Source of the DNA: Escherichia coli
Lineage (GTDB): Bacteria > Pseudomonadota > Gammaproteobacteria > Enterobacterales > Enterobacteriaceae
Reading direction: 5' to 3' (one strand)
Assembly: GCF_003018255.1 (NCBI RefSeq)
Contig: NZ_CP027440.1
Length of the DNA: 64,000 bases
In this document: piece by piece, positions 1-64,000 of the stretch
How positions within the stretch are numbered: position 1 is the stretch's first letter
Layout of the letters: each line of letters opens with the position of its first letter
Notes under the pieces: model-generated
Database searches by the model: none
What the model was told of the DNA's origin: nothing
What the model saw: only the letters and a program-made list of their open reading frames with translations
Made by a program: the position numbers and the translations under genes

Positions 1-622
1 GCGATTTAAGCGCATCAACCACGCGGGCGCGCCACTCGATGGCAGCAGCCTGGTATTCAACGTCGGCATCGACACGGTCGAGCAGGCGTTCACCGCCCAG
101 TTCCGCCAGCTTACTGTCAAAATCTTTCCCGGACTGGCAGAAAAATTCATAAGAACTATCGCCGAGGCTAAACACGGCAAAAGCGGTATTTTCCAGCTTC
201 GGCGCTTTTTTGGAGAACAGGAACTTATGCAGCGCGACGGCTTCTTCCGGCGGCTCCCCTTCCCCTTGCGTTGACGTCACTACGATGAGCAGTTTTTCGC
301 TGGCGATTTGTTTGAATTTATAGTCGCCCGCGTTCACCAGCTTAACGTTCAGTTTTGCTGCTAATAAATCATCGCGTAATGCTTCAGCAACCCGGCGCGC
401 ATTGCCGGTTTGCGAGGCGGAGATAATAGTTATACCCGGCATTTCTGCGGCTGGCGCTGGCGTCGCTGCAAGCGCAGCAGGCTGCTGATTGAGTACGCCC
501 CAGAAATAGCCAGAAACCCAGGCAAGCTGGGTAGGAGTTAAATCGGTCGTGGCCGCCTGAAGGCGTGCCAGTTGCTCCGGGTTCAACGGAAGCAACGCGG
601 AAGGTGGGACCTGTGTCGTCAT
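1..622 (-). CDS. cysJ: Sulfite reductase [NADPH] flavoprotein alpha subunit, N-terminal part (gene continues beyond window start)
   Basis: Reverse-complement translation from the ATG at 622-620 reads [24 protein letters not shown]... with a flavodoxin-like domain, matching CysJ as I recall it; no stop codon before the window edge. Confidence 0.85.
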
Positions 623-937
623 GCGTCGTTATGTTCCAGTAAGCAAAGCTGTTTCTGCGCCCTGTCAGCGCCCATAAAACAGAAGAGGAGGTAAGGTTAA
701 CGGGGTGAACGGTGTGGATTAAAGACGGGATAGCGATAACTAATAACCAAATCGACTAACCTGTTTTAGCAATAGTCTTTAACAACAAAACAGATTAACC
801 AACCCAATGAAAAACAAATGAATTTAGCCAATCATTAAGATAAATCAGCGATTTTGCGCAACAAAGTCGTTTTAGATAATGCGAAAAAACAGCCTTTCCG
901 GTACTCTACGGCGGTTTTATCGTCCTGTAGAGAAATT

Positions 938-1303
938 ATGATGTCCACCACGTTATTTAAAGATTTCACCTTCGAAGCCGCTCACCGCTTACCACACGTC
1001 CCGGAAGGGCATAAATGTGGTCGCCTGCACGGGCATTCCTTTATGGTGCGACTGGAAATTACCGGGGAAGTCGATCCGCATACGGGCTGGATTATCGATT
1101 TCGCTGAACTGAAAGCGGCGTTTAAGCCAACCTACGAGCGCCTCGATCACTATTATCTCAATGATATTCCAGGTCTGGAAAACCCGACCAGCGAGGTTTT
1201 AGCAAAATGGATTTGGGATCAAGTTAAACCCGTTGTGCCGCTGTTAAGTGCGGTGATGGTAAAAGAAACCTGCACCGCAGGTTGCATCTATCGCGGCGAA
1301 TGA
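938..1303 (+). CDS. queD: 6-carboxy-5,6,7,8-tetrahydropterin synthase (queuosine biosynthesis)
   Basis: ORF 854..1303 trimmed to the internal start [35 protein letters not shown] (121 aa); Cys/His zinc motif typical of the QueD/PTPS family. Confidence 0.9.
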
Positions 1304-1380
1304 TAAGAGTGTGTCGGCGGTCAATTTCCCTTAAGTAACGCTATGTTAGGGTGTTGTGTTCTGGATATCTGGGGCATGAC

Positions 1381-2652
1381 ATGGAAGACGACTGCGACAT
1401 TATTATTATTGGTGCCGGTATTGCAGGCACCGCTTGCGCGTTACGCTGCGCGCGAGCGGGTTTATCCGTTTTGTTACTGGAACGCGCTGAAATCCCCGGC
1501 AGCAAAAATCTTTCCGGCGGGCGGTTATATACCCATGCACTCGCGGAACTCCTCCCTCAGTTTCACCTGACCGCGCCTCTTGAACGACGCATCACTCACG
1601 AAAGCCTTTCCCTGTTAACGCCGGATGGCGCAACGACGTTTTCCAGCTTACAGCCCGGCGGTGAATCCTGGAGTGTATTACGTGCACGGTTCGATCCGTG
1701 GCTGGTTGCCGAAGCCGAAAAAGAAGGTGTCGAATGCATCCCCGGTGCGACGGTGGATGCGCTGTATGAAGAAAACGGCAGGGTGTGTGGTGTCATTTGT
1801 GGTGACGATATTCTCCGCGCCCGTTATGTGGTGCTGGCAGAAGGTGCCAACAGCGTCCTGGCTGAACGTCACGGGTTAGTGACTCGTCCTGCTGGCGAAG
1901 CGATGGCGTTGGGGATCAAAGAAGTGCTGTCGCTGGAAACATCCGCTATTGAAGAACGTTTTCATCTGGAGAATAACGAAGGCGCAGCGTTGCTGTTCAG
2001 CGGCGGGATCTGTGATGACTTACCCGGCGGCGCATTTCTTTATACTAATCAACAAACGCTCTCGTTAGGGATTGTTTGCCCGCTCTCTTCCCTTACGCAA
2101 AGTCGTGTTCCGGCAAGCGAGCTGCTGGCTCGCTTTAAAACGCATCCGGCAGTGCGCCCGCTTATCAAAAACACGGAATCACTGGAGTATGGTGCGCATC
2201 TGGTGCCAGAAGGTGGCTTGCACAGTATGCCGGTGCAATACGCCGGTAACGGCTGGCTGCTGCTGGGCGATGCGTTGCGCAGTTGCGTCAATACCGGAAT
2301 TTCCGTGCGCGGCATGGATATGGCGCTGACTGGCACGCAGGCGGCGGCACAAACGCTGATAAGCGCCTGCCAGCACCGCGAGCCGCAAAATCTGTTTGCG
2401 CTTTATCATCACAACGTAGAGCGCAGCCTGCTATGGGATGTTCTACAACGTTATCAGCATGTTCCGGCGCTTTTGCAACGCCCTGGATGGTACCGTGCGT
2501 GGCCTGCGTTAATGCAGGATATTTCCCGCGATTTATGGGATCAGGGTGATAAACCTGTTCCACCGCTGCGCCAGTTATTCTGGCGTCATTTACGTCGTCA
2601 CGGCCTGTGGCATCTGGCGGGCGATGTTATCAGGAGTCTGCGATGTCTGTAA
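1381..2652 (+). CDS. ygcN: FAD-dependent oxidoreductase, FixC-like (ETF-quinone oxidoreductase family)
   Basis: ORF 1351..2652; GxGxxG dinucleotide fold IIIGAGIAGTACA near the N-terminus; position after queD as in K-12; start chosen at MEDDCDIIIIGAG. Confidence 0.85.
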   Translation: MEDDCDIIIIGAGIAGTACALRCARAGLSVLLLERAEIPGSKNLSGGRLYTHALAELLPQFHLTAPLERRITHESLSLLTPDGATTFSSLQPGGESWSVLRARFDPWLVAEAEKEGVECIPGATVDALYEENGRVCGVICGDDILRARYVVLAEGANSVLAERHGLVTRPAGEAMALGIKEVLSLETSAIEERFHLENNEGAALLFSGGICDDLPGGAFLYTNQQTLSLGIVCPLSSLTQSRVPASELLARFKTHPAVRPLIKNTESLEYGAHLVPEGGLHSMPVQYAGNGWLLLGDALRSCVNTGISVRGMDMALTGTQAAAQTLISACQHREPQNLFALYHHNVERSLLWDVLQRYQHVPALLQRPGWYRAWPALMQDISRDLWDQGDKPVPPLRQLFWRHLRRHGLWHLAGDVIRSLRCL

Positions 2653-2903
2653 CCCGTAATCTCTGGCGCGTTGCCGATGCGCCGCACATTGTACCGGCTG
2701 ACTCCGTTGAGCGTCAGACGGTACAACGGTTGATTAACGCTTGTCCGGCTGGTCTTTTTTCGCTCACACCGGAAGGTGACTTACGCGTTGATTATCGCGG
2801 CTGCCTGGAGTGTGGCACCTGCCGTTTGCTGTGCGATGAAAAAACACTACAACAGTGGCGCTATCCGCCTTCCGGATTCGGCATCACCTACCGTTTTGGA
2901 TAA
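2643..2903 (+). CDS. ygcO: Ferredoxin-like protein, FixX-like
   Basis: ORF 2607..2903 trimmed to MSVTRNLW; motif CLECGTCRLLC; overlaps the ygcN stop, suggesting translational coupling. Confidence 0.8.
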   Translation: MSVTRNLWRVADAPHIVPADSVERQTVQRLINACPAGLFSLTPEGDLRVDYRGCLECGTCRLLCDEKTLQQWRYPPSGFGITYRFG

Positions 2904-2919
2904 ATAATAAGGATAATTT

Positions 2920-3495
2920 ATGCCCCTCTTACACCTGCTCCGCCAGAATCCGGTGATTGCTGCCGTTAAAGATAATGCCAGCCTGCAACTGGCAATCGAC
3001 TCTGAATGCCAGTTTATTTCCGTGTTGTACGGCAATATCTGCACCATTAGTCAAATCGTTAAAAAGATTAAAAATGCCGGAAAATATGCTTTTATTCATG
3101 TTGATTTGCTGGAAGGCGCGTCAAATAAAGAAGTGGTGATTCAGTTTTTGAAACTGGTGACTGAGGCGGACGGCATTATCAGTACCAAAGCCTCAATGTT
3201 GAAAGCGGCAAGAGCGGAAGGTTTTTTCTGTATTCATCGCCTGTTTATTGTTGATTCGATTTCGTTTCACAACATTGATAAGCAAGTTGCGCAATCGAAT
3301 CCGGATTGTATTGAGATCCTGCCAGGCTGTATGCCTAAAGTGCTGGGCTGGGTGACGGAGAAAATCCGCCAACCGCTGATTGCCGGCGGGCTGGTGTGCG
3401 ATGAAGAAGATGCGCGTAATGCGATTAACGCGGGTGTTGTGGCGCTTTCCACCACGAATACCGGGGTCTGGACGTTAGCGAAAAAATTGCTTTGA
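2920..3495 (+). CDS. ygcP: GlpP-family (glycerol-3-phosphate responsive) antiterminator-like regulator
   Basis: 191-aa ORF with RBS ahead; size and position match K-12 ygcP. Confidence 0.8.
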   Translation: MPLLHLLRQNPVIAAVKDNASLQLAIDSECQFISVLYGNICTISQIVKKIKNAGKYAFIHVDLLEGASNKEVVIQFLKLVTEADGIISTKASMLKAARAEGFFCIHRLFIVDSISFHNIDKQVAQSNPDCIEILPGCMPKVLGWVTEKIRQPLIAGGLVCDEEDARNAINAGVVALSTTNTGVWTLAKKLL

Positions 3496-3560
3496 CGGGA
3501 TACTCGTAACGAGTTGAATTTGTGTGATTTGTAGGCTGCACGCCACATCCGACATTCAGC

Positions 3561-3592
3561 GCCTGATACGACGCTTGACGCGTCTTATCAGG
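3561..3592. repeat. REP-like imperfect palindrome between convergent ygcP and ygcQ
   Basis: gcctgatacgacgc-ttgac-gcgtcttatcaggc inverted repeat in a convergent intergenic gap. Confidence 0.5.
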
Positions 3593-3641
3593 CTTACAAG
3601 TCCCCAGCCCAGAACCGTAGGCAGGATCATCCGGCAGCACG

Positions 3642-4502
3642 TTATTGGCAATCTGCGTGAATGGTTGTCACCAGTGCCTCCAGCACCGCTTTCCAGTCAT
3701 CAACCACGCCAACATCTGCCTGTGAAAATACCGCCGCGCTGGCGTCATGATTAATCGCCACCACAAACTTGCTATTGCGTACGCCCGCCATTAACGCTGC
3801 TGCGCCGGAAGCGCCAACAACAATGCACACCTCAGGCGCCAGCAGATGTCCGGAAATACCAATCACTTTTTCAGCATCAACGCCACCGTTCATCACTCGC
3901 GCCCGACTGTAGCCCACTTCGGCTCCCAGCTTTTCTACCAGCATAGCGATTTCCTGGTTATCTGCCTCTCCGCCCTGCCCCACCACCAGCACCCGTCTGG
4001 CTTCAGCTAATGGATCGCGGGTAACATTTTTCAGGTTTTCTATGCTAATCAGCCAGTCGGGAAGCGCACCGGGGACAATGTTCAGTTGCAGCATACCAGA
4101 GGGCAACATGGTGTTTATCTCTGCTCCCGCCTGACGCGCCAGGGAAAGACATAGCGGGCGTTTTTCTGTTTGCAGCGTCGCCGTTAGCGCATTTCCCCAG
4201 TGGGATTTGCGCACGCTTACGGTTGGAATATCTAACGAAGTCACCTGGCAGATGCTTGCACCATGTAAACGCCAGGCCAGCCGGATCGACAGTTCATCGC
4301 CAAACGCGCCCGGAGGAAAAAGGACAACCTCCGCAGGCGTTCGTTGCCACTGTTCCACCAGCGCATCCAGCACCTGTTCCGCAACCATCGGCTGTGGTTC
4401 TATTTGCCAATGCGTTAGTGTGCTGCCGCTGAAATCCTGCGCCGCCAGCCAGCCCGCCATTGCGGCATGTTCCTGATTTATTGTCACAATTGCGATATTC
4501 AT
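3642..4502 (-). CDS. ygcQ: Electron transfer flavoprotein alpha-subunit-like (FixB-like)
   Basis: ORF 3642..4535 trimmed to MNIAIVTINQ (286 aa); ETF-alpha-like C-terminal region. Confidence 0.8.
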   Translation of the reverse strand: MNIAIVTINQEHAAMAGWLAAQDFSGSTLTHWQIEPQPMVAEQVLDALVEQWQRTPAEVVLFPPGAFGDELSIRLAWRLHGASICQVTSLDIPTVSVRKSHWGNALTATLQTEKRPLCLSLARQAGAEINTMLPSGMLQLNIVPGALPDWLISIENLKNVTRDPLAEARRVLVVGQGGEADNQEIAMLVEKLGAEVGYSRARVMNGGVDAEKVIGISGHLLAPEVCIVVGASGAAALMAGVRNSKFVVAINHDASAAVFSQADVGVVDDWKAVLEALVTTIHADCQ

Positions 4503-5278
4503 GGCTGCATCCTTTGGCGTAAATAGTCCTGCCATAGCTTTTGCGCTTTTTCTGCTACCGTTTGCCCATCAATCAGCGCCGCTCTGCGTCGTTGCTCTGG
4601 CCTTGCCAGTTGCAGGCACTGTATCGCTGGCGCTTCCGCGGCAACAGTTTCGCGGGTAATCTCCGCTTTCCCCGCTGCCATTCGCTGGCGCATTCCCGGT
4701 ACTGGCAAGGCCACTTCACCACACTGACGCACGGCAATCACCGCAGGCAAGCGAACCCGGCAACAGCGCAACCCATGTTCAGTACGCTGTTCGAGGGTGA
4801 TAAACGGCGCGTCGAGAGTAAAACGCTCCACCTGGGTGAAACAGGGCCAGCCCAGCATTTCCGCCAGCAAAAATGGCGTTTGTCCATTCTGCCCTTCGCT
4901 GCTTTGGCAGCCGGTAATGATCAGATCCAGCGGATTCTGACGCTGCCATTCGGCAATATGGCGAGCGACAAATTCCGGCGCAAAGCGCAGATCTGCCGCC
5001 GTCTCCAGCAATACAGCGTCCTCAAACCCAAGAGCCATGAGATAGCGCAGCCAGTGCAACGCCCGTTCATCCCCCATGCTCAACGCGGTTAAAGACATCG
5101 GCGTACCGTTTTTTCTCTGCGCCAACAGCAGCGCGGCGGCAGCCTGTTCATCGGCACCGAGTAAACTTCGCAGAAGCGAAACATCCGGTCCGATATTACC
5201 CTGAGCCGCCGCCTGCCACTCTTTTTCCGCCAGCATTCCGGCATCCGGTTCGGCTTTAAACGCTAACAGAATGTTCAT
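4499..5278 (-). CDS. ygcR: Electron transfer flavoprotein beta-subunit-like (FixA-like)
   Basis: ORF 4499..5284; ATG at 5278 preceded by AGGAGG (reverse complement of 5285-5290); reads MNILLAFKAEPDAG; stop overlaps the ygcQ start. Confidence 0.8.
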   Translation of the reverse strand: MNILLAFKAEPDAGMLAEKEWQAAAQGNIGPDVSLLRSLLGADEQAAAALLLAQRKNGTPMSLTALSMGDERALHWLRYLMALGFEDAVLLETAADLRFAPEFVARHIAEWQRQNPLDLIITGCQSSEGQNGQTPFLLAEMLGWPCFTQVERFTLDAPFITLEQRTEHGLRCCRVRLPAVIAVRQCGEVALPVPGMRQRMAAGKAEITRETVAAEAPAIQCLQLARPEQRRRAALIDGQTVAEKAQKLWQDYLRQRMQP

Positions 5279-6593
5279 TCGCACCTCCTACATTTCCCGC
5301 CGCCACCAGCGGGAGTGCTTTGGTTTCTGGTGCCCATAGCCAGGTCACAACAAAACCAACCAACAACACTACCGCCAGGAGCAATAAGGTGGCTTGCATT
5401 CCCCACTGCGCCAGCACCCACGGCAGCAGGCCAGTACTTACCGCCGCCCCCAACCGACTCATGGCGGTGGCAAAACCGACGCCCAGCGAGCGAATGTCAG
5501 TAGGAAAACTTTCCGCAGGCAAAATGCCCACCAGATTACTGACTGCCGAAATGGTGGTGCTGAAGAGAACAAAAAGCAGCAGCGTTAATGAACTGCCGGA
5601 AGGCAAACAGGCCATCACGACCAGCGTTGCCGCCAGCAGCAAAAAACTTCCCAGTAAAAATCTGCGATGCGCTAACAAGTGGGTCAACACTAACCCTAAT
5701 AACGCGCCAACAATTAACAACGCATTAAGCATCAGGCTGGCAGTCAGCGCATCTTCCAGACCAATAGTTTGGGCGATGGTCGGCAGCCAGGTATAAATCA
5801 CAAACCATGGGATTACGAGGCAGACAAAGAAGACGCTGTTAAACGCTGTGCGCCGCCAGTAGCGCGAAGAGAACAAGGTTTTGATGTGTTTATGGGTCGC
5901 CGTTGCCACTTCATCGCCCAGTAAAACATGGGGACCAAAATAGCGATGCACGATAGCGTGAGCTTCTGCAAAACGCCCCTGGCGCAGTAGCCAGCGTGGC
6001 GATTCTGGCGTTCCCCAGCGTAATAACGTAATCAACAATGCGGGCAGAGCTGCCGATGCCAGTAGCCAGCGCCAGGCCTCCGGGCTTTCGCTAATAAAGT
6101 GATGTCCGGCAATACTTGCCAGCACATAGCCTACGGTCCACACCACGCTGAATGCGCCCAGCAAAACACCGCGATGGCGGCGCGGAGAAAATTCAGCCAG
6201 CAAAGTGTGACCGACTGAGTAATCGCCTCCCAGACCAATGCCGATCAAAATGCGCAGTCCAATAAGATGCTCTGGCGTGGTGGCAAAAAATTGTAAGAAC
6301 GAAGCGAGCGTAATCAGCAAAAAGCTGAAGGTGAAGATTTTTTGCCGACCAATATGGTCGGAGATCCACCCCAAAACCAGGCTACCGATAAACAGGCCAA
6401 GTAGCGCCGAGCCGCCGATCATTCCCGCCATAAACGGCGTCAGTTGCATGGCGGGTGTAAGCTGAATAATGGCGTAACCAATGACGCCGAGGACATAACC
6501 GTCGGTCAGGTGTGCGCCGAAAGTGAGCGCAGCAATGCGGCAGTGAAAACGGTTAAGTGGTAAATCATCCATTCGCACCGGTGAAGTGTTCAT
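5256..6593 (-). CDS. ygcS: MFS-family transporter
   Basis: ORF 5256..6665 trimmed to MNTSPVRMDD (445 aa); many hydrophobic segments consistent with 12 TM helices. Confidence 0.8.
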   Translation of the reverse strand: MNTSPVRMDDLPLNRFHCRIAALTFGAHLTDGYVLGVIGYAIIQLTPAMQLTPFMAGMIGGSALLGLFIGSLVLGWISDHIGRQKIFTFSFLLITLASFLQFFATTPEHLIGLRILIGIGLGGDYSVGHTLLAEFSPRRHRGVLLGAFSVVWTVGYVLASIAGHHFISESPEAWRWLLASAALPALLITLLRWGTPESPRWLLRQGRFAEAHAIVHRYFGPHVLLGDEVATATHKHIKTLFSSRYWRRTAFNSVFFVCLVIPWFVIYTWLPTIAQTIGLEDALTASLMLNALLIVGALLGLVLTHLLAHRRFLLGSFLLLAATLVVMACLPSGSSLTLLLFVLFSTTISAVSNLVGILPAESFPTDIRSLGVGFATAMSRLGAAVSTGLLPWVLAQWGMQATLLLLAVVLLVGFVVTWLWAPETKALPLVAAGNVGGANEHSVSV

Positions 6594-6686
6594 CTTTACC
6601 CCTTCATTGTCCGGTAATAAGAACGGCTTCTCGCCTGAGAAGCCGAAAAGGCAACGCCCCGTCATCGCGGAACGCTGCCTGACACA

Positions 6687-8141
6687 TTATTTTTCAATCG
6701 GATAGATAGTACCCGTATTCATAATGCCGTTAGGATCGAACTGCTTTTTCAGCCCTTCCAGCAACGCCCACGCGCTGCCGTGTTCCAGTTTGCTCCAGTG
6801 AACGCGATGTTTACCGATACCGTGGTGGTGCACCATCGAACCACCGAGGCGAATGGTTTCTTCGCAGATGATTTTGTTGAGCGGATTGTGGTACTTGTCG
6901 ATTTCCTCTTCCGGCTTACAGTCAACGACGTTGTAGTCGTAGACGAAGTACATGTTGGTGCCGTTCTGATAGCTATGAGAGGAGTGACCGCCCAGCATGG
7001 TGATGTCGTCGGCATGCGGGAACTCGGTACGAATACGGTTAATAACGCTTTCGTAGATTTCGTGGATGCAGCTCCAGCAGCCGGACACTTCGGTGGTAAA
7101 GCCCATGTTGCCGGTTTTGAGGATCTGCACACGTTCAGCGGCCACTTTATCCGGCCCCCAGTTCAGGTGATTAAACCAGGTTTCGATCAGCTTGCTGTCC
7201 ACTCGCTGGCATTGCGGGTAACGTGCCACGATTTCAGCAATCCCTTCGCCTGTCGCCTTCGCAATGCGAGGGTTACCTTCAGCCATAAAGATCAGCACAC
7301 ATTTACCATCGGCAAAATGGGTGAAGTGTTGGGTGCCATCTTCAGCGTCATACAAACGAGCGATCGACGGACGATACCCTTCCACCATGATTTCACGCAG
7401 GATGTTGAAGCCGGTTTTCATGTCTTCCAGCACATAGCCATAGAAGAGATTGTTTTCCGGCGTAAATTTGAAGATTTTCACTGTGACTTCAGTGATATAG
7501 CACAATGCACCTTCGTTGCCGATGATAATGTGACGAATGTCCGGGCCTGCCGCGCGGCGTGGTACGTTTTTAATACGTGTGACGGTGCCATCAGCCAATA
7601 CTGCTTCCAGACCAACGACCATATCTTCGATTGCGCCGTAGAGTGTGGAGAACTGCCCGATACTGCGGGTTGCTACCAGGCCGCCCATCTGCGCCAGCGG
7701 TTTTGATTGCGGTGAATGCCCCGTGGTGTAACCTTTTTCACGCAACGTGTTTTCCAGCACCTCCAGCGGAACACCACATTGCGCCGTGACCTGCATATTC
7801 TCAATATCAATATTAATGATTTGATTCATGGCAGAGCCGTCGAGCACCACCGAGTTTTCCACAACGGTTTCCAGTCCACCCTCGGTAGCGGAAGCACCGG
7901 TACGCGGCACACCGTTAATTTTGTGTGCATTCATAAAATTCAGTACACGAGAGACTTGTTCTGTGGAACCGAGTTTTACGACCGCTGCCGGAATCGGCAA
8001 AGTATAAATGCCATGAATATCCGGAAATTTGCGAAAACGGTCAATACTGTTTTTCTTTAATACTGTTTCATCGGTAATTACGCGATCTGCACCAACAATT
8101 TCCTTTAGCTGGTCGACAATCGCTGCGCGAGATAAAGACAT
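6687..8141 (-). CDS. ygcU: FAD-linked oxidase (alkyl-DHAP synthase / D-lactate dehydrogenase-like fold)
   Basis: 484-aa ORF; FAD-binding PCMH-type features; K-12 position. Confidence 0.8.
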   Translation of the reverse strand: MSLSRAAIVDQLKEIVGADRVITDETVLKKNSIDRFRKFPDIHGIYTLPIPAAVVKLGSTEQVSRVLNFMNAHKINGVPRTGASATEGGLETVVENSVVLDGSAMNQIINIDIENMQVTAQCGVPLEVLENTLREKGYTTGHSPQSKPLAQMGGLVATRSIGQFSTLYGAIEDMVVGLEAVLADGTVTRIKNVPRRAAGPDIRHIIIGNEGALCYITEVTVKIFKFTPENNLFYGYVLEDMKTGFNILREIMVEGYRPSIARLYDAEDGTQHFTHFADGKCVLIFMAEGNPRIAKATGEGIAEIVARYPQCQRVDSKLIETWFNHLNWGPDKVAAERVQILKTGNMGFTTEVSGCWSCIHEIYESVINRIRTEFPHADDITMLGGHSSHSYQNGTNMYFVYDYNVVDCKPEEEIDKYHNPLNKIICEETIRLGGSMVHHHGIGKHRVHWSKLEHGSAWALLEGLKKQFDPNGIMNTGTIYPIEK

Positions 8142-8210
8142 AGTAATTCCTTCCTGATAATAAAAATGGAATAATCATTAATAAGAGAAAACAGAAACCA
8201 CCGTTATGGA

Positions 8211-8996
8211 TTAGCGCACTAAATAACCGCCATCGACCACTAATAAATGCCCGTTGACATAATTCGATGCCTGACTTGCGAGAAACACGGCTGCGCCCAT
8301 TAAATCCTGAGTATCGCCCCAACGGTTTGCCGGAATATGATCAAGAACGCGCTGATTGGTTTCTGGATTACTGCGTGTCGCCAGCGTAATATCTGTTGCA
8401 TAATAGCCAGGGGCAATACCATTTACCTGAATATTATATTGACCTAGTTCATCACAATAAGCTTTGGTGAACCCGGCAAGAGCATGTTTAGTGGCAGAAT
8501 ATGCAGGTGACCATTGTCCACCTAAGTAAGAGAACAATGAACAGATATTAATAATTTTACCGCTTTTCTGCGGGATCATAATTTTTGCCGCTTCATAGCT
8601 TAACTCGAATGCGGCGGTCAGGTTCACATCAATCATCGGGTCCCAGTCGGCACGACCGAAATCCAGCACCTTATTCAGCTTACAAATACCGGCATTGTTA
8701 ACCAGAATATCAACTGTTCCGAAACGCTCACAGCAAGCAGCGATAATCTTCTGCGGCGCGCCTTCTGCGGTGATATCCACCTGCATGAAGTCCATCTCAA
8801 CACCCTGTTTTTCAATCATTTCCTTTGTTTTGCCGTTATCTTTAACGAAGCTTGGAATAAAGATATTTGCACCAGCTTTGGCCAGCGCCATGGCAAATGC
8901 CTGGCCTAAACCGCTATTCCCGCCGGTAACAATTGCGGTTTTACCTTTCAGGGAGAAAAAATCCATTGAGAACGCATTGAGAGATTCGATTGACAT
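8211..8996 (-). CDS. ygcW: Short-chain dehydrogenase/reductase (SDR) family oxidoreductase
   Basis: ORF 8211..9071 trimmed to MSIESLNAF; TGGNSGLGQAFA Rossmann motif and YxxxK catalytic motif (YSATKHA). Confidence 0.8.
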   Translation of the reverse strand: MSIESLNAFSMDFFSLKGKTAIVTGGNSGLGQAFAMALAKAGANIFIPSFVKDNGKTKEMIEKQGVEMDFMQVDITAEGAPQKIIAACCERFGTVDILVNNAGICKLNKVLDFGRADWDPMIDVNLTAAFELSYEAAKIMIPQKSGKIINICSLFSYLGGQWSPAYSATKHALAGFTKAYCDELGQYNIQVNGIAPGYYATDITLATRSNPETNQRVLDHIPANRWGDTQDLMGAAVFLASQASNYVNGHLLVVDGGYLVR

Positions 8997-9314
8997 AGTT
9001 AGCTCCAATTTCCGTAAGGCAAAAAAAAAGAAAGGTAACTTCCCCCGCGAGAGGGAAGTTACCTTTCTCATTATCTCTGGTAACTGGAGATAATTTTTAT
9101 CATAAGGGCATAATCGCTAATGTGATCGTAATCACAGTGTTATATTCGAATTGTCAAATAATTTTAAAAAGCAGAAGCGTGATTACTCTCACACAACACC
9201 ACTGCTTTCCATGTTATTTCTTATTGCAATTACTAGAGACCTGAGAAAAGTAATCCACCTGAAAGGGCGGCTTACTTTTCTCTTTTTTTTGTCTATTACA
9301 AATGGGAATACGAT

Positions 9315-10592
9315 ATGCAACACAACTCATATCGCCGTTGGATAACCCTCGCGATAATTAGTTTTAGCGGCGGCGTTAGTTTCGATCTGGCTTATTTACG
9401 TTATATTTATCAAATTCCCATGGCGAAATTTATGGGATTCAGCAATACCGAGATAGGTTTAATAATGAGTACCTTTGGTATTGCGGCTATTATTCTTTAT
9501 GCCCCCAGCGGCGTTATTGCCGATAAATTTTCACACCGCAAAATGATTACTTCCGCGATGATCATTACCGGATTACTGGGTCTGTTAATGGCAACATATC
9601 CACCGCTGTGGGTAATGCTCTGTATTCAGGTCGCCTTTGCGATAACGACGATTTTAATGCTGTGGTCGGTGTCGATTAAAGCCGCCTCATTGCTGGGCGA
9701 TCATAGTGAGCAAGGGAAAATTATGGGCTGGATGGAAGGGCTGCGCGGCGTCGGTGTAATGTCGCTGGCGGTGTTTACCATGTGGGTCTTTTCTCGCTTT
9801 GCGCCGGATGACAGCGCCAGCCTGAAAACAGTCATTATTATCTACAGTGTGGTTTACATCTTGTTGGGGATTCTGTGCTGGTTTTTTGTTAGCGATAACA
9901 ACAACCTGCGCAGTACCAATAACGAAGAAAAACAGTCATTCCAGCTTAGCGATATCCTGGCCGTTTTGCGTATCAGTACCACCTGGTATTGCAGCATGGT
10001 GATTTTTGGTGTCTTCACCATCTACGCCATTCTGAGTTACTCCACCAACTATCTGACCGAAATGTACGGCATGTCGCTGGTGGCGGCGAGCTACATGGGG
10101 ATTGTGATCAACAAAATCTTCCGCGCGCTGTGCGGCCCACTTGGCGGCATTATCACCACCTACAGTAAAGTGAAATCCCCTACCCGCGTGATCCAAATCC
10201 TTTCCGTACTCGGCCTGCTGGCGTTAACTGCCCTGCTCGTCACGAACTCTAACCCGCAATCGGTCGCGATGGGGATTGGCCTGATTTTACTGCTGGGATT
10301 CACCTGTTACGCCTCACGCGGGCTGTACTGGGCCTGCCCAGGCGAAGCGAGAACACCGTCTTACATTATGGGCACCACGGTAGGTATTTGTTCGGTGATT
10401 GGATTCCTGCCGGATGTCTTCGTTTACCCAATTATCGGCCACTGGCAAGACACCCTGCCCGCAGCAGAAGCCTACCGCAATATGTGGCTGATGGGCATGG
10501 CGGCGCTTGGCATGGTGATTGTCTTTACCTTTTTGCTGTTCCAAAAAATTCGTACTGCTGATAGCGCCCCCGCAATGGCTAGCAGCAAGTAA
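9315..10592 (+). CDS. yqcE: MFS-family transporter
   Basis: 425-aa hydrophobic ORF; AT-rich codon usage compared with flanking genes. Confidence 0.8.
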   Translation: MQHNSYRRWITLAIISFSGGVSFDLAYLRYIYQIPMAKFMGFSNTEIGLIMSTFGIAAIILYAPSGVIADKFSHRKMITSAMIITGLLGLLMATYPPLWVMLCIQVAFAITTILMLWSVSIKAASLLGDHSEQGKIMGWMEGLRGVGVMSLAVFTMWVFSRFAPDDSASLKTVIIIYSVVYILLGILCWFFVSDNNNLRSTNNEEKQSFQLSDILAVLRISTTWYCSMVIFGVFTIYAILSYSTNYLTEMYGMSLVAASYMGIVINKIFRALCGPLGGIITTYSKVKSPTRVIQILSVLGLLALTALLVTNSNPQSVAMGIGLILLLGFTCYASRGLYWACPGEARTPSYIMGTTVGICSVIGFLPDVFVYPIIGHWQDTLPAAEAYRNMWLMGMAALGMVIVFTFLLFQKIRTADSAPAMASSK

Positions 10593-10618
10593 GCCAGGAA
10601 AATTACAGGAGAAAAATC

Positions 10619-12097
10619 ATGTCGAAAAAATACATCATAGGGATTGATGGCGGAAGTCAGAGCACAAAAGTGGTGATGTACGATCTGGAAGGTAATGTGG
10701 TTTGCGAAGGTAAAGGCTTATTGCAGCCGATGCATACGCCAGATGCCGATACTGCCGAACATCCTGACGACGATTTATGGACATCGTTATGCTTTGCCGG
10801 TCACGATTTGATGAGCCAGTTTGCCGGAAATAAAGAAGATATTGTCGGTATTGGTCTGGGCTCCATCCGTTGCTGTCGTGCGTTATTGAAAGCCGATGGC
10901 ACGCCCGCTGCGCCATTGATTAGCTGGCAGGATGCACGTGTAACACGTCCCTACGATCATACCAATCCAGATGTGGCCTATGTCACCTCTTTTTCGGGTT
11001 ATCTGACGCATCGCTTAACCGGCGAGTTTAAAGATAATATCGCCAACTATTTTGGTCAGTGGCCGGTGGATTATAAGAGCTGGACATGGAGTGAAGATGC
11101 TGCGGTAATGGATAAGTTTAATATCCCCCGTCATATGCTGTTTGATGTGCAAATGCCTGGCACCATTCTTGGGCATATCACACCACAAGCTGCGCTGGCG
11201 ACACATTTCCCGGCTGGGCTGTCGGTTGTTTGTACCACCAGTGATAAACCGGTAGAAGCTCTGGGAGCCGGGTTACTGGATGATGAAACTGCGGTAATTT
11301 CTCTTGGCACTTACATCGCATTGATGATGAACGGCAAAGCCTTGCCGAAAGATCCGGTGGCGTACTGGCCGATTATGTCTTCTATTCCGCAAACATTGCT
11401 GTATGAAGGTTACGGTATTCGCAAAGGCATGTGGACGGTGAGCTGGCTGCGCGACATGTTAGGCGAGTCGTTAATTCAGGATGCCAGGGCGCAGGATCTT
11501 TCACCGGAAGATTTACTCAACAAGAAAGCCTCTAGTGTGCCACCTGGCTGTAATGGGCTGATGACGGTGCTGGACTGGCTGACCAATCCGTGGGAACCGT
11601 ACAAACGCGGGATTATGATCGGCTTTGATTCCAGTATGGATTACGCATGGATATATCGTTCGATACTGGAAAGCGTGGCGCTGACGCTGAAGAACAATTA
11701 CGACAATATGTGTAATGAAATGAATCACTTTGCGAAGCATGTAATCATTACTGGCGGCGGTTCGAACAGCGATCTGTTTATGCAGATTTTTGCCGACGTG
11801 TTCAACCTTCCGGCACGACGTAACGCCATTAACGGTTGTGCAAGTCTGGGGGCAGCGATTAATACCGCGGTAGGTCTGGGGCTATACCCGGATTACGCAA
11901 CGGCTGTCGACAAAATGATTCGCGTGAAAGATATCTTTATACCGATTGAGAGCAATGCCAAACGCTACGACGCGATGAATAAAGGCATTTTCAAAGACCT
12001 AACCAAACATACTGATGTGATCCTGAAAAAATCGTATGAAGTGATGCATGGGGAATTGGGGAATGCGGATTCGATCCAGAGCTGGTCGAATGCGTAA
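10619..12097 (+). CDS. ygcE: FGGY-family carbohydrate kinase
   Basis: 492-aa ORF with N-terminal IGIDGGSQSTKVVMYD sugar-kinase signature; RBS aggagaaaaatc ATG. Confidence 0.85.
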   Translation: MSKKYIIGIDGGSQSTKVVMYDLEGNVVCEGKGLLQPMHTPDADTAEHPDDDLWTSLCFAGHDLMSQFAGNKEDIVGIGLGSIRCCRALLKADGTPAAPLISWQDARVTRPYDHTNPDVAYVTSFSGYLTHRLTGEFKDNIANYFGQWPVDYKSWTWSEDAAVMDKFNIPRHMLFDVQMPGTILGHITPQAALATHFPAGLSVVCTTSDKPVEALGAGLLDDETAVISLGTYIALMMNGKALPKDPVAYWPIMSSIPQTLLYEGYGIRKGMWTVSWLRDMLGESLIQDARAQDLSPEDLLNKKASSVPPGCNGLMTVLDWLTNPWEPYKRGIMIGFDSSMDYAWIYRSILESVALTLKNNYDNMCNEMNHFAKHVIITGGGSNSDLFMQIFADVFNLPARRNAINGCASLGAAINTAVGLGLYPDYATAVDKMIRVKDIFIPIESNAKRYDAMNKGIFKDLTKHTDVILKKSYEVMHGELGNADSIQSWSNA

Positions 12098-12142
12098 GTG
12101 AGGAAGGCCGGGCGGGAAACTGCCCGGCCTGAACATACCTGA

Positions 12143-12281
12143 ATGGTTATCCCCGCTGACGCGGGGAACATAAGTTCGACAACTTAAAAAATGATAACAA
12201 GTCCGGTTTATCCCCGCTGATGCAGGGAACATAATAAAAACTTTAACTAGTTCGGTTTATCCCTGTTTTTACAAGGAATAT
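12143..12281 (-). CRISPR. Decayed type I-E CRISPR remnant (3 degenerate repeats, 2 spacers)
   Basis: Repeat-like units at about 12143-12171, 12204-12232 and 12253-12281 (for example cggtttatccccgctgatgcagggaacat), progressively diverged from the consensus. Confidence 0.7.
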
Positions 12282-12735
12282 TAACTACACTCGATGTCTT
12301 TAGAATAAAAGACAATACGAATCGTACTTTATCAATTTTCATTTAAAGTATGAACTGGATATCTTTATTCATAAGAACAATTCATCAACAGCGTATAGAG
12401 GCGGTTATGTAAAACCGCTCATTAGCCTCAAAACAAAGACAAATTTCCAGATTTATTACTTAATCAATGAATAACAAGCTTAAAAAATACACTGTAATTC
12501 TAAAGAAAAAATTAACAGGCATTAATTCAATATTAAAAAAATAATAGATTAAAATTTCTTAACGATTTAAGTATCATACAAATAACACTTTGATTAAATT
12601 TAATTTTTTGTATCGATAATTGTGAACTTCTCTGGCATGGAGAACTATTTTGAACATGAGGTGTTACGTGGATATGTTGCTTATTACAAGTACAGCTAAT
12701 ATAAAAACTTGAGAAAGAGATAACGGGTTATATGG

Positions 12736-13069
12736 TGGTTTATCCCCGCAGGCGCGGGGAACTCATAGAGAAAAGAAACGGCAGCTTTGCCACTTCCGGT
12801 TTATCCCCGCTGGCGCGGGGAACTCCGCGTTTCTAATCTCACCGCCACGGCGATCAACGGTTTATCCCCGCTGGCGCGGGGAACTCACCCCTTTAACGTC
12901 ACCAGACCGCTAACGACGCGGTTTATCCCCGCTGGCGCGGGGAACTCGCGTAACCATTTTGATGGCGCTACCGAAATGGCGGTTTATCCCCGCTGGCGCG
13001 GGGAACTCGATCAACGGCCTGGCGGCTGCCTCTGAAATCTCGGTTTATCCCCGCTGGCGCGGGGAACTC
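12736..13069 (-). CRISPR. Type I-E CRISPR array, 6 repeats and 5 spacers of 32 nt
   Basis: 29-nt repeat cggtttatccccgctggcgcggggaactc (reverse complement of the E. coli I-E repeat) at 12736, 12797, 12858, 12919, 12980 and 13041; spacers at 12765-12796, 12826-12857, 12887-12918, 12948-12979 and 13009-13040. Confidence 0.95.
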
Positions 13070-13250
13070 TCTAAACATAACCTATTATTAATTAATGATT
13101 TTTTAAGCCAGTCACAATCTACCAACTTTACAGTATCACACAAACAACACATCCATTATGTTAAAGAGCACTTAATCCATTGATTAAAAAGCTAAATATT
13201 TAAAATAACTCTATACAAACTAAAATCTACCAAACTTCGCCGCAATAATT
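13070..13250 (-). promoter_or_regulatory. AT-rich CRISPR leader on the queE-proximal side of the array
   Basis: Low-GC sequence directly abutting the terminal consensus repeat in crRNA orientation. Confidence 0.6.
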
Positions 13251-13408
13251 TTCACTCCAGCGAAAAATTAACGCCACAGAATTTGTAGAGAATGATAATG
13301 ATTAGTCCGGGATGGGCAAGATGGATGAGTTTTCAGAGGCGACAAACAATATAAATGAGTAGAAGTCTTTACAGGTTCCACCCATTTATAACGCTTATAA
13401 ATGTTTAA

Positions 13409-14080
13409 TCAGGCAATATTTAGATATTTATGTGTTTGCATCGACAAACGCCAATTACGCGCAATGCAGGTTTCAATGCACAAACGTGTGGCATCATCCT
13501 TTTGGCTAATCGGCTGCAGTGCAATGACTCGCGGTTTATCATCGGTCAGCGTTGCCAGTAGTTCATCCAGTGCTTCAATATCACGTACGCGCCCCACTGG
13601 ATGCTTGATTTCGTTGGCTCGCTCCAGTGCCTGTGACAACACTTCATAGCCGCCGCGCATGTTCAGCTTTGGTGATACGGTAACCCAGGTATTCGGTGTG
13701 CAGCGTACCTCATGAGTACCACTGGTTTCAATCTGGCAGCTAAAACCATTCTTTTCGAGCAGATCAGTCAGTGGTAGCAAATCATGAATGCAAGGCTCAC
13801 CACCCGTAATCACCACATGCCGCGCGGTGTATCCCTGGCGACCAATGACAGCCAGCAAGTCTTCACTGCTCGCCGCCCCCCACTTATCACTCTCTTTGGT
13901 CTTCGCCAGAATGCTGAAAAGGGAGACTTCCCGATCCTCAAGCTTTTCCCAGGTGTGTTTGGTGTCGCACCAGGCACAGCCAACCGGGCATCCCTGTAAA
14001 CGAATAAAAATGGCGGGGACGCCGGTAAAGTAACCCTCACCTTGCAGGGTCTGGAACATCTCGTTAATCGGGTACTGCAT
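13409..14080 (-). CDS. queE: 7-carboxy-7-deazaguanine synthase (radical SAM)
   Basis: 223 aa, MQYPINEMFQTLQGEGYFTGVPAIFIRLQGCPVGCAWCDTK with the CxxxCxxC-type radical SAM cluster motif. Confidence 0.9.
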   Translation of the reverse strand: MQYPINEMFQTLQGEGYFTGVPAIFIRLQGCPVGCAWCDTKHTWEKLEDREVSLFSILAKTKESDKWGAASSEDLLAVIGRQGYTARHVVITGGEPCIHDLLPLTDLLEKNGFSCQIETSGTHEVRCTPNTWVTVSPKLNMRGGYEVLSQALERANEIKHPVGRVRDIEALDELLATLTDDKPRVIALQPISQKDDATRLCIETCIARNWRLSMQTHKYLNIA

Positions 14081-14374
14081 AGCATTCTCTGTGAAGTGGA
14101 TAATTGTTAATTATTGCAGATCCTGCCACAACAATCATGTCTTATTAACATTCTGTTACAGGCAGGTTTAAAGAAAAATGAGAAACAGATCGTTAATAAT
14201 AAAAGGGAGTAACGTATTATGTCAGAAATAAATAAAGTAAAGGGATTTAATCATGTCAAAAACATTCACCAAAATTATACTTATTTTTTTCTGTGTTCGT
14301 TTTTAATTATAACGAATCTCAAATTACCGATGCCGCCGTCAATTTATTTATCCAGCTTTAATGGGACATTTATA

Positions 14375-15244
14375 ATGCGCTATTTCATACTAATATTCAC
14401 ATTCGTGTGTTCCTTTGTTGCAGCCCAACCAACTATTGTCCCACAATTACAGCAACAAGTTACGGATCTTACGAGTAGCTTAAACTCACAAGAAAAGAAA
14501 GAACTGACGCGGAAGTTAGAATCTATTTTCAATAATACCCAAGTACAAATTGCTGTATTAATTATTCCCACAACCAAAGACGAGACAATTGAACAATATG
14601 CTACAAGGGTTTTTAACAATTGGCGTTTAGGAGATGCCAAACGCAATGATGGGATACTGATCATTGTTGCCTGGTCGGATCGCACTGTCCGCATCCAGGT
14701 AGGTTATGGGCTGGAAGAAAAGGTAACCGATGCTCTGGCTGGAGATATCATCCGTAGCAACATGATACCCGCATTTAAACAACAAAAATTAGCTAAGGGA
14801 TTAGAGTTAGCTATAATCGCTTTGAATAACCAACTCACTTCACAACACCAATATTCGGCTAATCCTTCAGAAAGTGAATCAGCGTCTTCCAGCGATCATT
14901 ACTACTTTGCTATTTTTTGGGTATTTGCAGTGATGTTCTTCCCTTTCTGGTTTTTTCATCAAGGCAGTAATTTTTGTCGCGCATGTAAAAGCAGTGTCTG
15001 TATTTCAGCAATCTATCTTTTAGATTTATTCCTGTTCTCCGATAAAACTTTTTCCATTGCTGTATTTTCCTTCTTTTTTACTTTCACCATATTTATGGTC
15101 TTTACCTGTTTATGTGTACTTCAGAAAAGAGCATCAGGTAGAAGTTATCATTCAGACAACAGCGGTTCCGCTGGAGGCTCAGGCGGCGGGTTTAGCGGCG
15201 GTGGCGGTTCTTCTGGCGGTGGCGGCGCATCCGGCCGCTGGTAA
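14375..15244 (+). CDS. ygcG: TPM-domain membrane protein with glycine-rich C-terminal tail
   Basis: ORF 14219..15244 trimmed to [19 protein letters not shown] (signal-peptide-like); internal TM segments; tail [26 protein letters not shown]. Confidence 0.75.
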
Positions 15245-15303
15245 CTCAACCATAAAAAACGCCAGCCCGAAGGCTGGCATTTTTAAATCAGATAAAGTCA
15301 GGC

Positions 15304-16617
<1,314 letters not shown>

Positions 16618-16689
16618 TCACTAGTTAAACTGAAACTCCAGACAAACAACGCGTACCCAGGGTACGCGTTGCCGTTCTAACTTTTTTAC

Positions 16690-18342
<1,653 letters not shown>

Positions 18343-18554
18343 TTAGGTTGAAAAGACGATGGAATAACCAGGACGGGAAAGCAGTATACCCGAACATGAC
18401 CTGTGCCACAAACTTTCATTATCCCTCCTCTTCGCCAGCGCACTATTGAAATCAGGAGTGAGAAAATAGCCCCTTTGGGGTAAATGTTTTTGACGCAAAT
18501 CAAGCGCTTGTCATTTAAAAAATGACACAAATCGCGCTTGACCACGTAATTCCC

Positions 18555-19346
18555 TTAGAGATCAATTTCCTGCCGTTTTACCTGTTGCCAGACTTCTTCC
18601 ATTGTTTCGAGGTCAACACCTGTCATTTCCAGTCCACGCGCGGCAACAATACGCTCCACTTCGCGAAAACGACGCTCGAATTTTTCGTTCGCTTTTTGCA
18701 ATGCGATTTCCGCTTTTGTCCCTAAATGACGAGCCAGATTGACTGTGGCAAACAGCAGGTCACCCATTTCCTCCTCCAGTTTAGCCTGGTCGACAACAAC
18801 CTGCCGCGCTTCGTACATCACCTCATCGATCTCTTCGTAGACTTTATCGACTACCGGGCCAAGCGTCGTCCAGTCGAAGCCAACGTTGGCGCAACGTTTC
18901 TGGATTTTTTGTGCGCGCATTAAGGCGGGTAAACTACTAGGGATATCGTCCAGCGCCGAATGCTGCGCTTTTTGCGCGCGCTCTTCAGTTTTGATTTGCT
19001 CCCAACGAGCAAGAACTTCGCGGCTGTTTCCGGCAGAACCGTCAGCAAAAACATGTGGATGACGGCGTTCTAATTTATCGCTAATCGCAGCGCAAATATC
19101 ATTAAAATCAAAGCGCCCTTCTTCCTGGGCCATTTGTGCGTAAAACACCACCTGGAACAGCAGATCGCCCAGTTCACCGCGCAGATCGTCAAAATCTTCA
19201 CGGGCGATGGCGTCCAGCACCTCGTAGGTTTCTTCAAGGGTGTAAGGCGCAATGGTGGCAAATGTCTGCTCTTTATCCCACGGGCAGCCGTTTTCCGGGT
19301 CACGCAGGCGCTGCATGATGGTGAGCAAACGGTCGATTTGATTCAT
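18555..19346 (-). CDS. mazG: Nucleoside triphosphate pyrophosphohydrolase
   Basis: 263 aa with tandem MazG-type NTP-PPase domains. Confidence 0.93.
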   Translation of the reverse strand: MNQIDRLLTIMQRLRDPENGCPWDKEQTFATIAPYTLEETYEVLDAIAREDFDDLRGELGDLLFQVVFYAQMAQEEGRFDFNDICAAISDKLERRHPHVFADGSAGNSREVLARWEQIKTEERAQKAQHSALDDIPSSLPALMRAQKIQKRCANVGFDWTTLGPVVDKVYEEIDEVMYEARQVVVDQAKLEEEMGDLLFATVNLARHLGTKAEIALQKANEKFERRFREVERIVAARGLEMTGVDLETMEEVWQQVKRQEIDL

Positions 19347-19441
19347 TAGAATGTCCTGAAAATTGCGGGTCCGTCAGGTGTAATACCTTCGAGTAAAAGA
19401 TATCGCTGGATACGGCTGACGCCATATCCAGCTATGTAAGA

Positions 19442-21676
19442 CTAACTCCCGTGCAACCGACGCGCGTCGATAACATCCGGCACCTGGTTGAGTTTACCCA
19501 GCACGCGCCCCAGCACTTGCAGGTTGTAAATCTCAATGGTCATGTCGATGGTCGCCAGTTGCTGTTTGGTGTCGCTACGGCTGGCAACGCCAAGTACGTT
19601 CACCTTCTCGTTGGCGAGAATGGTCGTGATATCACGTAACAACCCACTACGATCATTAGCCACCACGCGGACCACCAGCGAATATCCGGCGGAGTAGCTC
19701 TCGCCCCATACCGCGTCAACAATGCGTTCTGGCGCATGGGAGCGCAGTTCCGCCAATTGTTCGCAATCGGCGCGGTGTACTGAAATACCGCGCCCCTGGG
19801 TAATGAAGCCGACAATCTCATCTCCAGGAATCGGCTGGCAGCAGCGCGCGATGTGGTGCATCAGGTTACCGACCCCTTCTACCACCACACGACCGTTATC
19901 TTTACTGCGGTTTTGCGGCGTGTAGCTTTTTTGCTGAAGCTGTTTCAGCGCGGCGGCGTCCTGCTCTTCGGCACTCGGCTTATTAAATTGCGATTGCAGG
20001 AAGTTCACCATCTGATTGAGACGGATATCCCCGCCACCAATCGCCGCCAGCAACTCGTCGACATCATTGAAGTTGTAACGCGGCAGCAGATGTTTTTCTG
20101 CTTCTTTCAGGCTGATCCCCAGATGTTCCAGCTCGTCGTCAAGAATTTGCCGCCCAGCCAGAATGTTTTTGTCACGGTCCTGTTTACGGAACCAGGCGTG
20201 AATTTTCGAACGCCCACGGCTGGTTGTGACGTAACCGAGGTTTGGGTTTAACCAGTCACGGCTGGGGTTCGGCTGTTTCTGGGTGATAATTTCAATCTGG
20301 TCGCCCATCTGCAGCTGGTAGGTGAACGGCACAATGCGCCCGCCAATTTTTGCCCCGATGCAGCGGTGTCCGACATCACTGTGGATGTGGTAAGCGAAGT
20401 CCAGCGGCGTTGATCCCGCAGGCAAATCAACGACATCACCTTTCGGCGTAAAGACGTACACTCGGTCGTCAAAGACCTGACTACGTACTTCGTCGAGCAT
20501 TTCGCCGGAATCAGCCATCTCTTCCTGCCACGCAATCAGTTTACGCAGCCAGGCAATCCGGTCTTCATGTCCCGAACGTGCGCCGCCAGCAGCCGCGCCC
20601 TCTTTATATTTCCAGTGCGCAGCAACACCCAACTCTGCATCTTCATGCATCTGTTTGGTGCGGATTTGGATCTCAACGGTTTTGCCACCCGGCCCCAGAA
20701 CCACGGTATGAATGGACTGATAACCGTTTGGTTTCGGGTTAGCGACGTAATCGTCAAACTCATCCGGCAGGTGGCGATAGTGAGTGTGCACTATCCCCAG
20801 TGCGGCATAACAATCCTGTAAACGCTCGGCGACAATACGTACCGCACGCACATCAAACAGCTCATCGAAGGCGAGGTTCTTTTTCTGCATTTTGCGCCAG
20901 ATACTGTAGATGTGTTTCGGACGGCCATACACTTCAGCTTTAACGCCTTCAGCTTTCATCTCAGCGCGCAGATGGCCGACAAACTCTTCGATATAGTGTT
21001 CGCGGTCGAGACGGCGTTCATGCAGCAGTTTTGCGATGCGTTTGTATTCGGTCGGGTGGAGATAACGGAAGCAGTAATCTTCCAGCTCCCATTTCAGTTG
21101 CCCAATCCCAAGACGGTTCGCCAACGGCGCGTAGATATTGGTGCACTCTTTTGCCGCCAGTACGCGTTCATCTTCCGGCGCATCTTTTACTTCGCGCAGG
21201 TGAGCAATACGCTCCGCCAGTTTGATGACCACGCAGCGAAAATCATCGACCATCGCCAATAACATCCGGCGAACGTTATCGACCTGTTCGGAGGAAACAG
21301 AATCAGTGTGCGTCGCTTTCAGCTGGCGGATCGCCGCCATATCACGCACGCCGTGAATAAGGTTAACGACCGACTTACCGACGCTCTCACGCAGCACATC
21401 TTCGCTGACTACGTTGGCATCAGCCAGAGGGAACAGCAGCGCCGCCCGCAGCGTGTCAATGTCCATACTTAATGTCGAGAGGATCTCCACCATCTCAACA
21501 CCACGCCACAATAACAGACTGGCATCCGGATGCCCCTGCGTCTGTTGCAGACAATACGCCCAGGTTTCGGCTAAGCACTCACACGACTTCTGGCTGGTAA
21601 TACCCAGACTTGCGATCCATTTTTCCGGATCAAATTCACCAGCCTTATTGATATGTGCACTTCTTACCGCAACCAT
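19442..21676 (-). CDS. relA: GTP pyrophosphokinase ((p)ppGpp synthetase I)
   Basis: 744 aa, MVAVRSAHINKAGEFDPEKWIASLGI; C-terminus ...IDARRLHGS. Confidence 0.97.
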   Translation of the reverse strand: MVAVRSAHINKAGEFDPEKWIASLGITSQKSCECLAETWAYCLQQTQGHPDASLLLWRGVEMVEILSTLSMDIDTLRAALLFPLADANVVSEDVLRESVGKSVVNLIHGVRDMAAIRQLKATHTDSVSSEQVDNVRRMLLAMVDDFRCVVIKLAERIAHLREVKDAPEDERVLAAKECTNIYAPLANRLGIGQLKWELEDYCFRYLHPTEYKRIAKLLHERRLDREHYIEEFVGHLRAEMKAEGVKAEVYGRPKHIYSIWRKMQKKNLAFDELFDVRAVRIVAERLQDCYAALGIVHTHYRHLPDEFDDYVANPKPNGYQSIHTVVLGPGGKTVEIQIRTKQMHEDAELGVAAHWKYKEGAAAGGARSGHEDRIAWLRKLIAWQEEMADSGEMLDEVRSQVFDDRVYVFTPKGDVVDLPAGSTPLDFAYHIHSDVGHRCIGAKIGGRIVPFTYQLQMGDQIEIITQKQPNPSRDWLNPNLGYVTTSRGRSKIHAWFRKQDRDKNILAGRQILDDELEHLGISLKEAEKHLLPRYNFNDVDELLAAIGGGDIRLNQMVNFLQSQFNKPSAEEQDAAALKQLQQKSYTPQNRSKDNGRVVVEGVGNLMHHIARCCQPIPGDEIVGFITQGRGISVHRADCEQLAELRSHAPERIVDAVWGESYSAGYSLVVRVVANDRSGLLRDITTILANEKVNVLGVASRSDTKQQLATIDMTIEIYNLQVLGRVLGKLNQVPDVIDARRLHGS

Positions 21677-21723
21677 CGTCCTCTCCTTTAGGGACCAGAC
21701 CTGCCGAAATCGGCAAATCGTAA

Positions 21724-23025
21724 CTATTTAACGCGCGAGAAAAGTACCATCGATTCCAGATGTCCCGTGTGTGGGAACATATCCAGCATCGCCAGTCGCG
21801 CAATGGTATATCCTGCTTTTAATAACGCTTCGCTATCCCGAGCCAGCGTTGCAGGGTTACAGGATACATAAACTATACGAATAGGTTCCAGTTTTATAAT
21901 TTGCTGCATAACACCTGCGGCACCTGCTCGCGCCGGGTCCAGCAACACTTTATCGAAGCCGTTTTTCGCCCACGGCTGCTTTGTGACATCTTCTTCAAGA
22001 TTTTCGTGATAAAACGTCACATTCTGTAAGCCATTAAGACGCGCATTCTGCTGGCCTTTTTCCACCAGCGCCGGAACACCTTCTACACCCACCACACTGG
22101 CAGCTTGTGTCGCCAATGGCAGTGTAAAGTTGCCCATACCGCAGAACAGATCCAGTACGCAATCTTCAGGTTCCACATCCAGCCATTCCAACGCACGCGC
22201 TACCATTTTCTGGTTCACACCCGCATTGACCTGAATAAAATCGCGCGGGCTAAAAGTTAAGCGCAACCCATTTGAGTCATACCAGGGCATCTCACCAGAG
22301 ACGGTTTCGAGTATCTCACTATCGGGGGCGAGATACAGATCCAGGCCTTCAGAATGCGAAAAGCATTCCAGTTTTTCGCGATCTGCCGAACTTAGCGGTG
22401 CGGTATGGCGCAAAATCATTAGCGTGCCGCTGGTTGCCTGTACCAGTTCAACATGACCAAGATGGCGCATAGCTTGTAAGCTGCCCAGGCATGCCCTGAC
22501 TTTGGGCAGCAATGCTTCAAGTTGGGGCACTAAAATGGGGCATTGTTTAACGTCGACAATGTCACTGGAGCCCGCTTTGCGAAACCCCATCTGAAGTTGC
22601 TGTGTTTTCGGTAAGTAGTTCAGACTTAAACGCGCGCGACGGCGATAGCCCCAGGGAACATCGGCGATCACTTCAGAGACTTCGTGTTTCATTAATCGGG
22701 CGAGTGCCGCACTTTTGCTTCGCTGCTGTAAATCCACACTGGCGTGTTGTTGCTGACAGCCGCCGCATACGCCAAAATGAGGACAGCGTGGCGTTTCGCG
22801 TTCCGGGCTATCGCTTAATCGGCGTACGACTTTAGCGCGGGCATACTGTTTTTTATCTTCAGTAACAGTAACTTCCGCGTTTTCCTGCGGCAATAATCCG
22901 GGGATAAATAATGTTTTGCCGTTATGTCGCGCCACACCCTGACCAAAAGAGTCGAGGTCGTTGACTGAAACGGTTATGATCTGACGCGTCGTCGTGCGTC
23001 GTTTTGCAGAGTAGAATTGCGCCAT
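21724..23025 (-). CDS. rlmD: 23S rRNA (uracil1939-C5)-methyltransferase
   Basis: 433 aa; TRAM domain, Fe-S cysteines [14 protein letters not shown]-methyltransferase fold. Confidence 0.93.
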
Positions 23026-23081
23026 TGGCGAGACTTTCTCAATTTAACAGTGTGACCTTAATTGTCCCATAACGGAACTCC

Positions 23082-25838
23082 ATGACCAACTACAGCCTGC
23101 GCGCACGCATGATGATTCTGATCCTGGCACCGACCGTCCTTATTGGTTTATTGCTGAGTATCTTTTTCGTCGTGCATCGCTATAACGACTTGCAGCGTCA
23201 ACTGGAAGATGCCGGTGCCAGCATTATTGAGCCGCTTGCAGTTTCTACTGAATATGGCATGAGTCTGCAAAATCGCGAATCTATCGGTCAGTTAATAAGC
23301 GTACTGCATCGTCGCCATTCTGATATTGTTCGCGCGATTTCGGTTTATGATGAAAATAACCGACTCTTTGTCACCTCCAATTTTCATCTTGATCCCTCAT
23401 CAATGCAGCTCGGCAGCAACGTGCCGTTTCCTCGCCAGCTCACTGTCACTCGTGACGGCGATATAATGATCCTCCGCACGCCGATTATTTCTGAAAGTTA
23501 CTCCCCCGACGAATCGCCCAGTAGCGATGCCAAAAATAGTCAAAATATGCTGGGATATATTGCGCTGGAGCTGGATCTTAAATCGGTTCGCTTGCAGCAA
23601 TATAAAGAGATCTTTATTTCCAGCGTGATGATGCTGTTTTGTATCGGTATTGCGCTTATTTTTGGCTGGCGCTTAATGCGCGATGTAACCGGTCCGATTC
23701 GCAACATGGTGAATACCGTCGACCGCATCCGTCGCGGGCAACTCGACAGCCGGGTGGAAGGTTTTATGCTCGGCGAACTGGATATGCTGAAAAACGGTAT
23801 CAACTCGATGGCAATGTCGCTGGCGGCTTATCACGAAGAGATGCAACACAATATCGACCAGGCGACGTCCGATCTGCGTGAGACGCTGGAGCAAATGGAG
23901 ATTCAGAACGTTGAGTTGGATCTGGCGAAAAAGCGCGCCCAGGAAGCGGCGCGTATTAAATCCGAGTTTCTGGCAAATATGTCACACGAGCTGCGTACAC
24001 CACTGAATGGTGTTATTGGCTTTACCCGCCTGACGCTGAAAACAGAATTAACACCAACGCAGCGCGATCACCTGAATACGATTGAACGTTCGGCAAATAA
24101 TTTGCTGGCAATTATTAATGATGTTCTCGACTTCTCGAAACTGGAAGCCGGTAAGCTGATTCTGGAAAGTATTCCATTCCCACTACGCAGCACGCTGGAT
24201 GAAGTCGTTACCCTGCTGGCACATTCTTCTCACGATAAAGGGCTGGAACTGACGCTCAATATTAAAAGCGACGTGCCTGATAACGTGATCGGCGACCCAC
24301 TACGATTACAGCAAATCATCACTAACCTGGTAGGGAATGCAATTAAATTCACCGAGAATGGCAACATTGATATTCTGGTAGAAAAACGTGCGCTGAGTAA
24401 TACCAAAGTGCAAATTGAAGTGCAGATTCGGGATACCGGCATTGGTATTCCTGAACGCGATCAATCGCGCTTATTCCAGGCCTTCAGACAGGCTGATGCC
24501 AGTATTTCCCGCCGTCATGGTGGCACCGGGCTGGGGCTGGTGATTACACAAAAACTGGTTAATGAAATGGGCGGCGATATTTCGTTCCATAGCCTGCCGA
24601 ATCGTGGTTCAACTTTCTGGTTCCACATTAATCTCGATCTGAACCCGAACATTATTATCGAAGGGCCATCCACCCAGTGCCTCGCTGGTAAGCGCCTGGC
24701 CTATGTCGAACCAAACTCCGCAGCAGCACAATGCACGCTGGATATTTTAAGTGAAACGCCGCTGGAAGTGGTTTATAGCCCAACGTTCTCCGCGCTGCCT
24801 CCCGCGCATTACGACATGATGTTATTAGGCATAGCGGTGACCTTCCGCGAGCCGCTAACAATGCAACATGAGCGATTAGCGAAAGCAGTATCGATGACCG
24901 ATTTCCTGATGCTGGCACTTCCTTGCCATGCACAAGTCAATGCTGAAAAACTTAAGCAAGATGGTATCGGCGCGTGTCTGCTGAAACCATTAACACCTAC
25001 GCGCCTGTTGCCTGCCCTGACGGAATTTTGTCATCACAAACAAAACACGCTTTTGCCTGTAACCGATGAAAGTAAGCTGGCAATGACAGTCATGGCGGTT
25101 GATGACAACCCCGCTAACCTGAAACTTATCGGCGCATTGCTGGAAGATATGGTGCAACATGTGGAACTTTGCGATAGCGGGCATCAGGCGGTTGAACGGG
25201 CGAAACAGATGCCGTTCGATTTAATCTTAATGGATATTCAAATGCCGGACATGGACGGCATTCGGGCATGTGAGCTCATCCACCAGCTCCCGCATCAGCA
25301 GCAAACGCCGGTTATCGCGGTAACGGCGCATGCGATGGCCGGGCAAAAAGAGAAACTGCTTGGCGCGGGGATGAGTGATTATCTGGCCAAACCGATCGAA
25401 GAAGAGCGATTGCATAATTTGCTGTTGCGCTACAAGCCTGGCAGCGGTATTTCCTCTCGCGTCGTGACGCCCGAAGTCAACGAAATTGTGGTCAACCCGA
25501 ATGCGACCCTCGACTGGCAACTGGCACTACGCCAGGCAGCAGGAAAAACCGATTTAGCGCGCGATATGCTGCAAATGTTACTCGATTTCCTGCCTGAAGT
25601 TCGCAACAAAGTTGAGGAACAGCTGGTTGGAGAAAACCCGGAAGGCCTGGTTGATTTGATTCATAAACTGCATGGCAGTTGCGGCTATAGCGGTGTACCG
25701 CGTATGAAGAATCTCTGCCAACTGATCGAACAACAGCTACGTAGCGGTACTAAAGAAGAAGATTTAGAGCCGGAGCTGCTGGAACTGTTGGACGAGATGG
25801 ATAATGTAGCGCGCGAAGCCAGCAAAATTCTCGGGTAA
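23082..25838 (+). CDS. barA: Hybrid sensor histidine kinase of the BarA/UvrY two-component system
   Basis: 918 aa; HAMP, HisKA (H-box SHELRTPLN), HATPase, receiver and HPt domains. Confidence 0.95.
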
Positions 25839-25910
25839 TGGACGTCTTGTCGAGTAGCAACCGGATTTTTATGACGCTGGTTTCAGATTGGTGACAAGTG
25901 CCTGTGTTTA

Positions 25911-25941
25911 TGCCGGATGCGGCGTTAACGCCTTATCCGGC
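25911..25941. repeat. REP element
   Basis: gccggatgcggcgttaacgccttatccggcc, matching the REP consensus, between convergent barA and gudD. Confidence 0.7.
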
Positions 25942-26068
25942 CTGCAAAACCAATTAAATTCAATGAATTAAAAAATGATGTAGCCCTGATACGTAGCGCA
26001 ACAGGCAATTTTGCGTTTGGCATCAGTCTCAAACCGGCTCCAGATAGAGCCGGTTTTGGTTTTCTGTC

Positions 26069-27409
26069 TTAACGCACCATGCACGGACGCTTGTTATCGA
26101 ACGTCCAGCCGGGGATCAGGTACTGCATTCCCATCGCATCGTCACGCGCGCCAAGCCCGTGTTTCTGATACAGCTCGTGCGCTTTCATCACTTGATCCAT
26201 ATCGATTTCTACACCCAGCCCCGGTTTTTCTGGCACCTGAACCAGACCGCCTTTGATCTCTAACGGTTCTTTGGTCAGGCGCTGATTACCTTCCTGCCAG
26301 ATCCAGTGCGTATCAATCGCGGTGATTTTACCCGGTGCGGCAGCGGCAACATGGGTAAACATCGCCAGGGAAATATCGAAGTGGTTGTTGGAGTGTGAAC
26401 CCCAGGTCAGGCCAAATTCATGACACATTTGCGCCACACGTACCGAACCTTGCATCGTCCAGAAATGCGGATCCGCAAGCGGGATATCAACGGATTGCAA
26501 CGAGAGCGTATGGCCCATCTGCCGCCAGTCGGTGGCGATCATATTGGTTGCGGTCGGCAGGCCAGTTGCGCGACGGAACTCTGCCATCACTTCACGCCCG
26601 GAGAAACCTTGCTCCGCACCACACGGATCTTCTGCATAAGCCAGCGAACCTTTCAGGTATGTACCGATTTTAATCGCTTCTTTCAGCGACCAGGCACCGT
26701 TAGGATCGAGCGTAATACGCGCCTGCGGGAAACGTTGCGCCAGTGCCACAATAGATTCGGCTTCTTCTTCCCCGGCCAGTACACCGCCTTTCAGTTTGAA
26801 ATCGTTGAAGCCATATTTTTCATACGCCGCTTCCGCCAGGCGCACCACCGCATCCGGCGTCATCGCTTCTTCATGACGCAGGCGATACCAGTCGCATGAG
26901 TCATCCGGCTGGCTTTGATACGGCAGCGGTGTAGCTTTGCGATTGCCGACGAAGAACAGATAACCGAGCATTTCGACTTCGCTACGCTGTTGACCATCGC
27001 CCAGCAGCGATGCCACGTTTACCCCCAGATGCTGCCCCAGCAGATCCAGCATTGCCGCTTCTATCCCGGTAACTACATGAATAGTGGTACGCAAATCAAA
27101 TGTCTGCAAACCGCGCCCACCGGCATCACGATCGGCAAAAGTATTACGCACCAGCGTCAGAACGTTTTTGTATTCACCCAGCGTTTTACCCACCACCAGC
27201 GGAATCGCATCTTCCAGCGTTTTACGGATTTTCTCGCCGCCGGGAATTTCCCCTACGCCAGTGTGACCGGAATTATCTTTGATAATCACAATATTACGCG
27301 TGAAGAACGGTGCATGTGCACCACTCAGATTCATCAGCATACTGTCATGACCCGCCACCGGGATGACCTGCATTTCAGTAACAACAGGCGTCGTAAATTG
27401 AGAACTCAT
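26069..27409 (-). CDS. gudD: Glucarate dehydratase
   Basis: ORF 26069..27433 trimmed to [32 protein letters not shown] (446 aa); enolase-superfamily member. Confidence 0.93.
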
Positions 27410-27429
27410 ATTTATGTCCTTTTTCAGAA

Positions 27430-28770
27430 TCAATGACGGCCGAAAACGGGACGTTTACGGTCAAAGGTCCAGCCGGGGATCAGGTACTGCATCGGGCCTG
27501 CGTCGTTACGCGCACCGCCAGGCAGACGTTTATAGGCCTCATGTGCCTTTTGTACCTGTTCCCAGTCCAGTTCCACGCCCAGACCGGGCGCATCAGGAAC
27601 GGCAATTTTTCCGTTTTTAATCTCCAGCGGATTTTTGGTCAGACGACAATCGCCCTCCTGCCAAATCCAGTGGGTATCGATAGCGGTAGGATTACCCGGT
27701 GCCGCCGCGCCCACATGGGTAAACATCGCCAGAGAGATATCAAAGTGGTTATTAGAATGGCAGCCCCAGGTCAGCCCCCAGTCGTCGCAAAGTTGTGCCA
27801 CGCGGACTGCACCGGAAAGCGTCCAGAAGTGCGGATCGGCAAGTGGAATATCTACCGCATTGAGCATCACCGCATGACCCATTTCGCGCCAGTTGGTGGC
27901 GATCATGTTGGTCGCGACGGGCAAGCCGGTCGCCCGTCGAAACTCCGCCATCACTTCACGACCGGAGAAACCCTGCTCAGCGCCGCACGGGTCTTCCGCA
28001 TAGGTAAGAACATCATTCAGCCCTTTGCACAGAGAAATGGCTTCATCAAGCAGCCAGGCACCATTGGGATCAACGGTAATCCGCGCATCAGGGAAGCGTT
28101 TCTTCAATGCACGAACAGTGTCGATTTCTTGCTCGCCAGGTAACACGCCACCCTTAAGTTTGAAATCTTTAAAGCCATAGCGATCCTGTGAGGCTTCCGC
28201 CAGACGCACAACGGCTTCGCTGTTCATCGCTTTCTGATGCCGCAACTGATACCACTCATGGTTGCCCGGCGTATTTTCCAGATAAGGAAGATCGGTTTTG
28301 GTCCGATCACCGATATAAAACAGATAACCGAGAACGGTAATAGCATCACGTTGCTTGCCTGGCCCTAACAGTTCGCAGACCGGAACATTCAGCGCCTGAC
28401 CTAACAGGTCAAGCAAAGCGGCTTCCAGCGCCGCCACGGCATTAACGCGCAATTCAAAAGTCCAGGCACCTTTGCCGAAGGTATCAAAATCGGCTGCCTG
28501 ATTACCTTTATGCACCTGCTGAACCACTTTATTCAGGCGCGCAACTTCCTGGCCCAGCACCATCGGAATAGCCTCGACCAGTGTTTGATAAATCACCTCT
28601 CCGCCCGGCGCTTCACCAATGCCGGTATGCCCGGCGTTATCGGTGAGTACCACAATATTGCGGGTGAAATATGCGTTATGTGCACCACCAATATTAAGCA
28701 ACATGCTGTCATGTCCGGCGACCGGAATGACTTTCATATCAGTAATAACAGGACTGGATTGTGTCGTCAT
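27430..28770 (-). CDS. gudX: Glucarate dehydratase-related protein
   Basis: 446 aa paralogue of gudD ([31 protein letters not shown]). Confidence 0.93.
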
Positions 28771-28771
28771 C

Positions 28772-30124
28772 TTATTGCCCCGCGACAGGTTTCAGCTCAA
28801 TACGCTTGATATCGCCCACCAGCACCAGGTAGCTGAGTACCGCGATTAAGGCATGAACACCAACATAAATCAGCGCCCCATTAAAGGAGCCAGTCGTGCC
28901 AACGATATAACCAATTGCGATTGGCGTGACGATGCCAGAAATGTTACCAAACATGTTGAACAGGCCACCGGAAAGACCGCTGATCTCTTTTGGCGCAGTA
29001 TCAGCCATTACAGCCCAACCCAGCGCCCCGATCCCCTTACCGAAGAAGGCCAGCGCCATAAAGCCGATGATCATCCACTCAACGTTGACGTAGTTGCAGA
29101 ACACCATCACCATCGACAACAACATGCCCATCACGATCGGTGTTTTACGCGCAATGTTCAGTGAACCCGTGCGACGCATCAGCCAGTCGGAAATAATCCC
29201 ACCCAGCACACCGCCGATAAAACCGCAAACCGCCGGAACGGAAGCCACAAAGCCCGCTTTCAGAATCGACATCCCGCGCGCCTGCACCAGATAAACCGGG
29301 AACCAGGTAATGAAAAAGTAAGTCAGGGCGTTGATACAGTACTGACCGATATAAACGCCGATCATCATCCGTGACCCGAGCAGCTGTTTGATCTGCCCCC
29401 ACTTCACGCTGAACGGCACTTTAACTTTGGTGTTTTGCTGATCCATATTGATCAGCGCGCCACCCGCGGCGATGTACTCCAGCTCTTTCTGATTTACGCC
29501 CGGATGTTGATTTGGCTCGTGGATGACTTTCAACCAGATAAAGCTGATGACAATGCCCAGACCGCCCATAAAGAAGAAGACGTGTGACCAGCCCACTTCA
29601 TGAGTTAGCCAGCCCATAATCGGCGCGAAGATAACCGTTGCGAAGTATTGGGCGGAGTTAAAAATCGACACCGCCGTTCCCCTTTCCTGCGCCGGAAACC
29701 AGGCCGCAACAATGCGGCTGTTGCCAGGGAAAGATGGCGCTTCAGCAAGCCCGACCAGGAAGCGCAGTGTAAACAGGGCAACGATAATGCCGAATCCACT
29801 AAAGATATCGACGAAGCCTTGCAGCAAGGTAAACATCGACCAGATAAAGATCGACCAGAAGTAGACGCGTTTTGAACCAAAACGATCCAGCAACCAGCCA
29901 CCAGGGATCTGCCCGATAACATACGCCCATGAGAAGGCAGAGAACACATAGCCCATTCCCACGGGATCAAGGCCGATATCTTTGGCCATTTCCGAACCGG
30001 CAATAGAAAGCGTAGCGCGGTCGCCGTAGTTGAAGGATGTGACGATAAACAACATCACCACTATCCAGTAACGAGCATTCGTGCGTTTTTCCACACTGCT
30101 CGCAGCCTGACTTAAAGAACTCAT
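28772..30124 (-). CDS. gudP: Glucarate/galactarate MFS transporter
   Basis: 450 aa MFS; first gene of the gudPXD operon. Confidence 0.92.
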
Positions 30125-30558
30125 TGTTGCACTCCTGAAAATTCGCGTTAGCCACGCTCACTCTGGACTGCGACATCGCCAGGAAATCAGAGGTGACGTA
30201 GGGTGTTTTTTGCCGTTTTTATAGGTCGTTCGCCGAATACGGCGCGTGTTTATATCTGGCAATAGCAGTATAAAAAGCGCGCCATAGCGGCTCACCGTGC
30301 AACAACACAACATTAATGCGTTCAATGAGGCCCGATTTTGGCATTAGCCCTGGACGGTGGAATCCACTTCACGGAAATGAAAACAAGAACAAGAAAGGAA
30401 GGGTTAAAACGAAGAAATAAAGAAGAGTATGAAATGGATCGCTTGACTCCAGGCAAACGCCAGTAAAAATCCGCGCTATGAAGCAGTTTTTACTGGCATT
30501 TGCCTGAAAAGATTCGATTCAGCACCGCTAAAACGGCATTTACCGCTCGCTGAACATA

Positions 30559-31008
30559 TCAGGACAACATCGTGCCCCAATGTTCGACCCACGGATTTGA
30601 TTCCGTTTCCGGTTCCGGGTTCTCACTGGCGTCAATCAACAGCATTTCGCCAACCCGCTGAGCGCTCTGTTCCTGCAACAAGGCATCGAACTGTTTGCCA
30701 CTATTGCAGAAATTCACATAACTACTGTCGCCGAGCGCAATCACGCCATAACGCAGATTCGGCTGGAAGCCCAGGGTATCTTTAATTCCCTGAAAGAGCG
30801 GCACAATGCTATCAGGAAGGTCGCCCTGCCCGGTCGTGGACGTAACCACCAGAACATACTTATCCTGATAGGGCAGCCAGTCGCTTAATTCAGGATCTTC
30901 AAATACCGTTGCTTTGTGGCCCTGCGCGGTCAGAATTGCTTCCGCTTCTTCCGCCACTAACAGCGAATTTCCGTACATAGTGCCGACAAAAATACCAATT
31001 TCCGCCAT
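30559..31008 (-). CDS. yqcA: Flavodoxin-like protein
   Basis: 149 aa, [23 protein letters not shown]; flavodoxin fold. Confidence 0.88.
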
Positions 31009-31025
31009 ACCGTTTTCTCCCTGGA

Positions 31026-31808
31026 TTAGGAACTTATCTCTCCATCCTGACCCGATGGCGCACTGAACTCAACCCTTTCATTTTCAGGAAGCAGACCCCG
31101 CCAGCCAAATTGTGATAACGCCTGCATCCAGGTGTCGTCCAGGCCCGCGTGAATAGTCAGTGGCTCGCCAGTAAAAGGATGCGTCAATGACAACTGACTG
31201 GCATGCAGCATTAACCGCTGAAGGCCAAAATGTTCAGCACCGCTGCGATTCTGGCGTAAATCACCATGTTTGCTGTCGCCAATAATCGGGTGGCGCAAAT
31301 GGGCAAGATGGCGACGGAGCTGGTGCTTACGTCCGGTTTTCGGCTCCAGTTCCACCAGGCCGTAGCGCGTGGTCGGGTAACGTCCGGTCGCTACCAGCAT
31401 TTCTACGGTCGCCAGACCGCGATAATGCGTCACTGCTGGCTGCGGGCCTTTATCTTCGCGGGCAAATTTATCAGCGATTTTGTCCAGTTCTTCCACCAGT
31501 GGATAATCCAGCACCGCTTCTTCCATCAACCAGCCGCGCACAATCGCATGGTAACGTTTCTGGATTTGGTGCTGTTCAAACTGTTGTGCCAGCAGCCGTC
31601 CGGCCTCGCTGGATAATCCCATCAACAACACACCAGAAGTGGGTCGGTCCAGACGATGAGCAGTAAACACATGCTGGCCTATCAGGTCACGCACGGTTTG
31701 CATGACCACTACTTTCTCGTCGCGATCCAGCCAGCTGCGGTGAACCAGCCAGCCGGAGGGTTTATTTACCGCAACCAGCCATTCATCCTGATAGAGTATT
31801 TCCAGCAT
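31026..31808 (-). CDS. truC: tRNA pseudouridine(65) synthase
   Basis: 260 aa RluA-family pseudouridine synthase (HRLDRPTSG motif). Confidence 0.92.
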
Positions 31809-32137
31809 TAGCTCGCATCATCCGCAAAAAGAGCATCCAGTTTTTCCAGCTCAGCCAGAATAAGCGCGCGTTGCGGATGATCAGTCGCCAGCGCCATTTC
31901 ATAATAGGGTGCAACGGCAAAAGCGCCCGGTAACGGCTGGTTGTTATCTAACAAATCGTGCATTCGCGGGATCAGCACCCACTGCAACCACTCCAGTGGT
32001 TCCATGGTGTCCATAAAGAACGGTTGGGTACTGTTAAATTGATGCGGCTGGGGTTTATCGTTTCGCCAGTGCTGATGTTCACGCAGTAACGCTTCAAGCG
32101 CCTGCAACTGGAGACGAACGCGGTCATGAGTGGTCAT
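31808..32137 (-). CDS. yqcC: DUF446-family protein
   Basis: 109 aa; stop overlaps the truC start. Confidence 0.85.
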   Translation of the reverse strand: MTTHDRVRLQLQALEALLREHQHWRNDKPQPHQFNSTQPFFMDTMEPLEWLQWVLIPRMHDLLDNNQPLPGAFAVAPYYEMALATDHPQRALILAELEKLDALFADDAS

Positions 32138-32182
32138 AAAGCAACCTCAATAAGAAAAACTGCCGCGAAGGATAGCAGGAAT

Positions 32183-32548
32183 AAAAAAAGGGAGCACTGT
32201 ATTCACAGTGCTCCCGGTTCGTTTCGCAGCATTCCGGCTACTTTTGTTGCTCCCTGCTCATCCTTGACAACTTTTCCTCTGGCCTTGCGGCCAATCGTTC
32301 ATCCTGAACTATTGCTTCCTGCTCACACCACCCCGATGTGATACTTCATCCTGAAGTGTTCCTGGCCTTCCTGACCCACCGAATCATCCTGACCGGTTCT
32401 CATTCTCCATCCTGGAGGTGTCCTTTAACGCGTCCTGCGTCATCCTCTTCGCTTCATCCAGAAGCCTTTCCCTGAAACACCATCCTGGTGTGTCCTTCAG
32501 AAGTGTCATCATCCTGATGTTCACTTCGTTGTCTGACTCCCTGTCGAC
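32183..32548 (-). ncRNA. csrB: CsrB small RNA (CsrA-sequestering)
   Basis: Minus strand begins GTCGACAGGGAGTCAGACAACGAAGTGAACATCAGGATGATG; about 18 CAGGA(U/A)G-type GGA motifs; 3' hairpin gggagcactgtgaatacagtgctccc followed by a T-run. Confidence 0.93.
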
Positions 32549-32758
32549 GAAGATAGAATCGTCTTTTTCGCGAAGTCTTACAAGGCGCTTACAGACAATG
32601 CCTTAAGGAAAATTTCATATGAAAGTTAAGAATTAACAAGCAACATGTTGTTTTTAAATGAGAATAACGATTCTTATCTTTTTAAGTATTCGCTTATTTC
32701 CTGGCGATCTCCTACAGAGTCTGTAAGAGATCTCTCACAACCAGATGGGGTATTTGGA

Positions 32759-33304
32759 TTACAGAAGAGGCTTAAGTTGATTAAGGAATTCCGCAAGATT
32801 TGAGGCTAAATGCGTCCGTTTACGTGTTCCTAGCGTCTCTTTGCACACTTCACCGGAGAGATTACACACCGAGATGACCTCTAACTCTTCTTCCAGCGTC
32901 GCGATAAATAGCGTGGGCGGCAGTTTTAGCCTTTTCTGAGTCACCAGATGACCAATCAGATTTTCCTGCACCCGACGGAAATCGTCTTCACTCCAGGTTT
33001 GCAGCAATGTCAGTTTGATATCGCCAAACTGCGCGTGCATATCCCCGGCAAACTGAGTCGTATAAAAGGTATGAATCGTGGGTTGTATCACAATATCAAA
33101 AGCGCGTTCAACCGCGTTTACATTTTGTTCCCCGGTAAACGGCTGGGGTTGCCAGTATACGGCATCTTCGGTAGTTGAAATAATGCACGGTGAAGGAACG
33201 CCGTACAGTTCCTCACTTAACGGCCAGCTTTTATGCTCTTCATGCCACGCATCGCAGTAGCGTGCAGTAAAATCTTTCAGGGCTTGTGCGGTCAAATCGT
33301 CCAC
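32759..33304 (-). CDS. syd: SecY-interacting protein Syd
   Basis: 181 aa, [23 protein letters not shown]. Confidence 0.9.
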
Positions 33305-33371
33305 TAATTTCTCTCTTCACTTAAACCAGATACACTTGTCGTTTAGTTTATCTGGTTTATGACGGTGAAAC

Positions 33372-34220
33372 ATGTCTTCTTATGCAAACCATCAGGCACT
33401 TGCGGGCCTGACTCTTGGAAAATCAACCGATTACCGGGATACCTATGACGCCAGCCTACTGCAAGGCGTTCCACGCAGCCTGAATCGCGACCCGCTGGGT
33501 CTGAAAGCGGATAACCTGCCTTTTCACGGTACGGATATCTGGACGCTGTATGAACTTTCCTGGCTGAATGCGAAAGGTTTGCCGCAGGTCGCTGTCGGTC
33601 ATGTTGAACTTGATTACACCAGCGCAAATCTGATTGAGTCGAAGAGTTTTAAGCTCTATCTCAACAGTTTTAACCAGACGCGTTTTAATAACTGGGATGA
33701 GGTGCGCCAGACGCTGGAGCGCGACTTAAGCACTTGCGCTCAGGGTAAGGTTAGCGTGGCGTTATATCGTCTTGATGAACTGGAAGGCCAACCGATAGGT
33801 CATTTCAATGGCACTTGCATTGATGACCAGGATATCACTATCGATAACTATGAATTCACTACTGACTATCTGGAGAATGCCACCAGTGGCGAAAAAGTAG
33901 TAGAAGAGACGCTCGTCAGCCACCTGCTGAAATCAAATTGCCTGATCACCCATCAACCAGATTGGGGATCGATCCAAATTCAGTATCGTGGACGCCAAAT
34001 TGACAGAGAAAAACTGCTGCGTTACCTGGTTTCTTTCCGTCATCACAACGAGTTCCACGAACAGTGCGTGGAACGCATCTTTAATGACCTGTTACGCTTC
34101 TGCCAGCCAGAGAAATTGAGCGTTTACGCACGTTATACCCGTCGTGGCGGTCTGGACATTAACCCGTGGCGCAGTAATAGCGATTTTGTCCCATCGACCA
34201 CAAGACTGGTTCGGCAATAA
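33372..34220 (+). CDS. queF: NADPH-dependent 7-cyano-7-deazaguanine reductase
   Basis: 282 aa two-domain QueF. Confidence 0.93.
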
Positions 34221-34331
34221 ATTTTTTCTCAATTTTGCGTGCTGGATTCACGCAGAAGGTTGTGAAAGGTCATCAGGCAGGGCTATTGTAATCAAAGGGA
34301 ATGACGATATTCGTCCCATAAGGAGTTTTTC

Positions 34332-35696
34332 TTGATTACACATATTAGCCCGCTTGGCTCCATGGATATGTTGTCGCAGCTGGAAGTGGATATGCTTAAA
34401 CGCACCGCCAGCAGCGACCTCTATCAACTGTTTCGCAACTGTTCACTTGCCGTACTGAACTCCGGTAGTTTGACCGATAACAGCAAAGAATTGCTGTCTC
34501 GTTTTGAAAATTTCGATATTAACGTCCTGCGCCGTGAACGCGGCGTAAAGCTGGAACTGATAAATCCCCCGGAAGAGGCTTTTGTCGATGGGCGAATTAT
34601 TCGCGCTTTGCAGGCCAACTTGTTCGCGGTTCTGCGTGACATTCTCTTCGTTTACGGGCAAATCCATAACACCGTTCGTTTTCCCAACCTGAATCTCGAC
34701 AACTCCGTCCACATCACTAACCTGGTCTTTTCCATCTTGCGTAACGCTCGCGCACTGCATGTCGGTGAAGCGCCAAATATGGTGGTCTGCTGGGGCGGGC
34801 ACTCAATTAACGAAAACGAGTATTTGTATGCCCGTCGCGTCGGGAATCAGCTGGGCCTGCGTGAGCTGAATATCTGCACCGGCTGTGGTCCGGGAGCGAT
34901 GGAAGCGCCGATGAAAGGCGCTGCGGTCGGACACGCACAGCAGCGTTACAAAGACAGTCGTTTTATTGGTATGACAGAGCCGTCGATTATCGCCGCTGAA
35001 CCGCCTAACCCGCTGGTCAACGAATTGATCATCATGCCGGATATCGAAAAACGTCTGGAAGCGTTTGTCCGTATCGCTCACGGTATCATTATCTTCCCTG
35101 GCGGTGTGGGTACGGCAGAAGAGTTGCTGTATTTGCTGGGAATTTTAATGAACCCGGCCAACAAAGATCAGGTTTTACCATTGATCCTCACCGGCCCGAA
35201 AGAGAGCGCCGACTACTTCCGCGTACTGGACGAGTTTGTCGTGCATACATTGGGTGAAAACGCGCGCCGCCATTACCGCATCATCATTGATGACGCCGCT
35301 GAAGTCGCTCGTCAGATGAAAAAATCGATGCCGCTGGTGAAAGAAAATCGCCGCGACACAGGCGATGCCTACAGCTTTAACTGGTCAATGCGCATTGCGC
35401 CAGATTTGCAAATGCCGTTTGAGCCGTCTCACGAGAATATGGCTAATCTGAAGCTTTACCCGGATCAACCCGTTGAAGTGCTGGCTGCCGACCTGCGCCG
35501 TGCGTTCTCCGGTATTGTGGCGGGTAACGTAAAAGAAGTCGGTATTCGCGCCATTGAAGAGTTTGGTCCTTATAAAATCAACGGCGATAAAGAGATTATG
35601 CGTCGTATGGATGACCTGCTACAGGGTTTTGTTGCCCAGCATCGTATGAAGTTGCCAGGCTCAGCCTACATCCCTTGCTACGAAATCTGCACGTAA
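34332..35696 (+). CDS. ppnN: Pyrimidine/purine nucleotide 5'-monophosphate nucleosidase (LOG-family)
   Basis: 454 aa with TTG start ([19 protein letters not shown]); PGGxGTxEE LOG-family motif ([10 protein letters not shown]). Confidence 0.9.
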
Positions 35697-36251
35697 TCTC
35701 CCTCCCCCGGTGACGTTTGTTGCCGGGTTTTCTCGTTTTTGGTCACATACCCATCAATTTATTTCATTTGTTATATGAATGTTTCTTACCACCCTCATGC
35801 GATAAATTTCATTACAGTTAATATGTCATACAATTTATGTTGTAACGCAAACGTTTCCCTATTTTCATAAACCACATTTTATCGCTATGAAAAAGAAATT
35901 ATCGCCATGATTAACTAAAAGTATTGATTTTTTCAGTTCAACCTACATATATTGCGCGCCCCGGAAGAAGTCAGATGTCGTTTAATGGGCAAATATTGCC
36001 CTTAAATTCTCTTTTACTTTTGATTTACAGAGTAAAGCGTTGGGATAATCTATCTTCCAAGTAGATTATTGTATTTGGGATCAAGATCACTGATAGATAC
36101 ATAACTTGTGTGTATCTTTCCGCCCTCAAATTATTACGGCGGTAAATGATTAAGCCATCGCCTATAGACAGATTTCATTTTTACGGTCAGGCACCTTCCC
36201 GGGCTGAACTGGCTAAAAGCTGAATTATTTGCATTCCTCCAGGAGAAATAG

Positions 36252-37541
36252 ATGGAAACGACTCAAACCAGCACGATTGCGTCGAAAGACTCTCGTAGTG
36301 CCTGGCGCAAGACAGACACCATGTGGATGCTGGGCCTTTACGGCACGGCAATCGGCGCGGGCGTGCTGTTCCTGCCAATCAACGCCGGTGTTGGCGGTAT
36401 GATCCCGCTGATCATCATGGCTATCCTTGCGTTCCCGATGACATTTTTTGCTCACCGCGGTCTGACTCGCTTCGTACTGTCTGGTAAAAACCCGGGCGAA
36501 GACATCACCGAGGTTGTAGAAGAACACTTTGGTATTGGCGCAGGTAAACTGATTACCCTGCTCTACTTCTTCGCTATCTACCCGATTCTGCTGGTTTATA
36601 GCGTGGCAATCACCAATACAGTTGAAAGCTTCATGTCTCACCAGCTGGGTATGACACCACCGCCGCGTGCGATTCTGTCGCTGATCCTGATCGTGGGTAT
36701 GATGACCATCGTTCGCTTCGGTGAGCAGATGATCGTTAAAGCGATGAGTATTCTGGTATTCCCGTTTGTTGGCGTACTGATGCTGCTGGCTCTGTACCTG
36801 ATCCCGCAGTGGAACGGCGCAGCACTGGAAACGCTGTCTCTGGACACTGCATCTGCAACCGGAAACGGTCTTTGGATGACCCTGTGGCTGGCAATTCCGG
36901 TAATGGTGTTCTCGTTCAACCACTCTCCGATCATCTCTTCTTTCGCCGTTGCGAAGCGTGAAGAGTACGGCGATATGGCAGAACAGAAATGCTCGAAGAT
37001 CCTGGCATTCGCACACATCATGATGGTGCTGACCGTAATGTTCTTCGTCTTCAGCTGTGTACTGAGCCTGACTCCAGCAGACCTGGCTGCGGCTAAAGAG
37101 CAGAACATCTCGATTCTGTCTTACCTGGCTAACCACTTTAACGCGCCGATCATCGCGTGGATGGCTCCGATTATCGCGATTATCGCTATCACCAAATCCT
37201 TCCTCGGCCACTACCTGGGCGCACGTGAAGGCTTCAACGGTATGGTGATTAAATCTCTGCGTGGTAAAGGTAAGTCTATCGAAATCAACAAGCTGAACCG
37301 TATCACTGCGCTGTTCATGCTGGTAACGACCTGGATTGTTGCCACCCTGAACCCGAGCATCCTGGGTATGATTGAAACCCTGGGCGGCCCAATCATCGCG
37401 ATGATCCTGTTCCTGATGCCGATGTACGCAATTCAGAAAGTACCGGCAATGCGTAAGTACAGCGGTCACATCAGCAACGTATTCGTTGTCGTGATGGGTC
37501 TGATTGCAATCTCCGCAATCTTCTACTCTCTGTTCAGCTAA
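36252..37541 (+). CDS. sdaC: Serine:H+ symporter
   Basis: 429 aa, [46 protein letters not shown]. Confidence 0.95.
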
Positions 37542-37598
37542 GTCCTTTCGCGCCGCTTTCGGGCGGCGCTTCCTCCGTTTTAACGCGATGTATTTCCT

Positions 37599-39832
<2,234 letters not shown>

Positions 39833-39848
39833 CGGCGTGCCGGATACG

Positions 39849-39878
39849 GCGCAAACGTCGCATCCGGCATTATCACAT
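39849..39878. repeat. REP-like palindrome between convergent xni and fucO
   Basis: gccggatacggcgcaaacgtcgcatccggc. Confidence 0.6.
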
Positions 39879-39886
39879 CAGCGCAT

Positions 39887-41035
39887 TTACCAGGCGGTAT
39901 GGTAAAGCTCTACAATATCCTCAAGCGTTGCTTCACGCGGGTTGCCACCGGTACAAACATCATCCAGTGCCGCCTGCGCCAGTGTCGGAATATCTTCCTT
40001 ACGTACACCAACATCACGTAAATGTGGCGGAATACCGACATCACGGTTGAGAGCAAACACCGCTTCAACAGCGGCATTACGCGCCTCTTCCAGGCTCATA
40101 CCTTCCACTTTCACGCCCATAACGCGTGCGATATCGCGGTACTTCTCACCGGTAAAGTCAGCGTTATAACGCATAACATGCGGTAACAGGATGGCGTTCG
40201 CAACACCGTGTGGCGTGTTGTAAAACGCGCCCAGTGGATGCGCCATACCATGCACCAACCCTAACCCAACATTCGAGAATCCCATACCCGCAACATACTG
40301 CCCGAGCGCCATTTCTTCTCCGGCATCCTTATCACCAGCAACCGATCCTCGCAGCGCCCCAGCAATGATTTCAATCGCTTTAATGTGCAGCGCATCGGTT
40401 AGCGCCCACGCGCCACGGGTAATATACCCCTCAATAGCATGAGTGAGCGCATCGACACCCGTCGCAGCTTTCAGCGCTGGAGGCATACCATCCATCATGT
40501 CAGCGTCAATAAACGCCACCTGCGGGATATCATGCGGATCAACGCAAACAAACTTGCGCCGTTTTTCTTCGTCAGTGATCACGTAGTTAATGGTCACTTC
40601 TGCCGCAGTACCTGCTGTGGTGGGGATTGCCAGAATCGGTACACTGGGTTTATTGGTCGGGGAAAGCCCTTCCAGGCTACGCACATCGGCAAACTCCGGG
40701 TTGTTGCTGATAATGCCAATCGCTTTACAAGTATCCTGTGGAGAACCGCCACCAATAGCGATCAGGTAATCCGCGCCGCTATTCTGGAATACACCGAGCC
40801 CTTCTTTGACGACAGTAATTGTTGGGTTCGGCACTACGCCGTCGTAAATCGCCCATGCCAGCCCTGCAGCATCCATCTTATCGGTCACTTTTGCCACCAC
40901 GCCGCATTGCACCAGCGTTTTATCGGTGACGATCAGCGCCTTCTGATAACCACGGCGTTTCACCTCATCGGTTAAAGACCCAACAGCCCCCCGACCAAAC
41001 CATGCCGTTTCGTTCAGAATCATTCTGTTAGCCAT
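39887..41035 (-). CDS. fucO: L-1,2-propanediol oxidoreductase (lactaldehyde reductase)
   Basis: 382 aa from MANRMILNETAWFGRGAVG; iron-containing alcohol dehydrogenase family. Confidence 0.95.
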   Translation of the reverse strand: MANRMILNETAWFGRGAVGSLTDEVKRRGYQKALIVTDKTLVQCGVVAKVTDKMDAAGLAWAIYDGVVPNPTITVVKEGLGVFQNSGADYLIAIGGGSPQDTCKAIGIISNNPEFADVRSLEGLSPTNKPSVPILAIPTTAGTAAEVTINYVITDEEKRRKFVCVDPHDIPQVAFIDADMMDGMPPALKAATGVDALTHAIEGYITRGAWALTDALHIKAIEIIAGALRGSVAGDKDAGEEMALGQYVAGMGFSNVGLGLVHGMAHPLGAFYNTPHGVANAILLPHVMRYNADFTGEKYRDIARVMGVKVEGMSLEEARNAAVEAVFALNRDVGIPPHLRDVGVRKEDIPTLAQAALDDVCTGGNPREATLEDIVELYHTAW

Positions 41036-41062
41036 CATCCTTCTCCTTGTTGCTTTACGAAA

Positions 41063-41710
41063 TTACTCTTCAATCCGTAACCCGTAGGTTTTGAATTTCT
41101 CCAGCACTACGGCAATCTCTTCATCGCTCAGCACTGGCACCGGGTCCGTAATCGCCAGGGTCGTCAGGTAAAGTTGTGCCAGCACTTCAACTTCATGCGC
41201 CAGCCATAACGCTTTCTCCAGATTCGCCTCACAAGCGATAAGCCCATGATGTTGTAACAAAGTTGCCTTACGATTTTTGAGAGCCAGCGCAACATGTTCA
41301 GAAAGTTCGCGTGTTCCAAAGGTCGCATAAGGCGCGCAAGGAATAGAATTACCGCCAGCCGCCGCAATCATGTAGTGAATCGCGGGGATCGGTCGGTTAA
41401 GAATGGAAACTGCCGTACAATGAACGGCATGATTGTGAACAACCGCGTTGGCATCCGGTCTGCTTTGATAGGCCGCCATATGGAAACGCCACTCGCTTGA
41501 GGGGAGTTTTCCTTCCTCATGTTTGCCGTTGCCATCAATAAAGACAATATGCGACTCCGTCAGTTTTTCATATGGAATGCCTGTAGGCGTAATCAGCATC
41601 CCATCCTGATAACGTACACTGACGTTACCCGCTGTCCCCTGGTTCAGTCCCAGGCGGGTCATTTCCAGGCAAGTGTCAATAATCTGACGAGCAAGTTTAT
41701 TTCGTTCCAT
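41063..41710 (-). CDS. fucA: L-fuculose-phosphate aldolase
   Basis: 215 aa, MERNKLARQIIDTCLEMTRLGLNQGTAGNVS. Confidence 0.95.
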   Translation of the reverse strand: MERNKLARQIIDTCLEMTRLGLNQGTAGNVSVRYQDGMLITPTGIPYEKLTESHIVFIDGNGKHEEGKLPSSEWRFHMAAYQSRPDANAVVHNHAVHCTAVSILNRPIPAIHYMIAAAGGNSIPCAPYATFGTRELSEHVALALKNRKATLLQHHGLIACEANLEKALWLAHEVEVLAQLYLTTLAITDPVPVLSDEEIAVVLEKFKTYGLRIEE

Positions 41711-42256
41711 TAGCTACCTCTCTCTGATTCAAAACAGGGCAATAATGTTGTTCCTTTCACACTATTGAATTAGCCGTTTAATTACCCACCATCTTCTTCC
41801 TGATTAACCAGAAAGAAATTCACAAGCTTATATTTTGTGACCTGGTTCAACTAATCACAGTAAATAACTGCAAGTTCTCTTTTTATAACCCTATTAAAAA
41901 TGACCGCTCTTAAAAATATTTATCAAAACGGTCATTTTTCCATTCCCCCTCGCCAGAAATGCCCGTTTTCGGCACAAACAATTAATACGGTCATCGGGTT
42001 TGTGTTTTTTATGATTTATTTTCTGAAACGGGCATGAAATTTCGATTATTAAAGTGATGGTAGTCACATAAAGTCACCTCCCAACTAATAAGTGTGACCG
42101 CCGTCATATTACAGAGCGTTTTTTATTTGAAAATGAATCCATGAGTTCATTTCTGACAGGCAAATATTCACTGATATGAAGCCCGAACTCGCTGGTTTTG
42201 CACTTTTGAAAACATAACCGATTACGTGCTTAAGCTTCTGAACCTAAGAGGATGCT
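41711..42256. promoter_or_regulatory. Divergent fucAO / fucPIKUR control region
   Basis: 546-bp AT-rich intergenic region between divergent operons; in K-12 it carries the FucR- and CRP-dependent promoters; individual sites not resolved here. Confidence 0.6.
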
Positions 42257-43573
42257 ATGGGAAACACATCAATACAAACGCAGAGTTACCGTGCGGTAGA
42301 TAAAGATGCAGGGCAAAGCAGAAGTTACATTATTCCATTCGCGCTGCTGTGCTCACTGTTTTTTCTTTGGGCGGTAGCCAATAACCTTAACGACATTTTA
42401 TTACCTCAATTCCAGCAGGCTTTTACGCTGACAAATTTCCAGGCTGGCCTGATCCAATCGGCCTTTTACTTTGGTTATTTCATTATCCCAATCCCTGCTG
42501 GGATATTGATGAAAAAACTCAGTTATAAAGCAGGGATTATTACCGGATTATTTTTATATGCCTTGGGCGCTGCATTATTCTGGCCCGCTGCAGAAATAAT
42601 GAACTACACCTTATTTTTAGTTGGCCTATTTATTATTGCAGCTGGATTAGGTTGTCTGGAAACTGCCGCAAACCCTTTTGTTACGGTATTAGGGCCGGAA
42701 AGCAGTGGTCACTTCCGCTTAAATCTTGCGCAAACATTTAACTCGTTTGGCGCAATTATCGCGGTTGTCTTTGGACAAAGTCTTATTTTGTCTAACGTGC
42801 CACATCAATCGCAAGACGTTCTCGATAAAATGTCTCCAGAGCAATTGAGTGCGTATAAACACAGCCTGGTATTATCGGTACAGACACCTTATATGATCAT
42901 CGTGGCTATCGTGTTACTGGTCGCCCTGCTGATCATGCTGACGAAATTCCCGGCATTGCAGAGTGATAATCACAGTGACGCCAAACAAGGATCGTTCTCC
43001 GCATCGCTTTCTCGTCTGGCGCGTATTCGTCACTGGCGCTGGGCGGTATTAGCGCAATTCTGCTATGTCGGCGCGCAAACGGCCTGCTGGAGCTATTTGA
43101 TTCGCTACGCTGTAGAAGAAATTCCAGGTATGACCGCAGGCTTTGCCGCTAACTATTTAACCGGAACCATGGTGTGCTTCTTTATTGGTCGTTTCACCGG
43201 TACCTGGCTCATCAGTCGCTTCGCACCACACAAAGTCCTGGCAGCCTACGCATTAATCGCTATGGCACTGTGCCTGATCTCAGCCTTCGCTGGCGGTCAT
43301 GTGGGCTTAATAGCCCTGACTTTATGCAGCGCCTTTATGTCGATTCAGTACCCAACAATCTTCTCGCTGGGCATTAAGAATCTCGGCCAGGACACCAAAT
43401 ACGGTTCGTCCTTCATCGTTATGACCATCATTGGCGGCGGTATTGTCACTCCGGTCATGGGTTTTGTCAGTGACGCGGCGGGCAACATCCCCACTGCTGA
43501 ACTGATCCCCGCACTCTGCTTCGCGGTCATCTTTATCTTTGCCCGTTTCCGTTCTCAAACAGCAACTAACTGA
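42257..43573 (+). CDS. fucP: L-fucose:H+ symporter
   Basis: 438 aa MFS. Confidence 0.95.
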   Translation: MGNTSIQTQSYRAVDKDAGQSRSYIIPFALLCSLFFLWAVANNLNDILLPQFQQAFTLTNFQAGLIQSAFYFGYFIIPIPAGILMKKLSYKAGIITGLFLYALGAALFWPAAEIMNYTLFLVGLFIIAAGLGCLETAANPFVTVLGPESSGHFRLNLAQTFNSFGAIIAVVFGQSLILSNVPHQSQDVLDKMSPEQLSAYKHSLVLSVQTPYMIIVAIVLLVALLIMLTKFPALQSDNHSDAKQGSFSASLSRLARIRHWRWAVLAQFCYVGAQTACWSYLIRYAVEEIPGMTAGFAANYLTGTMVCFFIGRFTGTWLISRFAPHKVLAAYALIAMALCLISAFAGGHVGLIALTLCSAFMSIQYPTIFSLGIKNLGQDTKYGSSFIVMTIIGGGIVTPVMGFVSDAAGNIPTAELIPALCFAVIFIFARFRSQTATN

Positions 43574-43605
43574 ACATATTTTCCGAATAAAGTGAGGAAT
43601 CTGTA

Positions 43606-45381
43606 ATGAAAAAAATCAGCTTACCGAAAATTGGTATCCGCCCGGTTATTGACGGTCGTCGCATGGGTGTTCGTGAGTCGCTTGAAGAACAAACAATGAA
43701 TATGGCGAAAGCCACGGCTGCACTGCTGACCGAGAAACTGCGCCATGCCTGTGGAGCTGCCGTCGAGTGTGTCATTTCCGATACCTGTATCGCGGGTATG
43801 GCTGAAGCCGCTGCTTGCGAAGAAAAATTCAGCAGTCAGAATGTAGGCCTCACCATTACGGTAACCCCTTGCTGGTGCTATGGCAGTGAAACCATCGATA
43901 TGGATCCAACCCGCCCGAAAGCCATTTGGGGCTTTAACGGCACTGAACGTCCCGGCGCTGTTTACCTGGCAGCGGCTCTGGCAGCTCACAGCCAGAAAGG
44001 CATCCCGGCATTCTCCATTTACGGTCATGACGTTCAGGATGCCGATGACACATCGATTCCTGCCGATGTTGAAGAAAAACTGCTGCGCTTTGCCCGCGCC
44101 GGTTTAGCAGTCGCCAGCATGAAAGGTAAAAGCTATCTGTCGCTGGGCGGCGTTTCGATGGGTATCGCCGGTTCCATCGTTGATCACAACTTCTTTGAAT
44201 CCTGGCTGGGAATGAAAGTCCAGGCGGTGGATATGACCGAACTGCGTCGCCGTATCGATCAGAAGATTTACGACGAAGCCGAACTGGAAATGGCGCTGGC
44301 CTGGGCTGATAAAAACTTCCGCTATGGCGAAGATGAAAATAACAAACAGTATCAACGCAATGCCGAGCAAAGCCGCGCAGTTCTGCGCGAAAGTTTACTG
44401 ATGGCGATGTGTATCCGCGACATGATGCAAGGCAACAGCAAACTGGCCGATATTGGCCGCGTGGAAGAATCACTTGGCTACAACGCCATCGCTGCAGGCT
44501 TCCAGGGGCAACGTCACTGGACCGATCAATATCCCAATGGCGATACCGCTGAAGCGATCCTCAACAGTTCATTTGACTGGAATGGCGTGCGCAAACCGTT
44601 TGTCGTGGCGACCGAAAACGACAGTCTTAACGGCGTGGCAATGTTAATGGGCCACCAGCTCACCGGCACCGCTCAGATATTTGCCGATGTGCGTACCTAC
44701 TGGTCACCAGAAGCAATTGAGCGTGTAACGGGGCATAAACTGGACGGGCTGGCAGAACACGGCATCATCCATTTGATCAACTCCGGTTCTGCTGCGCTGG
44801 ACGGCTCCTGTAAACAACGCGACAGCGAAGGTAAACCGACGATGAAGCCGCACTGGGAAATCTCTCAGCAAGAGGCTGACGCTTGCCTCGCCGCTACCGA
44901 ATGGTGCCCGGCGATCCACGAATACTTCCGTGGCGGCGGTTACTCTTCCCGCTTCCTTACCGAAGGCGGCGTCCCGTTCACCATGACTCGTGTCAACATC
45001 ATCAAAGGCCTGGGACCGGTACTGCAAATCGCGGAAGGCTGGAGCGTGGAATTGCCGAAGGATGTGCATGACATCCTCAACAAACGCACCAACTCAACCT
45101 GGCCAACCACCTGGTTTGCACCGCGCCTCACCGGTAAAGGGCCGTTTACGGATGTGTACTCGGTAATGGCGAACTGGGGCGCTAACCACGGAGTTCTGAC
45201 CATCGGCCACGTTGGCGCAGACTTTATCACTCTTGCCTCCATGCTGCGTATCCCGGTATGTATGCACAACGTTGAAGAGACCAAAGTGTATCGTCCTTCT
45301 GCCTGGGCCGCGCACGGCATGGATATTGAAGGCCAGGATTACCGCGCTTGCCAGAACTACGGCCCGTTGTACAAGCGTTAA
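43606..45381 (+). CDS. fucI: L-fucose isomerase
   Basis: 591 aa, [36 protein letters not shown]. Confidence 0.96.
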
Positions 45382-45489
45382 TACATGACTCTCTGATGTG
45401 ATGCCCGGTCGCTCCGGCTACCGGGCCTGAACAAGCAAGAGTGGTTAGCCGGATAAGCAATGTTATCCGGCTATATTGCAGGAGCGATT

Positions 45490-46908
45490 ATGAAACAAGA
45501 AGTTATCCTGGTACTCGACTGTGGCGCGACCAATGTCAGGGCCATCGCGGTTAATCGGCAGGGAAAAATTGTTGCCCGCGCCTCAACGCCTAATGCCAGC
45601 GATATCGCGATGGAAAACAACACCTGGCACCAGTGGTCTTTAGACGCCATTTTGCAACGCTTTGCTGATTGCTGTCGGCAAATCAATAGTGAACTGACTG
45701 ATTGCCATATCCGCGGTATCGCCGTCACCACCTTTGGTGTGGATGGCGCTCTGGTAGATAAGCAAGGCAATCTGCTCTATCCGATCATTAGCTGGAAATG
45801 TCCGCGAACAGCCGCGGTAATGGACAATATTGAACGGTTGATCTCCGCACAGCAGTTGCAGGCTATTTCTGGAGTCGGAGCCTTTAGTTTCAATACGTTA
45901 TATAAGTTGGTGTGGTTGAAAGAAAATCATCCACAACTGCTGGAACGCGCGCACGCCTGGCTCTTTATTTCGTCACTGATTAACCACCGTTTAACCGGCG
46001 AATTCACTACTGATATTACGATGGCCGGAACCAGCCAGATGCTGGATATCCAGCAACGCGATTTCAGTCCGCAAATTTTACAAGCCACCGGTATTCCACG
46101 CCGACTCTTCCCTCGTCTGGTGGAAGCGGGTGAACAGATTGGTACGCTACAGAACAGCGCCGCAGCAATGCTCGGCTTACCCGTTGGCATACCGGTGATT
46201 TCCGCAGGTCACGATACCCAGTTCGCCCTTTTTGGCGCTGGTGCCGAACAAAATGAACCCGTGCTCTCTTCCGGTACATGGGAAATTTTAATGGTCCGCA
46301 GCGCCCAGGTTGATACTTCGCTGTTAAGTCAGTACGCCGGTTCTACTTGCGAACTGGATAGCCAGGCAGGGTTGTATAACCCAGGTATGCAATGGCTGGC
46401 ATCCGGCGTGCTGGAATGGGTGAGAAAACTGTTCTGGACAGCTGAAACTCCCTGGCAAATATTGATTGAAGAAGCTCGCCTGATCGCGCCTGGCGCAGAT
46501 GGAGTGAAAATGCAGTGTGATTTATTGTCGTGCCAGAACGCTGGCTGGCAAGGCGTAACGCTTAATACCACGCGGGGGCATTTCTATCGCGCGGCGCTGG
46601 AAGGGTTAACCACGCAATTACAGCGCAATCTACAGATGCTGGAAAAAATCGGGCACTTTAAAGCCTCTGAATTATTGTTAGTCGGCGGAGGAAGTCGCAA
46701 CACATTGTGGAATCAGATTAAAGCCAATATGCTTGATATTCCGGTAAAAGTTCTCGACGATGCCGAAACGACCGTCGCAGGAGCTGCGCTGTTTGGTTGG
46801 TATGGCGTAGGGGAATTTAACAGTCCGGAAGAAGCCCGCGCGCAGATTCATTATCAGTACCGTTATTTCTACCCGCAAACTGAACCTGAATTTATAGAGG
46901 AGGTGTGA
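45490..46908 (+). CDS. fucK: L-fuculokinase
   Basis: FGGY kinase; start placed at [17 protein letters not shown] (472 aa); the upstream in-frame ATG at 45460 is an alternative start. Confidence 0.9.
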
Positions 46909-46909
46909 A

Positions 46910-47332
46910 ATGCTGAAAACAATTTCGCCGTTAATTTCTCCCGAACTATTGAAAGTGCTGGCAGAGATGGGGCATGGAGATGAAATTATTTTTTCCGATG
47001 CTCACTTTCCCGCCCATTCGATGGGACCGCAGGTGATCCGCGCTGATGGCCTGTTGGTGAGCGACTTGCTCCAGGCGATTATCCCGTTATTTGAGCTGGA
47101 CAGTTATGCACCACCGCTGGTGATGATGGCGGCGGTAGAAGGTGACACTCTAGATCCTGAAGTAGAACGACGTTATCGTAATGCGCTTTCACTACAAGCC
47201 CCCTGTCCTGACATCATCCGCATCAATCGTTTTGCGTTTTATGAACGGGCACAAAAAGCCTTTGCGATCGTTATCACAGGCGAACGAGCGAAGTACGGGA
47301 ATATTCTTTTAAAAAAAGGGGTAACACCGTAA
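46910..47332 (+). CDS. fucU: L-fucose mutarotase
   Basis: 140 aa RbsD/FucU family. Confidence 0.93.
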
Positions 47333-47389
47333 TCTCATACCGGTACGCCCGCATGACGCGGGCGGTTATCGAATGATGGGGTGAAAAAT

Positions 47390-48121
47390 ATGAAAGCGGC
47401 ACGCCAGCAAGCGATAGTCGACCTGCTGCTGAACCATACCAGCCTGACCACGGAAGCTCTCTCTGAACAGCTAAAGGTCAGTAAAGAAACCATTCGTCGC
47501 GATCTCAATGAATTACAGACGCAGGGTAAAATTCTGCGCAATCATGGGCGCGCTAAATATATCCACCGTCAAAATCAAGACAGTGGCGATCCCTTTCACA
47601 TCCGGCTGAAAAGCCATTATGCGCATAAAGCAGATATCGCGCGCGAGGCGCTCGCGTGGATTGAAGAAGGGATGGTAATAGCCTTAGACGCAAGTTCAAC
47701 CTGCTGGTATCTGGCACGCCAGTTGCCTGACATCAACATCCAGGTCTTCACCAATAGCCATCCGATTTGCCATGAACTCGGTAAACGCGAACGCATTCAA
47801 CTGATCAGTTCCGGCGGCACACTTGAGCGCAAATATGGTTGTTACGTCAATCCCTCGCTGATTTCCCAGCTTAAATCGCTGGAAATCGATCTGTTTATTT
47901 TTTCTTGTGAAGGGATCGATAGCAGCGGCGCACTGTGGGACTCCAATGCCATCAACGCTGATTACAAATCGATGCTATTAAAACGTGCCGCGCAATCGTT
48001 GTTATTGATTGATAAAAGTAAATTTAATCGTTCAGGGGAAGCCCGCATCGGGCATCTGGATGAGGTCACGCACATTATTTCTGATGAGCGCCAGGTTGCA
48101 GCTTCTTTGGTAACAGCCTGA
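47390..48121 (+). CDS. fucR: DeoR-family activator of the fuc regulon
   Basis: ORF 47381..48121 trimmed to MKAARQQAIVDLLLNHTSL (243 aa). Confidence 0.92.
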   Translation: MKAARQQAIVDLLLNHTSLTTEALSEQLKVSKETIRRDLNELQTQGKILRNHGRAKYIHRQNQDSGDPFHIRLKSHYAHKADIAREALAWIEEGMVIALDASSTCWYLARQLPDINIQVFTNSHPICHELGKRERIQLISSGGTLERKYGCYVNPSLISQLKSLEIDLFIFSCEGIDSSGALWDSNAINADYKSMLLKRAAQSLLLIDKSKFNRSGEARIGHLDEVTHIISDERQVAASLVTA

Positions 48122-48164
48122 CGGAAAGGATAGCAGGCCGGAAACGACGCCCCGGCCTTGCCTG

Positions 48165-49265
48165 TTATCGCTCGTCGCGACGACCACCCACCGCAGCCCA
48201 GATACGGCGGACGTGCACCGTCACTTCTTCGCGATCGTGATACAACTGCCGCGCCTGAATCTGAGCATTTATGCCATGTTCATCAAGCTGTGCCTGAATA
48301 TACGCCAGATTGTGTGACACTTCTTCGTAGCGTTTTTTCATCGGCAGTTTGAGGTTGAAAATGGTTTCACGGCACCAGCCATTAACCAGCCACTGCGCCA
48401 TCAATGCCGCAACTTTCGCCGGTTTTTCAACCATATCGCATACCATCCAGGAGATATTGCTGCGTGTCGGACGGAATTTGAAACCGTCTTCCCGCAGCCA
48501 CGTCACCTGTCCGGTATCCATCAGACTTTGCGCCATCGGGCCGTTGTCGACGGAATAAACCCACATGTTGCGCTTCACCAGTTGGTAGGTCCAGCCGCCT
48601 GGGCAAGCGCCTAAATCCACCGCCCACATCCCGTTCGCCAGGCGTTCATCCCACTCATCCGCAGGAATAAACACATGAAATGCCTCTTCCAGTTTGAGCG
48701 TGGAACGACTCGGCGCATCTGCCGGAAATTTCAGGCGCGGAATGCCCATATAGAACGGCGAATTATTGTTGCTGTATGAGTAACCGGTATAGCAGCAGCC
48801 TGGTGCAATAAAGAATACATGCACAACCGGACGCTTCGGCGTTTCATAGTTCGCCAGCACACCCGCATCGCGCAAGGCAGCGCGTAGCGGCACGGTGAAT
48901 TTACGGCAGAATTTCAGCAACTCTTTGCTTTCGTTGGTATCGGCAACTTCAACACGCAGTTCACCGCCCTTCTCTACTACACCCTGTAACATGCCGACAA
49001 TGGGGGTAATACGATCTTCTGGCGGCAAATGCTGCAGGAGTTCCCCCACCACAAACCACTGGCGGGCAAAAATTAATGAACTGAACGGCAGCTCACGGAT
49101 TAACTTATCGCCATCATCAGGTTGATAACATTCATAAATGACATAACCCGCATTCTCTTTCACGCGGGCAAAACCGAAAATTTCCCGCTGGCCGGCTTTA
49201 TCGGTAATTTCTGCGGCGCACTCTTTTTCAAAGCCCGGACGGCACAGCAATACAACCTTATTCAT
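48165..49265 (-). CDS. rlmM: 23S rRNA 2'-O-ribose C2498 methyltransferase
   Basis: 366 aa, [24 protein letters not shown]. Confidence 0.92.
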
Positions 49266-49653
49266 GACTTACGCCCTTGCGCTTTAAACGGATAGCACCA
49301 ACTAACATTAACGCCCAGCCCGCAAGGAAGCTCACGCCGCCAACCGGTGTGACAAACGCCCACAAACGCAGATGGGACAGCGCCAGGCAATAAAGGCTGC
49401 CGCTGAACAGCACCGTGCCTAACGCGAGGAAAACGCTACTCCAGTAAAACCAGATACTGATGCGACGCTGCATTGCCACCGCCAGACCTAAGATCGCCAG
49501 CGTATGAAACGCCTGGTATTCGAGGCCGGTCTGGATCCAGCCCATCTCAACGGCCCCCATGGTTTTACTTAACACATGCGCGCCAAAAGCGCCCAGAGCT
49601 ACAAAAATGAAGCCGCTAATGGCGGCGAAAATCAGCATAAAACGGCTGGTCAT
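49258..49653 (-). CDS. ygdD: DUF423 inner-membrane protein
   Basis: 131 aa with 4 predicted TM segments; overlaps the rlmM start. Confidence 0.85.
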
Positions 49654-49671
49654 GGTCGTACCCTACGTAAA

Positions 49672-50589
49672 TTATTGTTCATAACGAAAGCGGAATTTTT
49701 CTTGTTCAGCAGCGGCTTTCGCCAGGATCCATTGGCGAAAGGCGGCTATTTTACCCAGTTCTGCCTGGCTGTCATGACAAACCAGATAAAAAGCGTTTTT
49801 ACTGACCAGAACATCATTAAACGGGCAAACAAGACGTCCGGCCTCAATTTCAGATTGCGCCATCACGTTATTTGCCAGCGCCACTCCCTGCCCGTGGATA
49901 GCCGCTTGCAGCACCATGGCGCTATGGCTAAAAATTGGCCCTTGCTGAACGTTGATATGATTTAACCCCAACTGTCGGGTATATGTCTGCCAGTCACGAC
50001 GCGACGCATCATGTAATAACGTATGTTTAGCCAGATCTTCCGGGGTCTTCAAGGGTTTTTCGCCAGTCAGCAGTAGCGGCGAACACACCGGCAATAAATA
50101 TTCGGCGTAAAGTTTTTCCACCCGTAGCCCCGGCCAGTTGCCCCGACCATAAAATATCGCCACATCAACATCATCCGCCAGCTTATCTTCCTGACGATCA
50201 ACCGCCTGGATTCGAACGTCAATTCCCGGATAAGCTGAATTAAAGCTGGAAAGTCGCGGAACCAACCAATGAATGGCGAAACTGGGGAGTAAACTGACCG
50301 TCAACGCCCCCTTAGCGCTACGGGCCTGGAGTTTACGCGTCGCTTCGGTTAATTGCGAAAATATCTCTTTGATATCGAGGAAATAGCTTTGCCCTTCCTC
50401 GGTCAGCAGGAGTGAACGATTACGGCGGCGGAACAGTTTTAGCCCCAGAAAATCCTCAAGAGACTTGATTTGATGACTTACTGCGGCCTGGGTCACAAAA
50501 AGCTCTTCTGCTGCGCGAGTGAAACTTAAATGGCGTGCTGCGGCATCAAAAACTCGTAAGGCATTTAGCGGTGGTAATCGTTTAGACAT
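49672..50589 (-). CDS. gcvA: LysR-family regulator of the glycine cleavage system
   Basis: 305 aa, MSKRLPPLNALRVFDAAARHLSFTRAAEELFVTQAAVSHQIK. Confidence 0.95.
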   Translation of the reverse strand: MSKRLPPLNALRVFDAAARHLSFTRAAEELFVTQAAVSHQIKSLEDFLGLKLFRRRNRSLLLTEEGQSYFLDIKEIFSQLTEATRKLQARSAKGALTVSLLPSFAIHWLVPRLSSFNSAYPGIDVRIQAVDRQEDKLADDVDVAIFYGRGNWPGLRVEKLYAEYLLPVCSPLLLTGEKPLKTPEDLAKHTLLHDASRRDWQTYTRQLGLNHINVQQGPIFSHSAMVLQAAIHGQGVALANNVMAQSEIEAGRLVCPFNDVLVSKNAFYLVCHDSQAELGKIAAFRQWILAKAAAEQEKFRFRYEQ

Positions 50590-50717
50590 GGCTTTTAAAC
50601 TTTGATGTTAAATGAATTTAACAATTAGATTACACTATGTAACCTATTAGTTTTTTTAATCTGAGCCATTATAAATTGTCCGTTGAGCTTCTACCAGCAA
50701 ATACCTATAGTGGCGGC

Positions 50718-50923
50718 ACTTCCTGAGCCGGAACGAAAAGTTTTATCGGAATGCGTGTTCTGGTGAACTTTTGGCTTACGGTTGTGATGTTGTGTTGTTG
50801 TGTTTGCAATTGGTCTGCGATTCAGACCATGGTAGCAAAGCTACCTTTTTTCACTTCCTGTACATTTACCCTGTCTGTCCATAGTGATTAATGTAGCACC
50901 GCCTAATTGCGGTGCTTTTTTTT
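50718..50923 (+). ncRNA. gcvB: GcvB small RNA
   Basis: ACTTCCTGAGCCGGAACGAAAAGTTTTATCGG...GTTGTGATGTTGTGTTGTTGTGTTTGC (G/U-rich seed region) ending in the hairpin gcaccgcctaattgcggtgc plus T-run; divergent from gcvA. Confidence 0.93.
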
Positions 50924-50939
50924 ACCTTGCGATCGCGAA

Positions 50940-51167
50940 TTACTGATCCAGTTCGACCATCTCTTTCACGTCGGTACGGTTGATCTGCTGTTTGTTGCCA
51001 TTAGCGTCTTTATACGAAATCATACCGGTATCGTTATCAGTCTGTGGTTTGCCGTCAGAGACGATGGTACGTCCGTCATTGGTGTGCATCACATAGTTCG
51101 AACCGGAACAGGCGCTCAGGGCAAAAGTCAGCATACAGGCAGAAATAATTGCGGCAGTCTTTTTCAT
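50940..51167 (-). CDS. ygdI: DUF903-family lipoprotein
   Basis: 75 aa, [22 protein letters not shown] (lipobox LSAC). Confidence 0.85.
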
Positions 51168-51358
51168 CATCTTCTCCTTAAAGCGATTAATAAATCTTAA
51201 TAGTATTGATTAACAGGCTAAAATTAACGCCTAACACTATTCAGCATATGTTACTGACGCGGCTTCGCCAGGATATCCAGATAATTCTGATGGTTAGCAC
51301 TCTCCTTGTATCAAAGTGAATTTTGCGTCACGATCGGTGCATCAAGCCGAGGAGTACC

Positions 51359-52564
51359 ATGAACGTTTTTAATCCCGCGCAGTTTCGCGCCCAGTTTCCC
51401 GCGCTACAGGATGCGGGCGTCTATCTCGACAGCGCCGCGACCACGCTTAAACCTGAAGCCGTGGTTGAAGCCACCCGACAGTTTTACAGCCTGAGCGCCG
51501 GAAACGTCCATCGCAGCCAGTTTGCCGAAGCCCAACGCCTGACCGCGCGTTATGAAGCTGCACGGGAGAAAGTGGCGCAATTACTGAATGCACCAGATGA
51601 CAAAACTATCGTCTGGACGCGCGGCACCACTGAATCCATCAACATGGTGGCGCAATGCTATGCGCGTCCGCATCTGCAACCGGGCGATGAGATTATTGTC
51701 AGCGTGGCAGAACACCACGCCAACCTCGTCCCCTGGCTGATGGTCGCCCAACAAACTGGAGCCAAAGTGGTGAAATTGCCGCTTAATGCGCAGCGACTGC
51801 CGGATGTCGATTTGTTGCCAGAACTGATCACACCTCGTAGTCGAATTCTTGCTCTGGGACAAATGTCGAACGTCACTGGCGGTTGCCCGGATCTGGCGCG
51901 AGCGATTACCTTTGCTCATTCAGCCGGGATGGTGGTGATGGTTGATGGTGCTCAGGGGGCGGTGCATTTCCCCGCGGATGTTCAGCAACTGGATATTGAT
52001 TTCTATGCTTTTTCAGGTCACAAACTGTATGGCCCGACAGGTATCGGCGTGCTGTATGGCAAATCAGAACTGCTGGAAGCGATGTCGCCCTGGCTGGGCG
52101 GCGGCAAAATGGTTCACGAAGTGAGTTTTGACGGCTTCACGACTCAATCTGCGCCGTGGAAACTGGAAGCTGGAACGCCAAATGTCGCTGGTGTCATAGG
52201 ATTAAGCGCGGCGCTGGAATGGCTGGCAGATTACGATATCAACCAGGCCGAAAGCTGGAGCCGTAGCTTAGCAACGCTGGCGGAAGATGCGCTGGCAAAA
52301 CGTCCTGGCTTCCGCTCATTTCGCTGCCAGGATTCCAGCCTGCTGGCCTTTGATTTTGCTGGCGTTCATCACAGCGATATGGTGACGCTGCTGGCGGAGT
52401 ACGGTATTGCCCTGCGGGCCGGGCAGCATTGCGCTCAGCCGCTACTGGCAGAATTAGGCGTAACCGGCACACTGCGCGCCTCATTTGCGCCATATAATAC
52501 AAAGAGTGATGTGGATGCGCTGGTGAATGCCGTTGACCGCGCGCTGGAATTATTGGTGGATTAA
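51359..52564 (+). CDS. csdA: Cysteine desulfurase (sulfur acceptor-dependent)
   Basis: ORF 51323..52564 trimmed to [32 protein letters not shown] (401 aa); PLP-dependent class V aminotransferase. Confidence 0.93.
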
Positions 52565-53007
52565 TGACAAACCCGCAATTCGCCGGACATCCGTTCGGCA
52601 CAACCGTAACCGCAGAAACGTTACGCAATACCTTCGCACCGTTGACGCAATGGGAAGATAAATATCGCCAGTTGATCATGCTGGGGAAACAGCTTCCGGC
52701 TTTGCCAGAGGAGTTAAAAGCGCAGGCTAAAGAGATTGCCGGATGCGAAAACCGCGTCTGGCTGGGATATACAGTGGCTGAAAACGGCAAGATGCATTTC
52801 TTTGGCGACAGCGAAGGGCGCATTGTGCGCGGCCTGTTGGCGGTGTTGTTGACTGCCGTTGAGGGGAAAACCGCCGCCGAATTGCAGGCACAGTCGCCGC
52901 TGGCATTGTTTGATGAGCTGGGATTACGTGCGCAACTTAGCGCCTCACGCAGCCAGGGGTTGAATGCGTTAAGCGAGGCGATTATCGCTGCGGCGAAGCA
53001 GGTTTAA
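52564..53007 (+). CDS. csdE: Sulfur acceptor protein CsdE (SufE-like)
   Basis: 147 aa; start overlaps the csdA stop. Confidence 0.92.
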
Positions 53008-53057
53008 GCACAGAACCAGGTCGGATAAGACGTTCGCGTCGCATCCGACCTGATTGT

Positions 53058-53864
53058 TTACCCCTGACGCGCCGCTTTCGCCATCATCTTCTTCAGCGCA
53101 TGAGAAACCGCAACAAAGCCAAAAGTGGCGGTCACCATCGTCGCCGCGCCAAATCCTGAGGCACAATCCATCCGCTTTGGCCCTTCCGCCGTGGCTTTCA
53201 TCGCACAGACGGTGCCGTCTGACTGCGGGTACACCAGCGCTTCGGTAGAGAACACGCAATCCACGCCGAGCTTACCTTTACTGTTTTTCACTACGCCAAA
53301 ATCGCTTTTCAGGCGCTCGCGCAACTTCGCCGCCAACGGGTCCTGAATCGTTTTCGCCAGATCGGTAACCTGAATCTGCGTCGGGTCAATCTGCCCACCA
53401 GCGCCACCGGTCGTGACCAGCGGGATTTTATTGCGCCGACAATAAGCAATCAGCGCCGCTTTGGGCCGTACACTATCAATAGCATCAATCACGTACGAAT
53501 AACCGGCATTCATATATTGCGCTACGTTATCCGGCGTCACGAAGTCATCCACTACTGTTACACGGCACTCCGGGTTAATCTGGCGAATACGCTCCGCCAT
53601 TACTTCCGCTTTTGCCAGCCCGACGTTATCGCGCAGAGCGTGAATTTGCCGATTGGTATTGGTGACGCACACATCATCCATATCGATAAGCGTGATTGCG
53701 CCAATCCCCGTGCGCGCTAGCGCTTCCGCCGCCCAGGAACCGACACCACCGATACCAACCACACAAATATGCGCGTCAGCAAACAGTTGCAATGCTTTTT
53801 CACCATACAGACGCGCTGTGCCACCAAAACGCTGACGCCATGCATCACTAATTACCACAGACAT
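53058..53864 (-). CDS. tcdA: tRNA threonylcarbamoyladenosine dehydratase (E1-like, CsdL)
   Basis: 268 aa with ThiF/MoeB-type GxGxxG motif VVGIGGVGSWAAEALARTG. Confidence 0.92.
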   Translation of the reverse strand: MSVVISDAWRQRFGGTARLYGEKALQLFADAHICVVGIGGVGSWAAEALARTGIGAITLIDMDDVCVTNTNRQIHALRDNVGLAKAEVMAERIRQINPECRVTVVDDFVTPDNVAQYMNAGYSYVIDAIDSVRPKAALIAYCRRNKIPLVTTGGAGGQIDPTQIQVTDLAKTIQDPLAAKLRERLKSDFGVVKNSKGKLGVDCVFSTEALVYPQSDGTVCAMKATAEGPKRMDCASGFGAATMVTATFGFVAVSHALKKMMAKAARQG

Positions 53865-53940
53865 AGCACCTCAGAATTAAAAAGGGTGAGGTTACCCCTC
53901 ACCCTGTCATATCCGTAAAAACGGCATACAGAATATCACA

Positions 53941-55038
53941 TCAGCCGCTAAAGACGTTACCTGCGCCCGGGGCGGTTTTCAGCACCCAGACACGTCCATA
54001 GTGGTTGTACCAACCTGCGCGGTGTCCGGCTTCCGGCCCGATCCCTTGATAGATATCGAAGTGTTGGCCTTTGATTGCGCCACCGACATCCAGCGCCACC
54101 ATCAGACGCAATTCGTACTGACCGTTAAATTTGCCGTTATTATCCAGCAGCGGCACTTCTGCCAGCAAGGTAGTACCTGGCGGAATAATTGAACGATCGG
54201 AGGCAACAGAAGCACGGCCAACCAGCGGCACCGCACTTGCCCCTTTCACCGGTGCAAAAGATTGCGGTTTAAAGAAGACGAAAGACGGGTTCTGTTCCAG
54301 CAGCTCGCGAACCTCCGCTTCACTGTGTGTTTCGCCCCAGTGACGAATCGCCTGCATCGACATATCTTCTTTTTTCACTTCGCCACGGTCGATCAACACC
54401 TTACCAATGCTGCGATAGGCATGACCGTTTTTCCCTGCATAGCTGAAAAAGTTAAGCGGACTGCCATCACCAAAGTCGATATACCCGCTACCCTGCACAT
54501 CCATAATGAAGTTATCCATCAGGGAGTTACTGTAAGCGAGAATATATTTATCACTCAGCGCTCCTGCGTAGATCTCCGCACGAGACGGCAGACGACCACG
54601 TTTTGGCGGCATACGATAAATCGGATACTGGAACTCGCCCTGACGGGTATGGCGCGCCTGAATTACCGGCGTGTAATAGCCTGTAAACTGCACGTTACCA
54701 TAGTTGTCGACACCTTCCATCTGCCAGGCATCAATGCCGAACTGGCGCATATTGCGGGTATCACCGCCTGCGCGCAGCCACTCTTGCACCGCGTTATAAA
54801 CATTACTCTGGTTGCCATACAGACGCGGTGACGAATTACGGATATGGTTAATTTGCTCGGCAAAATCACCGGCATTAATCGGCGCGCCAACGGCATCTGG
54901 CTGGTTCACCAGAGAGAAAGGCTGGGTAAATTTCCCGTCTTTATATTGCTGTCCGCGATCGGTTGGTTTGGAAGAGCAGGCGGCAAGCATTGCCACAACC
55001 GTGCCCATAAGAAGGTACTTTACCCAACGTCCTTTCAT
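53941..55038 (-). CDS. mltA: Membrane-bound lytic murein transglycosylase A
   Basis: ORF 53941..55320 trimmed to MKGRWVKYLLMGTVVAMLAACSS (365 aa, lipobox); the upstream in-frame extension runs into the tRNA region and is rejected. Confidence 0.92.
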   Translation of the reverse strand: MKGRWVKYLLMGTVVAMLAACSSKPTDRGQQYKDGKFTQPFSLVNQPDAVGAPINAGDFAEQINHIRNSSPRLYGNQSNVYNAVQEWLRAGGDTRNMRQFGIDAWQMEGVDNYGNVQFTGYYTPVIQARHTRQGEFQYPIYRMPPKRGRLPSRAEIYAGALSDKYILAYSNSLMDNFIMDVQGSGYIDFGDGSPLNFFSYAGKNGHAYRSIGKVLIDRGEVKKEDMSMQAIRHWGETHSEAEVRELLEQNPSFVFFKPQSFAPVKGASAVPLVGRASVASDRSIIPPGTTLLAEVPLLDNNGKFNGQYELRLMVALDVGGAIKGQHFDIYQGIGPEAGHRAGWYNHYGRVWVLKTAPGAGNVFSG

Positions 55039-55246
55039 TGTTCTCTTCTTCAGGTTAAAAAATAAGGCGCAACGAAGATAACAAACCACCGCGTTTAATG
55101 AAATGAGCAGCCTCTCCCTGACGCAAATTTTGCACAAAAAATAGGCTTTAGTGATTTGTTTTTGTTCAAAATCATGCCGAATCCGTGATCGGGGTAAAAA
55201 AAAGGTTGCATGAAAACGCGAGCAGAGTATAGTGCGCATCCACGGA

Positions 55247-55323
<77 letters not shown>

Positions 55324-55356
55324 ATTAAAATTTGATGAAGTAAAGCAGTACGGTGA

Positions 55357-55433
<77 letters not shown>

Positions 55434-55466
55434 ATCAAAATTTGATGAAATAAAGCAGTACGGTGA

Positions 55467-55543
<77 letters not shown>

Positions 55544-55561
55544 ATTTATTAGAATGCTGAC

Positions 55562-55596
55562 AAACCGCAAAGCTACTATTGGCTTGCGGTTTTTTC
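55562..55596 (+). terminator. Rho-independent terminator of the metZWV operon
   Basis: Hairpin aaccgcaaagc...gcttgcggtt followed by tttttt. Confidence 0.7.
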
Positions 55597-56174
55597 GTTT
55601 TTACGCTTCCTTACCCGTTTCAGTGAAGCCTGAGACAATGAGTAAACCGTTAATATCCCTCCATCAAAGCCATCCATCTTATTTATATATTAAACATATA
55701 CCCCATTAATGAATTTTATATATTCTATAAATCAATTTATTTTGGTTATGTTAACATTTCAATATCACAACAGGGCGCTACGCTTATATAATCATTGTAC
55801 AAAAAGCACACAACTTTTTAATTAGTAGAAAAATTAATAATTTTTTGTGAAAGCCCGGACAATAAGTTTAATGAATATCTTAATAGGCTCTCATACTACC
55901 CAATTTCTTAAAAGTGCAAATTTGTGAAGCTTACCCTGTTATTATTTTAAGTTTCATGCCAAATTCTCTCACCAGATAATGCCACCCTCTCCCGAAAAAT
56001 AATCAAGAGGCCAAACAATATCTAAAATGATACAACTGTATCTATTCCCCTGAAAAATACATTATTCATTTGTATATTTTCCTCATCATTGCTTTTTATT
56101 TAAATCATCCGATAATCCCCTGAATATAATTATGTCAATAACCATCAGAAAAAGTGGATGATGAGGAAAAGGAT

Positions 56175-56675
56175 ATGGCCGACAGTTTCCAGAATGAAGT
56201 TCCCGCCGCTCGTGTAAATATCAAGCTTGATCTGCATACAGGCAATGCTAAAAAGAAAGTTGAACTCCCCCTCAAGCTTCTTGCCGTAGGCGATTACAGT
56301 AACGGAAAAGAGCAACGTCCGCTGTCCGAACGGGACAAGGTTGATATCAATAAAAACAACTTCAACAGCGTCATGGCTGAGTTTTCGCCTGCGGTTAATT
56401 TAACAGTAGAAGATACGCTAAACGGAAACGGTAATGAACAAAATATCGCGCTTGAATTTAAAAGCCTGAAGGATTTTGAACCCGAACAGGTAGCAAAAAA
56501 TATTCCGCAACTTCGTGTATTACTCGCTATGCGCAATTTACTACGTGACCTGAAATCCAATCTGCTGGATAACGCAACGTTTCGCCGTGAACTGGAAAAT
56601 ATCCTGAAAGACCCGACGCTCAGTTCAGAACTGCGTGATGAACTGGCGAAAATTGCGCCGCAGGAGAACGTTTAA
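56175..56675 (+). CDS. tssB: Type VI secretion contractile sheath small subunit TssB (VipA)
   Basis: ORF 56154..56675 trimmed to MADSFQNEVPAARVNIKLDLHTGNAKKKVELPLKLLAVGDYS (166 aa), the characteristic TssB N-terminus; RBS aggaaaagga ahead. Confidence 0.9.
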   Translation: MADSFQNEVPAARVNIKLDLHTGNAKKKVELPLKLLAVGDYSNGKEQRPLSERDKVDINKNNFNSVMAEFSPAVNLTVEDTLNGNGNEQNIALEFKSLKDFEPEQVAKNIPQLRVLLAMRNLLRDLKSNLLDNATFRRELENILKDPTLSSELRDELAKIAPQENV

Positions 56676-56733
56676 CCCGAACGCGTATTCAGGTTAAACC
56701 GGAGAAGAAAGGATCCCTAAAAAGGAAATGCTG

Positions 56734-58272
56734 ATGTCTGTACAACAAGAATATGCCACCTCTGAAACTGCAACACTCACCACCACTGAGTCCGGCGGCG
56801 TTTATCAGTCCCTGTTTGATAAAATTAATTTAACCCCGGTCTCTTCCATTCAGGAAATCGATTTATGGCAAAACAGCGAAACGCTGGCCGATGCTTCACC
56901 CGATGAGCGCGTGACGGCGGCGATCCACGTTCTGCTTTCCTGTCTGGCGAAATCAGGCGAGGACGTGGTTAAACTCGACAAGAGCCTGCTGGATTTTCAT
57001 ATCGACGATTTGGATCAGAAAATCAGTAAACAGCTTGATGCAGTCATGCACCATCCGGAATTCCAGAAAGTCGAGTCGCTCTGGCGCGGCACATGGTTCG
57101 TCGTACAGCGCACCGATTTTCGCAAAAATGTCAAAATTGAACTGCTGGATATCAGTAAAGAACATCTGCGGCAGGACTTTGATGATTCTCCGGAAATCAT
57201 TCAAAGTGGTTTATATCGCCATACATACATTCAGGAATATGATACGCCGGGTGGCGAACCTGTAGCCTCATTAATATCCAGCTATGAATTCGATAACAGC
57301 CCGCAGGATATTGCCCTGCTGCGTAATATTTCCAGAGTCTCTGCTGCATCACATATGCCCTTTATCGGTTCCGTCGGACCGAAGTTCTTCCTTAAAAACT
57401 CGATGGAAGAAGTCGCCGCAATTAAAGATATCGGCAACTATTTTGACCGCGCGGAATATATCAAATGGAAGTCGTTCCGCGATACCGACGACAGCCGCTA
57501 CGTGGGATTAGTGATGCCGCGCGTGCTGGGCCGTCTGCCCTATGGCCCGGACACGGTGCCGGTACGCAGCTTTAACTATGTGGAAGAGGTCAAAGGCCCG
57601 GATCACGAAAAGTACCTCTGGACAAACGCCTCGTTTGCCTTTGCCGCCAATATGGTGAAGAGTTTTGTGAATAATGGCTGGTGTGTGCAGATCCGTGGTC
57701 CGCAGGCGGGTGGCGCAGTAGCCGATCTGCCGATCCATCTTTACGATCTCGGCACCGGCAATCAGGTCAAAATTCCGTCCGAAGTGATGATCCCGGAAAC
57801 CCGCGAGTTTGAGTTCGCCAACCTTGGCTTTATCCCGCTCTCTTATTATAAGAATCGCGATTACGCCTGCTTCTTCTCAGCGAACTCTGCCCAGAAACCG
57901 GCGCTGTATGATACCGCTGACGCCACCGCCAACAGCCGTATCAACGCCCGTTTGCCCTATATCTTCCTGCTGTCCCGCATTGCTCACTACCTGAAAATCA
58001 TTCAGCGCGAGAATATCGGCACCACCAAAGACAGACGCGTGCTGGAACTGGAGCTGAACACCTGGATCCGCACGCTGGTGACGGAAATGACCGATCCGGG
58101 CGATGAACTTCAGGCTTCGCATCCACTGCGCGACGGGAAAGTTATCGTCGAGGACATAGAGGACAATCCGGGCTTTTTCCGCGTCAGACTCTTTGCCGTG
58201 CCGCATTTCCAGATCGAAGGGATGGACGTCAACCTTTCTCTGGTTTCCCAGATGCCAAAAGCAAAAGCCTGA
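56734..58272 (+). CDS. tssC: Type VI secretion contractile sheath large subunit TssC (VipB)
   Basis: About 512 aa from MSVQQEYATSE; size and position after tssB; the ATG at 56728 is an alternative start. Confidence 0.9.
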   Translation: MSVQQEYATSETATLTTTESGGVYQSLFDKINLTPVSSIQEIDLWQNSETLADASPDERVTAAIHVLLSCLAKSGEDVVKLDKSLLDFHIDDLDQKISKQLDAVMHHPEFQKVESLWRGTWFVVQRTDFRKNVKIELLDISKEHLRQDFDDSPEIIQSGLYRHTYIQEYDTPGGEPVASLISSYEFDNSPQDIALLRNISRVSAASHMPFIGSVGPKFFLKNSMEEVAAIKDIGNYFDRAEYIKWKSFRDTDDSRYVGLVMPRVLGRLPYGPDTVPVRSFNYVEEVKGPDHEKYLWTNASFAFAANMVKSFVNNGWCVQIRGPQAGGAVADLPIHLYDLGTGNQVKIPSEVMIPETREFEFANLGFIPLSYYKNRDYACFFSANSAQKPALYDTADATANSRINARLPYIFLLSRIAHYLKIIQRENIGTTKDRRVLELELNTWIRTLVTEMTDPGDELQASHPLRDGKVIVEDIEDNPGFFRVRLFAVPHFQIEGMDVNLSLVSQMPKAKA

Positions 58273-58291
58273 TCGGGCGGTGGTGTGATGT

Positions 58292-59629
58292 ATGAAAATT
58301 TGTCGACCACTGTGGGCTGAGGGGACATTCCTGTCTTCTCAGCAGTTTCAGCAGCAGGCCCGCTGGGAAGCGTTCAGCAATGACAGCATTGCGCAGCTTT
58401 GTATTCGCCATCCGTGGGGGATCTCAAACGTGCTCTTTGACCGGGATGCCCTGACGCTCGGAAAGCTGAAAACGCAGGCAGTACGCCTGCGTTTTGCTGA
58501 TGGTACGCTGATCGATTCAGACGTGGCGGATATTCTGCCGCCTGCCTGTGACCTGCGCACGCTGGAGGGCGGCAGCGCGATTGTTTTGCTGGCGCTGCCG
58601 CTTGCGCATGGTAACGGCGGTAATCTCGGTCAGGGCGAGCAGGCTGAAAGGCCGCTGCGCTATCGTCAGGAATGGCAAAAGGTGCAGGATATCTACGGCA
58701 GTGACAGTGAAGATATGGCCGTTGAGCGCCATGCACTGTCCCTGCGCTTTGCCCATGATAACAATCAGGATTACATCACCTGTCCGCTGGCGCGTCTGGT
58801 GCGGGATGTTCAGGGCAACTGGACGCAGGATGAGAGCTATATTCCGCCGTTACTGACGTTAAACGCCCATGACGGGCTGGTACAGCGCCTGGACACGCTG
58901 CTGTTGCAGCTACGGGCGAAGTGCCAGCGCCTGATGGCGATGCGCCGGGAAAGCAACCAGCGCATGGCGGACTTCGCCGTCGCCGATGTCTCTCTGTTCT
59001 GGCTGCTTAACGCCCTGAATTCCGCCGAGCCGGTGCTGAGCGATTTCCTGCGCTACCCGGCTGTCCACCCCGAACTGGTCTGGCGGGAGCTGGCGAGGCT
59101 TGCCGGTGCGCTGCTGACGTTTTCCCTTGAGCATAACGTCAGCGCCGTTCCGCCCTATGTCCACGAATCGCCGTCCACCGTCTTTCCGCCACTGTTCTCC
59201 CTGCTCAGCGAGCTGCTGGAAGCCAGCCTGCCGTCGCGGGTGATCGCGCTGGATCTGGCGTCCCTGCCGGGCAACCGCTGGAAAGCCGACCTGCACGATC
59301 CGCGCCTGCAGGAAGAAGCCGATTTTTACCTGTCCGTTCGTTCCTCACTGCCTGCGCATCAGGTACTGCACCAGCTACCGCTGGTCTGCAAAATCGGTGC
59401 GCCTGATGACGTCACGCTGCTTATCAACGTGGCGCTGAACGGTGTTCCACTGGTGCCACTCACCTCGGTTCCGGCGGCGCTGCCGCTGCGGCTGGAGAGC
59501 CAGTATTTTGCGCTGGATATGCACAGTGACGCGGCTAAATCGATGCTGGAGTCCGGGTGCTGCATGATTTATGCGCCGGGAACAATGGGCGACCTGAAAC
59601 CTGAACTGTTTGCGGTGCTGCGCTCATGA
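58292..59629 (+). CDS. tssK: Type VI secretion baseplate protein TssK
   Basis: 445 aa, MKICRPLWAEGTFLSSQQFQQQARWEAF, the TssK N-terminal signature. Confidence 0.88.
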   Translation: MKICRPLWAEGTFLSSQQFQQQARWEAFSNDSIAQLCIRHPWGISNVLFDRDALTLGKLKTQAVRLRFADGTLIDSDVADILPPACDLRTLEGGSAIVLLALPLAHGNGGNLGQGEQAERPLRYRQEWQKVQDIYGSDSEDMAVERHALSLRFAHDNNQDYITCPLARLVRDVQGNWTQDESYIPPLLTLNAHDGLVQRLDTLLLQLRAKCQRLMAMRRESNQRMADFAVADVSLFWLLNALNSAEPVLSDFLRYPAVHPELVWRELARLAGALLTFSLEHNVSAVPPYVHESPSTVFPPLFSLLSELLEASLPSRVIALDLASLPGNRWKADLHDPRLQEEADFYLSVRSSLPAHQVLHQLPLVCKIGAPDDVTLLINVALNGVPLVPLTSVPAALPLRLESQYFALDMHSDAAKSMLESGCCMIYAPGTMGDLKPELFAVLRS

Positions 59630-60291
59630 AAAAAGAGACGGATATCAATATCGACGTGCTGCTGCGCGACACGTTTCTGACGGTGGTGGAACTGCGTCAG
59701 GGAACCACCGTGCGTCACGGTATCGAGCTGTATCGCCACTGTCAGCGGCAGGTGGAACTGGTCCGCGAACGTCTGAAAGATGCCGGATTCAGTCGGGAGA
59801 ACGTGGAGCACATAACTTACGCGCAGTGCGCCCTGCTGGACGAAACGGTGCTCAGCCGTAGTGGCATGGACGACGGTCAGGCCATCTGGATGAAAAACCC
59901 ACTCCAGTCGCATTTCTTCAACACTCTGCAGGCAGGCGAGCTGCTGTACGAACGGATGAAGCAGGTGTTGCAGGAGCCCGCCCCCGCGCAGGCAGTGCTG
60001 ACCTGCTTTCACCGTGTCCTGCTGCTGGGATTTCGCGGGCGTTATCAGGATCCGGTGGCCCCGGAGCGTGACCAGCTTATTTCGACGCTCAACGGGCTGG
60101 TCGCGCCATTTGGCGTGCTGCCGGAAACGGCGGTACTGAACGTGCCGTTATCCCCCCGTCAGCATCCTTTGCTGCATTCGCCGTTTTTCTGGCTGGTAAC
60201 GCTGACGCTGCTACTGGCCGGTGTCTGGTGGGGACTGCACCACTGGCTGAACGTGCTGGTGGATGAATTGCTGCCGCAAAGCCTGCGGTAA
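59626..60291 (+). CDS. tssL: Type VI secretion membrane protein TssL (DotU family)
   Basis: 221 aa; ATGA overlap with the tssK stop; single C-terminal TM segment LHSPFFWLVTLTLLLAGVWWGL. Confidence 0.85.
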   Translation: MKKETDINIDVLLRDTFLTVVELRQGTTVRHGIELYRHCQRQVELVRERLKDAGFSRENVEHITYAQCALLDETVLSRSGMDDGQAIWMKNPLQSHFFNTLQAGELLYERMKQVLQEPAPAQAVLTCFHRVLLLGFRGRYQDPVAPERDQLISTLNGLVAPFGVLPETAVLNVPLSPRQHPLLHSPFFWLVTLTLLLAGVWWGLHHWLNVLVDELLPQSLR

Positions 60292-60303
60292 AGGGAGCCG
60301 TGA

Positions 60304-61956
60304 GTGAGGAACACGCTGAAACAGGCCATCGTGCTGTGGGGAATGGTGTTACTGCTGGTGCTGTGGTGGGTGTTTGTCAGTCCGTCTGGCGTACTGAGAT
60401 GGGCCGGTGCAGCAGTTATCGTTCTGGCGGTTGCCGCATTGTTGATTTACCGGCGCAGGCAGACGTGGACGGAGATGACCGGCGATGCCGGGTTGTTATC
60501 GCTGCCGCCGGAAACGTACCGACAACCGGTAGTGCTGGTCTGTGGCGATATGTCAGCGCATCTGTTCACTGACAGCCCGGTCCGGCAGGTTTCAGAAGGG
60601 CTGTATCTGCATGTTCCCGATGAAGAACAGCTTGTGGCGCAGGTGGAGCGATTACTGACCCTTCGCCCGGCGTGGGCATCGCAGCTTGCCGTGGCGTATA
60701 CCGTCATGCCCGGCATGTACCGGGATACGGCGGTTCTGACCGGACAACTGCGACGGTTCGCTCACAGTATGGCGATAGTGCGTCGCCGGGCGGGCGTAAA
60801 CGTACCCTGGCTTCTCTGGAGCGGGCTGTCCGGCTCGCCGTTGCCGGAGAGAGCGAATTCACCGTGGTTTATCTGTACCGGCGGCGAAGTTCAGGTAGCA
60901 ACATCCGCAGAGACCACCATGCCCGCGCAGTGGATTGCACAATCCGGCGCACAGGAACGCAGTCAGCGACTCTCTTATCTGCTGAAAGCCGAAAGCCTGA
61001 TGCAATGGCTGGATCTGAATGTGCTGGCGGAACTGAACGGCCCGGAGGCGAAATGTCCACCACTGGCGATGGCCGTGGGGCTGGTCCCCTCGTTGCCTGC
61101 GGTGGATAACAACCTATGGCAGTTGTGGATCACCGCCAGAACCGGCCTGACGCCGGATATCGCGGACACCGGCACAGACGATGCGCTGCCATTCCCGGAT
61201 GCCCTGTTACGGCGGTTGCCGCGTCAGTCGGGCTTTACCCCGCTGCGACGGGCCTGCGTGACCATGCTGGGCGTCACCACCGTGGCGGGTATCGCCGCGC
61301 TGTGCCTGTCAGCCACGGCAAATCGCCAGTTATTACGGCAGGTCGGTGACGATCTGCACCGGTTTTATGCCGTCCCGGTGGAGGAATTTATCACCAAAGC
61401 CCGTCACCTGTCGGTGCTGAAAGACGATGCGACCATGCTCGATGGGTATTACCGGGAAGGAGAACCACTGCGCCTCGGTCTGGGGTTATACCCCGGCGAA
61501 CGCATCCGCCAGCCGGTATTACGCACCATTCGCGACTGGCGTCCGCCTGAACAAAAAATGGAGGTGACGGCTTCGCTTCAGGTTCAGACCGTGCGTCTTG
61601 ACAGTATGTCGCTGTTTGACGTCGGACAGGCCCGCCTGAAAGACGGCTCGACAAAAGTGCTGGTGGACGCACTGGTGAACATCCGGGCAAAACCGGGCTG
61701 GCTGATCCTCGTGGCCGGATATACCGACGCCACCGGCGACGAAAAAAGCAATCAGCAGTTATCGCTGCGACGTGCCGAAGCGGTGCGTAACTGGATGCTG
61801 CAGACCAGCGACATCCCGGCCACCTGTTTTGCCGTACAGGGACTGGGTGAGAGCCAGCCTGCGGCGACCAACGATACGCCACTGGGCAGGGCAGTCAACC
61901 GGCGCGTCGAAATCAGTCTTGTTCCGCGTTCTGACGCCTGTCAGGACGTGAAATAA
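60304..61956 (+). CDS. TagL-like T6SS accessory membrane protein with C-terminal OmpA-type peptidoglycan-binding domain
   Basis: 550 aa; N-terminal TM helices (AIVLWGMVLLLVLWWVFV, AGAAVIVLAVAALLIY); C-terminal OmpA-like motifs GYTDATGDEKSNQQLSLRRAEAV and NRRVEISLV; coordinates taken from the ORF track. Confidence 0.75.
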   Translation: MRNTLKQAIVLWGMVLLLVLWWVFVSPSGVLRWAGAAVIVLAVAALLIYRRRQTWTEMTGDAGLLSLPPETYRQPVVLVCGDMSAHLFTDSPVRQVSEGLYLHVPDEEQLVAQVERLLTLRPAWASQLAVAYTVMPGMYRDTAVLTGQLRRFAHSMAIVRRRAGVNVPWLLWSGLSGSPLPERANSPWFICTGGEVQVATSAETTMPAQWIAQSGAQERSQRLSYLLKAESLMQWLDLNVLAELNGPEAKCPPLAMAVGLVPSLPAVDNNLWQLWITARTGLTPDIADTGTDDALPFPDALLRRLPRQSGFTPLRRACVTMLGVTTVAGIAALCLSATANRQLLRQVGDDLHRFYAVPVEEFITKARHLSVLKDDATMLDGYYREGEPLRLGLGLYPGERIRQPVLRTIRDWRPPEQKMEVTASLQVQTVRLDSMSLFDVGQARLKDGSTKVLVDALVNIRAKPGWLILVAGYTDATGDEKSNQQLSLRRAEAVRNWMLQTSDIPATCFAVQGLGESQPAATNDTPLGRAVNRRVEISLVPRSDACQDVK

Positions 61957-62013
61957 AACATACCGCCGGAAGAAGGCGGTGCTTCAATCACACTAACAAG
62001 GAGAGTAATTCTC

Positions 62014-64000: not shown

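What the first reader, a model, noticed from the sequence alone, without database searches (positions are those of the whole stretch)
1381..12097. Uncharacterised ETF-linked catabolic cluster (ygcN-ygcO-ygcP / ygcQ-ygcR-ygcS / ygcU / ygcW / yqcE-ygcE)
Ten genes encode a FixABCX-like electron-transfer module (ygcN, ygcO, ygcQ, ygcR), a GlpP-like antiterminator, two MFS transporters, an FAD-linked oxidase, an SDR and an FGGY sugar kinase. Together this suggests catabolism of an unidentified sugar or polyol (transport, phosphorylation, oxidation, electrons to quinone via ETF). The yqcE-ygcW portion is visibly more AT-rich than flanking core genes, hinting at horizontal origin. As far as I know the substrate is not established.
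Basis: partly seen in the sequence, partly recalled or inferred. Interest (0 to 1): 0.45.

Follow-up and report, generated by a model that had tools for sequence, protein, structure and literature searches.

The report
Unassigned ygc catabolic cluster with riboswitch-like leaders
The ten-gene ygc cluster of E. coli is real, intact and still has no known substrate. Comparison with other bacteria suggests it breaks down a small glycerol-like compound, probably one carrying an N-methylated amine, using an enzyme related to the ether-lipid synthase, and that it is switched on by a previously unannotated pair of RNA terminator/antiterminator leaders.

Summary
All ten genes lie at the stated coordinates, are intact and under purifying selection, and the domain calls hold: FixC/FixX-like, ETF alpha/beta, GlpP-like, two MFS transporters, a VAO-type flavoenzyme, an SDR and an FGGY kinase. 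I found no published or curated substrate.

- YgcU is not a GlcD/LctD-type hydroxyacid dehydrogenase. It keeps the catalytic Arg, Tyr and HHH loop of alkyl-DHAP synthase.
- The conserved core across phyla is SDR + YgcU + FGGY kinase + GlpP-like regulator. ETF is an add-on in anaerobes and facultative species, and FixCX is found only in Enterobacterales.
- Outside Enterobacterales the core sits next to BCCT or OpuA-type betaine transporters and MttB methyltransferases. Some of these share its regulatory RNA element.
- The AT-richness is limited to ygcW and the regulatory intergenic region.

The new finding is in the ygcW/yqcE divergent region. It holds a CRP site flanked by two leader terminators, each with a covarying antiterminator helix. 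This motif gave 111 hits across phyla, co-occurs with the GlpP-like gene and has no Rfam family.

Best model: the kinase and the SDR make a 1-substituted DHAP-like ketose phosphate, and YgcU cleaves its C1-X bond. Electrons pass through ETF and FixCX to quinone. Induction needs CRP plus YgcP antitermination. The substrate is still unknown.

The parts
1381..2652 (+). ygcN: FixC-like FAD oxidoreductase with an ETF-QO ubiquinone-binding domain. Proposed ETF:quinone oxidoreductase.
   Evidence: PF21162 at 30.6 bits (cut-off 27.7); FixC-subfamily models at 365-380 bits, below their curated cut-offs.
2643..2903 (+). ygcO: FixX-like ferredoxin. Its start overlaps the end of ygcN by 10 nt.
   Evidence: FixX model at 82.5 bits (cut-off 166). 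Cys motif CPAG...CLECGTCRLLC.
2920..3495 (+). ygcP: GlpP-family RNA-binding antiterminator. Proposed sensor of a phosphorylated pathway intermediate.
   Evidence: PF04309 at 210.6 bits. GlpP structure 3kts, E 8.5e-28; co-occurs with the leader motif.
3642..4502 (-). ygcQ: ETF alpha subunit, divergent from FixB and YdiR.
   Evidence: ETF_alpha at 61 bits; FixB and YdiR equivalog models at only 61-68 bits.
4499..5278 (-). ygcR: ETF beta subunit. It overlaps ygcQ by 4 nt.
5256..6665 (-). ygcS: MFS transporter of the sugar-porter / aromatic-acid-symporter / NiaP-like type. Found only in Enterobacterales versions of the cluster.
   Evidence: present in 40 of 44 Enterobacterales loci and 0 of 40 others. 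PMC8601175.
6687..8141 (-). ygcU: VAO-family flavoenzyme with the alkyl-DHAP-synthase-type active site (R262, S388, Y398, H438-H440). Proposed C1-X cleaving enzyme acting on a DHAP-like ketose phosphate.
   Evidence: It is 66-76% identical across phyla.
8211..8996 (-). ygcW: KduD / gluconate-5-dehydrogenase-like SDR, first gene of the ygcWUSRQ operon. Proposed oxidation of the secondary alcohol next to the terminal CH2OH or CH2OP group.
   Evidence: (KduD model at 348.9 bits, cut-off 369). It is 64-81% identical across phyla.
9017..9097 (-). ygcW leader RNA. Antiterminator box AGUUACC at 9085..9079, AGAG at 9078..9075. Terminator stem 9069..9028 (19 bp, loop UCGC), with a U-run down to 9021. 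It ends about 25-30 nt before the ygcW ATG.
   Evidence: fold z = -6.5; covariance model, 91.2 bits.
9121..9136 (.). CRP site TGTGAtcgtaaTCACA, placed centrally between the two divergent leaders.
   Evidence: sequence. PMC12871828 reports an in vitro Kd of about 1.7 nM. PMC1794230. PMC8085971 reports yqcE-ygcE as Crp-activated.
9216..9293 (+). yqcE leader RNA. Antiterminator box AAUUACU at 9228-9234, AGAG at 9235-9238. Terminator stem 9243-9282, U-run 9283-9290, 24 nt before the yqcE ATG.
   Evidence: z = -3.5; 68.8 bits. Present once per genome in 5063 of 5426 E. coli genomes, with no feature annotated under it.
9315..10592 (+). yqcE: MFS transporter, cotranscribed with ygcE.
   Evidence: Present in 43 of 44 Enterobacterales loci. 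Preceded by the leader motif in 40 instances.
10619..12097 (+). ygcE: FGGY-family kinase. The closest solved relative is the AI-2 kinase LsrK; xylulokinase-like.

Best explanation
This is an inducible catabolic pathway for a small hydrophilic compound that ends in a glycerol-like diol and carries a substituent X at C1. X is probably an N-methylated amine or betaine-type group.

Shown here: the gene set and its regulatory anatomy. Inferred: the chemistry below.

Proposed chemistry:
1. The compound enters through YqcE and/or YgcS.
2. YgcE phosphorylates the primary alcohol.
3. YgcW oxidises the neighbouring secondary alcohol. The order of steps 2 and 3 is unknown. The product is a 1-substituted dihydroxyacetone-phosphate-like ketose phosphate, X-CH2-CO-CH2-OP.
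4. YgcU uses the carbanion and flavin-N5 chemistry of alkyl-DHAP synthase at C1 to break the C1-X bond. This is most likely a net two-electron oxidation that releases X-H and a triose-phosphate-level 2-oxoaldehyde or DHAP.
5. The electrons leave through the ETF YgcR/YgcQ and the FixC/FixX-like YgcN/YgcO to the quinone pool.

Proposed regulation:
- cAMP-CRP binds one central site and activates two divergent promoters.
- Each transcript then meets a leader terminator.
- YgcP, loaded with a phosphorylated (glycerol-3-phosphate-like) intermediate, stabilises an alternative antiterminator helix so that transcription reads through.

My sub-confidences: regulation about 0.75; formation of a ketose phosphate followed by ADPS-like chemistry about 0.4; X being an N-methylated amine in E. 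coli itself about 0.3.
For: Anatomy and domains.

YgcU:
- The best solved relatives are alkyl-DHAP synthases (7e-57 for the family profile, against 2e-36 for the D-lactate dehydrogenase deposited as 'glycolate oxidase' (9qgz)).
- ADPS R419, Y578 and the HHH loop align to YgcU R262, Y398 and H438-440, all invariant in the family. The R419H and Y578F mutant entries differ at exactly those columns.
- ADPS abstracts the C1 proton of a DHAP ester and forms a flavin-N5 adduct (PMC3509576).
- The second flavoenzyme found in anaerobe loci is the one that has the LctD-type EHG site.

Conserved core across 85 loci: SDR in 80, FGGY in 72, ETF in 63-64, GlpP-like in 56.

A paralogous trio in L007 consists of an ADPS-like enzyme, an FGGY kinase and a GlpD-like G3P dehydrogenase. 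This supports the sequence kinase, then oxidation at C2, then the ADPS-like step.

ETF is present in anaerobes and facultative species and absent from aerobic bacilli and the Erwiniaceae/Serratia variant. Its subunits are only 26-37% identical where YgcU is about 70%, which suggests it was recruited separately as an electron outlet.

Aldehyde-handling neighbours occur in the ETF-less variants: an AKR of the YghZ/YdjG type, an SSADH-like aldehyde dehydrogenase and a Fae homologue.

Link to quaternary amines: BCCT, OpuA-type or MttB genes lie in 21 of 25 long non-Enterobacterales loci. The leader motif sits directly upstream of BCCT (5 cases), an ABC permease (1) and MttB (1).

Regulation:
- Terminators in both 5' leaders.
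- The covariance model finds 111 motif copies in 1.59 Mb and exactly two in the 64-kb window.
- Terminator stem: 13 of 19 pairs show double changes.
- Antiterminator helix, which was not part of the model: 93.8% paired against 7-56% when slid, with G-C/A-U and C-G/U-A swaps.
- Co-occurrence with the GlpP-like gene: both present in 53 loci, neither in 24, one without the other in 9.
- B. subtilis GlpP targets have the same layout of promoter, GlpP site and 5'-UTR terminator (PMC9604022).
- CRP.
Against:
- Enterobacterales loci have no BCCT, OpuA or MttB gene (0 of 44). Their transporters are MFS types whose nearest families carry sugar acids or aromatic acids. X in E. coli may therefore not be a quaternary amine.
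- ADPS itself catalyses no net redox change, so the need for ETF is not explained by strict analogy. In anaerobes the ETF could instead serve the adjacent LctD-like enzyme.
- YgcU lacks the N-terminal domain of ADPS. The equivalent of Dictyostelium R447 could not be placed.
- The AlphaFold model is of low confidence (pLDDT 68). Foldseek separates ADPS (1e-25) from D-lactate dehydrogenases (4e-23) only narrowly.
- No aldolase or isomerase lies in the E. coli cluster to show where the carbon goes.
- Promoters and transcription start sites are predicted, not mapped.
Confidence: 0.4

Rival explanations
1. The cluster is an ordinary sugar, polyol or sugar-acid pathway. YqcE imports an acidic sugar, YgcW (KduD or gluconate-5-dehydrogenase-like) oxidises it, and YgcE phosphorylates it. 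YgcU acts as a plain alcohol, hydroxyacid or polyol-phosphate dehydrogenase, functionally like GlpD or LctD, whose only special feature is that it hands electrons to ETF and on to quinone.
For: - YgcW scores just below the KduD cut-off (348.9 against 369) and resembles gluconate 5-dehydrogenases.
- YqcE weakly matches the D-galactonate transporter family.
- LctD with EtfAB is a solved precedent for a VAO-type dehydrogenase working with ETF (7qh2).
- Foldseek barely separates ADPS from D-LDH.
- Enterobacterales loci lack betaine-type transporters.
Against: - YgcU has HHHGIG in place of the EHG metal and carboxylate site of LctD, LDHD and GlcD. It also keeps the ADPS Arg and Tyr.
- The same, highly conserved SDR and YgcU (about 70-80% identical) operate in loci whose transporters are BCCT or OpuA types and whose regulon includes MttB.
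- No aldolase or dehydratase typical of sugar-acid routes is conserved with the core.
Confidence: 0.3
2. The electron flow runs in the reductive direction. As proposed for FixABCX with carnitine and YdiQRST with YdiO in E. coli, YgcNO and YgcQR deliver low-potential electrons from quinol or NADH to YgcU. YgcU then reductively removes X from X-CH2-CO-CH2-OP, giving X-H and hydroxyacetone phosphate. This would serve as an anaerobic electron sink or a route to lactate-level products.
For: - FixC/FixX-type partners are present in Enterobacterales.
- ETF is restricted to anaerobes and facultative species.
- An LctD-like D-2-hydroxyacid dehydrogenase, sometimes with its own ETF pair and a ferredoxin-domain EtfA, follows YgcU and ETF in 20 anaerobe loci. 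That fits a lactate-level product.
- The role of FixABCX in carnitine reduction is from my own knowledge, not from a tool result.
Against: - Aerobic bacilli, SAR324 and the Erwiniaceae/Serratia variant run the same core with no ETF at all. A reductase would lack an electron donor there.
- CRP activation suggests carbon-source catabolism.
- The aldehyde-handling neighbours fit an oxidised product better.
Confidence: 0.15
3. The cluster is a cryptic or decaying horizontally acquired island, and the two leader hairpins are ordinary bidirectional terminators or REP-like palindromes with no regulatory role.
For: - ygcW and the intergenic region are AT-rich.
- No phenotype is reported in the literature searched.
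- The ygcW leader stem is a near-perfect palindrome that also scores weakly on the opposite strand (38 bits).
Against: - All ten genes are intact. There are 152 nucleotide but only 27 amino-acid differences from the nearest genome, and 1 difference in the 318 intergenic nucleotides.
- 93% of complete E. coli genomes keep the cluster.
- The hairpins lie between divergent promoters and start codons, so there is no upstream gene for them to terminate. U-runs are present only on the sense strands.
- The motif, with its covarying antiterminator box, is conserved from E. coli to Halobacillus, Sporomusa and Clostridia, and it tracks the GlpP-like gene.
Confidence: 0.05

Closest known systems
Bacillus subtilis GlpP and the glpD / glpFK / glpTQ leader terminators (glycerol-3-phosphate-dependent antitermination)
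   Same: A GlpP-family protein is present (PF04309 at 210 bits; 3kts at 8.5e-28). Each regulated operon has a promoter, a protein-binding region and an intrinsic terminator in its 5' UTR. Catabolite control is layered on top: CcpA in B. subtilis, CRP here.
   Different: The host is Gram-negative and the target operons are not glycerol genes. The ligand is unknown and is presumably a G3P analogue. The RNA motif, with an explicit covarying antiterminator helix, is defined here and has no Rfam family. I could not compare it with the B. subtilis glp leader sequences.
Alkyl-dihydroxyacetonephosphate synthase (ADPS/AGPS), together with acyl/alkyl-DHAP reductase, of eukaryotic ether-lipid synthesis
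   Same: YgcU shares the VAO-type FAD fold and the catalytic Arg419, Tyr578 and His615-617 equivalents. An SDR partner that interconverts a DHAP derivative and a G3P derivative exists in both systems (PMC7517302 abstract). The proposed ygc route is the same three-carbon chemistry run in the catabolic direction.
   Different: YgcU has 484 aa against 584-658 for ADPS and lacks the ADPS N-terminal region; the alignment starts at ADPS residue 180. Lipid substrates are not expected: the context is transporters for small solutes. YgcU is coupled to ETF, which implies net redox chemistry, whereas ADPS is redox-neutral.
LctBCD lactate dehydrogenase / EtfAB complex of Acetobacterium woodii
   Same: A VAO-family flavin dehydrogenase is encoded next to ETF beta and alpha genes (7qh2). 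The second flavoenzyme in anaerobe versions of the cluster is of this type.
   Different: YgcU lacks the LctD EHG site and is only 20% identical to the LctD-like neighbour. E. coli has no LctD-like gene in the cluster but does have FixCX-type partners.
E. coli FixABCX (carnitine) and YdiQRST (acyl-CoA) ETF systems
   Same: Four-component set: ETF alpha and beta, a FixC-like flavoprotein and a FixX-like ferredoxin.
   Different: YgcQ and YgcR are only distantly related to FixB/FixA and YdiR/YdiQ (61-68 bits against cut-offs of 528-549). The partner enzyme is a VAO/ADPS-type flavoenzyme rather than an acyl-CoA dehydrogenase. The two halves are in separate, convergent operons.
Erythritol catabolism: EryA (FGGY kinase) and EryB (GlpD-like dehydrogenase). 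This comparison rests on my own knowledge.
   Same: The logic is polyol to polyol phosphate to ketose phosphate. A paralogous trio in L007 uses an FGGY kinase plus a GlpD-like enzyme with an ADPS-like enzyme.
   Different: The ygc core uses an SDR rather than a GlpD-like enzyme. It lacks the EryC/H/I isomerases, and it adds the ADPS-like step.

Membership tests
FixABCX-type ETF system | FixC-like FAD oxidoreductase with an ETF-QO quinone-binding domain | tested here: met
   YgcN matches PF21162 at 30.6 bits (cut-off 27.7). It scores 380 and 365.6 bits on the FixC-subfamily models, below their curated cut-offs of 466 and 610. It is therefore FixC-like but not a FixC equivalog.
FixABCX-type ETF system | FixX-like ferredoxin with a 4Fe-4S Cys motif | tested here: met
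   YgcO scores 82.5 bits on the FixX model (cut-off 166). The Cys motif is visible in the translation.
FixABCX-type ETF system | ETF alpha and beta subunits orthologous to FixB and FixA | tested here: inconclusive
   The Pfam ETF domains are met: ETF_alpha at 61 bits in YgcQ and ETF at 62 bits in YgcR. In YgcQ the ETF N-domain only just reaches threshold (26.8 vs 26.7) with no stretch passing on its own. The FixB and YdiR equivalog models reach only 61-68 bits against cut-offs of 528-549. This is a divergent ETF lineage.
FixABCX-type ETF system | Electron bifurcation, and the direction of electron flow | not testable with these tools
   This needs biochemistry.
GlpP-type antitermination system | GlpP-family (G3P_antiterm) protein | tested here: met
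   YgcP matches PF04309 at 210.6 bits over the full length, and 3kts at 8.5e-28.
GlpP-type antitermination system | Intrinsic terminator in the 5' leader of the regulated operons | tested here: met
   ygcW leader: 19-bp stem plus U-run (z = -6.5). yqcE leader: stem plus U8 (z = -3.5).. The motif is conserved in 111 copies.
GlpP-type antitermination system | Mutually exclusive antiterminator structure or protein site overlapping the terminator | tested here: met
   A 7-bp helix forms between the upstream box and the 5' arm of the terminator. It is 93.8% paired, and 3 of its pairs show compensatory changes. It was not part of the search model.
GlpP-type antitermination system | RNA binding by the protein, and dependence on glycerol-3-phosphate as ligand | not testable with these tools
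   Only co-occurrence of the gene and the motif is available: both present in 53 loci, neither in 24.
Alkyl-DHAP synthase (ADPS/AGPS) | VAO-type FAD-binding and cap domains | tested here: met
   PF01565 and PF02913 are both present. ADPS entries are the best PDB hits by sequence and by fold.
Alkyl-DHAP synthase (ADPS/AGPS) | Catalytic Arg419, Tyr578 and the His615-617 loop (guinea-pig numbering) | tested here: met
   These align to YgcU R262, Y398 and H438-440, all invariant in 12 diverse family members. The mutant entries 4bc7 and 4bca confirm the columns. The equivalent of Dictyostelium R447 remains ambiguous.
Alkyl-DHAP synthase (ADPS/AGPS) | N-terminal domain and lipid tunnel for a C16 acyl or alkyl chain | tested here: not met
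   YgcU has 484 aa and aligns only from ADPS residue 180 (guinea pig) or 137 (Dictyostelium) onward. It has no N-terminal extension. YgcU is therefore not filed as an ADPS, only as ADPS-like in its active site.
Alkyl-DHAP synthase (ADPS/AGPS) | Redox-neutral acyl-to-alkyl exchange on DHAP | not testable with these tools
   The ETF linkage suggests net redox chemistry instead.
GlcD / LctD / LDHD-type D-2-hydroxyacid dehydrogenase | Glu-His-Gly (EHG) and His motifs of the metal and carboxylate site | tested here: not met
   YgcU has MVHHHGIGK where LctD and the cluster-linked second flavoenzyme have (G/T)EHG(I/V)G. GlcD equivalog: 142.6 bits against a cut-off of 567.9.
KduD (2-dehydro-3-deoxy-D-gluconate 5-dehydrogenase) | Score at or above the NCBIfam equivalog cut-off | tested here: not met
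   348.9 bits against 369, and 275.5 against 338.85. YgcW is KduD-like but not an equivalog.
FGGY carbohydrate kinase | FGGY N- and C-terminal domains | tested here: met
   PF00370 at 64.9 bits and PF02782 at 80.5 bits. No equivalog model reaches its cut-off; the best are XylB at 141 and LsrK at 135 bits.

The most novel reading that the evidence does not exclude
YgcU and its relatives are the catabolic counterpart of ether-lipid synthase. They would form a new enzyme class that uses flavin-N5 carbanion chemistry on a 1-substituted DHAP to break an otherwise stable C-O or C-N bond. This would free an N-methylated amine or betaine, for example from a glyceryl ether or glyceryl amine such as a deacylated betaine-lipid head group or a (2,3-dihydroxypropyl)ammonium compound. 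The pathway would be a widespread, horizontally mobile route linking osmolyte and methylamine cycling to triose phosphate. It would be governed by a new cross-phylum GlpP-type riboregulator, which would also be a previously unrecognised protein-dependent antitermination system in E. coli.
Probability: 0.25. Interest if true: 0.8.

Novelty: new variant of a known kind. Interest (0 to 1): 0.55.

Why it matters
The ygc genes are among the long-standing genes of unknown function in E. coli, and 93% of complete genomes keep them.

The analysis turns 'unknown sugar cluster' into specific experiments:
- a defined RNA switch with a candidate protein, YgcP, and a candidate ligand class, G3P analogues;
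- a defined enzyme hypothesis, ADPS-like chemistry on a ketose phosphate;
- a defined candidate substrate class, N-methylated or ether-linked glycerol derivatives.

If the hypothesis is right, it adds four things:
- a new catabolic use of a rare flavin mechanism;
- a new sink for quaternary amines in gut, marine and hypersaline bacteria, relevant to methylamine and trimethylamine cycling;
- an ETF-to-quinone branch in E. coli respiration;
- a portable terminator/antiterminator pair for synthetic biology, like the B. subtilis GlpP/PglpD system.

Tried and rejected
- **Literature.** Nine searches found no substrate. One search was swamped by the journal-DOI string 'ygcen'. Searches for ADPS plus ETF plus FGGY, for MttB plus FGGY plus BCCT, for GlpP-like regulators and for dihydroxypropyl-trimethylammonium or homoserine betaine gave nothing relevant. 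Scattered reports do not define a function: YgcS overexpression aids NMN production from nicotinamide, ygcU is induced 1.69-fold by D-serine in EHEC, and YgcE rises under furfural or inhibitor stress.
- **Rfam.** No family covers the leaders. There were only two weak, unrelated hits.
- **Metagenome scan.** An exact-16-mer scan for the motif returned 120 stretches, of which the 80 listed as loci were tested. Only 4 of those 80 passed the covariance model, and all 4 had the architecture already seen.
- **YgcU structure.** The AlphaFold2 model, built from a shallow 12-sequence alignment, had a pLDDT of 68. Foldseek ranks ADPS first, but only narrowly ahead of D-LDH. I therefore relied on the sequence-level active-site alignment.
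- **GC content as evidence for horizontal transfer.** Rejected as weak.
- **YgcS as an organic-cation transporter.** It does hit TIGR00898 at 135 bits, but the aromatic-acid symporter family scores higher at 183 bits. I did not use this as evidence.
- **Specific substrates.** I considered glycerophosphocholine, carnitine, choline and DHPS. Each fails to explain at least one conserved component: no phosphodiesterase is present, the compound has no primary alcohol for an FGGY kinase, or it has no N-methyl group. None is adopted.
- **A third regulated operon.** The leader motif was not found upstream of ygcN.

Full report
**1.

They lie between queD and a CRISPR array followed by queE.

They form three transcription units:
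- ygcN-ygcO-ygcP on the plus strand, 1381-3495
- ygcW-ygcU-ygcS-ygcR-ygcQ on the minus strand, 8996 down to 3642
- yqcE-ygcE on the plus strand, 9315-12097

Overlapping stops and starts (ygcN/O, ygcR/Q, ygcS/R) fit translational coupling.

The window is not K-12. The best identity to any of 5426 complete E. coli genomes is 98.6% over the cluster. Of those genomes, 5060 hold at least 80% of the cluster in one place. Against the nearest genome the ten genes differ at 152 nucleotides but only 27 amino acids, and none has an internal stop. The cluster is therefore maintained by selection, not decaying.

**2. The domain calls are right, but one needs sharpening**

Pfam and NCBIfam confirm these assignments:

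| Gene | Assignment |
|---|---|
| YgcN | FixC-like flavoprotein with the ETF-QO quinone-binding domain |
| YgcO | FixX-like ferredoxin |
| YgcP | Full-length GlpP-family antiterminator (1.4e-62) |
| YgcQ / YgcR | ETF alpha and beta |
| YgcS, YqcE | MFS transporters |
| YgcW | KduD-like SDR, just under the equivalog cut-off |
| YgcE | FGGY kinase; nearest solved relative is the AI-2 kinase LsrK |

YgcQ and YgcR are only distant relatives of FixB/FixA and YdiR/YdiQ (61-68 bits against cut-offs above 500). 'FixABCX-like' is therefore a fair description of the architecture, not a statement of orthology.

The important correction concerns YgcU. Its best solved relatives are alkyl-DHAP synthases: 7e-57 with a family profile, against 2e-36 for the D-lactate dehydrogenase deposited as 'glycolate oxidase' (9qgz) and 3.5e-26 for LctD. 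The alignment puts three invariant YgcU features on the ADPS catalytic residues:
- R262 on ADPS R419
- Y398 on ADPS Y578
- H438-H440 on the ADPS HHH loop

The PDB entries for the R419H and Y578F mutants differ from wild type at exactly those columns, which fixes the register.

ADPS abstracts the C1 proton of a DHAP ester, forms a flavin-N5 adduct, expels the C1 substituent and adds a new one (PMC3509576).

YgcU lacks the ADPS N-terminal region, so I do not file it as an ADPS. It also lacks the EHG site of the LctD, LDHD and GlcD dehydrogenases. The AlphaFold model was poor (pLDDT 68). Foldseek ranked ADPS first, but only narrowly.

**3. What travels with what**

YgcU is unusually conserved: 71-73% identical in Sporomusa, Alkalihalobacillus, Photobacterium and Desulfobacula. 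A scan of one genome per species found at least 553 relatives. I kept 80 loci plus six from contig look-ups and clustered their ORFs.

Across 85 loci with YgcU, the companions are:
- SDR in 80
- FGGY kinase in 72
- ETF alpha and beta in 63-64
- GlpP-like gene in 56
- YqcE-like in 47
- YgcS-like in 41
- FixC-like in 35, all of them Enterobacterales

Four architectures recur:
- (a) Escherichia, Citrobacter and Enterobacter-like genera, at the cysJ-queD ... queE-eno site, with ETF and FixCX.
- (b) Erwiniaceae and Serratia, without ETF or FixCX. Here ygcS is cotranscribed with a Fae homologue, an AKR of the YghZ/YdjG type and an SSADH-like aldehyde dehydrogenase.
- (c) Aerobic halophilic bacilli: GlpP-like, SDR, FGGY, YgcU and a BCCT or OpuA transporter, with no ETF.
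- (d) Strict anaerobes: SDR, YgcU, ETF beta and alpha, an LctD-type second flavoenzyme and FGGY, often with MttB-family methyltransferases.

YgcW and YgcU are 64-81% and 66-76% identical between E. coli and these distant phyla. The ETF subunits are only 26-37% identical. The catalytic core is therefore either horizontally mobile or extremely constrained, and ETF looks like a separately recruited electron outlet for hosts that cannot use oxygen.

**4. The link to quaternary amines**

Among 40 non-Enterobacterales loci, 26 have a BCCT transporter, an OpuA-type betaine ABC system or an MttB-family methyltransferase in the stretch held. Among the 25 loci of at least 15 kb, the figure is 21.

The MttB homologues are full-length, score below the cut-off of the trimethylamine-specific model and show no internal stop in my ORF calls. 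From my own knowledge, non-pyrrolysine MttB relatives demethylate quaternary amines such as glycine betaine, proline betaine and carnitine.

The BCCTs form their own subfamily. Their TM8 motif is WT(T/V)FYW(S/A)NW in place of WTVFFWAWW.

These are not chance neighbours. The leader RNA described in section 5 sits directly upstream of BCCT genes five times, of an ABC permease once and of an MttB gene once. A Fae homologue and an AKR also recur next to the core in SAR324 as well as Erwiniaceae, which hints at aldehyde or formaldehyde chemistry.

Enterobacterales loci, in contrast, have none of these genes (0 of 44) and use YqcE and YgcS instead. The inference that E. coli's substrate is also N-methylated rests only on the high identity of the core enzymes.

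**5. A conserved terminator/antiterminator leader (new)**

The 318-bp ygcW/yqcE divergent region differs at only 1 position from the nearest genome. It contains three elements:
- A near-consensus CRP site, TGTGAtcgtaaTCACA, at 9121-9136. Others measured its in vitro Kd at about 1.7 nM, and yqcE-ygcE has been reported as Crp-activated.
- On the minus strand, a 19-bp hairpin (9069..9028) followed by a U-run, just upstream of the ygcW start codon. Fold z = -6.5.
- On the plus strand, a hairpin (9243-9282) followed by U8, 24 nt upstream of the yqcE start codon. Fold z = -3.5.

Both hairpins share the 5' arm GAGAAARGUAA. Both are preceded by a box, AGUUACC-AGAG or AAUUACU-AGAG, that is complementary to the middle of that arm.

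The same arrangement appears upstream of the SDR gene in Halobacillus, Geosporobacter, Dethiosulfatibacter, Sporomusa, Photobacterium and others.

A covariance model built on the terminator stem alone gave these results:
- 111 hits at E < 5e-6 in 1.59 Mb.
- Exactly two true hits in the 64-kb window.
- In the terminator stem, 13 of 19 pairs carry double changes. That alignment was fitted to the stem.
- In the antiterminator helix, which was not in the model, 93.8% of cells are paired, against 7-56% when the partner columns are slid.
- That helix shows G-C/A-U swaps (67 against 37 sequences) at one pair and U-A/C-G swaps (76 against 25) at another.
- The nucleotide of the latter pair also covaries with its terminator partner, as expected for two mutually exclusive helices.

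The motif co-occurs with the GlpP-like gene: both present in 53 loci, neither in 24, motif only in 7 (several of them truncated loci), and gene only in 2 (artefacts of my filter).

No Rfam family matches the motif. RefSeq annotates nothing under the yqcE leader in 5063 genomes.

B. subtilis GlpP-controlled promoters have the same layout of promoter, GlpP site and 5'-UTR terminator (PMC9604022). This is therefore a new member and variant of a known regulatory kind, and it gives YgcP a concrete target.

**6. Most likely mechanism**

Shown here:
- the gene set
- the ADPS-type active site
- the cross-phylum core
- the twin leader switches and the CRP site

Inferred:
- YgcE phosphorylates the terminal CH2OH, and YgcW oxidises the adjacent CHOH of a C1-substituted glycerol-like compound. 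The product is X-CH2-CO-CH2-OP.
- A paralogous trio in one genome consists of an ADPS-like enzyme, an FGGY kinase and a GlpD-like G3P dehydrogenase homologue. This supports the order kinase, then C2 oxidation, then ADPS-like step.
- The sequence mirrors ADPS plus alkyl-DHAP reductase of ether-lipid synthesis, run backwards (abstract of PMC7517302).
- YgcU then attacks C1. Because ETF accompanies it wherever oxygen is not an option, and aldehyde-handling enzymes accompany it where ETF is absent, I favour a net oxidation. It would release X-H and a 2-oxoaldehyde- or triose-phosphate-level product.
- Electrons pass through YgcRQ and YgcNO to quinone.
- YgcP would sense the G3P-like phosphorylated intermediate.

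Confidence is about 0.75 for the regulatory model, about 0.4 for the enzymatic logic, and about 0.3 that X is an N-methylated amine in E. coli.

**7. Rivals**

- A conventional sugar-acid or polyol route, with YgcU as a plain ETF-linked dehydrogenase, remains possible (0.3). It is weakened by the active-site motif and by the betaine-type regulon elsewhere.
- A reductive role for the FixCX/ETF module (0.15) fits the LctD-like neighbour in anaerobes. It does not fit the ETF-less aerobic variants.
- A cryptic island with meaningless palindromes (0.05) is contradicted by purifying selection, by strand-specific U-runs, and by cross-phylum covariation that tracks the regulator gene.

**8. Novelty and verdict**

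The cluster itself is a known unknown. I found no published substrate in the searchable library, which covers open-access papers only, and no curated family.

What is new here:
- recognition that YgcU is ADPS-like;
- definition of the mobile SDR-kinase-YgcU-GlpP core and its link to quaternary-amine transport and demethylation;
- the conserved, unannotated leader switch.

I rate it a new variant of known kinds, with interest 0.55. It is not very surprising, but it makes the function of a widespread E. coli gene cluster of unknown function directly testable.

Noticed in passing
window 12797-13077: A CRISPR array lies between ygcE and queE. It has about five copies of a type I-E-like repeat (CGGTTTATCCCCGCTGGCGCGGGGAAC) with a period of 61. 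The closest E. coli genome annotates it as CRISPR.
   Followed up: partly
window 3512-3594: A REP-like palindromic element sits in the convergent ygcP/ygcQ gap. It gives a weak match to naRNA4 (29.5 bits; gathering score 59.5).
   Followed up: no
window 1-16000: The window is not from K-12 or any sequenced complete E. coli genome. The best identity is 98.0% over 16 kb and 98.6% over the cluster, and most genomes fall at 95-99%. It probably comes from a divergent Escherichia lineage.
   Followed up: partly
L008 (Planctomycetota MAG) and L031 (Chryseobacterium sp. 18061): Contigs assigned to unrelated phyla carry Enterobacteriaceae-type ygc clusters, with YgcU at 99% and 88% identity and the Enterobacteriaceae form of the leader. 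This is probably contamination or mis-binning in public assemblies.
   Followed up: no
L007 349-5317 (GCA_900089805): A paralogous trio lies divergent from the main cluster. It consists of a 561-aa ADPS-like flavoenzyme (29% identical to YgcU; keeps the Arg, Tyr and HHH), an FGGY kinase and a GlpD-like glycerol-3-phosphate dehydrogenase homologue.
   Followed up: partly
L004, L066, L068, L071, L086: Some anaerobe and Photobacterium loci carry two ETF pairs. In Photobacterium (L004) the second EtfA has an N-terminal ferredoxin-like domain (a faint Fer4_7 hit). The second pair follows an LctD-type flavoenzyme and resembles the LctBCD lactate dehydrogenase complex.
   Followed up: partly
L037, L042, L051, L052 (Erwiniaceae-type loci, one labelled Enterobacter cancerogenus) and L053 (SAR324): A genuine formaldehyde-activating-enzyme (Fae) homologue, above the TIGR03126 cut-off, lies next to the cluster in organisms not expected to have tetrahydromethanopterin (that expectation is from my own knowledge, not tested here). 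Its role there is unexplained.
   Followed up: partly
BCCT genes in L002-L004, L053, L056, L066-L073, L078, L083: The cluster-linked BCCT transporters form a subfamily. In TM8 the canonical WTVFFWAWW motif reads WT(T/V)FYW(S/A/C)NW, so one Trp of the aromatic box is replaced by Asn.
   Followed up: no
window 8997-9314: The regulatory intergenic region differs at only 1 of 318 positions from the nearest genome, while the flanking genes differ at 1-3% of positions. This indicates strong constraint on non-coding sequence.
   Followed up: yes

Follow-up and report, generated by a model that had tools for sequence, protein, structure and literature searches.

Known TPM-domain systems

The best match to YgcG in both sequence and fold is BA41 of Bizionia argentinensis (PDB 5ANP), a membrane-anchored protein from a Bacteroidota TPM gene pair. 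Like YgcG, full-length BA41 has an N-terminal segment, a TPM domain, a hydrophobic region and a tail rich in Gly, whose last residues are GGGGASGGW, but the two proteins are only 34–37% identical over the TPM domain. Bacteroidota loci related to that of BA41 have the order lemA, short TPM gene, long TPM gene. Unlike BA41, YgcG has Q108 and E115 in the family signature, and it no longer has lemA or any partner of the BA42 type.

The TPM fold is shared with Psb32 and TLP18.3, which function in photosystem II repair and assembly, and with a subunit of the mycobacterial CIII2CIV2 supercomplex. All are extracytoplasmic, membrane-tethered accessory proteins of large membrane complexes. However, they are 15–17% identical to YgcG, and E. 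coli has no photosystem. A further known TPM protein is YdjH of Bacillus subtilis, from the pspA-ydjGHI operon; its partners are PspA and a band-7 protein, whereas the YgcG type is partnered by LemA.

Identity and architecture of YgcG

In the window, by which we mean the whole 64,000-nucleotide stretch of Escherichia coli DNA analysed here, an ATG at position 14375 opens a frame for a 289-amino-acid product. In strain JNE23-011, which is 100% identical, RefSeq gives the same coding sequence the name ygcG. This confirms the gene name given in an earlier reading of the letters (the sequence-only reading), and the start is backed by alignment with 73 relatives. The frame is not a chance one: the Pfam TPM_phosphatase profile (PF04536) matches it at E 5.5e-36, with 123.8 bits against a cut-off of 22.1, and the match extends over profile positions 1–123 of 125, above the gathering threshold. 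The TPM domain that the sequence-only reading had proposed is thus recovered by domain search. The feature is a known E. coli gene of a known family, and its product sits in the inner membrane and belongs to the BA41/'YgcG' branch of TPM-domain proteins, with the following parts.

14375..15244, + strand: ygcG coding sequence, 289 codons plus stop (open-reading-frame list, Pfam match and RefSeq annotation)
14375..14425, + strand: predicted Sec signal peptide, residues 1–17 (read from sequence; hydrophobicity peak 2.1)
14459..14827, + strand: TPM domain, residues 29–151 (Pfam PF04536)
14891..15121, + strand: three predicted transmembrane helices, residues 173–193, 197–221 and 224–249 (hydrophobicity and AlphaFold2)
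15134..15241, + strand: Gly/Ser-rich C-terminal tail, residues 254–289 (16 Gly and 10 Ser in 36 residues; GC 0.65)
15191..15241, + strand: invariant family C-terminal motif, residues 273–289 (alignment of 74 sequences)

The order along the protein is therefore signal peptide, TPM alpha/beta domain, Ser/Glu-rich linker, three transmembrane helices and a 36-residue Gly/Ser tail. The hydrophobic peak agrees with the signal-peptide-like N terminus remarked on earlier, equivalent N-terminal segments occur in aligned relatives, and cleavage probably falls between V-A-A and Q-P. The TPM domain is modelled by AlphaFold2 with a pLDDT of 91–98, and its strands (residues 29–31, 58–64, 93–99 and 104–110) and four helices form the central four-stranded sheet flanked by helices that defines the alpha/beta TPM fold. 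Sequence matches in the PDB are led by BA41 (5ANP, 1e-23), followed by 7TBR (2.6e-21) and 2KW7 (8.9e-19), and a Foldseek comparison of the model gives a TM-score of 0.89 (rmsd 2.4 Å) to 5ANP, 0.88 to 7TBR and 0.76 to TLP18.3. Weak Foldseek matches to serralysin beta-roll proteases (E about 2) were also seen and set aside. YgcG keeps eight of the ten positions of the TPM signature RIEVGYGLEG; Q108 occupies a position that is Glu in 70 of 72 relatives, and E115 one that is Gly in 67 of 72. Other profiles fell below their cut-offs, with 36.7 bits for the NCBIfam Psb32 equivalog NF047379 (cut-off 160) and 16.4 and 14.6 bits for Pfam PF17175 (MOLO1) and PF17174 (DUF5130; gathering threshold 27 for both). 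No profile search returned a well-characterised functional assignment, and the sequence-only reading's 'function unknown' stands.

The C-terminal membrane segments of that reading likewise reappear in topology prediction, as three hydrophobic segments modelled as helices by AlphaFold2. The region is very rich in Phe, and its DNA is T-rich (GC 0.33). Charge-delimited segmentation finds three hydrophobic segments in 93 of 112 relatives, and positive charge predominates after the first (K+R 2.57 versus D+E 0.49) and after the last (2.1 versus 0.64). YgcG thus has the layout of the YgcG/BA41 type, in which a signal peptide and a TPM domain precede about three hydrophobic segments. Together, the signal peptide and the positive-inside rule would place the TPM domain in the periplasm and the tail in the cytoplasm.

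A conserved C-terminal motif

The sequence-only reading described an unusual low-complexity tail. The Gly/Ser tail is present, but it is not unusual: it is the signature of the family and its most conserved element. The motif GGGG-x-x-GGGG-[AS]-S-G-x-W-COOH, which YgcG has, ends 135 of 140 diverse full-length cluster representatives, drawn from a family that comprises 21,343 cluster representatives at E ≤ 1e-3. Residues G275, G277, G278, G282–284, S286 and W289 are invariant in 74 sequences, mean conservation is 0.87 for the C-terminal motif versus 0.57 for the TPM domain, and the motif DNA is 95% identical between cassettes that have otherwise diverged. Judged by these alignments, the tail is a conserved family motif rather than junk. 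Its precise conservation at the very C terminus makes it an obvious target for mutagenesis. PDB matches to MHC and GPCR chimaeras paired the tail with synthetic (G4S)n linkers and were set aside.

In the AlphaFold2 model, the last nine residues of YgcG form a beta-strand with a pLDDT of about 90, and this order is gone once residues 1–157 are removed. The model suggests that the tail may contact the TPM domain or the N-terminal part of YgcG, at odds with the predicted topology, which puts them on opposite sides of the membrane. The order of the tail in the model, the charge patterns of the family and the presence of adjacent TPM genes without signal peptides prompted the idea of a relay from one TPM domain to another across the membrane. 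The invariant C-terminal peptide (…GGGGASGxW) would dock into a TPM domain, for envelope-stress sensing or complex assembly. In the canonical three-gene module that this idea supposes, a LemA lipoprotein and the TPM domain of a YgcG/BA41-type protein would both lie in the periplasm, and three transmembrane helices and a flexible Gly/Ser tether would let the terminal peptide plug into a neighbouring, signal-less and presumably cytoplasmic BA42-type TPM protein. In 25 of 80 loci of other taxa, an adjacent gene encodes a 165-amino-acid TPM protein that has neither a signal peptide nor a transmembrane segment, and one such protein from Bacteroidota is an orthologue of BA42 (E 1.5e-26). No BA42-type gene was found in the queE–eno cassettes examined. 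We regard this relay as very unlikely; were it true, the E. coli tail would be a conserved plug without a socket, or would bind something else.

An ancestral lemA–TPM operon and its deletion

The gene order around ygcG is ygcE, a CRISPR array (about 12553–13069), queE (13409–14080, − strand), ygcG and eno (15304–16602, − strand), and the position between the CRISPR/queE locus and eno is as the sequence-only reading had it. Its low GC was also borne out: the cassette from 14081 to 15303 has a GC content of 0.39 versus 0.51 for the whole window, local windows drop to 0.31–0.37, and third-position GC is 0.37 in ygcG, 0.52 in eno and 0.54 in queE. That reading contained neither the status of the locus as the remnant of a lemA–TPM operon nor the small open reading frame yqcG and its frameshift into the ygcG frame. 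The upstream features are as follows.

14081..14374, no strand: queE–ygcG intergenic and regulatory region, AT-rich (GC 0.31–0.32)
14219..14374, + strand: yqcG relic, with the same ATG as the 46-amino-acid yqcG of K-12 and BL21 (open-reading-frame list and alignments)
14253..14306, + strand: ancestral lemA start codon (ATG at 14253), opening a 17-codon stub (alignment to the lemA 5′ end)

Among 80 related loci from other taxa (Proteobacteria, Bacteroidota, Spirochaetes and others), 64 have lemA as the gene immediately before the TPM gene, in the same orientation, and 33 have at least two TPM genes. Three of three loci looked up singly also have lemA in this place. No intact lemA lies immediately upstream of ygcG in the window, only a degraded 5′ stub (14253–14306), and the missing gene is best read as a secondary loss. 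E. albertii and 1,455 of 5,426 complete E. coli genomes (about 27%, including O157:H7 and B2/ExPEC strains) have, in the same slot between queE and eno, a long cassette of lemA and three TPM genes, whereas 3,923 of the 5,426 have the short form, yqcG plus ygcG. Comparison of the two shows that the ancestral Escherichia arrangement was lemA-tpmA-tpmB-tpmC, and that a deletion of about 2.65 kb removed most of lemA (past roughly codon 25), tpmA and tpmB in this strain, in K-12 and in most E. coli. What survived is tpmC, now called ygcG, and the 5′ stub of lemA, which became the small open reading frame yqcG.

Both flanks of the deletion match the long cassette. Upstream, the 207 nucleotides from 14081 to 14287 are homologous to the queE–lemA intergenic region and the first lemA codons, with 83% identity to four long-cassette loci (L003, L004, L006 and L007) and 81% to that of E. 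albertii (L011). Downstream, the tail-coding 3′ end and the terminator are common to both cassettes (93–96%), and in B2 strains the final gene of the cassette shares 96% identity with ygcG over the part from codon 60 onwards. The first 59 codons of ygcG have strongly diverged from tpmC (dN 0.47, dS saturated). The ygcG 5′ end aligns to the 5′ end of tpmC with a score of 13.5 versus 2.1 ± 1.5. In the transmembrane region, 'pure' long-cassette tpmC genes (L003 and L007) and ygcG have unrelated sequences. An identical 13-nucleotide spacing at the ygcG start and at the junction of the lemA stop and tpmA start had raised the idea of a tpmA/tpmC recombination that kept this junction, which we rejected, the junction alignment scoring 6.5 against 4.0 ± 2.1 for shuffled sequences.

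The 5′ ends of lemA genes align to the window and to BL21 with a score of 29.5, versus 7.6 ± 2.9 for shuffles, and the lemA lipoprotein signal (…IFIFNLSGC) is still recognizable at the DNA level, with the lipobox lost. RefSeq gives the small protein YqcG the name 'cell envelope stress response protein'. It seems to be what is left of the signal-peptide region of lemA, read from the region upstream of the ancestral operon. Such an origin would explain both the stress regulation of YqcG and its frequent frameshifts. In the window, two single-nucleotide insertions in homopolymers (an A-run at 14258–14262 and a T-run at 14284–14290, relative to BL21, strain 572, Esc31 and lemA) shift yqcG into a frame that continues into ygcG with no intervening stop codon, for an open reading frame of 341 codons (14219–15244, + strand).

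It follows from the loss of LemA and two paralogues that K-12 is a poor model for YgcG, and strains with the long cassette are preferable. Taken together, the results help to frame a family that is still unsolved and numbers over 20,000 sequence clusters. In limited searches, we found no paper stating the lemA-loss model, the tail motif or the origin of YqcG, for which we claim no priority, and a limited literature search found no functional study of E. coli YgcG, YqcG, LemA or TPM proteins, only regulatory or incidental mentions. A YgcG-family protein of Cupriavidus necator has been reported to undergo a recurrent G253W/W253G change under laboratory evolution.

Function and alternative readings

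By analogy with its relatives, we infer that YgcG most likely belongs to a system for envelope maintenance, as its periplasmic TPM module for docking or assembly. The TPM domain would serve as a docking or assembly-accessory module at the outer face of membrane-protein complexes, and with LemA the protein would form an envelope-stress or maintenance module rather than a dedicated phosphatase. Foldseek matches to the TPM folds of Psb32 and TLP18.3 and of the mycobacterial CIII2CIV2 supercomplex subunit (6ADQ_J, 8HCR_J, 8OVC_V and 6HWH_O) are consistent with this role, as is the induction of lemA together with a TPM gene in a Flavobacterium mutant under membrane stress. The assembly-factor role is drawn from distant paralogues (15–17% identity) and gene context. 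In this strain, YgcG would be a partnerless remnant of the module, under weakened but real purifying selection and poorly expressed. As a whole, the account that unites identity, operon history, topology, an assembly-module function and the remnant state seems to us reasonably probable.

The Pfam name TPM_phosphatase implies a different account, in which YgcG is a membrane-anchored periplasmic phosphatase or nucleotidase with a catalytic TPM domain. ATPase/ADPase activity has been described for BA41, the closest solved relative, and phosphatase activity for BA42 and TLP18.3; several TPM structures have been reported to contain metal sites, and Pfam, AlphaFold2 and Foldseek show good conservation and a confident fold for the TPM domain of YgcG. 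However, these activities were seen in vitro, are contested and have not led to a consensus in the field, and two comparative-genomics papers argue that TPM proteins are chaperone-like rather than phosphatases (PMC11237479; bioRxiv 2025.01.14.632903). Gln for Glu at 108 and Glu for Gly at 115, both within the RIEVGYGLEG signature, also speak against catalysis, and an enzyme would leave the invariant C-terminal motif and the obligate linkage to lemA unexplained, so that we consider this account quite unlikely. Somewhat less so, but still unlikely in our view, is that ygcG in short-cassette strains is a functionless leftover drifting towards a pseudogene and retained because it is cheap and poorly expressed. 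It has lost lemA, its conserved partner, as well as two paralogues, and two near-invariant positions are altered; 15 synonymous and 12 nonsynonymous differences separate the window from BL21, for a dN/dS of 0.22, far above its neighbours queE and eno, which have zero nonsynonymous differences in the same comparison. IS1 insertions and truncated ygcG variants occur in the population, and the AT-rich queE–ygcG region has been described in K-12 as an H-NS-associated, horizontally acquired 'promoter island' (PMC3661553). Against this, dN/dS lies clearly under 1, the tail motif has not changed, and the ygcG frame is intact in the 3,923 short-form genomes. In B2 strains, moreover, the four-gene operon is intact and its last gene has the ygcG-type 3′ part, from which it follows that the Q108/E115 form also occurs outside orphan genes. 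Slow decay would also fit the loss of lemA, the E108Q and G115E changes, the IS1 insertions in some strains and the frequent yqcG frameshifts.

The real product in this strain could be the 341-residue frame, that is, an N-terminally extended YgcG with 52 extra residues before the signal peptide. The yqcG ATG has the better Shine–Dalgarno sequence (GGGAG at 14205–14209, 9 nucleotides upstream) and is used by RefSeq as the coding-sequence start in BL21-derived strains, the frame is uninterrupted from yqcG into ygcG in the window, and gene callers produce the 341-amino-acid protein, which is present in a cluster (P0002) of 207 database sequences. Yet the fusion hinges on two slippage-prone homopolymer runs and is rare, with only 2 of 5,426 complete genomes matching the window at 99% identity or more; no homologue of the extension occurs in the family, and in the identical strain PGAP calls yqcG a 'frameshifted' pseudogene. 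As the internal ATG at 14375 is still available, both products could be made, and we think it very improbable that the extended form is the real one. The sequence-only reading also placed ygcG next to the CRISPR locus, and a tie to the array or to anti-phage defence would have only position in its favour, with about 1.3 kb between the two. The position is true, but the adjacency is coincidental: a test that detects the array of the window found no CRISPR-like array within 4 kb at any of 80 related loci from other taxa, and among PADLOC defence profiles there was no meaningful match to YgcG, the best being DrmB at E 0.016. In addition, the operon is retained in B2-type strains, where no array is called in the interval from ygcE to queE, and in the window queE, running in the opposite direction, separates the array from ygcG. 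The chance that ygcG is functionally tied to the CRISPR array or is an anti-phage defence gene is vanishingly small.

Regulatory and flanking elements

The queE–ygcG region contains a sigma-S ChIP peak in K-12 (PMC4447067), and binding of PhoP-P there affects queE (PMC4974570). On the other side of ygcG, between two convergent genes, lies one further element.

15261..15288, no strand: GC-rich hairpin GCCAGCCCGAAGGCTGGC with T/A runs on both sides (consensus match only)

By its sequence, this hairpin looks like a putative bidirectional intrinsic terminator common to ygcG and eno.

The ygcG locus

Comparison of the ygcG region with related genomes has useful outcomes for three elements: what survives in K-12-type strains is no more than a remnant of a larger system, the ygcG tail is a hallmark motif, and yqcG is apparently a lemA relic. 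Elements of the locus, in window coordinates:

14219-14374, yqcG region, overlapping homology to the 5′ end of lemA
14258-14262, A5 run in the putative yqcG relic, homopolymer insertion
14284-14290, T7 run in the putative yqcG relic, homopolymer insertion
14375-15244 (+), ygcG
14696-14721, altered TPM signature (YgcG residues 108-115)
15191-15241, C-terminal tail motif (residues 273-289)
15261-15288, GC-rich hairpin with A/T runs on both sides, between convergent ygcG and eno

Over positions 14081-15303 this E. coli window shows 100% identity to strain JNE23-011, in which RefSeq annotates exactly the interval of ygcG under that name, as a 'TPM domain-containing protein'; the name given in the sequence-only reading therefore holds. 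So does the placement between the CRISPR/queE locus and eno: the region reads ygcE, CRISPR array, queE (minus), ygcG, eno (minus) and pyrG (minus). The low GC content noted there is also real: 0.39 for the cassette between queE and eno versus 0.51 for the window, with a GC3 of 0.37 in ygcG versus 0.52-0.54 in the flanking genes. The hairpin, which falls in a segment 93-96% conserved between cassette types, looks like a bidirectional terminator common to ygcG and eno. ygcG is an annotated gene of an already known family, and no function emerged for it.

A remnant of a lemA-TPM operon

We surveyed gene context using one genome per species; the resulting 80 loci span beta-, gamma-, alpha- and deltaproteobacteria, Bacteroidota, Spirochaetes and others. 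lemA lies directly upstream on the same strand in 64 of these, two or more consecutive TPM genes occur in 33, and single-locus look-ups agreed with the lemA context in all three cases. In Escherichia albertii the order is queE, lemA, three TPM genes, eno. Among 5,426 complete E. coli genomes, 3,923 carry the short yqcG-ygcG form (at least 80% coverage) and 1,455 carry long lemA-tpm DNA (1,103 near-complete); O157:H7 and B2/ExPEC strains have the long form.

The two forms share their ends. The first 207 nt after queE are common to the window and the long form (83% identity, extending about 35 nt into lemA), as are the last 129-750 nt of the cassette (93-96%), and the roughly 2.65 kb between is missing from the window. 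At its 5′ end ygcG aligns with the corresponding part of tpmC, the last long-form gene, and not with the lemA/tpmA junction. On a parsimonious reading of these alignments, Escherichia would originally have had the four-gene operon, and the form in K-12 and the window would derive from it by deletion. ygcG is an orphan. Across E. coli the interval is a recombination mosaic (long-cassette loci L003, L004, L006 and L007; genome matches H19-H25 and H41-H45): some strains keep an intact lemA with three TPM genes, the fourth gene of B2 strains is a tpmC/ygcG hybrid, in about 340 JL05-type genomes tpmA is truncated and an unrelated 120-aa open reading frame (ORF) comes after it, and IS1 has inserted in lemA or in ygcG in some strains.

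The CRISPR array between ygcE and queE (about 12553-13069) has a 61-bp periodicity and the repeat core CGGTTTATCCCCGCTGGCGC; a repeat test places it at about 12.8-13.1 kb. An AT-rich stretch preceding it (12250-12700, 27% GC) looks like a leader. The comparison does not bear out a link between ygcG and this array: none of the 80 related loci has a CRISPR-like array, in B2-type strains (L004) ygcE and queE are only about 400 bp apart with no array called between them, and ygcG carries no CRISPR or defence signal.

yqcG as an apparent relic of lemA

YqcG is a 46-aa protein in K-12 and BL21, named 'cell envelope stress response protein' in RefSeq. Its gene overlaps the lemA 5′ homology (compare 3139-3279 in locus L002 and 4332-4400 in L004), and its residues …KIIFIFSVLVFNDNEYK… align, in the same frame, with the LemA lipoprotein signal peptide …FIAFIFIFNLSGCGYNDIQT…, although the lipobox is lost. 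By this alignment, yqcG appears to be what is left of the deleted lemA at its 5′ end. In K-12 an upstream ATG is joined to the relic through an A-run that is 1 nt shorter; in strains 572 and Esc31, which PGAP labels 'frameshifted', the spacing is still like that of lemA. The window gene is frameshifted by the A5 and T7 insertions, such that the ORF starting at ATG 14219, with a good Shine–Dalgarno sequence, reads in frame into ygcG as a predicted 341-codon yqcG-ygcG fusion.

In K-12 the queE-ygcG intergenic region is associated with H-NS and contains a 'promoter island' (PMC3661553), and is bound by sigma-S (PMC4447067). Phosphorylated PhoP binds the yqcG region in vitro, and deletion of yqcG in a ΔmgrB background increases queE expression and filamentation (PMC4974570), which suggests that the AT-rich relic region (14081-14374) is also regulatory DNA for the divergent queE.

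Protein architecture and the C-terminal motif

The sequence-only reading of the protein was largely upheld. YgcG has a signal-peptide-like N terminus, a TPM domain (residues 29-151; Pfam E = 5.5 × 10−36), three C-terminal hydrophobic segments (AlphaFold2 (AF2) helices 173-193, 197-221 and 224-249) and a Gly/Ser-rich tail. The closest solved relative is the membrane-anchored BA41 of Bizionia argentinensis (5ANP; E = 1 × 10−23, TM-score 0.89, r.m.s.d. 2.4 Å), followed by 7TBR, 2KW7, TLP18.3, BA42, Psb32 and LMTP1; a subunit with the TPM fold from the CIII2CIV2 respiratory supercomplex of mycobacteria is also among the relatives. Matches in the PDB to MHC and GPCR chimeras were dismissed, as the tail resembles synthetic (G4S)n linkers. 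An exhaustive HMMER scan found 21,343 cluster representatives (E ≤ 10−3), and the family is therefore very large.

The tail is indeed low in complexity, but it is not unusual. GGG[AS]SGxW ends 135 of the 140 full-length representatives among the top matches (each standing for one 50%-identity cluster), a count that describes the YgcG/BA41 branch rather than all TPM proteins because the tail itself earned part of the ranking score; Trp is the final residue in 132. Invariant columns in a 74-sequence alignment include G275, G277, G278, G282-284, S286 and W289, and mean conservation is 0.87 over the last 17 residues, 0.57 in the TPM domain and 0.22 in the transmembrane region. BA41, from Bacteroidota, itself ends in GGGGASGGW, and all three TPM paralogues of the long E. 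coli cassette share a tail ending in [AS]S[GD]RW; short BA42-type proteins have no tail. By its conservation, we regard the tail as a hallmark of the family and not as noise.

Topology and the predicted order of the tail

Three hydrophobic segments are found in 93 of 112 relatives. In the charge pattern, K+R versus D+E is 2.57 versus 0.49 in the loop after the first segment, 2.1 versus 0.64 in the 15 residues after the last and 1.85 versus 2.46 just before the first. This charge pattern predicts a periplasmic TPM domain and a cytoplasmic tail when combined with three further points: the signal peptide, the fact that the partner LemA is a lipoprotein (in many loci with LSGC-GYN), and the lumenal or extracellular site reported for other TPM domains.

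The AF2 models conflict with this predicted separation. In full-length YgcG the last nine residues form a β-strand (pLDDT about 90), and without residues 1-157 they are low-confidence coil (pLDDT 46-58). The strand may be an artefact of AF2, the predicted topology may be wrong, or the motif may truly have an affinity for TPM domains and exert it in trans. Docking in trans is suggested by a neighbouring second TPM gene in 25 of the 80 loci (L030 4801-5361, L057 2114-2581 and 23 others), the product of which (about 153-165 aa) has no signal peptide or transmembrane segment and is presumably cytoplasmic. These short proteins have a conserved C-terminal NELPDxPVVL-like motif, and one from Bacteroidota is orthologous to BA42 (E = 1.5 × 10−26); the Escherichia cassettes examined showed no gene of the BA42 type.

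Possible function

We hypothesize that YgcG, as part of a LemA-TPM envelope module, could serve membrane complexes as a docking or assembly accessory, by analogy with Psb32/TLP18.3, the CIII2CIV2 subunit, MOLO-1 and YdjH-PspA; the stress-linked expression of yqcG, lemA and TPM genes also supports such a role. An enzymatic role, as a phosphatase or nucleotidase, is a live alternative. Curated NCBIfam models gave no functional name, the sole match being Psb32, far below the cut-off, in keeping with the earlier view that the function is unassigned.

Plain decay of ygcG is also a live reading. The near-invariant signature RIEVGYGLEG is altered in every E. coli ygcG-type allele inspected (window, BL21 and B2 hybrid), at sites where relatives have E108 in 70 of 72 and G115 in 67 of 72. 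Between the window and BL21, ygcG has 15 synonymous and 12 nonsynonymous differences (dN/dS = 0.22), and nonsynonymous differences are absent from queE and eno, which argues that ygcG is still under purifying selection, but weaker. Two independent studies of laboratory evolution in Cupriavidus necator, one on halotolerance and one on glycerol with divalent metal cations, saw residue 253 of its YgcG-family protein switch between G253 and W253 (PMC10091555; bioRxiv 10.1101/2023.10.24.563758).

What the first reader, a model, noticed from the sequence alone, without database searches (positions are those of the whole stretch)
19347..19441. mazEF toxin-antitoxin genes absent between relA and mazG
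In K-12 the order is relA-mazE-mazF-mazG. Here the relA stop (19442) and mazG start (19346) are separated by only 95 bp containing an imperfect palindrome (gctggata...tatccagc) and no ORF. This strain therefore lacks the chromosomal MazEF module at its canonical site, while mazG is intact.
Basis: partly seen in the sequence, partly recalled or inferred. Interest (0 to 1): 0.5.

Follow-up and report, generated by a model that had tools for sequence, protein, structure and literature searches.

The report
Common mazEF-free relA–mazG junction
This E. coli strain has the ordinary, already described form of the relA–mazG gene pair, found in about 18.5% of complete E. coli genomes, in which the MazEF toxin–antitoxin cassette is missing and an old hairpin-forming spacer sits in its place.

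Summary
mazG (18555..19346, −) and relA (19442..21676, −) are separated by 95 bp, and no MazE or MazF homologue occurs in the spacer or anywhere in the 64-kb window. K-12 has relA-mazE-mazF-mazG.

This is a common, published polymorphism. Of 5,426 complete E. coli genomes, 1,006 (18.5%) carry this empty junction, including ATCC 25922 and ST131. Another 4,419 (81.4%) carry mazEF, always on the chromosome. The two sets sum to the 5,425 genomes that have the locus.

The empty allele is not a deletion scar. About 57 bp of it has no counterpart in K-12. That segment holds a 12-bp-stem hairpin (−23.3 kcal/mol) that aligns with the REP-type hairpin directly after relA in Klebsiella and Citrobacter. 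In 79 of 80 other enterobacterial loci relA lies just upstream of mazG, and none of the 80 has mazEF.

The window therefore shows the ancestral-type relA–mazG pair, and K-12 carries a roughly 690-bp insertion that replaced the hairpin. Flank alleles are shuffled relative to presence or absence, so recombination moves both forms between lineages. The finding is ordinary and of low interest.

The parts
18555..19346 (-). mazG (nucleoside triphosphate pyrophosphohydrolase), intact, 263 aa
   Evidence: ORF. It is 98% identical to K-12 MazG over residues 1-263, with 5 aa substitutions. The identical sequence is annotated mazG in JNE23-011.
19347..19384 (-). mazG leader shared by both alleles (empty and mazEF-bearing), including the AGGA ribosome-binding site at 19354..19357
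   Evidence: Alignment with K-12. blastn matches spacer positions 6-34 at 96.6%. The stretch is conserved in all 8 empty-site sequences compared. The upstream boundary is fuzzy, at about 19381-19400.
19385..19441 (-). Allele-specific segment of about 57 bp with no counterpart in K-12, where about 690 bp (mazEF promoter/operator, mazE, mazF and part of the mazF–mazG spacer) sits instead
   Evidence: The same segment is present in 1,006 complete E. coli genomes and in the divergent Escherichia loci L005 and L006.
19405..19432 (-). REP-type hairpin GCUGGAUAUGGC-GUCA-GCCGUAUCCAGC (12-bp stem, 4-nt loop), starting 9 nt after the relA stop
   Evidence: Fold ΔG −23.3 kcal/mol, z −6.1. It is the strongest terminator-like hit in the region. 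All 12 pairs are kept in 8 Escherichia sequences with one double compensatory change. It aligns with the hairpin after relA in Klebsiella and Citrobacter, where a C-G pair becomes U-A. It resembles the canonical REP at 25912..25941.
19395..19404 (-). GAUAUCUUUU tail after the hairpin, a weak and interrupted U-tract
   Evidence: One search lists the hairpin plus this tail as terminator-like. The MFE fold pairs the tail into a second, weak hairpin that could compete.
19442..21676 (-). relA (GTP diphosphokinase), intact, 744 aa, TAG stop at 19442..19444
   Evidence: ORF. The protein is identical to K-12 RelA. The DNA differs by 1 of 2,235 nt from the relA of mazEF-bearing IHE3034.

Best explanation
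The 95-bp interval is the uninterrupted, ancestral-type relA–mazG intercistronic spacer. It is one of two alleles that coexist in E. coli.

In this allele relA is followed after 9 nt by a stable REP-derived hairpin with a weak U-tail, then by the mazG leader and ribosome-binding site. relA and mazG therefore form a simple two-gene unit.

The other allele (K-12 and about 81% of genomes) arose when a self-contained cassette of about 690 bp was inserted directly after the relA stop codon. That cassette holds the operator/promoter, mazE and mazF, has no terminator, and has relatives on conjugative plasmids. It replaced the hairpin segment.

Both alleles are old and are exchanged between lineages by homologous recombination in the conserved flanks. 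This strain therefore has no MazF-mediated RNA cleavage from this locus.

Inferred, not shown: mazG is expressed by read-through from the relA promoters, and the hairpin acts as a 3' stabiliser of relA mRNA and/or a partial terminator that sets the relA:mazG ratio.
For: Shown here.

(a) Anatomy and absence of mazEF.

(b) Population counts: 1,006 genomes have the empty junction, 4,419 have mazEF with 0 on plasmids, and 5,425 have the locus. The two alleles partition the species.

(c) Outgroups: 79 of 80 other enterobacterial loci have the relA 3' end upstream of mazG on the same strand, and none of the 80 has MazE or MazF. Within Enterobacteriaceae most gaps are about 60-150 bp.

(d) The hairpin aligns in position and sequence with the hairpin after relA in Klebsiella indica, K. 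pneumoniae and Citrobacter spp.. It is kept with compensatory changes in a divergent Escherichia, L005, whose relA is 7.4% diverged.

(e) A true secondary loss looks different. E. albertii NBRC 107761 retains both K-12-type cassette ends around REP DNA. The window has none of these.

(f) Mosaicism: the window's relA differs by 1 nt from that of mazEF-bearing IHE3034 and by 25 nt from that of empty-site ATCC 25922. IHE3034 and ATCC 25922 differ by only 2 nt in mazG and 1 nt in the 1,167-nt pyrG 3' segment compared.

(g) mazEF relatives at about 69% nt identity sit on conjugative Klebsiella, E. coli and Providencia plasmids.

Literature. PMC7167474 says relA-mazG forms an undisturbed bicistronic operon in strains lacking mazEF, and that the TA was inserted into the intercistronic region. 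PMC5120126 says TA cassettes carry a promoter but no terminator and that mazG is co-transcribed. PMC12151602 says mazEF is present in over 80% of sequenced strains.
Against: Nothing contradicts the anatomy. The weak points are as follows.

- Covariation support for the hairpin rests on few independent sequences, and the shuffle control is not significant (73 of 500).

- The exact hairpin variant is single-copy, so calling it a REP rests on resemblance and orthology to hairpins in other genera.

- The U-tract is poor, so terminator activity is uncertain. The simple scan found no promoter, so the route of mazG transcription is inferred.

- E. albertii carrying a decayed cassette means the insertion is either older than the E. 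coli/E. albertii split or crossed species. The polarity 'empty = ancestral within Escherichia' is therefore the more parsimonious reading, not a proven one.
Confidence: 0.9

Rival explanations
1. This lineage once carried mazEF and lost it recently. The loss was not by deletion but by homologous-recombination replacement of the junction with an empty allele imported from another E. coli. The allele is ancestral in type, but its presence in this strain is secondary.
For: The window's relA is 2,234/2,235 identical to that of IHE3034, which carries mazEF. The window's stop codon is TAG, as in mazEF alleles, whereas ATCC 25922, ST131 MB1341, D8, MFDS1019527, L005 and L006 have TAA. The window's mazG contains a separate imported patch of about 330 nt, so recombination has occurred at this locus.
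Against: The reverse event fits the same data equally well, that is, an ST95-like lineage gaining mazEF on a window-like relA background. The empty-site strain AGR6137 also has TAG, so the stop codon is not diagnostic.
Confidence: 0.3
2. The gap is a simple deletion scar: mazEF was excised from a K-12-like arrangement.
For: It is the naive reading of relA-mazEF-mazG against relA-mazG. Secondary decay does occur elsewhere, as in E. albertii L004.
Against: A deletion cannot create the 57-bp segment that K-12 lacks. That segment is orthologous to the hairpin in other genera. Neither the operator palindrome nor the K-12-type mazF–mazG spacer remains, unlike in E. albertii.
Confidence: 0.03
3. mazEF is not lost but relocated, or replaced by a homologue, elsewhere in this strain's genome, so the strain is not MazF-free.
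For: Other E. coli carry additional MazF/PemK-family modules: chpB (established knowledge) and a PemK-like mazEF-1 island in NRG857c (PMC7232551). Only 64 kb of this genome is visible.
Against: For K-12-like mazEF, the counts 1,006 + 4,419 = 5,425 leave essentially no empty-site genome with a copy elsewhere, and no copy is on an E. coli plasmid. No MazE/F-like sequence occurs in the window. Distant homologues remain untested.
Confidence: 0.25
4. The short gap is an assembly or sequencing artefact that collapsed the cassette.
For: None.
Against: The same junction is found in 1,006 independent complete genomes and in two divergent Escherichia assemblies.
Confidence: 0.01

Closest known systems
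Empty relA–mazG junction of mazEF-negative E. coli (for example CFT073, ATCC 25922 and ST131 strains), described as an 'undisturbed bicistronic operon' by Fraikin, Goormaghtigh & Van Melderen 2020 (PMC7167474)
   Same: Same gene order, the same 95-bp spacer and the same hairpin. The 131-bp junction query is 97.0-100% identical in almost all sampled empty-site genomes, with one divergent strain at 93.7%.
   Different: The window's flanks are a particular mosaic: a relA allele like that of ST95 strains, and a mazG with a central patch about 9% diverged. Its nearest complete genome is 98.8% identical over 22 kb. None of this changes the nature of the junction.
E. coli K-12 relA-mazE-mazF-mazG locus (chpA / MazEF type II toxin–antitoxin)
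   Same: Same flanking genes, the same relA stop position and the same last ~38 bp of mazG leader.
   Different: K-12 has about 690 bp (operator/promoter, mazE, mazF, and the aMEF antisense RNA region) where the window has a 57-bp hairpin segment. The window encodes no toxin or antitoxin.
REP elements in operon spacers that stabilise upstream mRNA, with the malE–malF REP as the paradigm (Newbury et al. 1987, recalled from established knowledge). REP sequences also occupy the empty folA–apaH site of the ccdO157 TA system (PMC7167474).
   Same: An extragenic, GC-rich imperfect palindrome directly 3' of a gene inside an operon. The arm sequence GCTGGATATGGCG resembles GCCGGATGCGGCG of the canonical REP at 25912..25941. 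As at folA–apaH, the TA-free allele carries REP-type DNA.
   Different: This copy is degenerate (GCCGG changed to GCTGG, with a compensating change) and single-copy as an exact variant. No stabilising or terminating activity has been measured.
Decayed mazEF site of Escherichia albertii NBRC 107761
   Same: No mazE or mazF genes between relA and mazG.
   Different: E. albertii keeps the start of the mazE operator palindrome and the K-12-type mazF–mazG spacer around inserted REP/BIME DNA, in a 261-bp spacer. That is a genuine secondary loss. The window shows no such remnants.

Membership tests
MazEF type II toxin–antitoxin module | A PemK/MazF-family toxin ORF | tested here: not met
   tblastn with K-12 MazF finds no hit at E<=1e-5 anywhere in the window, and only chance-level hits at E<=10. 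The 95-bp gap cannot hold a 111-aa ORF.
MazEF type II toxin–antitoxin module | A MazE/AbrB-family antitoxin ORF directly upstream of, and overlapping, the toxin gene | tested here: not met
   No MazE hit.
MazEF type II toxin–antitoxin module | The autoregulated promoter with its operator palindrome in the relA–mazE spacer | tested here: not met
   blastn-short of the spacer against the K-12 cassette matches only the mazG-proximal 29 bp. The alignments show no operator remnant.
Ancestral enterobacterial relA–mazG gene pair | relA and mazG adjacent on the same strand with a short non-coding spacer | tested here: met
   The spacer is 95 bp. The same arrangement occurs in 79 of 80 outgroup loci, with no MazE or MazF in any of the 80.
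Ancestral enterobacterial relA–mazG gene pair | Co-transcription of relA and mazG | not testable with these tools
   No promoter-like site was found between or within the genes by the simple scan. The literature calls the pair bicistronic (PMC7167474). No transcript data are available here.
REP (repetitive extragenic palindromic) element | Extragenic imperfect palindrome of about 30-40 nt with a GCCGGAT…ATCCGGC-type core | tested here: met
   It is a 28-nt hairpin in an intergenic spacer. It aligns with GCCGGATAAGGCG…CGCCATCCGGC hairpins at the same position in Klebsiella and Citrobacter, and it resembles the REP at 25912..25941.
REP (repetitive extragenic palindromic) element | Many copies dispersed in the genome | tested here: inconclusive
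   This exact variant occurs once in the window at up to 3 mismatches, and the junction query hits one place per genome. It is best described as a degenerate, REP-derived relic.
Intrinsic (Rho-independent) terminator | GC-rich stem-loop | tested here: met
   12 pairs, 7 of them G-C, ΔG −23.3 kcal/mol.
Intrinsic (Rho-independent) terminator | Uninterrupted U-tract immediately 3' of the stem, and termination in vivo | tested here: inconclusive
   The tail is GAUAUCUUUU, with four consecutive U residues starting 6 nt after the stem. It can pair into a second weak hairpin. Activity is not testable here.

The most novel reading that the evidence does not exclude
The relA–mazG spacer may be a REP-marked hotspot at which small conflict cassettes integrate repeatedly. 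Examples are mazEF in E. coli, parDE in Salmonella (from the literature), and an Hcp–DUF4225–membrane-protein cassette in Buttiauxella.

On this reading the empty and mazEF alleles would be an ancient polymorphism kept by balancing selection, for example RNA-phage defence against toxin cost. It would span species boundaries, given the decayed cassette in E. albertii and pristine empty alleles in divergent Escherichia lineages. The alternative is neutral drift plus recombination.
Probability: 0.15. Interest if true: 0.4.

Novelty: already known. Interest (0 to 1): 0.1.

Why it matters
The finding has little weight by itself. It tells an annotator that this strain, like ST131 and CFT073/ATCC 25922-type strains, has no relA-linked MazF, so K-12 results on mazEF (stress response, persistence, phage defence) do not transfer to it.

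It also gives a natural 'clean' reference for what the relA–mazG unit looks like without the cassette. That is relevant because engineered ΔmazEF strains often disturb mazG (PMC5120126).

Three details may add a little to the published statement. None of the papers I could read describes them, but the key paper on TA integration sites was not held:

- the REP-type hairpin is orthologous across genera;
- E. albertii carries a decayed cassette;
- flank alleles are uncoupled from presence or absence.

These details bear on how chromosomal TA cassettes integrate and spread. They refine a known story and do not amount to a new one.

Tried and rejected
- **Rfam scan** of 18300..19800 at E<=1 found no family.

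- **Promoter scan** of 18400..21900 found no sigma-70-like site, so no mazG-specific promoter can be proposed.

- **Terminator-like sites** as a class are not enriched in the region (6 found against 4.0 expected). Only this hairpin stands out.

- **Covariation on 8 Escherichia sequences** gave 100% pairing in the stem but only one double change. The shuffle control was not significant (73 of 500), so I do not claim statistical proof of selection on the structure.

- **Phage collection:** no relative of the K-12 cassette, so a phage origin is not supported.

- **Plasmids:** the only hit at 99% or more is a 4.8-Mb record, evidently a chromosome filed as a plasmid, so it was disregarded.

- **Is mazEF younger than its flanks?** IHE3034 against K-12 gives 98.8% for mazEF and 97.7-98.4% for the flanks. 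The difference is too small to support a recent sweep, so I dropped that idea.

- **Source of the divergent mazG patch:** E. albertii, L005 and L006 are all equally distant from it, so the source is unidentified.

- **Ramisetty & Santhosh 2016** (FEMS Microbiol Lett) is not held in the library. One paper search failed on a term-length rule.

- **Phylogroup assignment** of all genomes was not possible with these tools. Except where the record name or a cited paper gives it, phylogroup and ST labels are my own recollection.

Full report
**Observation**

The window encodes mazG at 18555..19346 and relA at 19442..21676, both on the minus strand, separated by exactly 95 bp. The sequence from pyrG to relA is 100% identical to E. 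coli JNE23-011, where PGAP annotates mazG and relA with nothing between them. K-12 MG1655 is annotated relA-mazE-mazF-mazG, with 731 bp between the relA stop and the mazG start.

tblastn with K-12 MazE and MazF finds nothing in the 64-kb window at E<=1e-5, and only chance-level fragments at E<=10. MazG is full length with 5 substitutions against K-12, and RelA is identical in protein sequence to K-12.

One small correction applies. A mechanical 41-aa ORF (19300..19425, −) overlaps the spacer and the mazG start out of frame. It is not annotated in the identical RefSeq sequence, and the tblastn searches with MazE and MazF found nothing there.

**How common it is**

I used one allele-specific query for each form.

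- A 131-bp junction query is covered at 80% or more in 1,006 of 5,426 complete E. coli genomes.
- The K-12 mazEF coding DNA is found in 4,419 genomes, always on the chromosome and never on a plasmid.
- The locus as a whole is found in 5,425 genomes.

Since 1,006 + 4,419 = 5,425, the two alleles partition the species. Empty-site genomes as a class carry no K-12-like mazEF elsewhere.

The 81.4% carriage rate matches the published 'over 80% of sequenced strains' (PMC12151602). Empty-site strains include ATCC 25922 and an O25b:H4-ST131 strain. Carriers include K-12, O157:H7, E2348/69, IHE3034 and UTI89. The 18.5% figure is inflated by heavy clinical sampling. In the evenly spaced listing, 18 of the 30 empty-site rows have the junction variant seen in the ST131 strain MB1341.

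**What the spacer is**

The empty allele is not K-12 minus a cassette. Alignment shows that homology with K-12 stops at the relA stop codon on one side and about 38 bp upstream of the mazG start on the other. The roughly 57 bp in between has no counterpart in K-12, which has about 690 bp there instead.

Read in the mRNA sense, that segment contains the hairpin GCUGGAUAUGGC-GUCA-GCCGUAUCCAGC. It starts 9 nt after the relA stop and is followed by GAUAUCUUUU. The hairpin has ΔG −23.3 kcal/mol and z = −6.1 against shuffles, and it is the strongest terminator-like feature in the 3.5 kb scanned. Rfam has no match.

**Which allele is ancestral**

I fetched 80 mazG loci from other species, from Escherichia through Citrobacter, Salmonella, Klebsiella and Enterobacter to Erwinia, Pectobacterium and Serratia. 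In 79 of them the relA 3' end lies upstream of mazG on the same strand, and none of the 80 has a MazE or MazF homologue in the fetched locus. The one exception, L032, had no relA hit within the fetched flank.

Their spacers are filled with REP-type palindromes. The first of these, directly after the relA stop, aligns column for column with the window's hairpin. For example, Klebsiella indica has GCCGGATAACGCATCAGCCGCTATCCGGC followed by a T-run. The C-G pair of the other genera is replaced by U-A on both sides in E. coli.

Two divergent Escherichia assemblies, L006 and L005, have relA sequences 3.7% and 7.4% diverged from the window. Both have the same 95-bp spacer. In L005 all 12 stem pairs are kept through one double change and three single-sided changes. 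The formal shuffle control on 8 sequences is not significant (73 of 500), so I treat structural conservation as likely but not proven.

The hairpin also resembles the canonical REP elsewhere in the window at 25912..25941. The exact variant, however, is single-copy.

**What a real loss looks like**

The E. albertii type strain has a 261-bp spacer. It begins with the first part of the K-12 mazE operator palindrome and ends with the K-12-type mazF–mazG spacer, but has REP/BIME DNA where the genes would be. That is a decayed cassette, and the window shows none of these vestiges.

This result has a second consequence. The cassette is either older than the E. coli/E. albertii split or has crossed between the two species.

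**Recombination at the locus**

The window's relA differs by 1 of 2,235 nt from that of IHE3034, which carries mazEF, but by 25 nt from that of empty-site ATCC 25922. IHE3034 and ATCC 25922 in turn differ by only 2 nt in mazG and 1 nt in the 1,167-nt pyrG 3' segment compared. Presence or absence is thus uncoupled from the flanking alleles.

Because each allele has unique sequence, switching between them requires allelic replacement by homologous recombination, not simple excision. Divergence of mazEF between IHE3034 and K-12 (98.8% identity) is close to that of the flanks (97.7-98.4%), so there is no sign of a recent sweep.

Relatives of the cassette at about 69% nucleotide identity sit on conjugative Klebsiella, E. 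coli and Providencia plasmids, and none are found in phages.

**Mechanism**

Shown here: the gene order, the absence of toxin and antitoxin, the hairpin and its conservation, and the intact mazG ribosome-binding site and leader shared with K-12.

Inferred: relA and mazG are co-transcribed from the relA promoters. No promoter-like site was found in relA or the spacer, and the literature calls the pair bicistronic (PMC7167474).

Also inferred: the REP-type hairpin acts as a 3' stabiliser of the relA message, or as a leaky terminator that sets the relA:mazG ratio, by analogy with the malE–malF REP (established knowledge). In K-12 the cassette replaced this element and supplies its own promoters, and mazG is co-transcribed with it (PMC5120126).

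**Comparison with what is known**

Fraikin et al. 2020 make this point explicitly. In many strains lacking mazEF, relA-mazG is an undisturbed bicistronic operon, the TA was inserted into the intercistronic region, and the same site hosts parDE in Salmonella. Bustamante et al. 2020 report that CFT073 lacks the classic relA-linked mazF (PMC7232551).

The finding is therefore already known. The review's named example, UTI89, does in fact carry mazE and mazF at this site in RefSeq, so the example holds for other systems but not for mazEF.

**Verdict**

The feature is an ordinary, common, published allele. Interest is 0.1.

The only mildly new elements are the cross-genus orthology of the hairpin, the decayed E. 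albertii cassette, and the hint that this spacer is a recurrent landing site for small conflict cassettes. The last point rests on an Hcp–DUF4225–membrane-protein insert in Buttiauxella.

Noticed in passing
window 18799..19128 (− strand, inside mazG): The central ~330 nt of mazG differ at 29 positions (about 9%) from the B2-type alleles of ATCC 25922 and IHE3034, while the mazG segments on either side differ by 1 nt each. Across the whole gene, 23 of the 29 differing codons are synonymous. E. albertii, L005 and L006 are equally distant, so this looks like a recombination import from an unsampled divergent Escherichia. It is shared 100% with JNE23-011.
   Followed up: partly
window 19442..21676 (relA): The relA DNA is 2,234/2,235 identical to that of mazEF-bearing IHE3034 but differs at 25 sites from that of empty-site ATCC 25922. 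The stop codon is TAG, as in mazEF alleles, whereas six of the eight empty-site sequences compared have TAA.
   Followed up: partly
L004:2740-3000 (Escherichia albertii NBRC 107761): The 261-bp relA–mazG spacer keeps the start of the mazE operator palindrome and the K-12-type mazF–mazG spacer, but has REP/BIME DNA in place of mazE and mazF. This is a decayed mazEF cassette in another species.
   Followed up: partly
L040:1341-2928 (Buttiauxella agrestis ATCC 33320); L017:2566-2904 (Superficieibacter electus): The relA–mazG gap in Buttiauxella holds an Hcp/TssD gene (TIGR03344, E = 3e-56), a DUF4225 protein gene (PF13988, E = 1e-46) and a 109-aa membrane-protein ORF, which together look like a T6SS effector–immunity cassette. 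Superficieibacter has a weakly similar 112-aa membrane ORF at the same site (29% identity, E = 0.003). This suggests the spacer is an insertion hotspot.
   Followed up: partly
L093:7214-7797 (E. coli UTI89, NC_007946.1 3065213-3065796): UTI89 is annotated with mazF and mazE between relA and mazG. A 2020 review (PMC7167474) names UTI89 as an example of strains where relA-mazG is undisturbed. The review's general statement holds, but this example does not hold for mazEF.
   Followed up: yes
window 19300..19425 (− strand): A mechanical 41-aa ORF starts at an ATG in the hairpin loop and overlaps the first 47 nt of mazG out of frame. It is not annotated in the identical RefSeq sequence, and tblastn with MazE and MazF found nothing there. 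It is probably spurious.
   Followed up: partly
window 25912..25941: A canonical REP palindrome, GCCGGATGCGGCGTTAACGCCTTATCCGGC. It was the only hit in the window to a REP-core pattern.
   Followed up: no
window 9000..31000: The best match among 5,426 complete E. coli genomes is only 98.8% identical over 22 kb (JNE23-011 and JNE112863, human isolates; JNE23-011 is recorded from Japan). The next-best matches are mostly poultry or APEC strains, so the window comes from a sparsely sampled or mosaic lineage.
   Followed up: no
PLSDB record NZ_OL790696.1; E. coli SW07163 (NZ_CM129852.1 ~1018132-1018855): NZ_OL790696.1 is a 4.8-Mb 'plasmid' record that carries the chromosomal mazEF locus, so it is evidently a chromosome filed as a plasmid. 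In strain SW07163 the locus is split. The match to the window junction covers only the mazG side, and only 61% of the mazEF query matches in one place (2 places in the record), suggesting an insertion or truncation in mazEF.
   Followed up: no

Follow-up and report, generated by a model that had tools for sequence, protein, structure and literature searches.

The barA–csrB region

The window analysed here, a 64-kb stretch of Escherichia coli DNA, is colinear with the K-12 genome from queD to metV and then runs into a T6SS island. It carries the gene for the sensor kinase BarA and, convergent with it, the gene for the small RNA CsrB, which has its own promoter and terminator:

23082–25838, plus strand: barA, tripartite hybrid sensor histidine kinase (NF008318 match; 918 amino acids plus stop)
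26069–32137, minus strand: gudD, gudX, gudP, yqcA, truC and yqcC, six genes unrelated to Csr (NCBIfam matches)
32180–32548, minus strand: csrB, 369-nt CsrA-sequestering small RNA (RF00018 match and mapping of K-12 b4408)
32183–32215, minus strand: csrB intrinsic terminator, an 11-bp stem with a 4-nt loop (32215–32190) and a run of seven U (T7 in the DNA, 32189–32183)

The stop codon of barA lies 6,341 nt from the csrB 3′ end and 6,710 nt from its 5′ end, for which the ‘about 7 kb’ of the original prediction is a fair rounding. The genes in between follow the order gudD-gudX-gudP-yqcA-truC-yqcC found in K-12 and other E. coli. Just upstream, relA stands in the order relA-rlmD-barA, and relA, barA and csrB fall within about 13 kb. 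None of uvrY, csrA, csrC and csrD appears in the gene list of the 64-kb window.

The barA product matches the NCBIfam equivalog model NF008318, ‘sensor histidine kinase BarA’, with 1,621.4 bits against a cutoff of 890, in a full-length alignment of residues 1–917 to profile positions 1–917 of 920. Six Pfam domains, each above its cutoff, follow one another on a single chain: sCache_4 (31–177), HAMP (198–248), HisKA (293–357), HATPase_c (404–518), Response_reg (670–780) and Hpt (828–910), in the order expected of a periplasmic sensor, HAMP, transmitter, receiver and Hpt. BarA belongs with GacS, VarS and LetS to one family of tripartite sensor kinases. The phosphorelay residues H302, D718 and H861, numbered as in K-12 BarA, are found in their motif contexts, with LIHKLHG around H861. 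K-12 BarA (b2786) has the same length, the same six domains, the same three residues and the same relA-rlmD-barA surroundings, and differs by the single substitution Q505L (917 of 918 residues identical). The earlier placement of barA at 23082–25838 stands. According to PMC4682653, deletion of barA in K-12 lowers the UvrY ChIP signal at csrB about 35-fold; given its near-identity to the K-12 protein, the BarA of the window would probably phosphorylate UvrY in the same way and be needed for UvrY binding at csrB.

Identity of the csrB RNA

On the minus strand, the Rfam model RF00018 matches 32539–32180 with 381.7 bits (gathering score 71, E = 4.9e-111), exceeding the family threshold more than fivefold, and the match covers model positions 1–356 of 356 and is not truncated. 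Membership of the CsrB/RsmB group was judged by the criteria of Kulkarni et al. 2006 (PMC1488887) together with the RF00018 gathering score. This covariance-model search had been proposed both as a check on the original prediction and as the test that could refute it, and it brought no refutation. The curated K-12 csrB (b4408), founding member of RF00018 CsrB/RsmB, is also 369 nt long and maps to 32548–32180 with 365 of 369 positions identical (98.9%). Both the minus strand and the 5′ end at 32548 had been called as in the K-12 annotation, but the predicted 3′ end at 32183 fell 3 nt short of the annotated one, within the U tail.

The four substitutions relative to K-12, numbered along the RNA, are 52 C>A, 189 G>A, 313 U>C and 340 G>A. 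Every GGA is left intact, and the last change turns a G–U pair of the terminator stem into A–U; no functional difference from the K-12 RNA is expected through these changes. The two genes share the yqcC/syd locus, the number of GGA cores and the terminator, and upstream they share a UvrY palindrome and a TGTAGGAGA half-site at identical offsets. In the window, csrB is intergenic, with gaps of 42 nt to yqcC and 210 nt to syd, the flanks that PMC1488887 gives for csrB in E. coli and Salmonella. The region is found in 5,425 of 5,426 complete E. coli genomes, and the identical sequence occurs in other genomes of the species. A 100%-identical strain has no csrB feature in its RefSeq PGAP annotation; the gap is an omission of the annotation pipeline and not an absence of the gene, and the curated K-12 record has csrB. 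From its 98.9% identity to the K-12 RNA, the csrB transcript of the window would be expected to bind multiple CsrA dimers and to antagonise CsrA in vivo.

GGA motifs, predicted fold and terminator

The 369-nt RNA holds 22 GGA cores, 18 of them in an AGGA or ARGGA context, in agreement with the ‘roughly 18’ CAGGA(U/A)G-like motifs counted earlier; exact CAGGA(U/A/C)G occurs nine times. These motifs are enriched. AGGA is present 15 times, against 3.7 in shuffled sequences; AGGA[TA]G is present 10 times, where shuffling predicts 0.58 (maximum 4 in 2,000 shuffles) and the mean over the whole window is 0.19 per 360 nt; and CAGGA[TA]G is present eight times, against 0.11 expected (maximum 3 in 2,000 shuffles).

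The minimum free energy fold has −117.7 kcal/mol (z = −3.49) and places 13 of the 22 GGA cores in hairpin loops and six in otherwise unpaired positions, leaving three paired. An alignment of 32 orthologues has 66 consensus pairs, with 97.5% of cells paired compared with 35–53% when the pairing is slid, and compensatory changes occur at 32 of the 66 pairs. The covariation score of 0.232, compared with 0.03–0.06 for slid pairings, was reached in none of 500 shuffles. The predicted hairpins, in which the original prediction had suggested counting GGA motifs, are thus supported by covariation across 32 species.

The terminator had been described as readable directly from the sequence, and the scan bears this out: an 11-bp stem with seven G–C pairs is followed by U7. 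All 11 stem pairs are kept in the 32 species, four of them with compensatory changes (helix 15 of the alignment).

Promoter region and UvrY site

An inverted repeat for UvrY had been suggested as something to look for upstream of 32548, and the region contains the following elements, with offsets counted from the csrB 5′ end:

32722–32739, no strand assigned: UvrY-P binding site, 18-nt palindrome TGTGAGAGATCTCTTACA, −191 to −174
32708–32716, minus strand: partial UvrY half-site TGTAGGAGA, −168 to −160, 5 bp downstream of the palindrome
32641–32653, minus strand: candidate IHF site AAACAACATGTTG, −105 to −93 (pattern scan, one mismatch to WATCAANNNNTTR)
32555–32593, minus strand: csrB core promoter region, with TGTAAG repeats at −45 to −40 and −34 to −29
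within 32555–32593, minus strand: putative csrB hexamers, −35 TTGTAA (−35 to −30), a 17-nt spacer and a weak −10 GATTCT (−12 to −7)

The palindrome is an exact match to TGTRAGN6CTYACA and the only such site in the 64-kb window in a targeted IUPAC search. A generic search for inverted repeats picked up an overlapping 13-nt repeat (I3) and not the palindrome itself. The palindrome has the same sequence and position as the UvrY-P site of PMC4682653, footprinted by DNase I and also seen by ChIP-exo, centred at −183/−182 upstream of csrB. In other species the palindrome lies at −189 to −194, its position varying within about 3 nt, in at least 30 of the 34 loci in which csrB was detected. The pattern search missed four of the 34 loci as well as the upstream copy in locus L029, and 30 is a lower bound because at least that upstream copy has a near-match, TGTAGGAGATCTCTTACA.

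The remaining elements can be set beside the promoter described in PMC4682653. An extra, partially conserved sequence of the TGTAGGAGA type is described there for the E. coli and Salmonella csrB promoters. Two regions of UvrY crosslinking, −222 to −142 and −56 to +25, are reported with a putative IHF site between them; the candidate AAACAACATGTTG, which may be that kind of site, also falls between the two, and the core promoter region lies inside the promoter-proximal one. The assignment of TTGTAA and GATTCT as hexamers is tentative, and a strict sigma-70 scan upstream of csrB found no strong promoter. We read this as a weak, activator-dependent promoter, at which such a null result is expected.

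Gene order across species

csrB was sought in other species with nhmmer and Rfam. It was detected in 34 loci, and every time it sits on the downstream side of barA in convergent orientation, at distances from 1,669 to 9,455 nt, a range of about five-fold. Linkage extends from Escherichia to Pantoea stewartii, covering all sampled Enterobacteriaceae and at least P. stewartii beyond them, and persisted wherever the downstream block was retained and the flank was long enough; five Erwinia, Mixta and Pantoea loci and several short contigs, which end at or before yqcA, were left unscored. The median distance is 7,376 nt with gudDXP (n = 26) and 3,262 nt without (n = 8). The gud genes are absent from the interval in E. 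albertii and seven other species, in which three small genes separate barA from csrB, with a gap of 1,724 nt in E. albertii. The functionally unrelated genes truC, yqcC, syd and queF are conserved beside csrB.

No Csr/Rsm RNA was found within 10 kb of barA in Yersinia, Rahnella, Edwardsiella, Rouxiella, Moritella or Alcanivorax, all six of which keep relA-rlmD-barA. Yersinia, Rahnella and Edwardsiella thus differ from E. coli in lacking csrB within 10 kb of barA, and published tables put csrB beside syd in Yersinia, Photorhabdus and Pectobacterium (PMC1488887). The csrB/rsmB loci of Salmonella, Yersinia and Pectobacterium, and rsmY/rsmZ of Pseudomonas under GacS-GacA, follow the regulatory logic of E. 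coli: a sensor kinase acts with a FixJ-type response regulator, an 18-bp palindrome lies upstream, and the decoy RNA carries GGA repeats (PMC1488887, PMC4682653). Adjacency of csrB to syd is kept throughout Enterobacterales. The Pseudomonas Rsm RNAs sit in unrelated contexts, at rpoS/fdxA and dnr (PMC1488887, Table 1).

Stable partnerships are seen on either side of the interval, csrB with syd and barA with relA and rlmD. The 3′ flank of barA is a variable junction at which gudDXP comes and goes.

Is the closeness of barA and csrB selected?

The closeness could be maintained by selection, with barA and csrB kept as a co-localised module for co-inheritance or within a shared chromosomal or supercoiling domain for coherent expression. 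The linkage in all 34 loci with a detected csrB, at 1.7–9.5 kb, speaks for such a module, as does the short gap in gud-less species. By our own post hoc arithmetic, two specified genes would come within 6.7 kb of each other on a circle of about 4.7 Mb by chance in about 0.3% of cases. In addition, the gene immediately upstream of rlmD-barA is relA, which is reportedly wired into the Csr circuitry. However, BarA makes no contact with csrB DNA, and the intermediary UvrY is diffusible and encoded outside the window. The two genes are convergent, with three to six unrelated genes between them, and csrB has its own promoter and terminator, so that there is neither a shared control region nor co-transcription. 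Spacing shifts about five-fold with gain and loss of gudDXP, and the distance therefore shows no sign of constraint. Yersiniaceae, Edwardsiella and Moritella have lost the linkage, the unrelated neighbours syd, queF and truC are as well conserved as csrB itself, and the second UvrY target, csrC, lies far away between yihA and yihI (PMC1488887). Neither linkage wherever both genes exist, nor constrained spacing, shared control or co-transcription, nor UvrY within the cluster was found, and we regard a selected module as improbable.

A broader version of this idea takes relA-rlmD-barA-(gud)-yqcA-truC-yqcC-csrB as a selectively retained ‘stringent response / Csr’ supercluster, and we hold it to be just as improbable. 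If it were true, a ppGpp synthetase, the Csr sensor kinase and the Csr decoy RNA would be held within about 13 kb for co-inheritance or domain-level co-expression. The two parts have different ranges, relA-rlmD-barA persisting to Moritella and Alcanivorax, and barA-csrB being found in the sampled Enterobacteriaceae and at least Pantoea stewartii.

The closeness of barA and csrB is best read as inherited gene order, in which two conserved blocks abut. Of the significance that the original prediction had implied for the spacing, its reality and its conservation in Enterobacteriaceae stand, but it behaves as ordinary block synteny.

Discussion

We are highly confident that this stretch is the standard E. 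coli barA–csrB region working as published, with no mechanistic role for the spacing. Membrane-bound BarA, a tripartite hybrid kinase, would autophosphorylate and relay phosphate from His302 to Asp718 to His861 and on to UvrY, a response regulator encoded elsewhere on the chromosome. UvrY-P on the 18-nt palindrome about 183 bp upstream, helped by DNA bending by IHF, would then activate the weak csrB promoter. The about 18–22 GGA motifs of CsrB, mostly in short hairpin loops, would bind CsrA dimers and titrate CsrA off its mRNA targets. The phosphorelay, UvrY/IHF binding and CsrA sequestration are taken from the literature, and the gene identities, motifs, RNA structure, binding-site sequence and synteny come from the present analysis; the sequence of the window is consistent with the published chain from BarA through UvrY and csrB transcription to CsrA sequestration. 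As for the gene order, the blocks relA-rlmD-barA and yqcA-truC-yqcC-csrB-syd-queF probably abut in Enterobacteriaceae and some Erwiniaceae by happenstance, and gudDXP is inserted at their junction in E. coli.

It is extremely improbable that the GGA-rich segment is instead CsrC, RsmY or RsmZ, or a decayed, non-functional copy of csrB. GGA repeats are common to the Csr/Rsm clan and a scan cannot prove expression, but nothing specific favours either version. Rfam clan competition keeps CsrB for the full-length match, and the segment occupies the canonical intergenic position between yqcC and syd. Both versions are at odds with the near-identity to an experimentally characterised K-12 RNA, with a full set of GGA motifs, with an intact promoter palindrome and terminator, and with the identical sequence in other E. 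coli genomes. A reading of the GGA enrichment and the palindrome as accidents of intergenic sequence has a practically negligible probability: at least one match to TGTRAGN6CTYACA with up to one mismatch does occur in 22 of 100 window shuffles, so the pattern alone is not rare, but the RF00018 match, motif counts far above the 2,000-shuffle maxima, an exact palindrome at the position given in PMC4682653, its place conserved to about 3 nt across 30 of the 34 loci with csrB, and covarying hairpins refute the chance reading.

The identifications of barA and csrB, which nothing contradicts, the GGA-loop decoy mechanism and the UvrY palindrome are all already known from textbook E. coli. The window repeats that biology almost base for base and has little weight as a discovery; the check closes the finding, in that the annotations are correct and the 7-kb closeness of barA and csrB is adequately explained by conserved gene order.

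barA and csrB in the window

The window is colinear with the reference genome K-12 MG1655 from about 2,891,277 to 2,947,692, at 96.5–98% identity. Gene order from rlmD to queF is the same here, in K-12 and in another E. coli strain: rlmD(−), barA(+), gudD(−), gudX(−), gudP(−), yqcA(−), truC(−), yqcC(−), csrB(−), syd(−), queF(+). The main features are:

23082–25838, plus strand: barA, encoding the BarA sensor kinase
26069–30124, minus strand: gudD, gudX and gudP (gudDXP)
32548–32180, minus strand: csrB, encoding the CsrA-sequestering sRNA
32722–32739: palindrome upstream of csrB
55555–64000: type VI secretion genes tssC, tssK, tssL and tssH, and an OmpA-family gene

The barA open reading frame encodes 918 amino acids and matches the NCBIfam BarA equivalog end to end (1621 bits, cutoff 890), with the Pfam domains sCache_4, HAMP, HisKA, HATPase_c, Response_reg and Hpt in that order and the phosphorelay residues H302, D718 and H861 all within their motif contexts. 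The sole protein difference from K-12 BarA is Q505L.

The assignment of csrB to the minus strand is borne out by the full CsrB covariance model (Rfam RF00018), which covers 32539–32180 (381.7 bits, gathering score 71, E = 4.9e-111). Curated K-12 csrB (369 nt) maps onto 32548–32180 with four substitutions and no GGA lost: those at RNA positions 52, 189 and 313 keep every GGA core, and the G>A change at window position 32209 (RNA position 340) turns a terminator-stem G–U wobble into an A–U pair. The terminator, readable as noted, closes the gene with a G+C-rich stem of 11 bp and then U7. There are 22 GGA cores, nine of them in an exact CAGGA(U/A/C)G; the ‘roughly 18’ motifs originally counted correspond to the 18 cores in AGGA/ARGGA context, the CsrA-site definition of Kulkarni et al. 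(PMC1488887). AGGA[TA]G occurs 10 times in csrB, compared with 0.58 in shuffles, and CAGGA[TA]G 8 times, compared with 0.11.

Of 5426 complete E. coli genomes, 5425 match a 701-nt probe spanning the proposed csrB, and in several the match is 100% identical. Despite 100% sequence identity, csrB goes unannotated between yqcC and syd in the PGAP-annotated E. coli record inspected (NZ_CP116067.1, locus L001), but it is annotated in the hand-curated record of K-12.

Elsewhere in the window, the K-12 mazE–mazF toxin–antitoxin pair (about 690 bp, after relA) is missing at 19389–19441, where about 53 bp stand between relA and mazG, a junction common to 1006 of 5426 complete E. coli genomes. GcvB sRNA at 50718–50923 (RF00022, 199 bits) is divergent from gcvA as in K-12, and is ordinary. 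Three tandem tRNA genes at 55247–55540, with identical Rfam scores and 110-nt spacing, correspond as expected to K-12 metZ–metW–metV (initiator tRNA-Met). The K-12 match ends directly after the third, metV, where the type VI secretion genes begin; they seem to belong to a genomic island associated with metV, an island that 1436 of the 5426 complete E. coli genomes carry.

CsrB secondary structure and repeat number

The minimum free energy fold of CsrB (−117.7 kcal/mol, z = −3.49) is predicted to place 13 of the 22 GGAs in hairpin loops, leaving 6 otherwise unpaired and 3 paired. RNAalifold on a 32-species alignment, with sequences recovered through a BarA scan, gives 66 pairs in 15 helices, with compensatory double changes in 32 pairs. 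Across these consensus pairs, 97.5% of cells are paired; shifting the 3′ partners by 1–3 columns lowers this to 35–53% and takes the covariation score from 0.232 down to 0.03–0.06, and the observed values are not matched in any of 500 column shuffles. The GGA triplets in the loops are among the columns that vary little or not at all.

In some species CsrB has an additional hairpin unit of GGAUGA type, or about 50 nt duplicated internally, so the number of repeats in this decoy RNA drifts from genus to genus:

L012 (Enterobacter sp. ENT03) and L026 (Pseudescherichia vulneris), alignment A1 columns ~268–285
L011 (Pseudocitrobacter)

In an uncultured Enterobacteriaceae metagenome-assembled genome (L029), csrB is present as a tandem pair of 97% identical copies, each with 24 GGAs:

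L029 15981–16352 and 16670–17038, minus strand

Both copies end in a terminator of their own, and their upstream regions, which have diverged, each include a UvrY-like palindrome (TGTAAGATATCTCTCACA and TGTAGGAGATCTCTTACA). The pair may be an assembly artefact; Photobacterium and Colwellia are known to have csrB in tandem (PMC1488887).

UvrY site upstream of csrB

The inverted repeat suggested for UvrY, the response regulator phosphorylated by BarA, is present upstream of 32548. TGTRAGN6CTYACA has a single match in the 64-kb window, at 32722–32739, reading TGTGAGAGATCTCTTACA on the csrB strand (−191 to −174 from the annotated 5′ end, centre −182.5). In the work of Zere et al. 2015 (PMC4682653), the identical 18-mer is centred at −183/−182; DNase I footprinting shows it protected by phosphorylated UvrY, and ChIP-exo shows it crosslinked. 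That study also describes, 5 bp downstream, a partial TGTAGGAGA site, found here at 32716–32708, and puts a putative IHF site in the interval separating the distal from the promoter-proximal crosslinking region; a one-mismatch IHF consensus at −105 to −93 is our candidate. The palindrome is kept at −189 to −194 in 30 of 34 csrB-positive loci of other species, including Pantoea stewartii. The original observation is confirmed and its interpretation supported; the barA/csrB region agrees nearly to the base with E. coli biology as published.

Origin of the barA–csrB proximity

The stated distance of about 7 kb measures 6341 nt from the barA stop codon to the csrB 3′ end and 6710 nt to its 5′ end, and gudDXP makes up most of it. 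One scan of genome contigs with BarA yielded 71 loci with flanks of up to 10 kb on each side, which were searched for csrB by nhmmer, tblastn and Rfam. csrB was detected in 34, those with the yqcA–truC–yqcC block kept and a long enough flank, always downstream of barA on the opposite strand (34/34). Median spacing is 7376 nt with gudDXP (n = 26) and 3262 nt without (n = 8). E. albertii (1724 nt) and seven other species lack gudDXP at this position:

L004, L022, L023, L024, L029, L030, L032, L053

The block junction, the barA 3′ flank, is variable because gudDXP has been gained or lost there.

On the barA side, relA–rlmD–barA is contiguous at 19442–25838, and relA/ppGpp is itself wired into Csr circuitry. 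The same order recurs at loci L048, L050, L058 and L059, in Moritella (47% BarA identity) and Alcanivorax (34%), far beyond the range of barA–csrB linkage. At Rfam gathering thresholds, the 10-kb downstream flank contains no Csr/Rsm RNA in Yersinia, Rahnella, Edwardsiella, Rouxiella, Moritella or Alcanivorax, and all of these loci keep relA–rlmD–barA; the Candidatus Pantoea persica locus (10-kb flank) likewise has no Csr/Rsm RNA, and rlmD is also undetected. For csrB, in turn, Kulkarni et al. 2006 (PMC1488887) list syd as the flanking gene in Yersinia, Photorhabdus and Pectobacterium, and remark that csrB tracks syd in general. There are therefore two separate blocks, relA–rlmD–barA and yqcA…syd–queF, the second of which includes csrB; they abut in Enterobacteriaceae and some Erwiniaceae.

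That selection holds barA and csrB together as a ‘module’ is very improbable: their spacing ranges from 1669 to 9455 nt, shifting with gain or loss of gudDXP; the unrelated neighbours truC, syd and queF are conserved equally with csrB; and uvrY, whose product is what binds at the csrB promoter, is not among the window genes. Given the two-block layout, these conserved neighbours and a UvrY encoded elsewhere, we treat the barA–csrB proximity as inherited gene order.

What the first reader, a model, noticed from the sequence alone, without database searches (positions are those of the whole stretch)
30451..30508. Long imperfect inverted repeat in the gudP-yqcA intergenic region
caggcaaacgccagtaaaaa-[17 nt]-tttttactggcatttgcctg forms a stem of about 20 bp with one bulge. 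It lies downstream of yqcA and upstream of gudP (both on the minus strand). It is not followed by a clean T-run, so it may be a protein-binding operator or RNA processing element for the gudPXD promoter rather than a simple terminator.
Basis: seen in the sequence. Interest (0 to 1): 0.3.

Follow-up and report, generated by a model that had tools for sequence, protein, structure and literature searches.

The report
Palindromic regulator-box pair upstream of gudP
The inverted repeat between yqcA and gudP in E. coli is real, and it looks like two inverted copies of a DNA box shared by the promoters of the glucarate/galactarate (CdaR) regulon, so it is most likely an upstream protein-binding site for gudPXD rather than a simple terminator.

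Summary
The repeat is real. Its arms are 30450-30469 and 30487-30506, 19 of 20 positions are complementary, and the loop is 17 nt. The flaw is a mismatch (G.U in minus-strand RNA), not a bulge. The element is single-copy and present in 5425 of 5426 complete E. coli genomes.

The arms match a box conserved in the gudP core promoter of about 70 Enterobacteriaceae loci. The same box occurs in the garP and cdaR promoters. A copy sits 154-156 bp upstream of the core box in about 10 genera, or 146 bp in Salmonella (one helical turn less). Its distance from the yqcA stop varies from 32 to 121 nt. garP-garD carries an analogous repeat, TGTGCAAATGCT-N32-AGCATATGCACA, with nearly the same arm spacing (44 vs 45 bp).

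RNA-level evidence is weak: one covarying pair, no U-tail and no Rfam match. Published bicyclomycin data place Rho-dependent termination downstream.

Best reading: an auxiliary upstream operator pair, probably for CdaR. The RNA hairpin is a by-product, or at most a 3'-end barrier. Protein binding is inferred, not shown. Interest is modest.

The parts
30487..30506 (-). Right arm on the + strand, which is the 5' arm in the yqcA/gudP sense (CAGGCAAATGCCAGTAAAAA). This is upstream box U1, centred about 240 bp before the inferred gudP start.
   Evidence: The PWM hit at 30489-30508 (-) scores 10.7 bits; only 3 hits reach 10 bits in the 64-kb window. An orthologous box sits at -154 to -156 from the core box in about 10 genera.
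30470..30486 (-). 17-nt spacer/loop (CTGCTTCATAGCGCGGA in the gudP sense), with a weak 4-bp inner stem. It is variable within Escherichia. In Citrobacter and Superficieibacter the same position holds a GC stem plus T-run that looks like a terminator.
   Evidence: An E. coli SNP falls here.
30450..30469 (-). Left arm on the + strand, which is the 3' arm in the gudP sense (TTTTTACTGGCGTTTGCCTG). This is the inverted box U2, centred about 197 bp before the inferred gudP start.
   Evidence: The PWM hit at 30448-30467 (+) scores 7.4 bits. An inverted distal-type copy scoring at least 5 bits occurs only in Escherichia. Other genera have GGCATTTTCAC here, whose reverse complement GTGAAAATGCC resembles the gar box GTGCAAATGCT.
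30439..30447 (-). GTCAAGCGA motif just downstream of the palindrome. It is nearly invariant across genera and phase-locked to the gudP core.
   Evidence: Columns are invariant in alignment A1. The motif lies 93-95 bp upstream of the core box in about 36 loci and 83 bp in 2 loci. On the + strand it reads TTGACT, a -35-like hexamer.
30425..30434 (-). TTTCATACTC (TTTCACACTC in other genera). It is a conserved element of unknown role. It could be -10-like (CATACT) or, together with AAGCGA, the right half of a CRP-like site.
   Evidence: Both interpretations are inference only.
30377..30438 (-). 62-nt spacer, 84% pyrimidine in the gudP sense (C16, G3, T36). Its length is constant (62-63 nt, or 52) across genera while its sequence diverges. 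It is rut-like as RNA.
30334..30353 (-). Core distal box of the gudP promoter (CCAGGGCTAATGCCAAAATC), about 85 bp before the inferred start. It is present in all 70 loci examined.
   Evidence: 13.9 bits. It is in exact register with the garP distal box; both lie 78 nt upstream of TATACT.
30297..30308 (-). Core proximal box (GTGTTGTTGCAC), about 42 bp before the inferred start. The TTGCAC-N24-TATACT geometry is shared with garP, and with cdaR as TTGCAC-N24-TATGCT.
30267..30272 (-). Inferred gudP -10 hexamer TATACT. It is conserved in nearly all of the loci (69 of 70).
   Evidence: The transcription start itself was not available to me.
30142..30142 (-). Published Rho termination region coordinate (MG1655 2922118, minus strand), 18 nt upstream of the gudP start codon.
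   Evidence: Adams et al. 2021, PMC7815308, supplementary file 2, read.

Best explanation
The palindrome is primarily a DNA element. It consists of two inverted copies of the box that marks promoters of the sugar-diacid (CdaR) regulon. The copies lie 43-45 bp apart centre to centre, about 240 and 197 bp upstream of the inferred gudP start.

Together with the core boxes near -85 and -42 they form a four-box array. The regulator, most likely CdaR, would occupy the upstream pair in the same geometry as the garP-garD inverted repeat. It would then communicate with the core pair, probably by DNA looping across a phase-locked 155-bp interval. That would tune activation or basal repression of gudPXD.

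What is shown: the box similarity, the fixed and helically phased position relative to the gudP core, and the lack of any fixed position relative to yqcA.

What is inferred: the identity of the protein, its binding, looping, and the direction of the effect.

Because the pair is inverted and each box carries an inner A-tract, any yqcA read-through transcript necessarily folds into a -40 kcal/mol stem-loop. I regard that stem-loop as a by-product. At most it acts as a barrier to 3' exonucleases after Rho-dependent termination further downstream.
For: 1. A 20-nt PWM was trained only on non-Escherichia core distal boxes. In the E. coli intergenic region it ranks the core box first (13.9 bits), then the two hairpin arms (10.7 and 7.4 bits). 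The whole 64-kb window has only 3 hits of at least 10 bits and 8 of at least 7.4 bits.

2. The same PWM finds the garP distal box (10.3 bits) and a box 60 nt upstream of cdaR (10.3 bits). The gudP, garP and cdaR promoters share TTGCAC-N24-TAT(A/G)CT. The gudP and garP distal boxes are both 78 nt upstream of the -10.

3. garP-garD holds TGTGCAAATGCT-N32-AGCATATGCACA, 44 bp centre to centre. The hairpin is CAGGCAAATGCC-N33-GGCGTTTGCCTG, 45 bp.

4. The 8-mer GCAWWTGC occurs 4 times in the 962 bp of the three regulon intergenic regions. It occurs 7 times in the 64-kb window.

5. The upstream box lies 154-156 bp from the core box in about 24 loci of about 10 genera, and 146 bp in Salmonella. GTCAAGCGA lies at -93 to -95, or at -83. 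Length changes therefore come in steps of about 10 bp. The distance to the yqcA stop varies from 32 to 121 nt.

6. Kosakonia and Phytobacter keep the box (13-16 bits) although the stem and T-run are lost.

7. Base identity (GGC...GCC) is conserved while the lower stem pairs only in Escherichia. That pattern is the reverse of what an RNA helix shows.

8. The arms are invariant in the E. coli variants I sampled.
Against: - No binding data for CdaR, or for any other protein, at this site were available to me. The CdaR recognition sequence is not described in the literature I could search, and Monterrubio et al. 2000 was not held.
- About 40 of the 70 loci (Enterobacter, the C. freundii group, Buttiauxella and others) lack the whole upstream module yet keep the core. 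The module is therefore dispensable.
- One stem pair covaries: A-U, C-G and U-A at the n position of GCCnGT / ACnGGC. Independent protein sites do not predict this.
- In Citrobacter and Superficieibacter the spacer forms a canonical stem plus T-run. That suggests a terminator role at least in those genera.
- The 8-mer and PWM statistics rest on small regions and on my own choice of motif.
- The gudP transcription start is inferred, not measured.
Confidence: 0.5

Rival explanations
1. RNA-level element of the yqcC-truC-yqcA operon. The stem-loop forms in the minus-strand transcript 52 nt after the yqcA stop. It marks and protects the mRNA 3' end. It would act either as a weak intrinsic terminator or, more likely, as the stable hairpin to which exonucleases trim transcripts that Rho has terminated downstream. 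Either way it insulates gudP from upstream transcription.
For: - Minus-strand RNA folds at -40.3 kcal/mol with z -8.4, better than the plus strand.
- The single mismatch is G.U in the yqcA sense. Within Escherichia there are 10 G.U cells against 2 A.C cells.
- One pair shows three Watson-Crick types. The named structure is 68.9% paired, against 32-46% when the partners are slid.
- The hairpin is followed by a 62-nt tract with C16 and G3, which is rut-like.
- Adams et al. 2021 list a Rho termination region on this strand at MG1655 2922118. Read counts upstream/downstream were 114/23 untreated and 112/90 with bicyclomycin; Rho score 3.98, p 9e-8.
- Orthologues in Citrobacter and Superficieibacter have a GC stem plus U-run.
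Against: - No U-tract follows the full stem. The inner stem before the internal U5 has only 4 bp, and the simple terminator scan finds nothing on the minus strand.
- With Rho inhibited, downstream read density is about 80% of upstream. The hairpin is therefore not an efficient Rho-independent terminator.
- No curated Term-seq 3' end for yqcA or gudP appears in the uncut tables of Adams et al..
- The element's position is fixed relative to gudP, not relative to yqcA.
- Citrobacter and Salmonella already have a separate GC hairpin right after yqcA.
- The RNAalifold covariation term is 0.
- The G.U excess reduces to about 4-5 events against 2 once shared ancestry is considered.
- No Rfam family matches.
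Confidence: 0.25
2. Relic without a present function. The upstream module is a decayed tandem duplicate of the CdaR-dependent promoter region. In the Escherichia lineage, template-switch (quasipalindrome-correcting) mutation made the two halves almost perfectly complementary. The perfect palindrome is a product of that mutation process, not of selection.
For: - The module mirrors the core. The distal-type box and the second box sit at the same +44 offset, followed by a -10-like CATACT that is 4 bp out of register (20 vs 24 nt) (direct reading of the sequence).
- The Escherichia 3' arm differs from the Citrobacter/Salmonella state (TTTTCATAGG to TTTGCCTGGA) by a cluster of 4 substitutions. Three of them create complementarity to the 5' arm.
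- The module has been lost in many genera.
Against: - The box and GTCAAGCGA stay conserved, with phase-preserving spacing, across about 10 genera, while the sequence between them has diverged almost completely.
- The arms are invariant across sampled E. coli while the loop and flanks vary.
- Local alignment of module against core is only marginal: z 2.6 in E. coli and not significant in the other genera.
Confidence: 0.15
3. Promoter or processing element. Two versions are possible. In the first, the conserved TTGAC (the reverse complement of GTCAAGCGA) plus the A-rich arm forms a + strand promoter driving an RNA antisense to yqcA. In the second, the duplex of more than 20 bp is an RNase III site that controls yqcA or read-through RNA.
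For: - The promoter scan finds TTGACT-16-AAAAAT at 30443-30470 (+).
- TTGAC is nearly invariant across genera.
- The RNA stem has 20 bp plus 4 bp, long enough for RNase III.
Against: - The scan result is at chance level: 1 site found against 0.7 expected.
- The -10-like hexamer is poor and not conserved in sequence.
- No antisense 3' end or transcript is listed here in the tables I could read.
Confidence: 0.07

Closest known systems
The garP-garD divergent control region of E. coli (CdaR/SdaR regulon; Monterrubio et al. 2000, cited from memory and from the reference list seen)
   Same: It has an inverted repeat with the same core 8-mer (GCAAATGC / GCATATGC), inner A/T-rich flanks, and a 44-bp centre-to-centre spacing against 45 bp here. 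Its two arms are the distal and proximal boxes of the garP promoter, which is in register with the gudP core promoter.
   Different: In gar the pair directly abuts the -10 (at about -42 and -85). The yqcA-gudP palindrome lies about 155 bp further upstream and is a second, auxiliary pair. Its arms are far more complementary (19 of 20 over 20 nt) than the gar arms (11 of 12 over 12 nt).
Auxiliary upstream operators that act by DNA looping (araO2-araI1 with AraC, lac O3, gal OE/OI, deo operators)
   Same: An extra copy of the regulator's site lies one to two hundred bp from the promoter-proximal sites. The spacing is conserved in helical phase: 155 bp, or 146 bp in Salmonella. The spacer changes length in steps of about 10 bp.
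   Different: Looping, and even binding, are not demonstrated here. The regulator family (PucR/CdaR type) has no described looping mechanism that I know of.
Intrinsic (Rho-independent) terminators with A-tract/U-tract extension, including bidirectional terminators
   Same: It lies just downstream of a stop codon. An A5 run and a U5 run flank a central hairpin. The orthologous elements in Citrobacter and Superficieibacter look like true terminators.
   Different: In E. coli the central stem has only 4 bp with an 8-nt loop. The U-run is buried inside a 20-bp stem, and no U-tail follows the stem. Published data point to Rho dependence.
Stable stem-loops that define the processed 3' ends of Rho-terminated transcripts (Dar and Sorek 2018, as summarised in the text of Adams et al. 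2021 read)
   Same: It is a strong hairpin without a U-tail, followed by a C-rich, G-poor tract, with a mapped Rho termination region downstream.
   Different: No 3' end at the hairpin is recorded in the tables I could read. Conservation follows gudP rather than yqcA.

Membership tests
Intrinsic (Rho-independent) terminator | G+C-rich stem of about 5-14 bp with a short loop | tested here: not met
   The stem directly before the internal U-run is 4 bp (CUGC/GCGG) with an 8-nt loop and a bulged A. The long 20-bp stem is A/U-rich at its top. The scan for stems of at least 5 pairs with loops of 3-8 nt finds nothing on the minus strand.
Intrinsic (Rho-independent) terminator | U-rich tract immediately 3' of the stem | tested here: not met
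   GAGUCAAGCGAUCC follows the full stem. The only U5 run forms part of the 3' arm.
Intrinsic (Rho-independent) terminator | Termination in vivo that does not depend on Rho | tested here: inconclusive
   Published DirectRNA-seq with and without bicyclomycin gives a downstream/upstream read ratio of 0.20 untreated and 0.80 treated around MG1655 2922118. This argues against efficient intrinsic termination. However, the windows are 800 nt, counts are low, and transcripts from the gudP promoter itself cannot be separated out.
Operator / upstream activating site of the CdaR (sugar diacid) regulon | Sequence match to the box shared by the known CdaR-dependent promoters (gudP, garP/garD, cdaR) | tested here: met
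   PWM scores are 10.7 and 7.4 bits for the arms, 13.9 for the gudP core, 10.3 for garP and 10.3 for cdaR. Only 3 hits reach 10 bits in 64 kb. The 8-mer is enriched in the regulon regions.
Operator / upstream activating site of the CdaR (sugar diacid) regulon | Fixed, phase-conserved position relative to the regulated promoter across species | tested here: met
   The upstream box lies at -154 to -156 in about 24 loci and at -146 in Salmonella. The distance to yqcA is variable.
Operator / upstream activating site of the CdaR (sugar diacid) regulon | Physical binding by CdaR and an effect on gudPXD transcription | not testable with these tools
   No footprint, SELEX or ChIP data for CdaR were found. 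The widely used glucarate biosensor promoter fragment contains the whole intergenic region, palindrome included. It therefore does not separate the module from the core.
Dispersed repeat elements (REP/BIME, ERIC/IRU, MITEs) | Many copies per genome | tested here: not met
   There is a median of one place per E. coli genome for both the 97-bp and the 434-bp queries. No other copy occurs in the window.
Curated RNA families (Rfam 15) | Match to a covariance model | tested here: not met
   Only CsrB is found nearby, at E up to 1, in E. coli and in five other genera.
RNase III substrate | About 20 bp or more of near-perfect dsRNA, and cleavage in vivo | tested here: inconclusive
   The structural criterion is met, with 20 bp plus 4 bp.

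The most novel reading that the evidence does not exclude
The palindrome and the conserved module around it (GTCAAGCGA, TTTCAYACTC and a fixed-length spacer) would be the upstream half of a four-box, helically phased looping architecture. That architecture would define the so far undescribed CdaR recognition box (about KGGC-N4-GCC-N1-2-AAA, and GCATTTGCAC at -42). The element would be dual-use. As DNA it would be an operator pair. As RNA it would be the stem-loop that caps yqcA transcripts ahead of a Rho-dependent insulator. A single template-switch event in Escherichia would have sharpened both roles.
Probability: 0.3. Interest if true: 0.5.

Novelty: new member of a known kind. Interest (0 to 1): 0.35.

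Why it matters
CdaR is the sole specific regulator of glucarate/galactarate catabolism. That pathway matters for post-antibiotic and inflammation-associated growth of E. coli and Salmonella in the gut. The CdaR-PgudP pair is also a widely used glucarate biosensor, and its promoter fragment includes this palindrome.

If correct, this analysis gives three things:
- a concrete candidate CdaR box;
- a shared promoter geometry, TTGCAC-N24-TATACT, with a distal box 78 nt upstream of the -10;
- an auxiliary upstream box pair that could be deleted or re-phased to tune the biosensor.

It is useful but incremental. It adds one operator arrangement to a known class and does not challenge any principle.

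Tried and rejected
- **Dispersed repeat or mobile element.** Rejected because the element is single-copy in E. coli.
- **Known RNA family.** No Rfam match in E. coli or in five other genera.
- **Canonical terminator.** The simple scan found none on the minus strand.
- **Naive 12-mer comparison of the gud and gar intergenic regions.** This gave only chance-level numbers of hits. The shared architecture emerged only after register and box analysis.
- **Tandem duplication of the core promoter as the origin of the module.** Local alignments are marginal: 7 of 300 shuffles reach the score in E. coli, and the result is not significant in five other genera. I kept this only as a rival.
- **CRP site at AAGCGA-N6-TCATAC.** The position (about -175) fits no standard class of CRP site. 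No CRP site is listed here in the main text of the Footprint-seq preprint, and its supplement was not held. I left this as a passing note.
- **Published transcript ends.** Adams 2021 has no yqcA or gudP 3' end. The TERMITe and SMRT-Cappable-seq supplements held nothing. The supplements of Dar and Sorek 2018, the 3'-UTR valves paper, Conway 2014 and Altuvia 2018 were not held.
- **Papers not held.** Monterrubio 2000 and Thomason 2015.
- **Full-text search for the box sequence.** It found no relevant paper.

Full report
**Context**

The window is E. coli chromosome. On the minus strand lie gudP (28772-30124), yqcA (30559-31008), truC, yqcC and csrB. Window coordinates equal MG1655 (NC_000913.3) coordinates minus 2891976. 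The palindrome therefore lies at 2922426-2922482.

**Observation**

- The arms are 30450-30469 and 30487-30506, with a 17-nt spacer.
- Nineteen of 20 positions pair. The exception is a mismatch, C.A on the + strand and G.U in minus-strand RNA. It is not a bulge.
- Chance expectation for a second copy of an arm in the window is 0.03.
- RNA folding gives -40.3 kcal/mol (z -8.4) for the minus strand and -32.5 (z -5.8) for the plus strand. As DNA the values are -22.2 and -19.6 kcal/mol.
- The element is single-copy and present in 5425 of 5426 complete E. coli genomes.
- In MG1655 and four variant strains, all differences lie in the loop or outside the arms.

**Comparative anatomy**

I fetched 80 yqcA loci, one per species, from Enterobacteriaceae. 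The yqcA-gudP gene order is widespread, and 70 intergenic regions could be delimited.

All 70 share a core gudP control region:
- TTCCGTGAA-N7-TTCCAC;
- a distal box, consensus CTTGGGCTTATGCCATAAAC, with conserved GGGC and GCC around a variable 4-nt centre;
- AATGTTGTGTT-N-TGCACGGTGAG;
- TATACT.

About 38 loci also carry GTCAAGCGA plus TTTCACACTC upstream of the core. About 26 of those further carry the region orthologous to the palindrome. Enterobacter, the C. freundii group, Buttiauxella, Trabulsiella and others lack the upstream module.

**The arms are copies of the promoter box**

- A PWM was built only from non-Escherichia core distal boxes. In the E. coli intergenic region it ranks the core box first (13.9 bits), the right arm second (10.7) and the left arm on the opposite strand third (7.4). 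The whole 64-kb window contains only three hits of at least 10 bits.
- The same PWM picks out the distal box of the garP promoter (10.3 bits). It also picks out a box 60 nt upstream of cdaR (ATTGTGCAAATGCCTAAAGG, 10.3 bits).
- gudP, garP and cdaR share TTGCAC-N24-TAT(A/G)CT. The gudP and garP distal boxes are both exactly 78 nt upstream of the -10.
- The garP-garD region contains TGTGCAAATGCT-N32-AGCATATGCACA, 44 bp centre to centre. The palindrome here is CAGGCAAATGCC-N33-GGCGTTTGCCTG, 45 bp.
- GCAWWTGC occurs four times in the 962 bp of the three regulon intergenic regions. It occurs seven times in the 64-kb window.

**Position follows gudP, not yqcA**

- In every genus that has the module, a same-orientation copy of the box lies 154-156 bp upstream of the core box. 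PWM scores run from 7.5 to 17.2 bits.
- In Salmonella the distance is 146 bp, because the spacer between the arms is 10 nt shorter.
- GTCAAGCGA lies 93-95 bp upstream of the core box, or 83 bp in two loci.
- The spacer between GTCAAGCGA and TTCCGTGAA is 62-63 nt (52 in those two loci), although its sequence has diverged almost completely.
- Length changes in steps of about 10 bp are what helical phasing of protein sites predicts.
- By contrast, the distance from the yqcA stop to the box varies from 32 to 121 nt. Citrobacter and Salmonella also have a separate GC hairpin directly after yqcA.

**RNA-level evidence is weak**

- On a 25-sequence alignment the 20-pair structure is 68.9% paired, against 32-46% for slid partners. 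One pair shows A-U, C-G and U-A.
- The lowest eight pairs exist only in Escherichia.
- Base identity in the arms is conserved more strongly than complementarity.
- Kosakonia and Phytobacter keep the box but lose both the stem and the T-run.
- RNAalifold gives a covariation term of 0.
- The G.U excess in the yqcA sense (10 vs 2 cells in Escherichia) reduces to a handful of events.
- No U-tail follows the stem, and the inner stem ahead of the internal U5 has 4 bp.
- No Rfam family matches.

**Published transcript data**

The supplementary tables of Adams et al. 2021 (PMC7815308) were stored uncut. They list no Term-seq 3' end for yqcA or gudP.

They do list a Rho termination region at 2922118 on the minus strand, which is window 30142, 18 nt upstream of the gudP ATG. 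Read counts upstream/downstream were 114/23 untreated and 112/90 with bicyclomycin, giving a Rho score of 3.98 and p 9e-8.

Insulation of gudP from upstream transcription in LB is therefore largely Rho-dependent. The palindrome is not an efficient intrinsic terminator. The 84%-pyrimidine tract right after it (C16, G3 in 62 nt) is a plausible Rho loading site. The hairpin could then serve as an exonuclease barrier, but no mapped end supports this.

**Interpretation**

The best-supported reading is a DNA element: an auxiliary, inverted pair of regulon boxes upstream of gudPXD, probably bound by CdaR. It has the same geometry as the gar operator and is phase-locked to the core boxes, most simply for looping. 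The RNA hairpin follows automatically from the inverted arrangement and the inner A/T tracts of the boxes.

In Citrobacter-like genera a GC stem between the tracts makes a genuine-looking terminator. In E. coli that stem has decayed.

The near-perfect 20-bp complementarity is specific to Escherichia. It arises from a cluster of four substitutions in the 3' arm, three of which create pairing. That is the signature of a template-switch event at a quasipalindrome, which is my inference.

Three things remain inferred: binding, the identity of the protein, and the sign of the effect. The module is absent from many genera, so it is accessory.

**Literature**

I found no description of the CdaR recognition sequence in the searchable library. 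The original regulon paper was not held. The promoter fragment of the standard glucarate biosensor spans the whole intergenic region including the palindrome. It shows that the region works as a glucarate-inducible promoter, but it does not dissect the parts.

**Verdict**

The finding is real, conserved and better explained as an operator pair than as a terminator. It is a new instance of a familiar kind of element and of modest general interest.

Noticed in passing
window 30425-30447 (-): GTCAAGCGA(T/C)C followed by TTTCA(T/C)ACTC is nearly invariant across genera. It occurs even in species that lack the palindrome, and it sits 93-95 bp (or 83 bp) upstream of the core box. It can be read as a CRP-like site (AAGCGA-N6-TCACAC), as a -10-like CATACT, or on the + strand as a -35-like TTGACT. 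None of these readings is established.
   Followed up: partly
window 30377-30438 (-) and window 30142: There is a 62-nt tract that is 84% pyrimidine (C16, G3) right after the palindrome. A published Rho termination region lies at MG1655 2922118, just before the gudP start codon. This suggests Rho-dependent insulation or attenuation in the gudP leader.
   Followed up: partly
window 30267-30353; L083:7036-7091 and 7170-7180; L084:1894-1945: The gudP, garP and cdaR promoters share one architecture: a box ending in TTGCAC, 24 nt, then TAT(A/G)CT. In gudP and garP a distal box also lies 78 nt upstream of the -10. This looks like the signature of a CdaR-dependent promoter. I could not find it described in the literature I searched.
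   Followed up: partly
L007, L009, L020, L021, L061, L064 (region orthologous to window 30470-30486): In Citrobacter and Superficieibacter the spacer between the two boxes is a canonical A-tract, GC stem (CCTTTC/GAAAGG) and T-run, which looks like a bidirectional terminator. In Escherichia that stem has decayed to 4 bp. In Kosakonia and Phytobacter the T-run is replaced by an A-run.
   Followed up: partly
alignment A1 columns 80-87 (window 30450-30457): Escherichia differs from all other genera by a cluster of four substitutions in the 3' arm (TTTTCATAGG to TTTGCCTGGA). Three of them create pairing with the 5' arm. This is suggestive of a single template-switch event at a quasipalindrome.
   Followed up: no
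window 30450-30478 vs 30256-30284: The loop plus left arm (ATAGCGCGGATTTTTACTGGCGTTTGCC in the gudP sense) aligns with the gudP -10 region (ATGGCGCGCTTTTTATACTGCTATTGCC); 7 of 300 shuffles score as well. The leader just after the -10 also carries GCCAGT-A-rich in many genera, like the arm. This may be a trace of an old duplication.
   Followed up: partly
L089 (E. coli 2014C-4135), breakpoint at about window 30441: An IS66-family element (ISEc23) is inserted immediately next to the palindrome on the gudP side, at the GTCAAGCGA motif. A second strain (H30, NZ_CP095856.1) also matches only the yqcA-proximal 157 bp of the intergenic region.
   Followed up: partly
window 42366-42385 (+): The second-best match to the box PWM in the whole window (TTTGGGCGGTAGCCAATAAC, 12.2 bits) lies far from the gud locus. 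I did not examine its context.
   Followed up: no
L048, L049, L052 (Atlantibacter), spacer between GTCAAGCGA and the core: The spacer contains ATTTGAAACAACGTTTCATG, a near-perfect palindrome. It resembles a KdgR-type operator as I recall that motif, and it is absent from E. coli.
   Followed up: no
window 30231-30244 (+): CGCCGAATACGGCG followed by a T-rich tail on the + strand is the only terminator-like hit in the intergenic region. It lies inside the inferred gudP leader, antisense to it. In the leader RNA the same bases form a small GC hairpin.
   Followed up: no
window 32180-32539 (-): The full-length CsrB sRNA gene is here (Rfam RF00018, 381.7 bits), as expected upstream of yqcC.
   Followed up: yes
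L010, L011, L017, L027 (C. freundii group, Enterobacter): In several short-form species a REP-like palindrome (GCCGGGTCAGGCGANGCNGCCACCCGGC) occupies the place between yqcA and the gudP core where the box module lies in E. coli.
   Followed up: no
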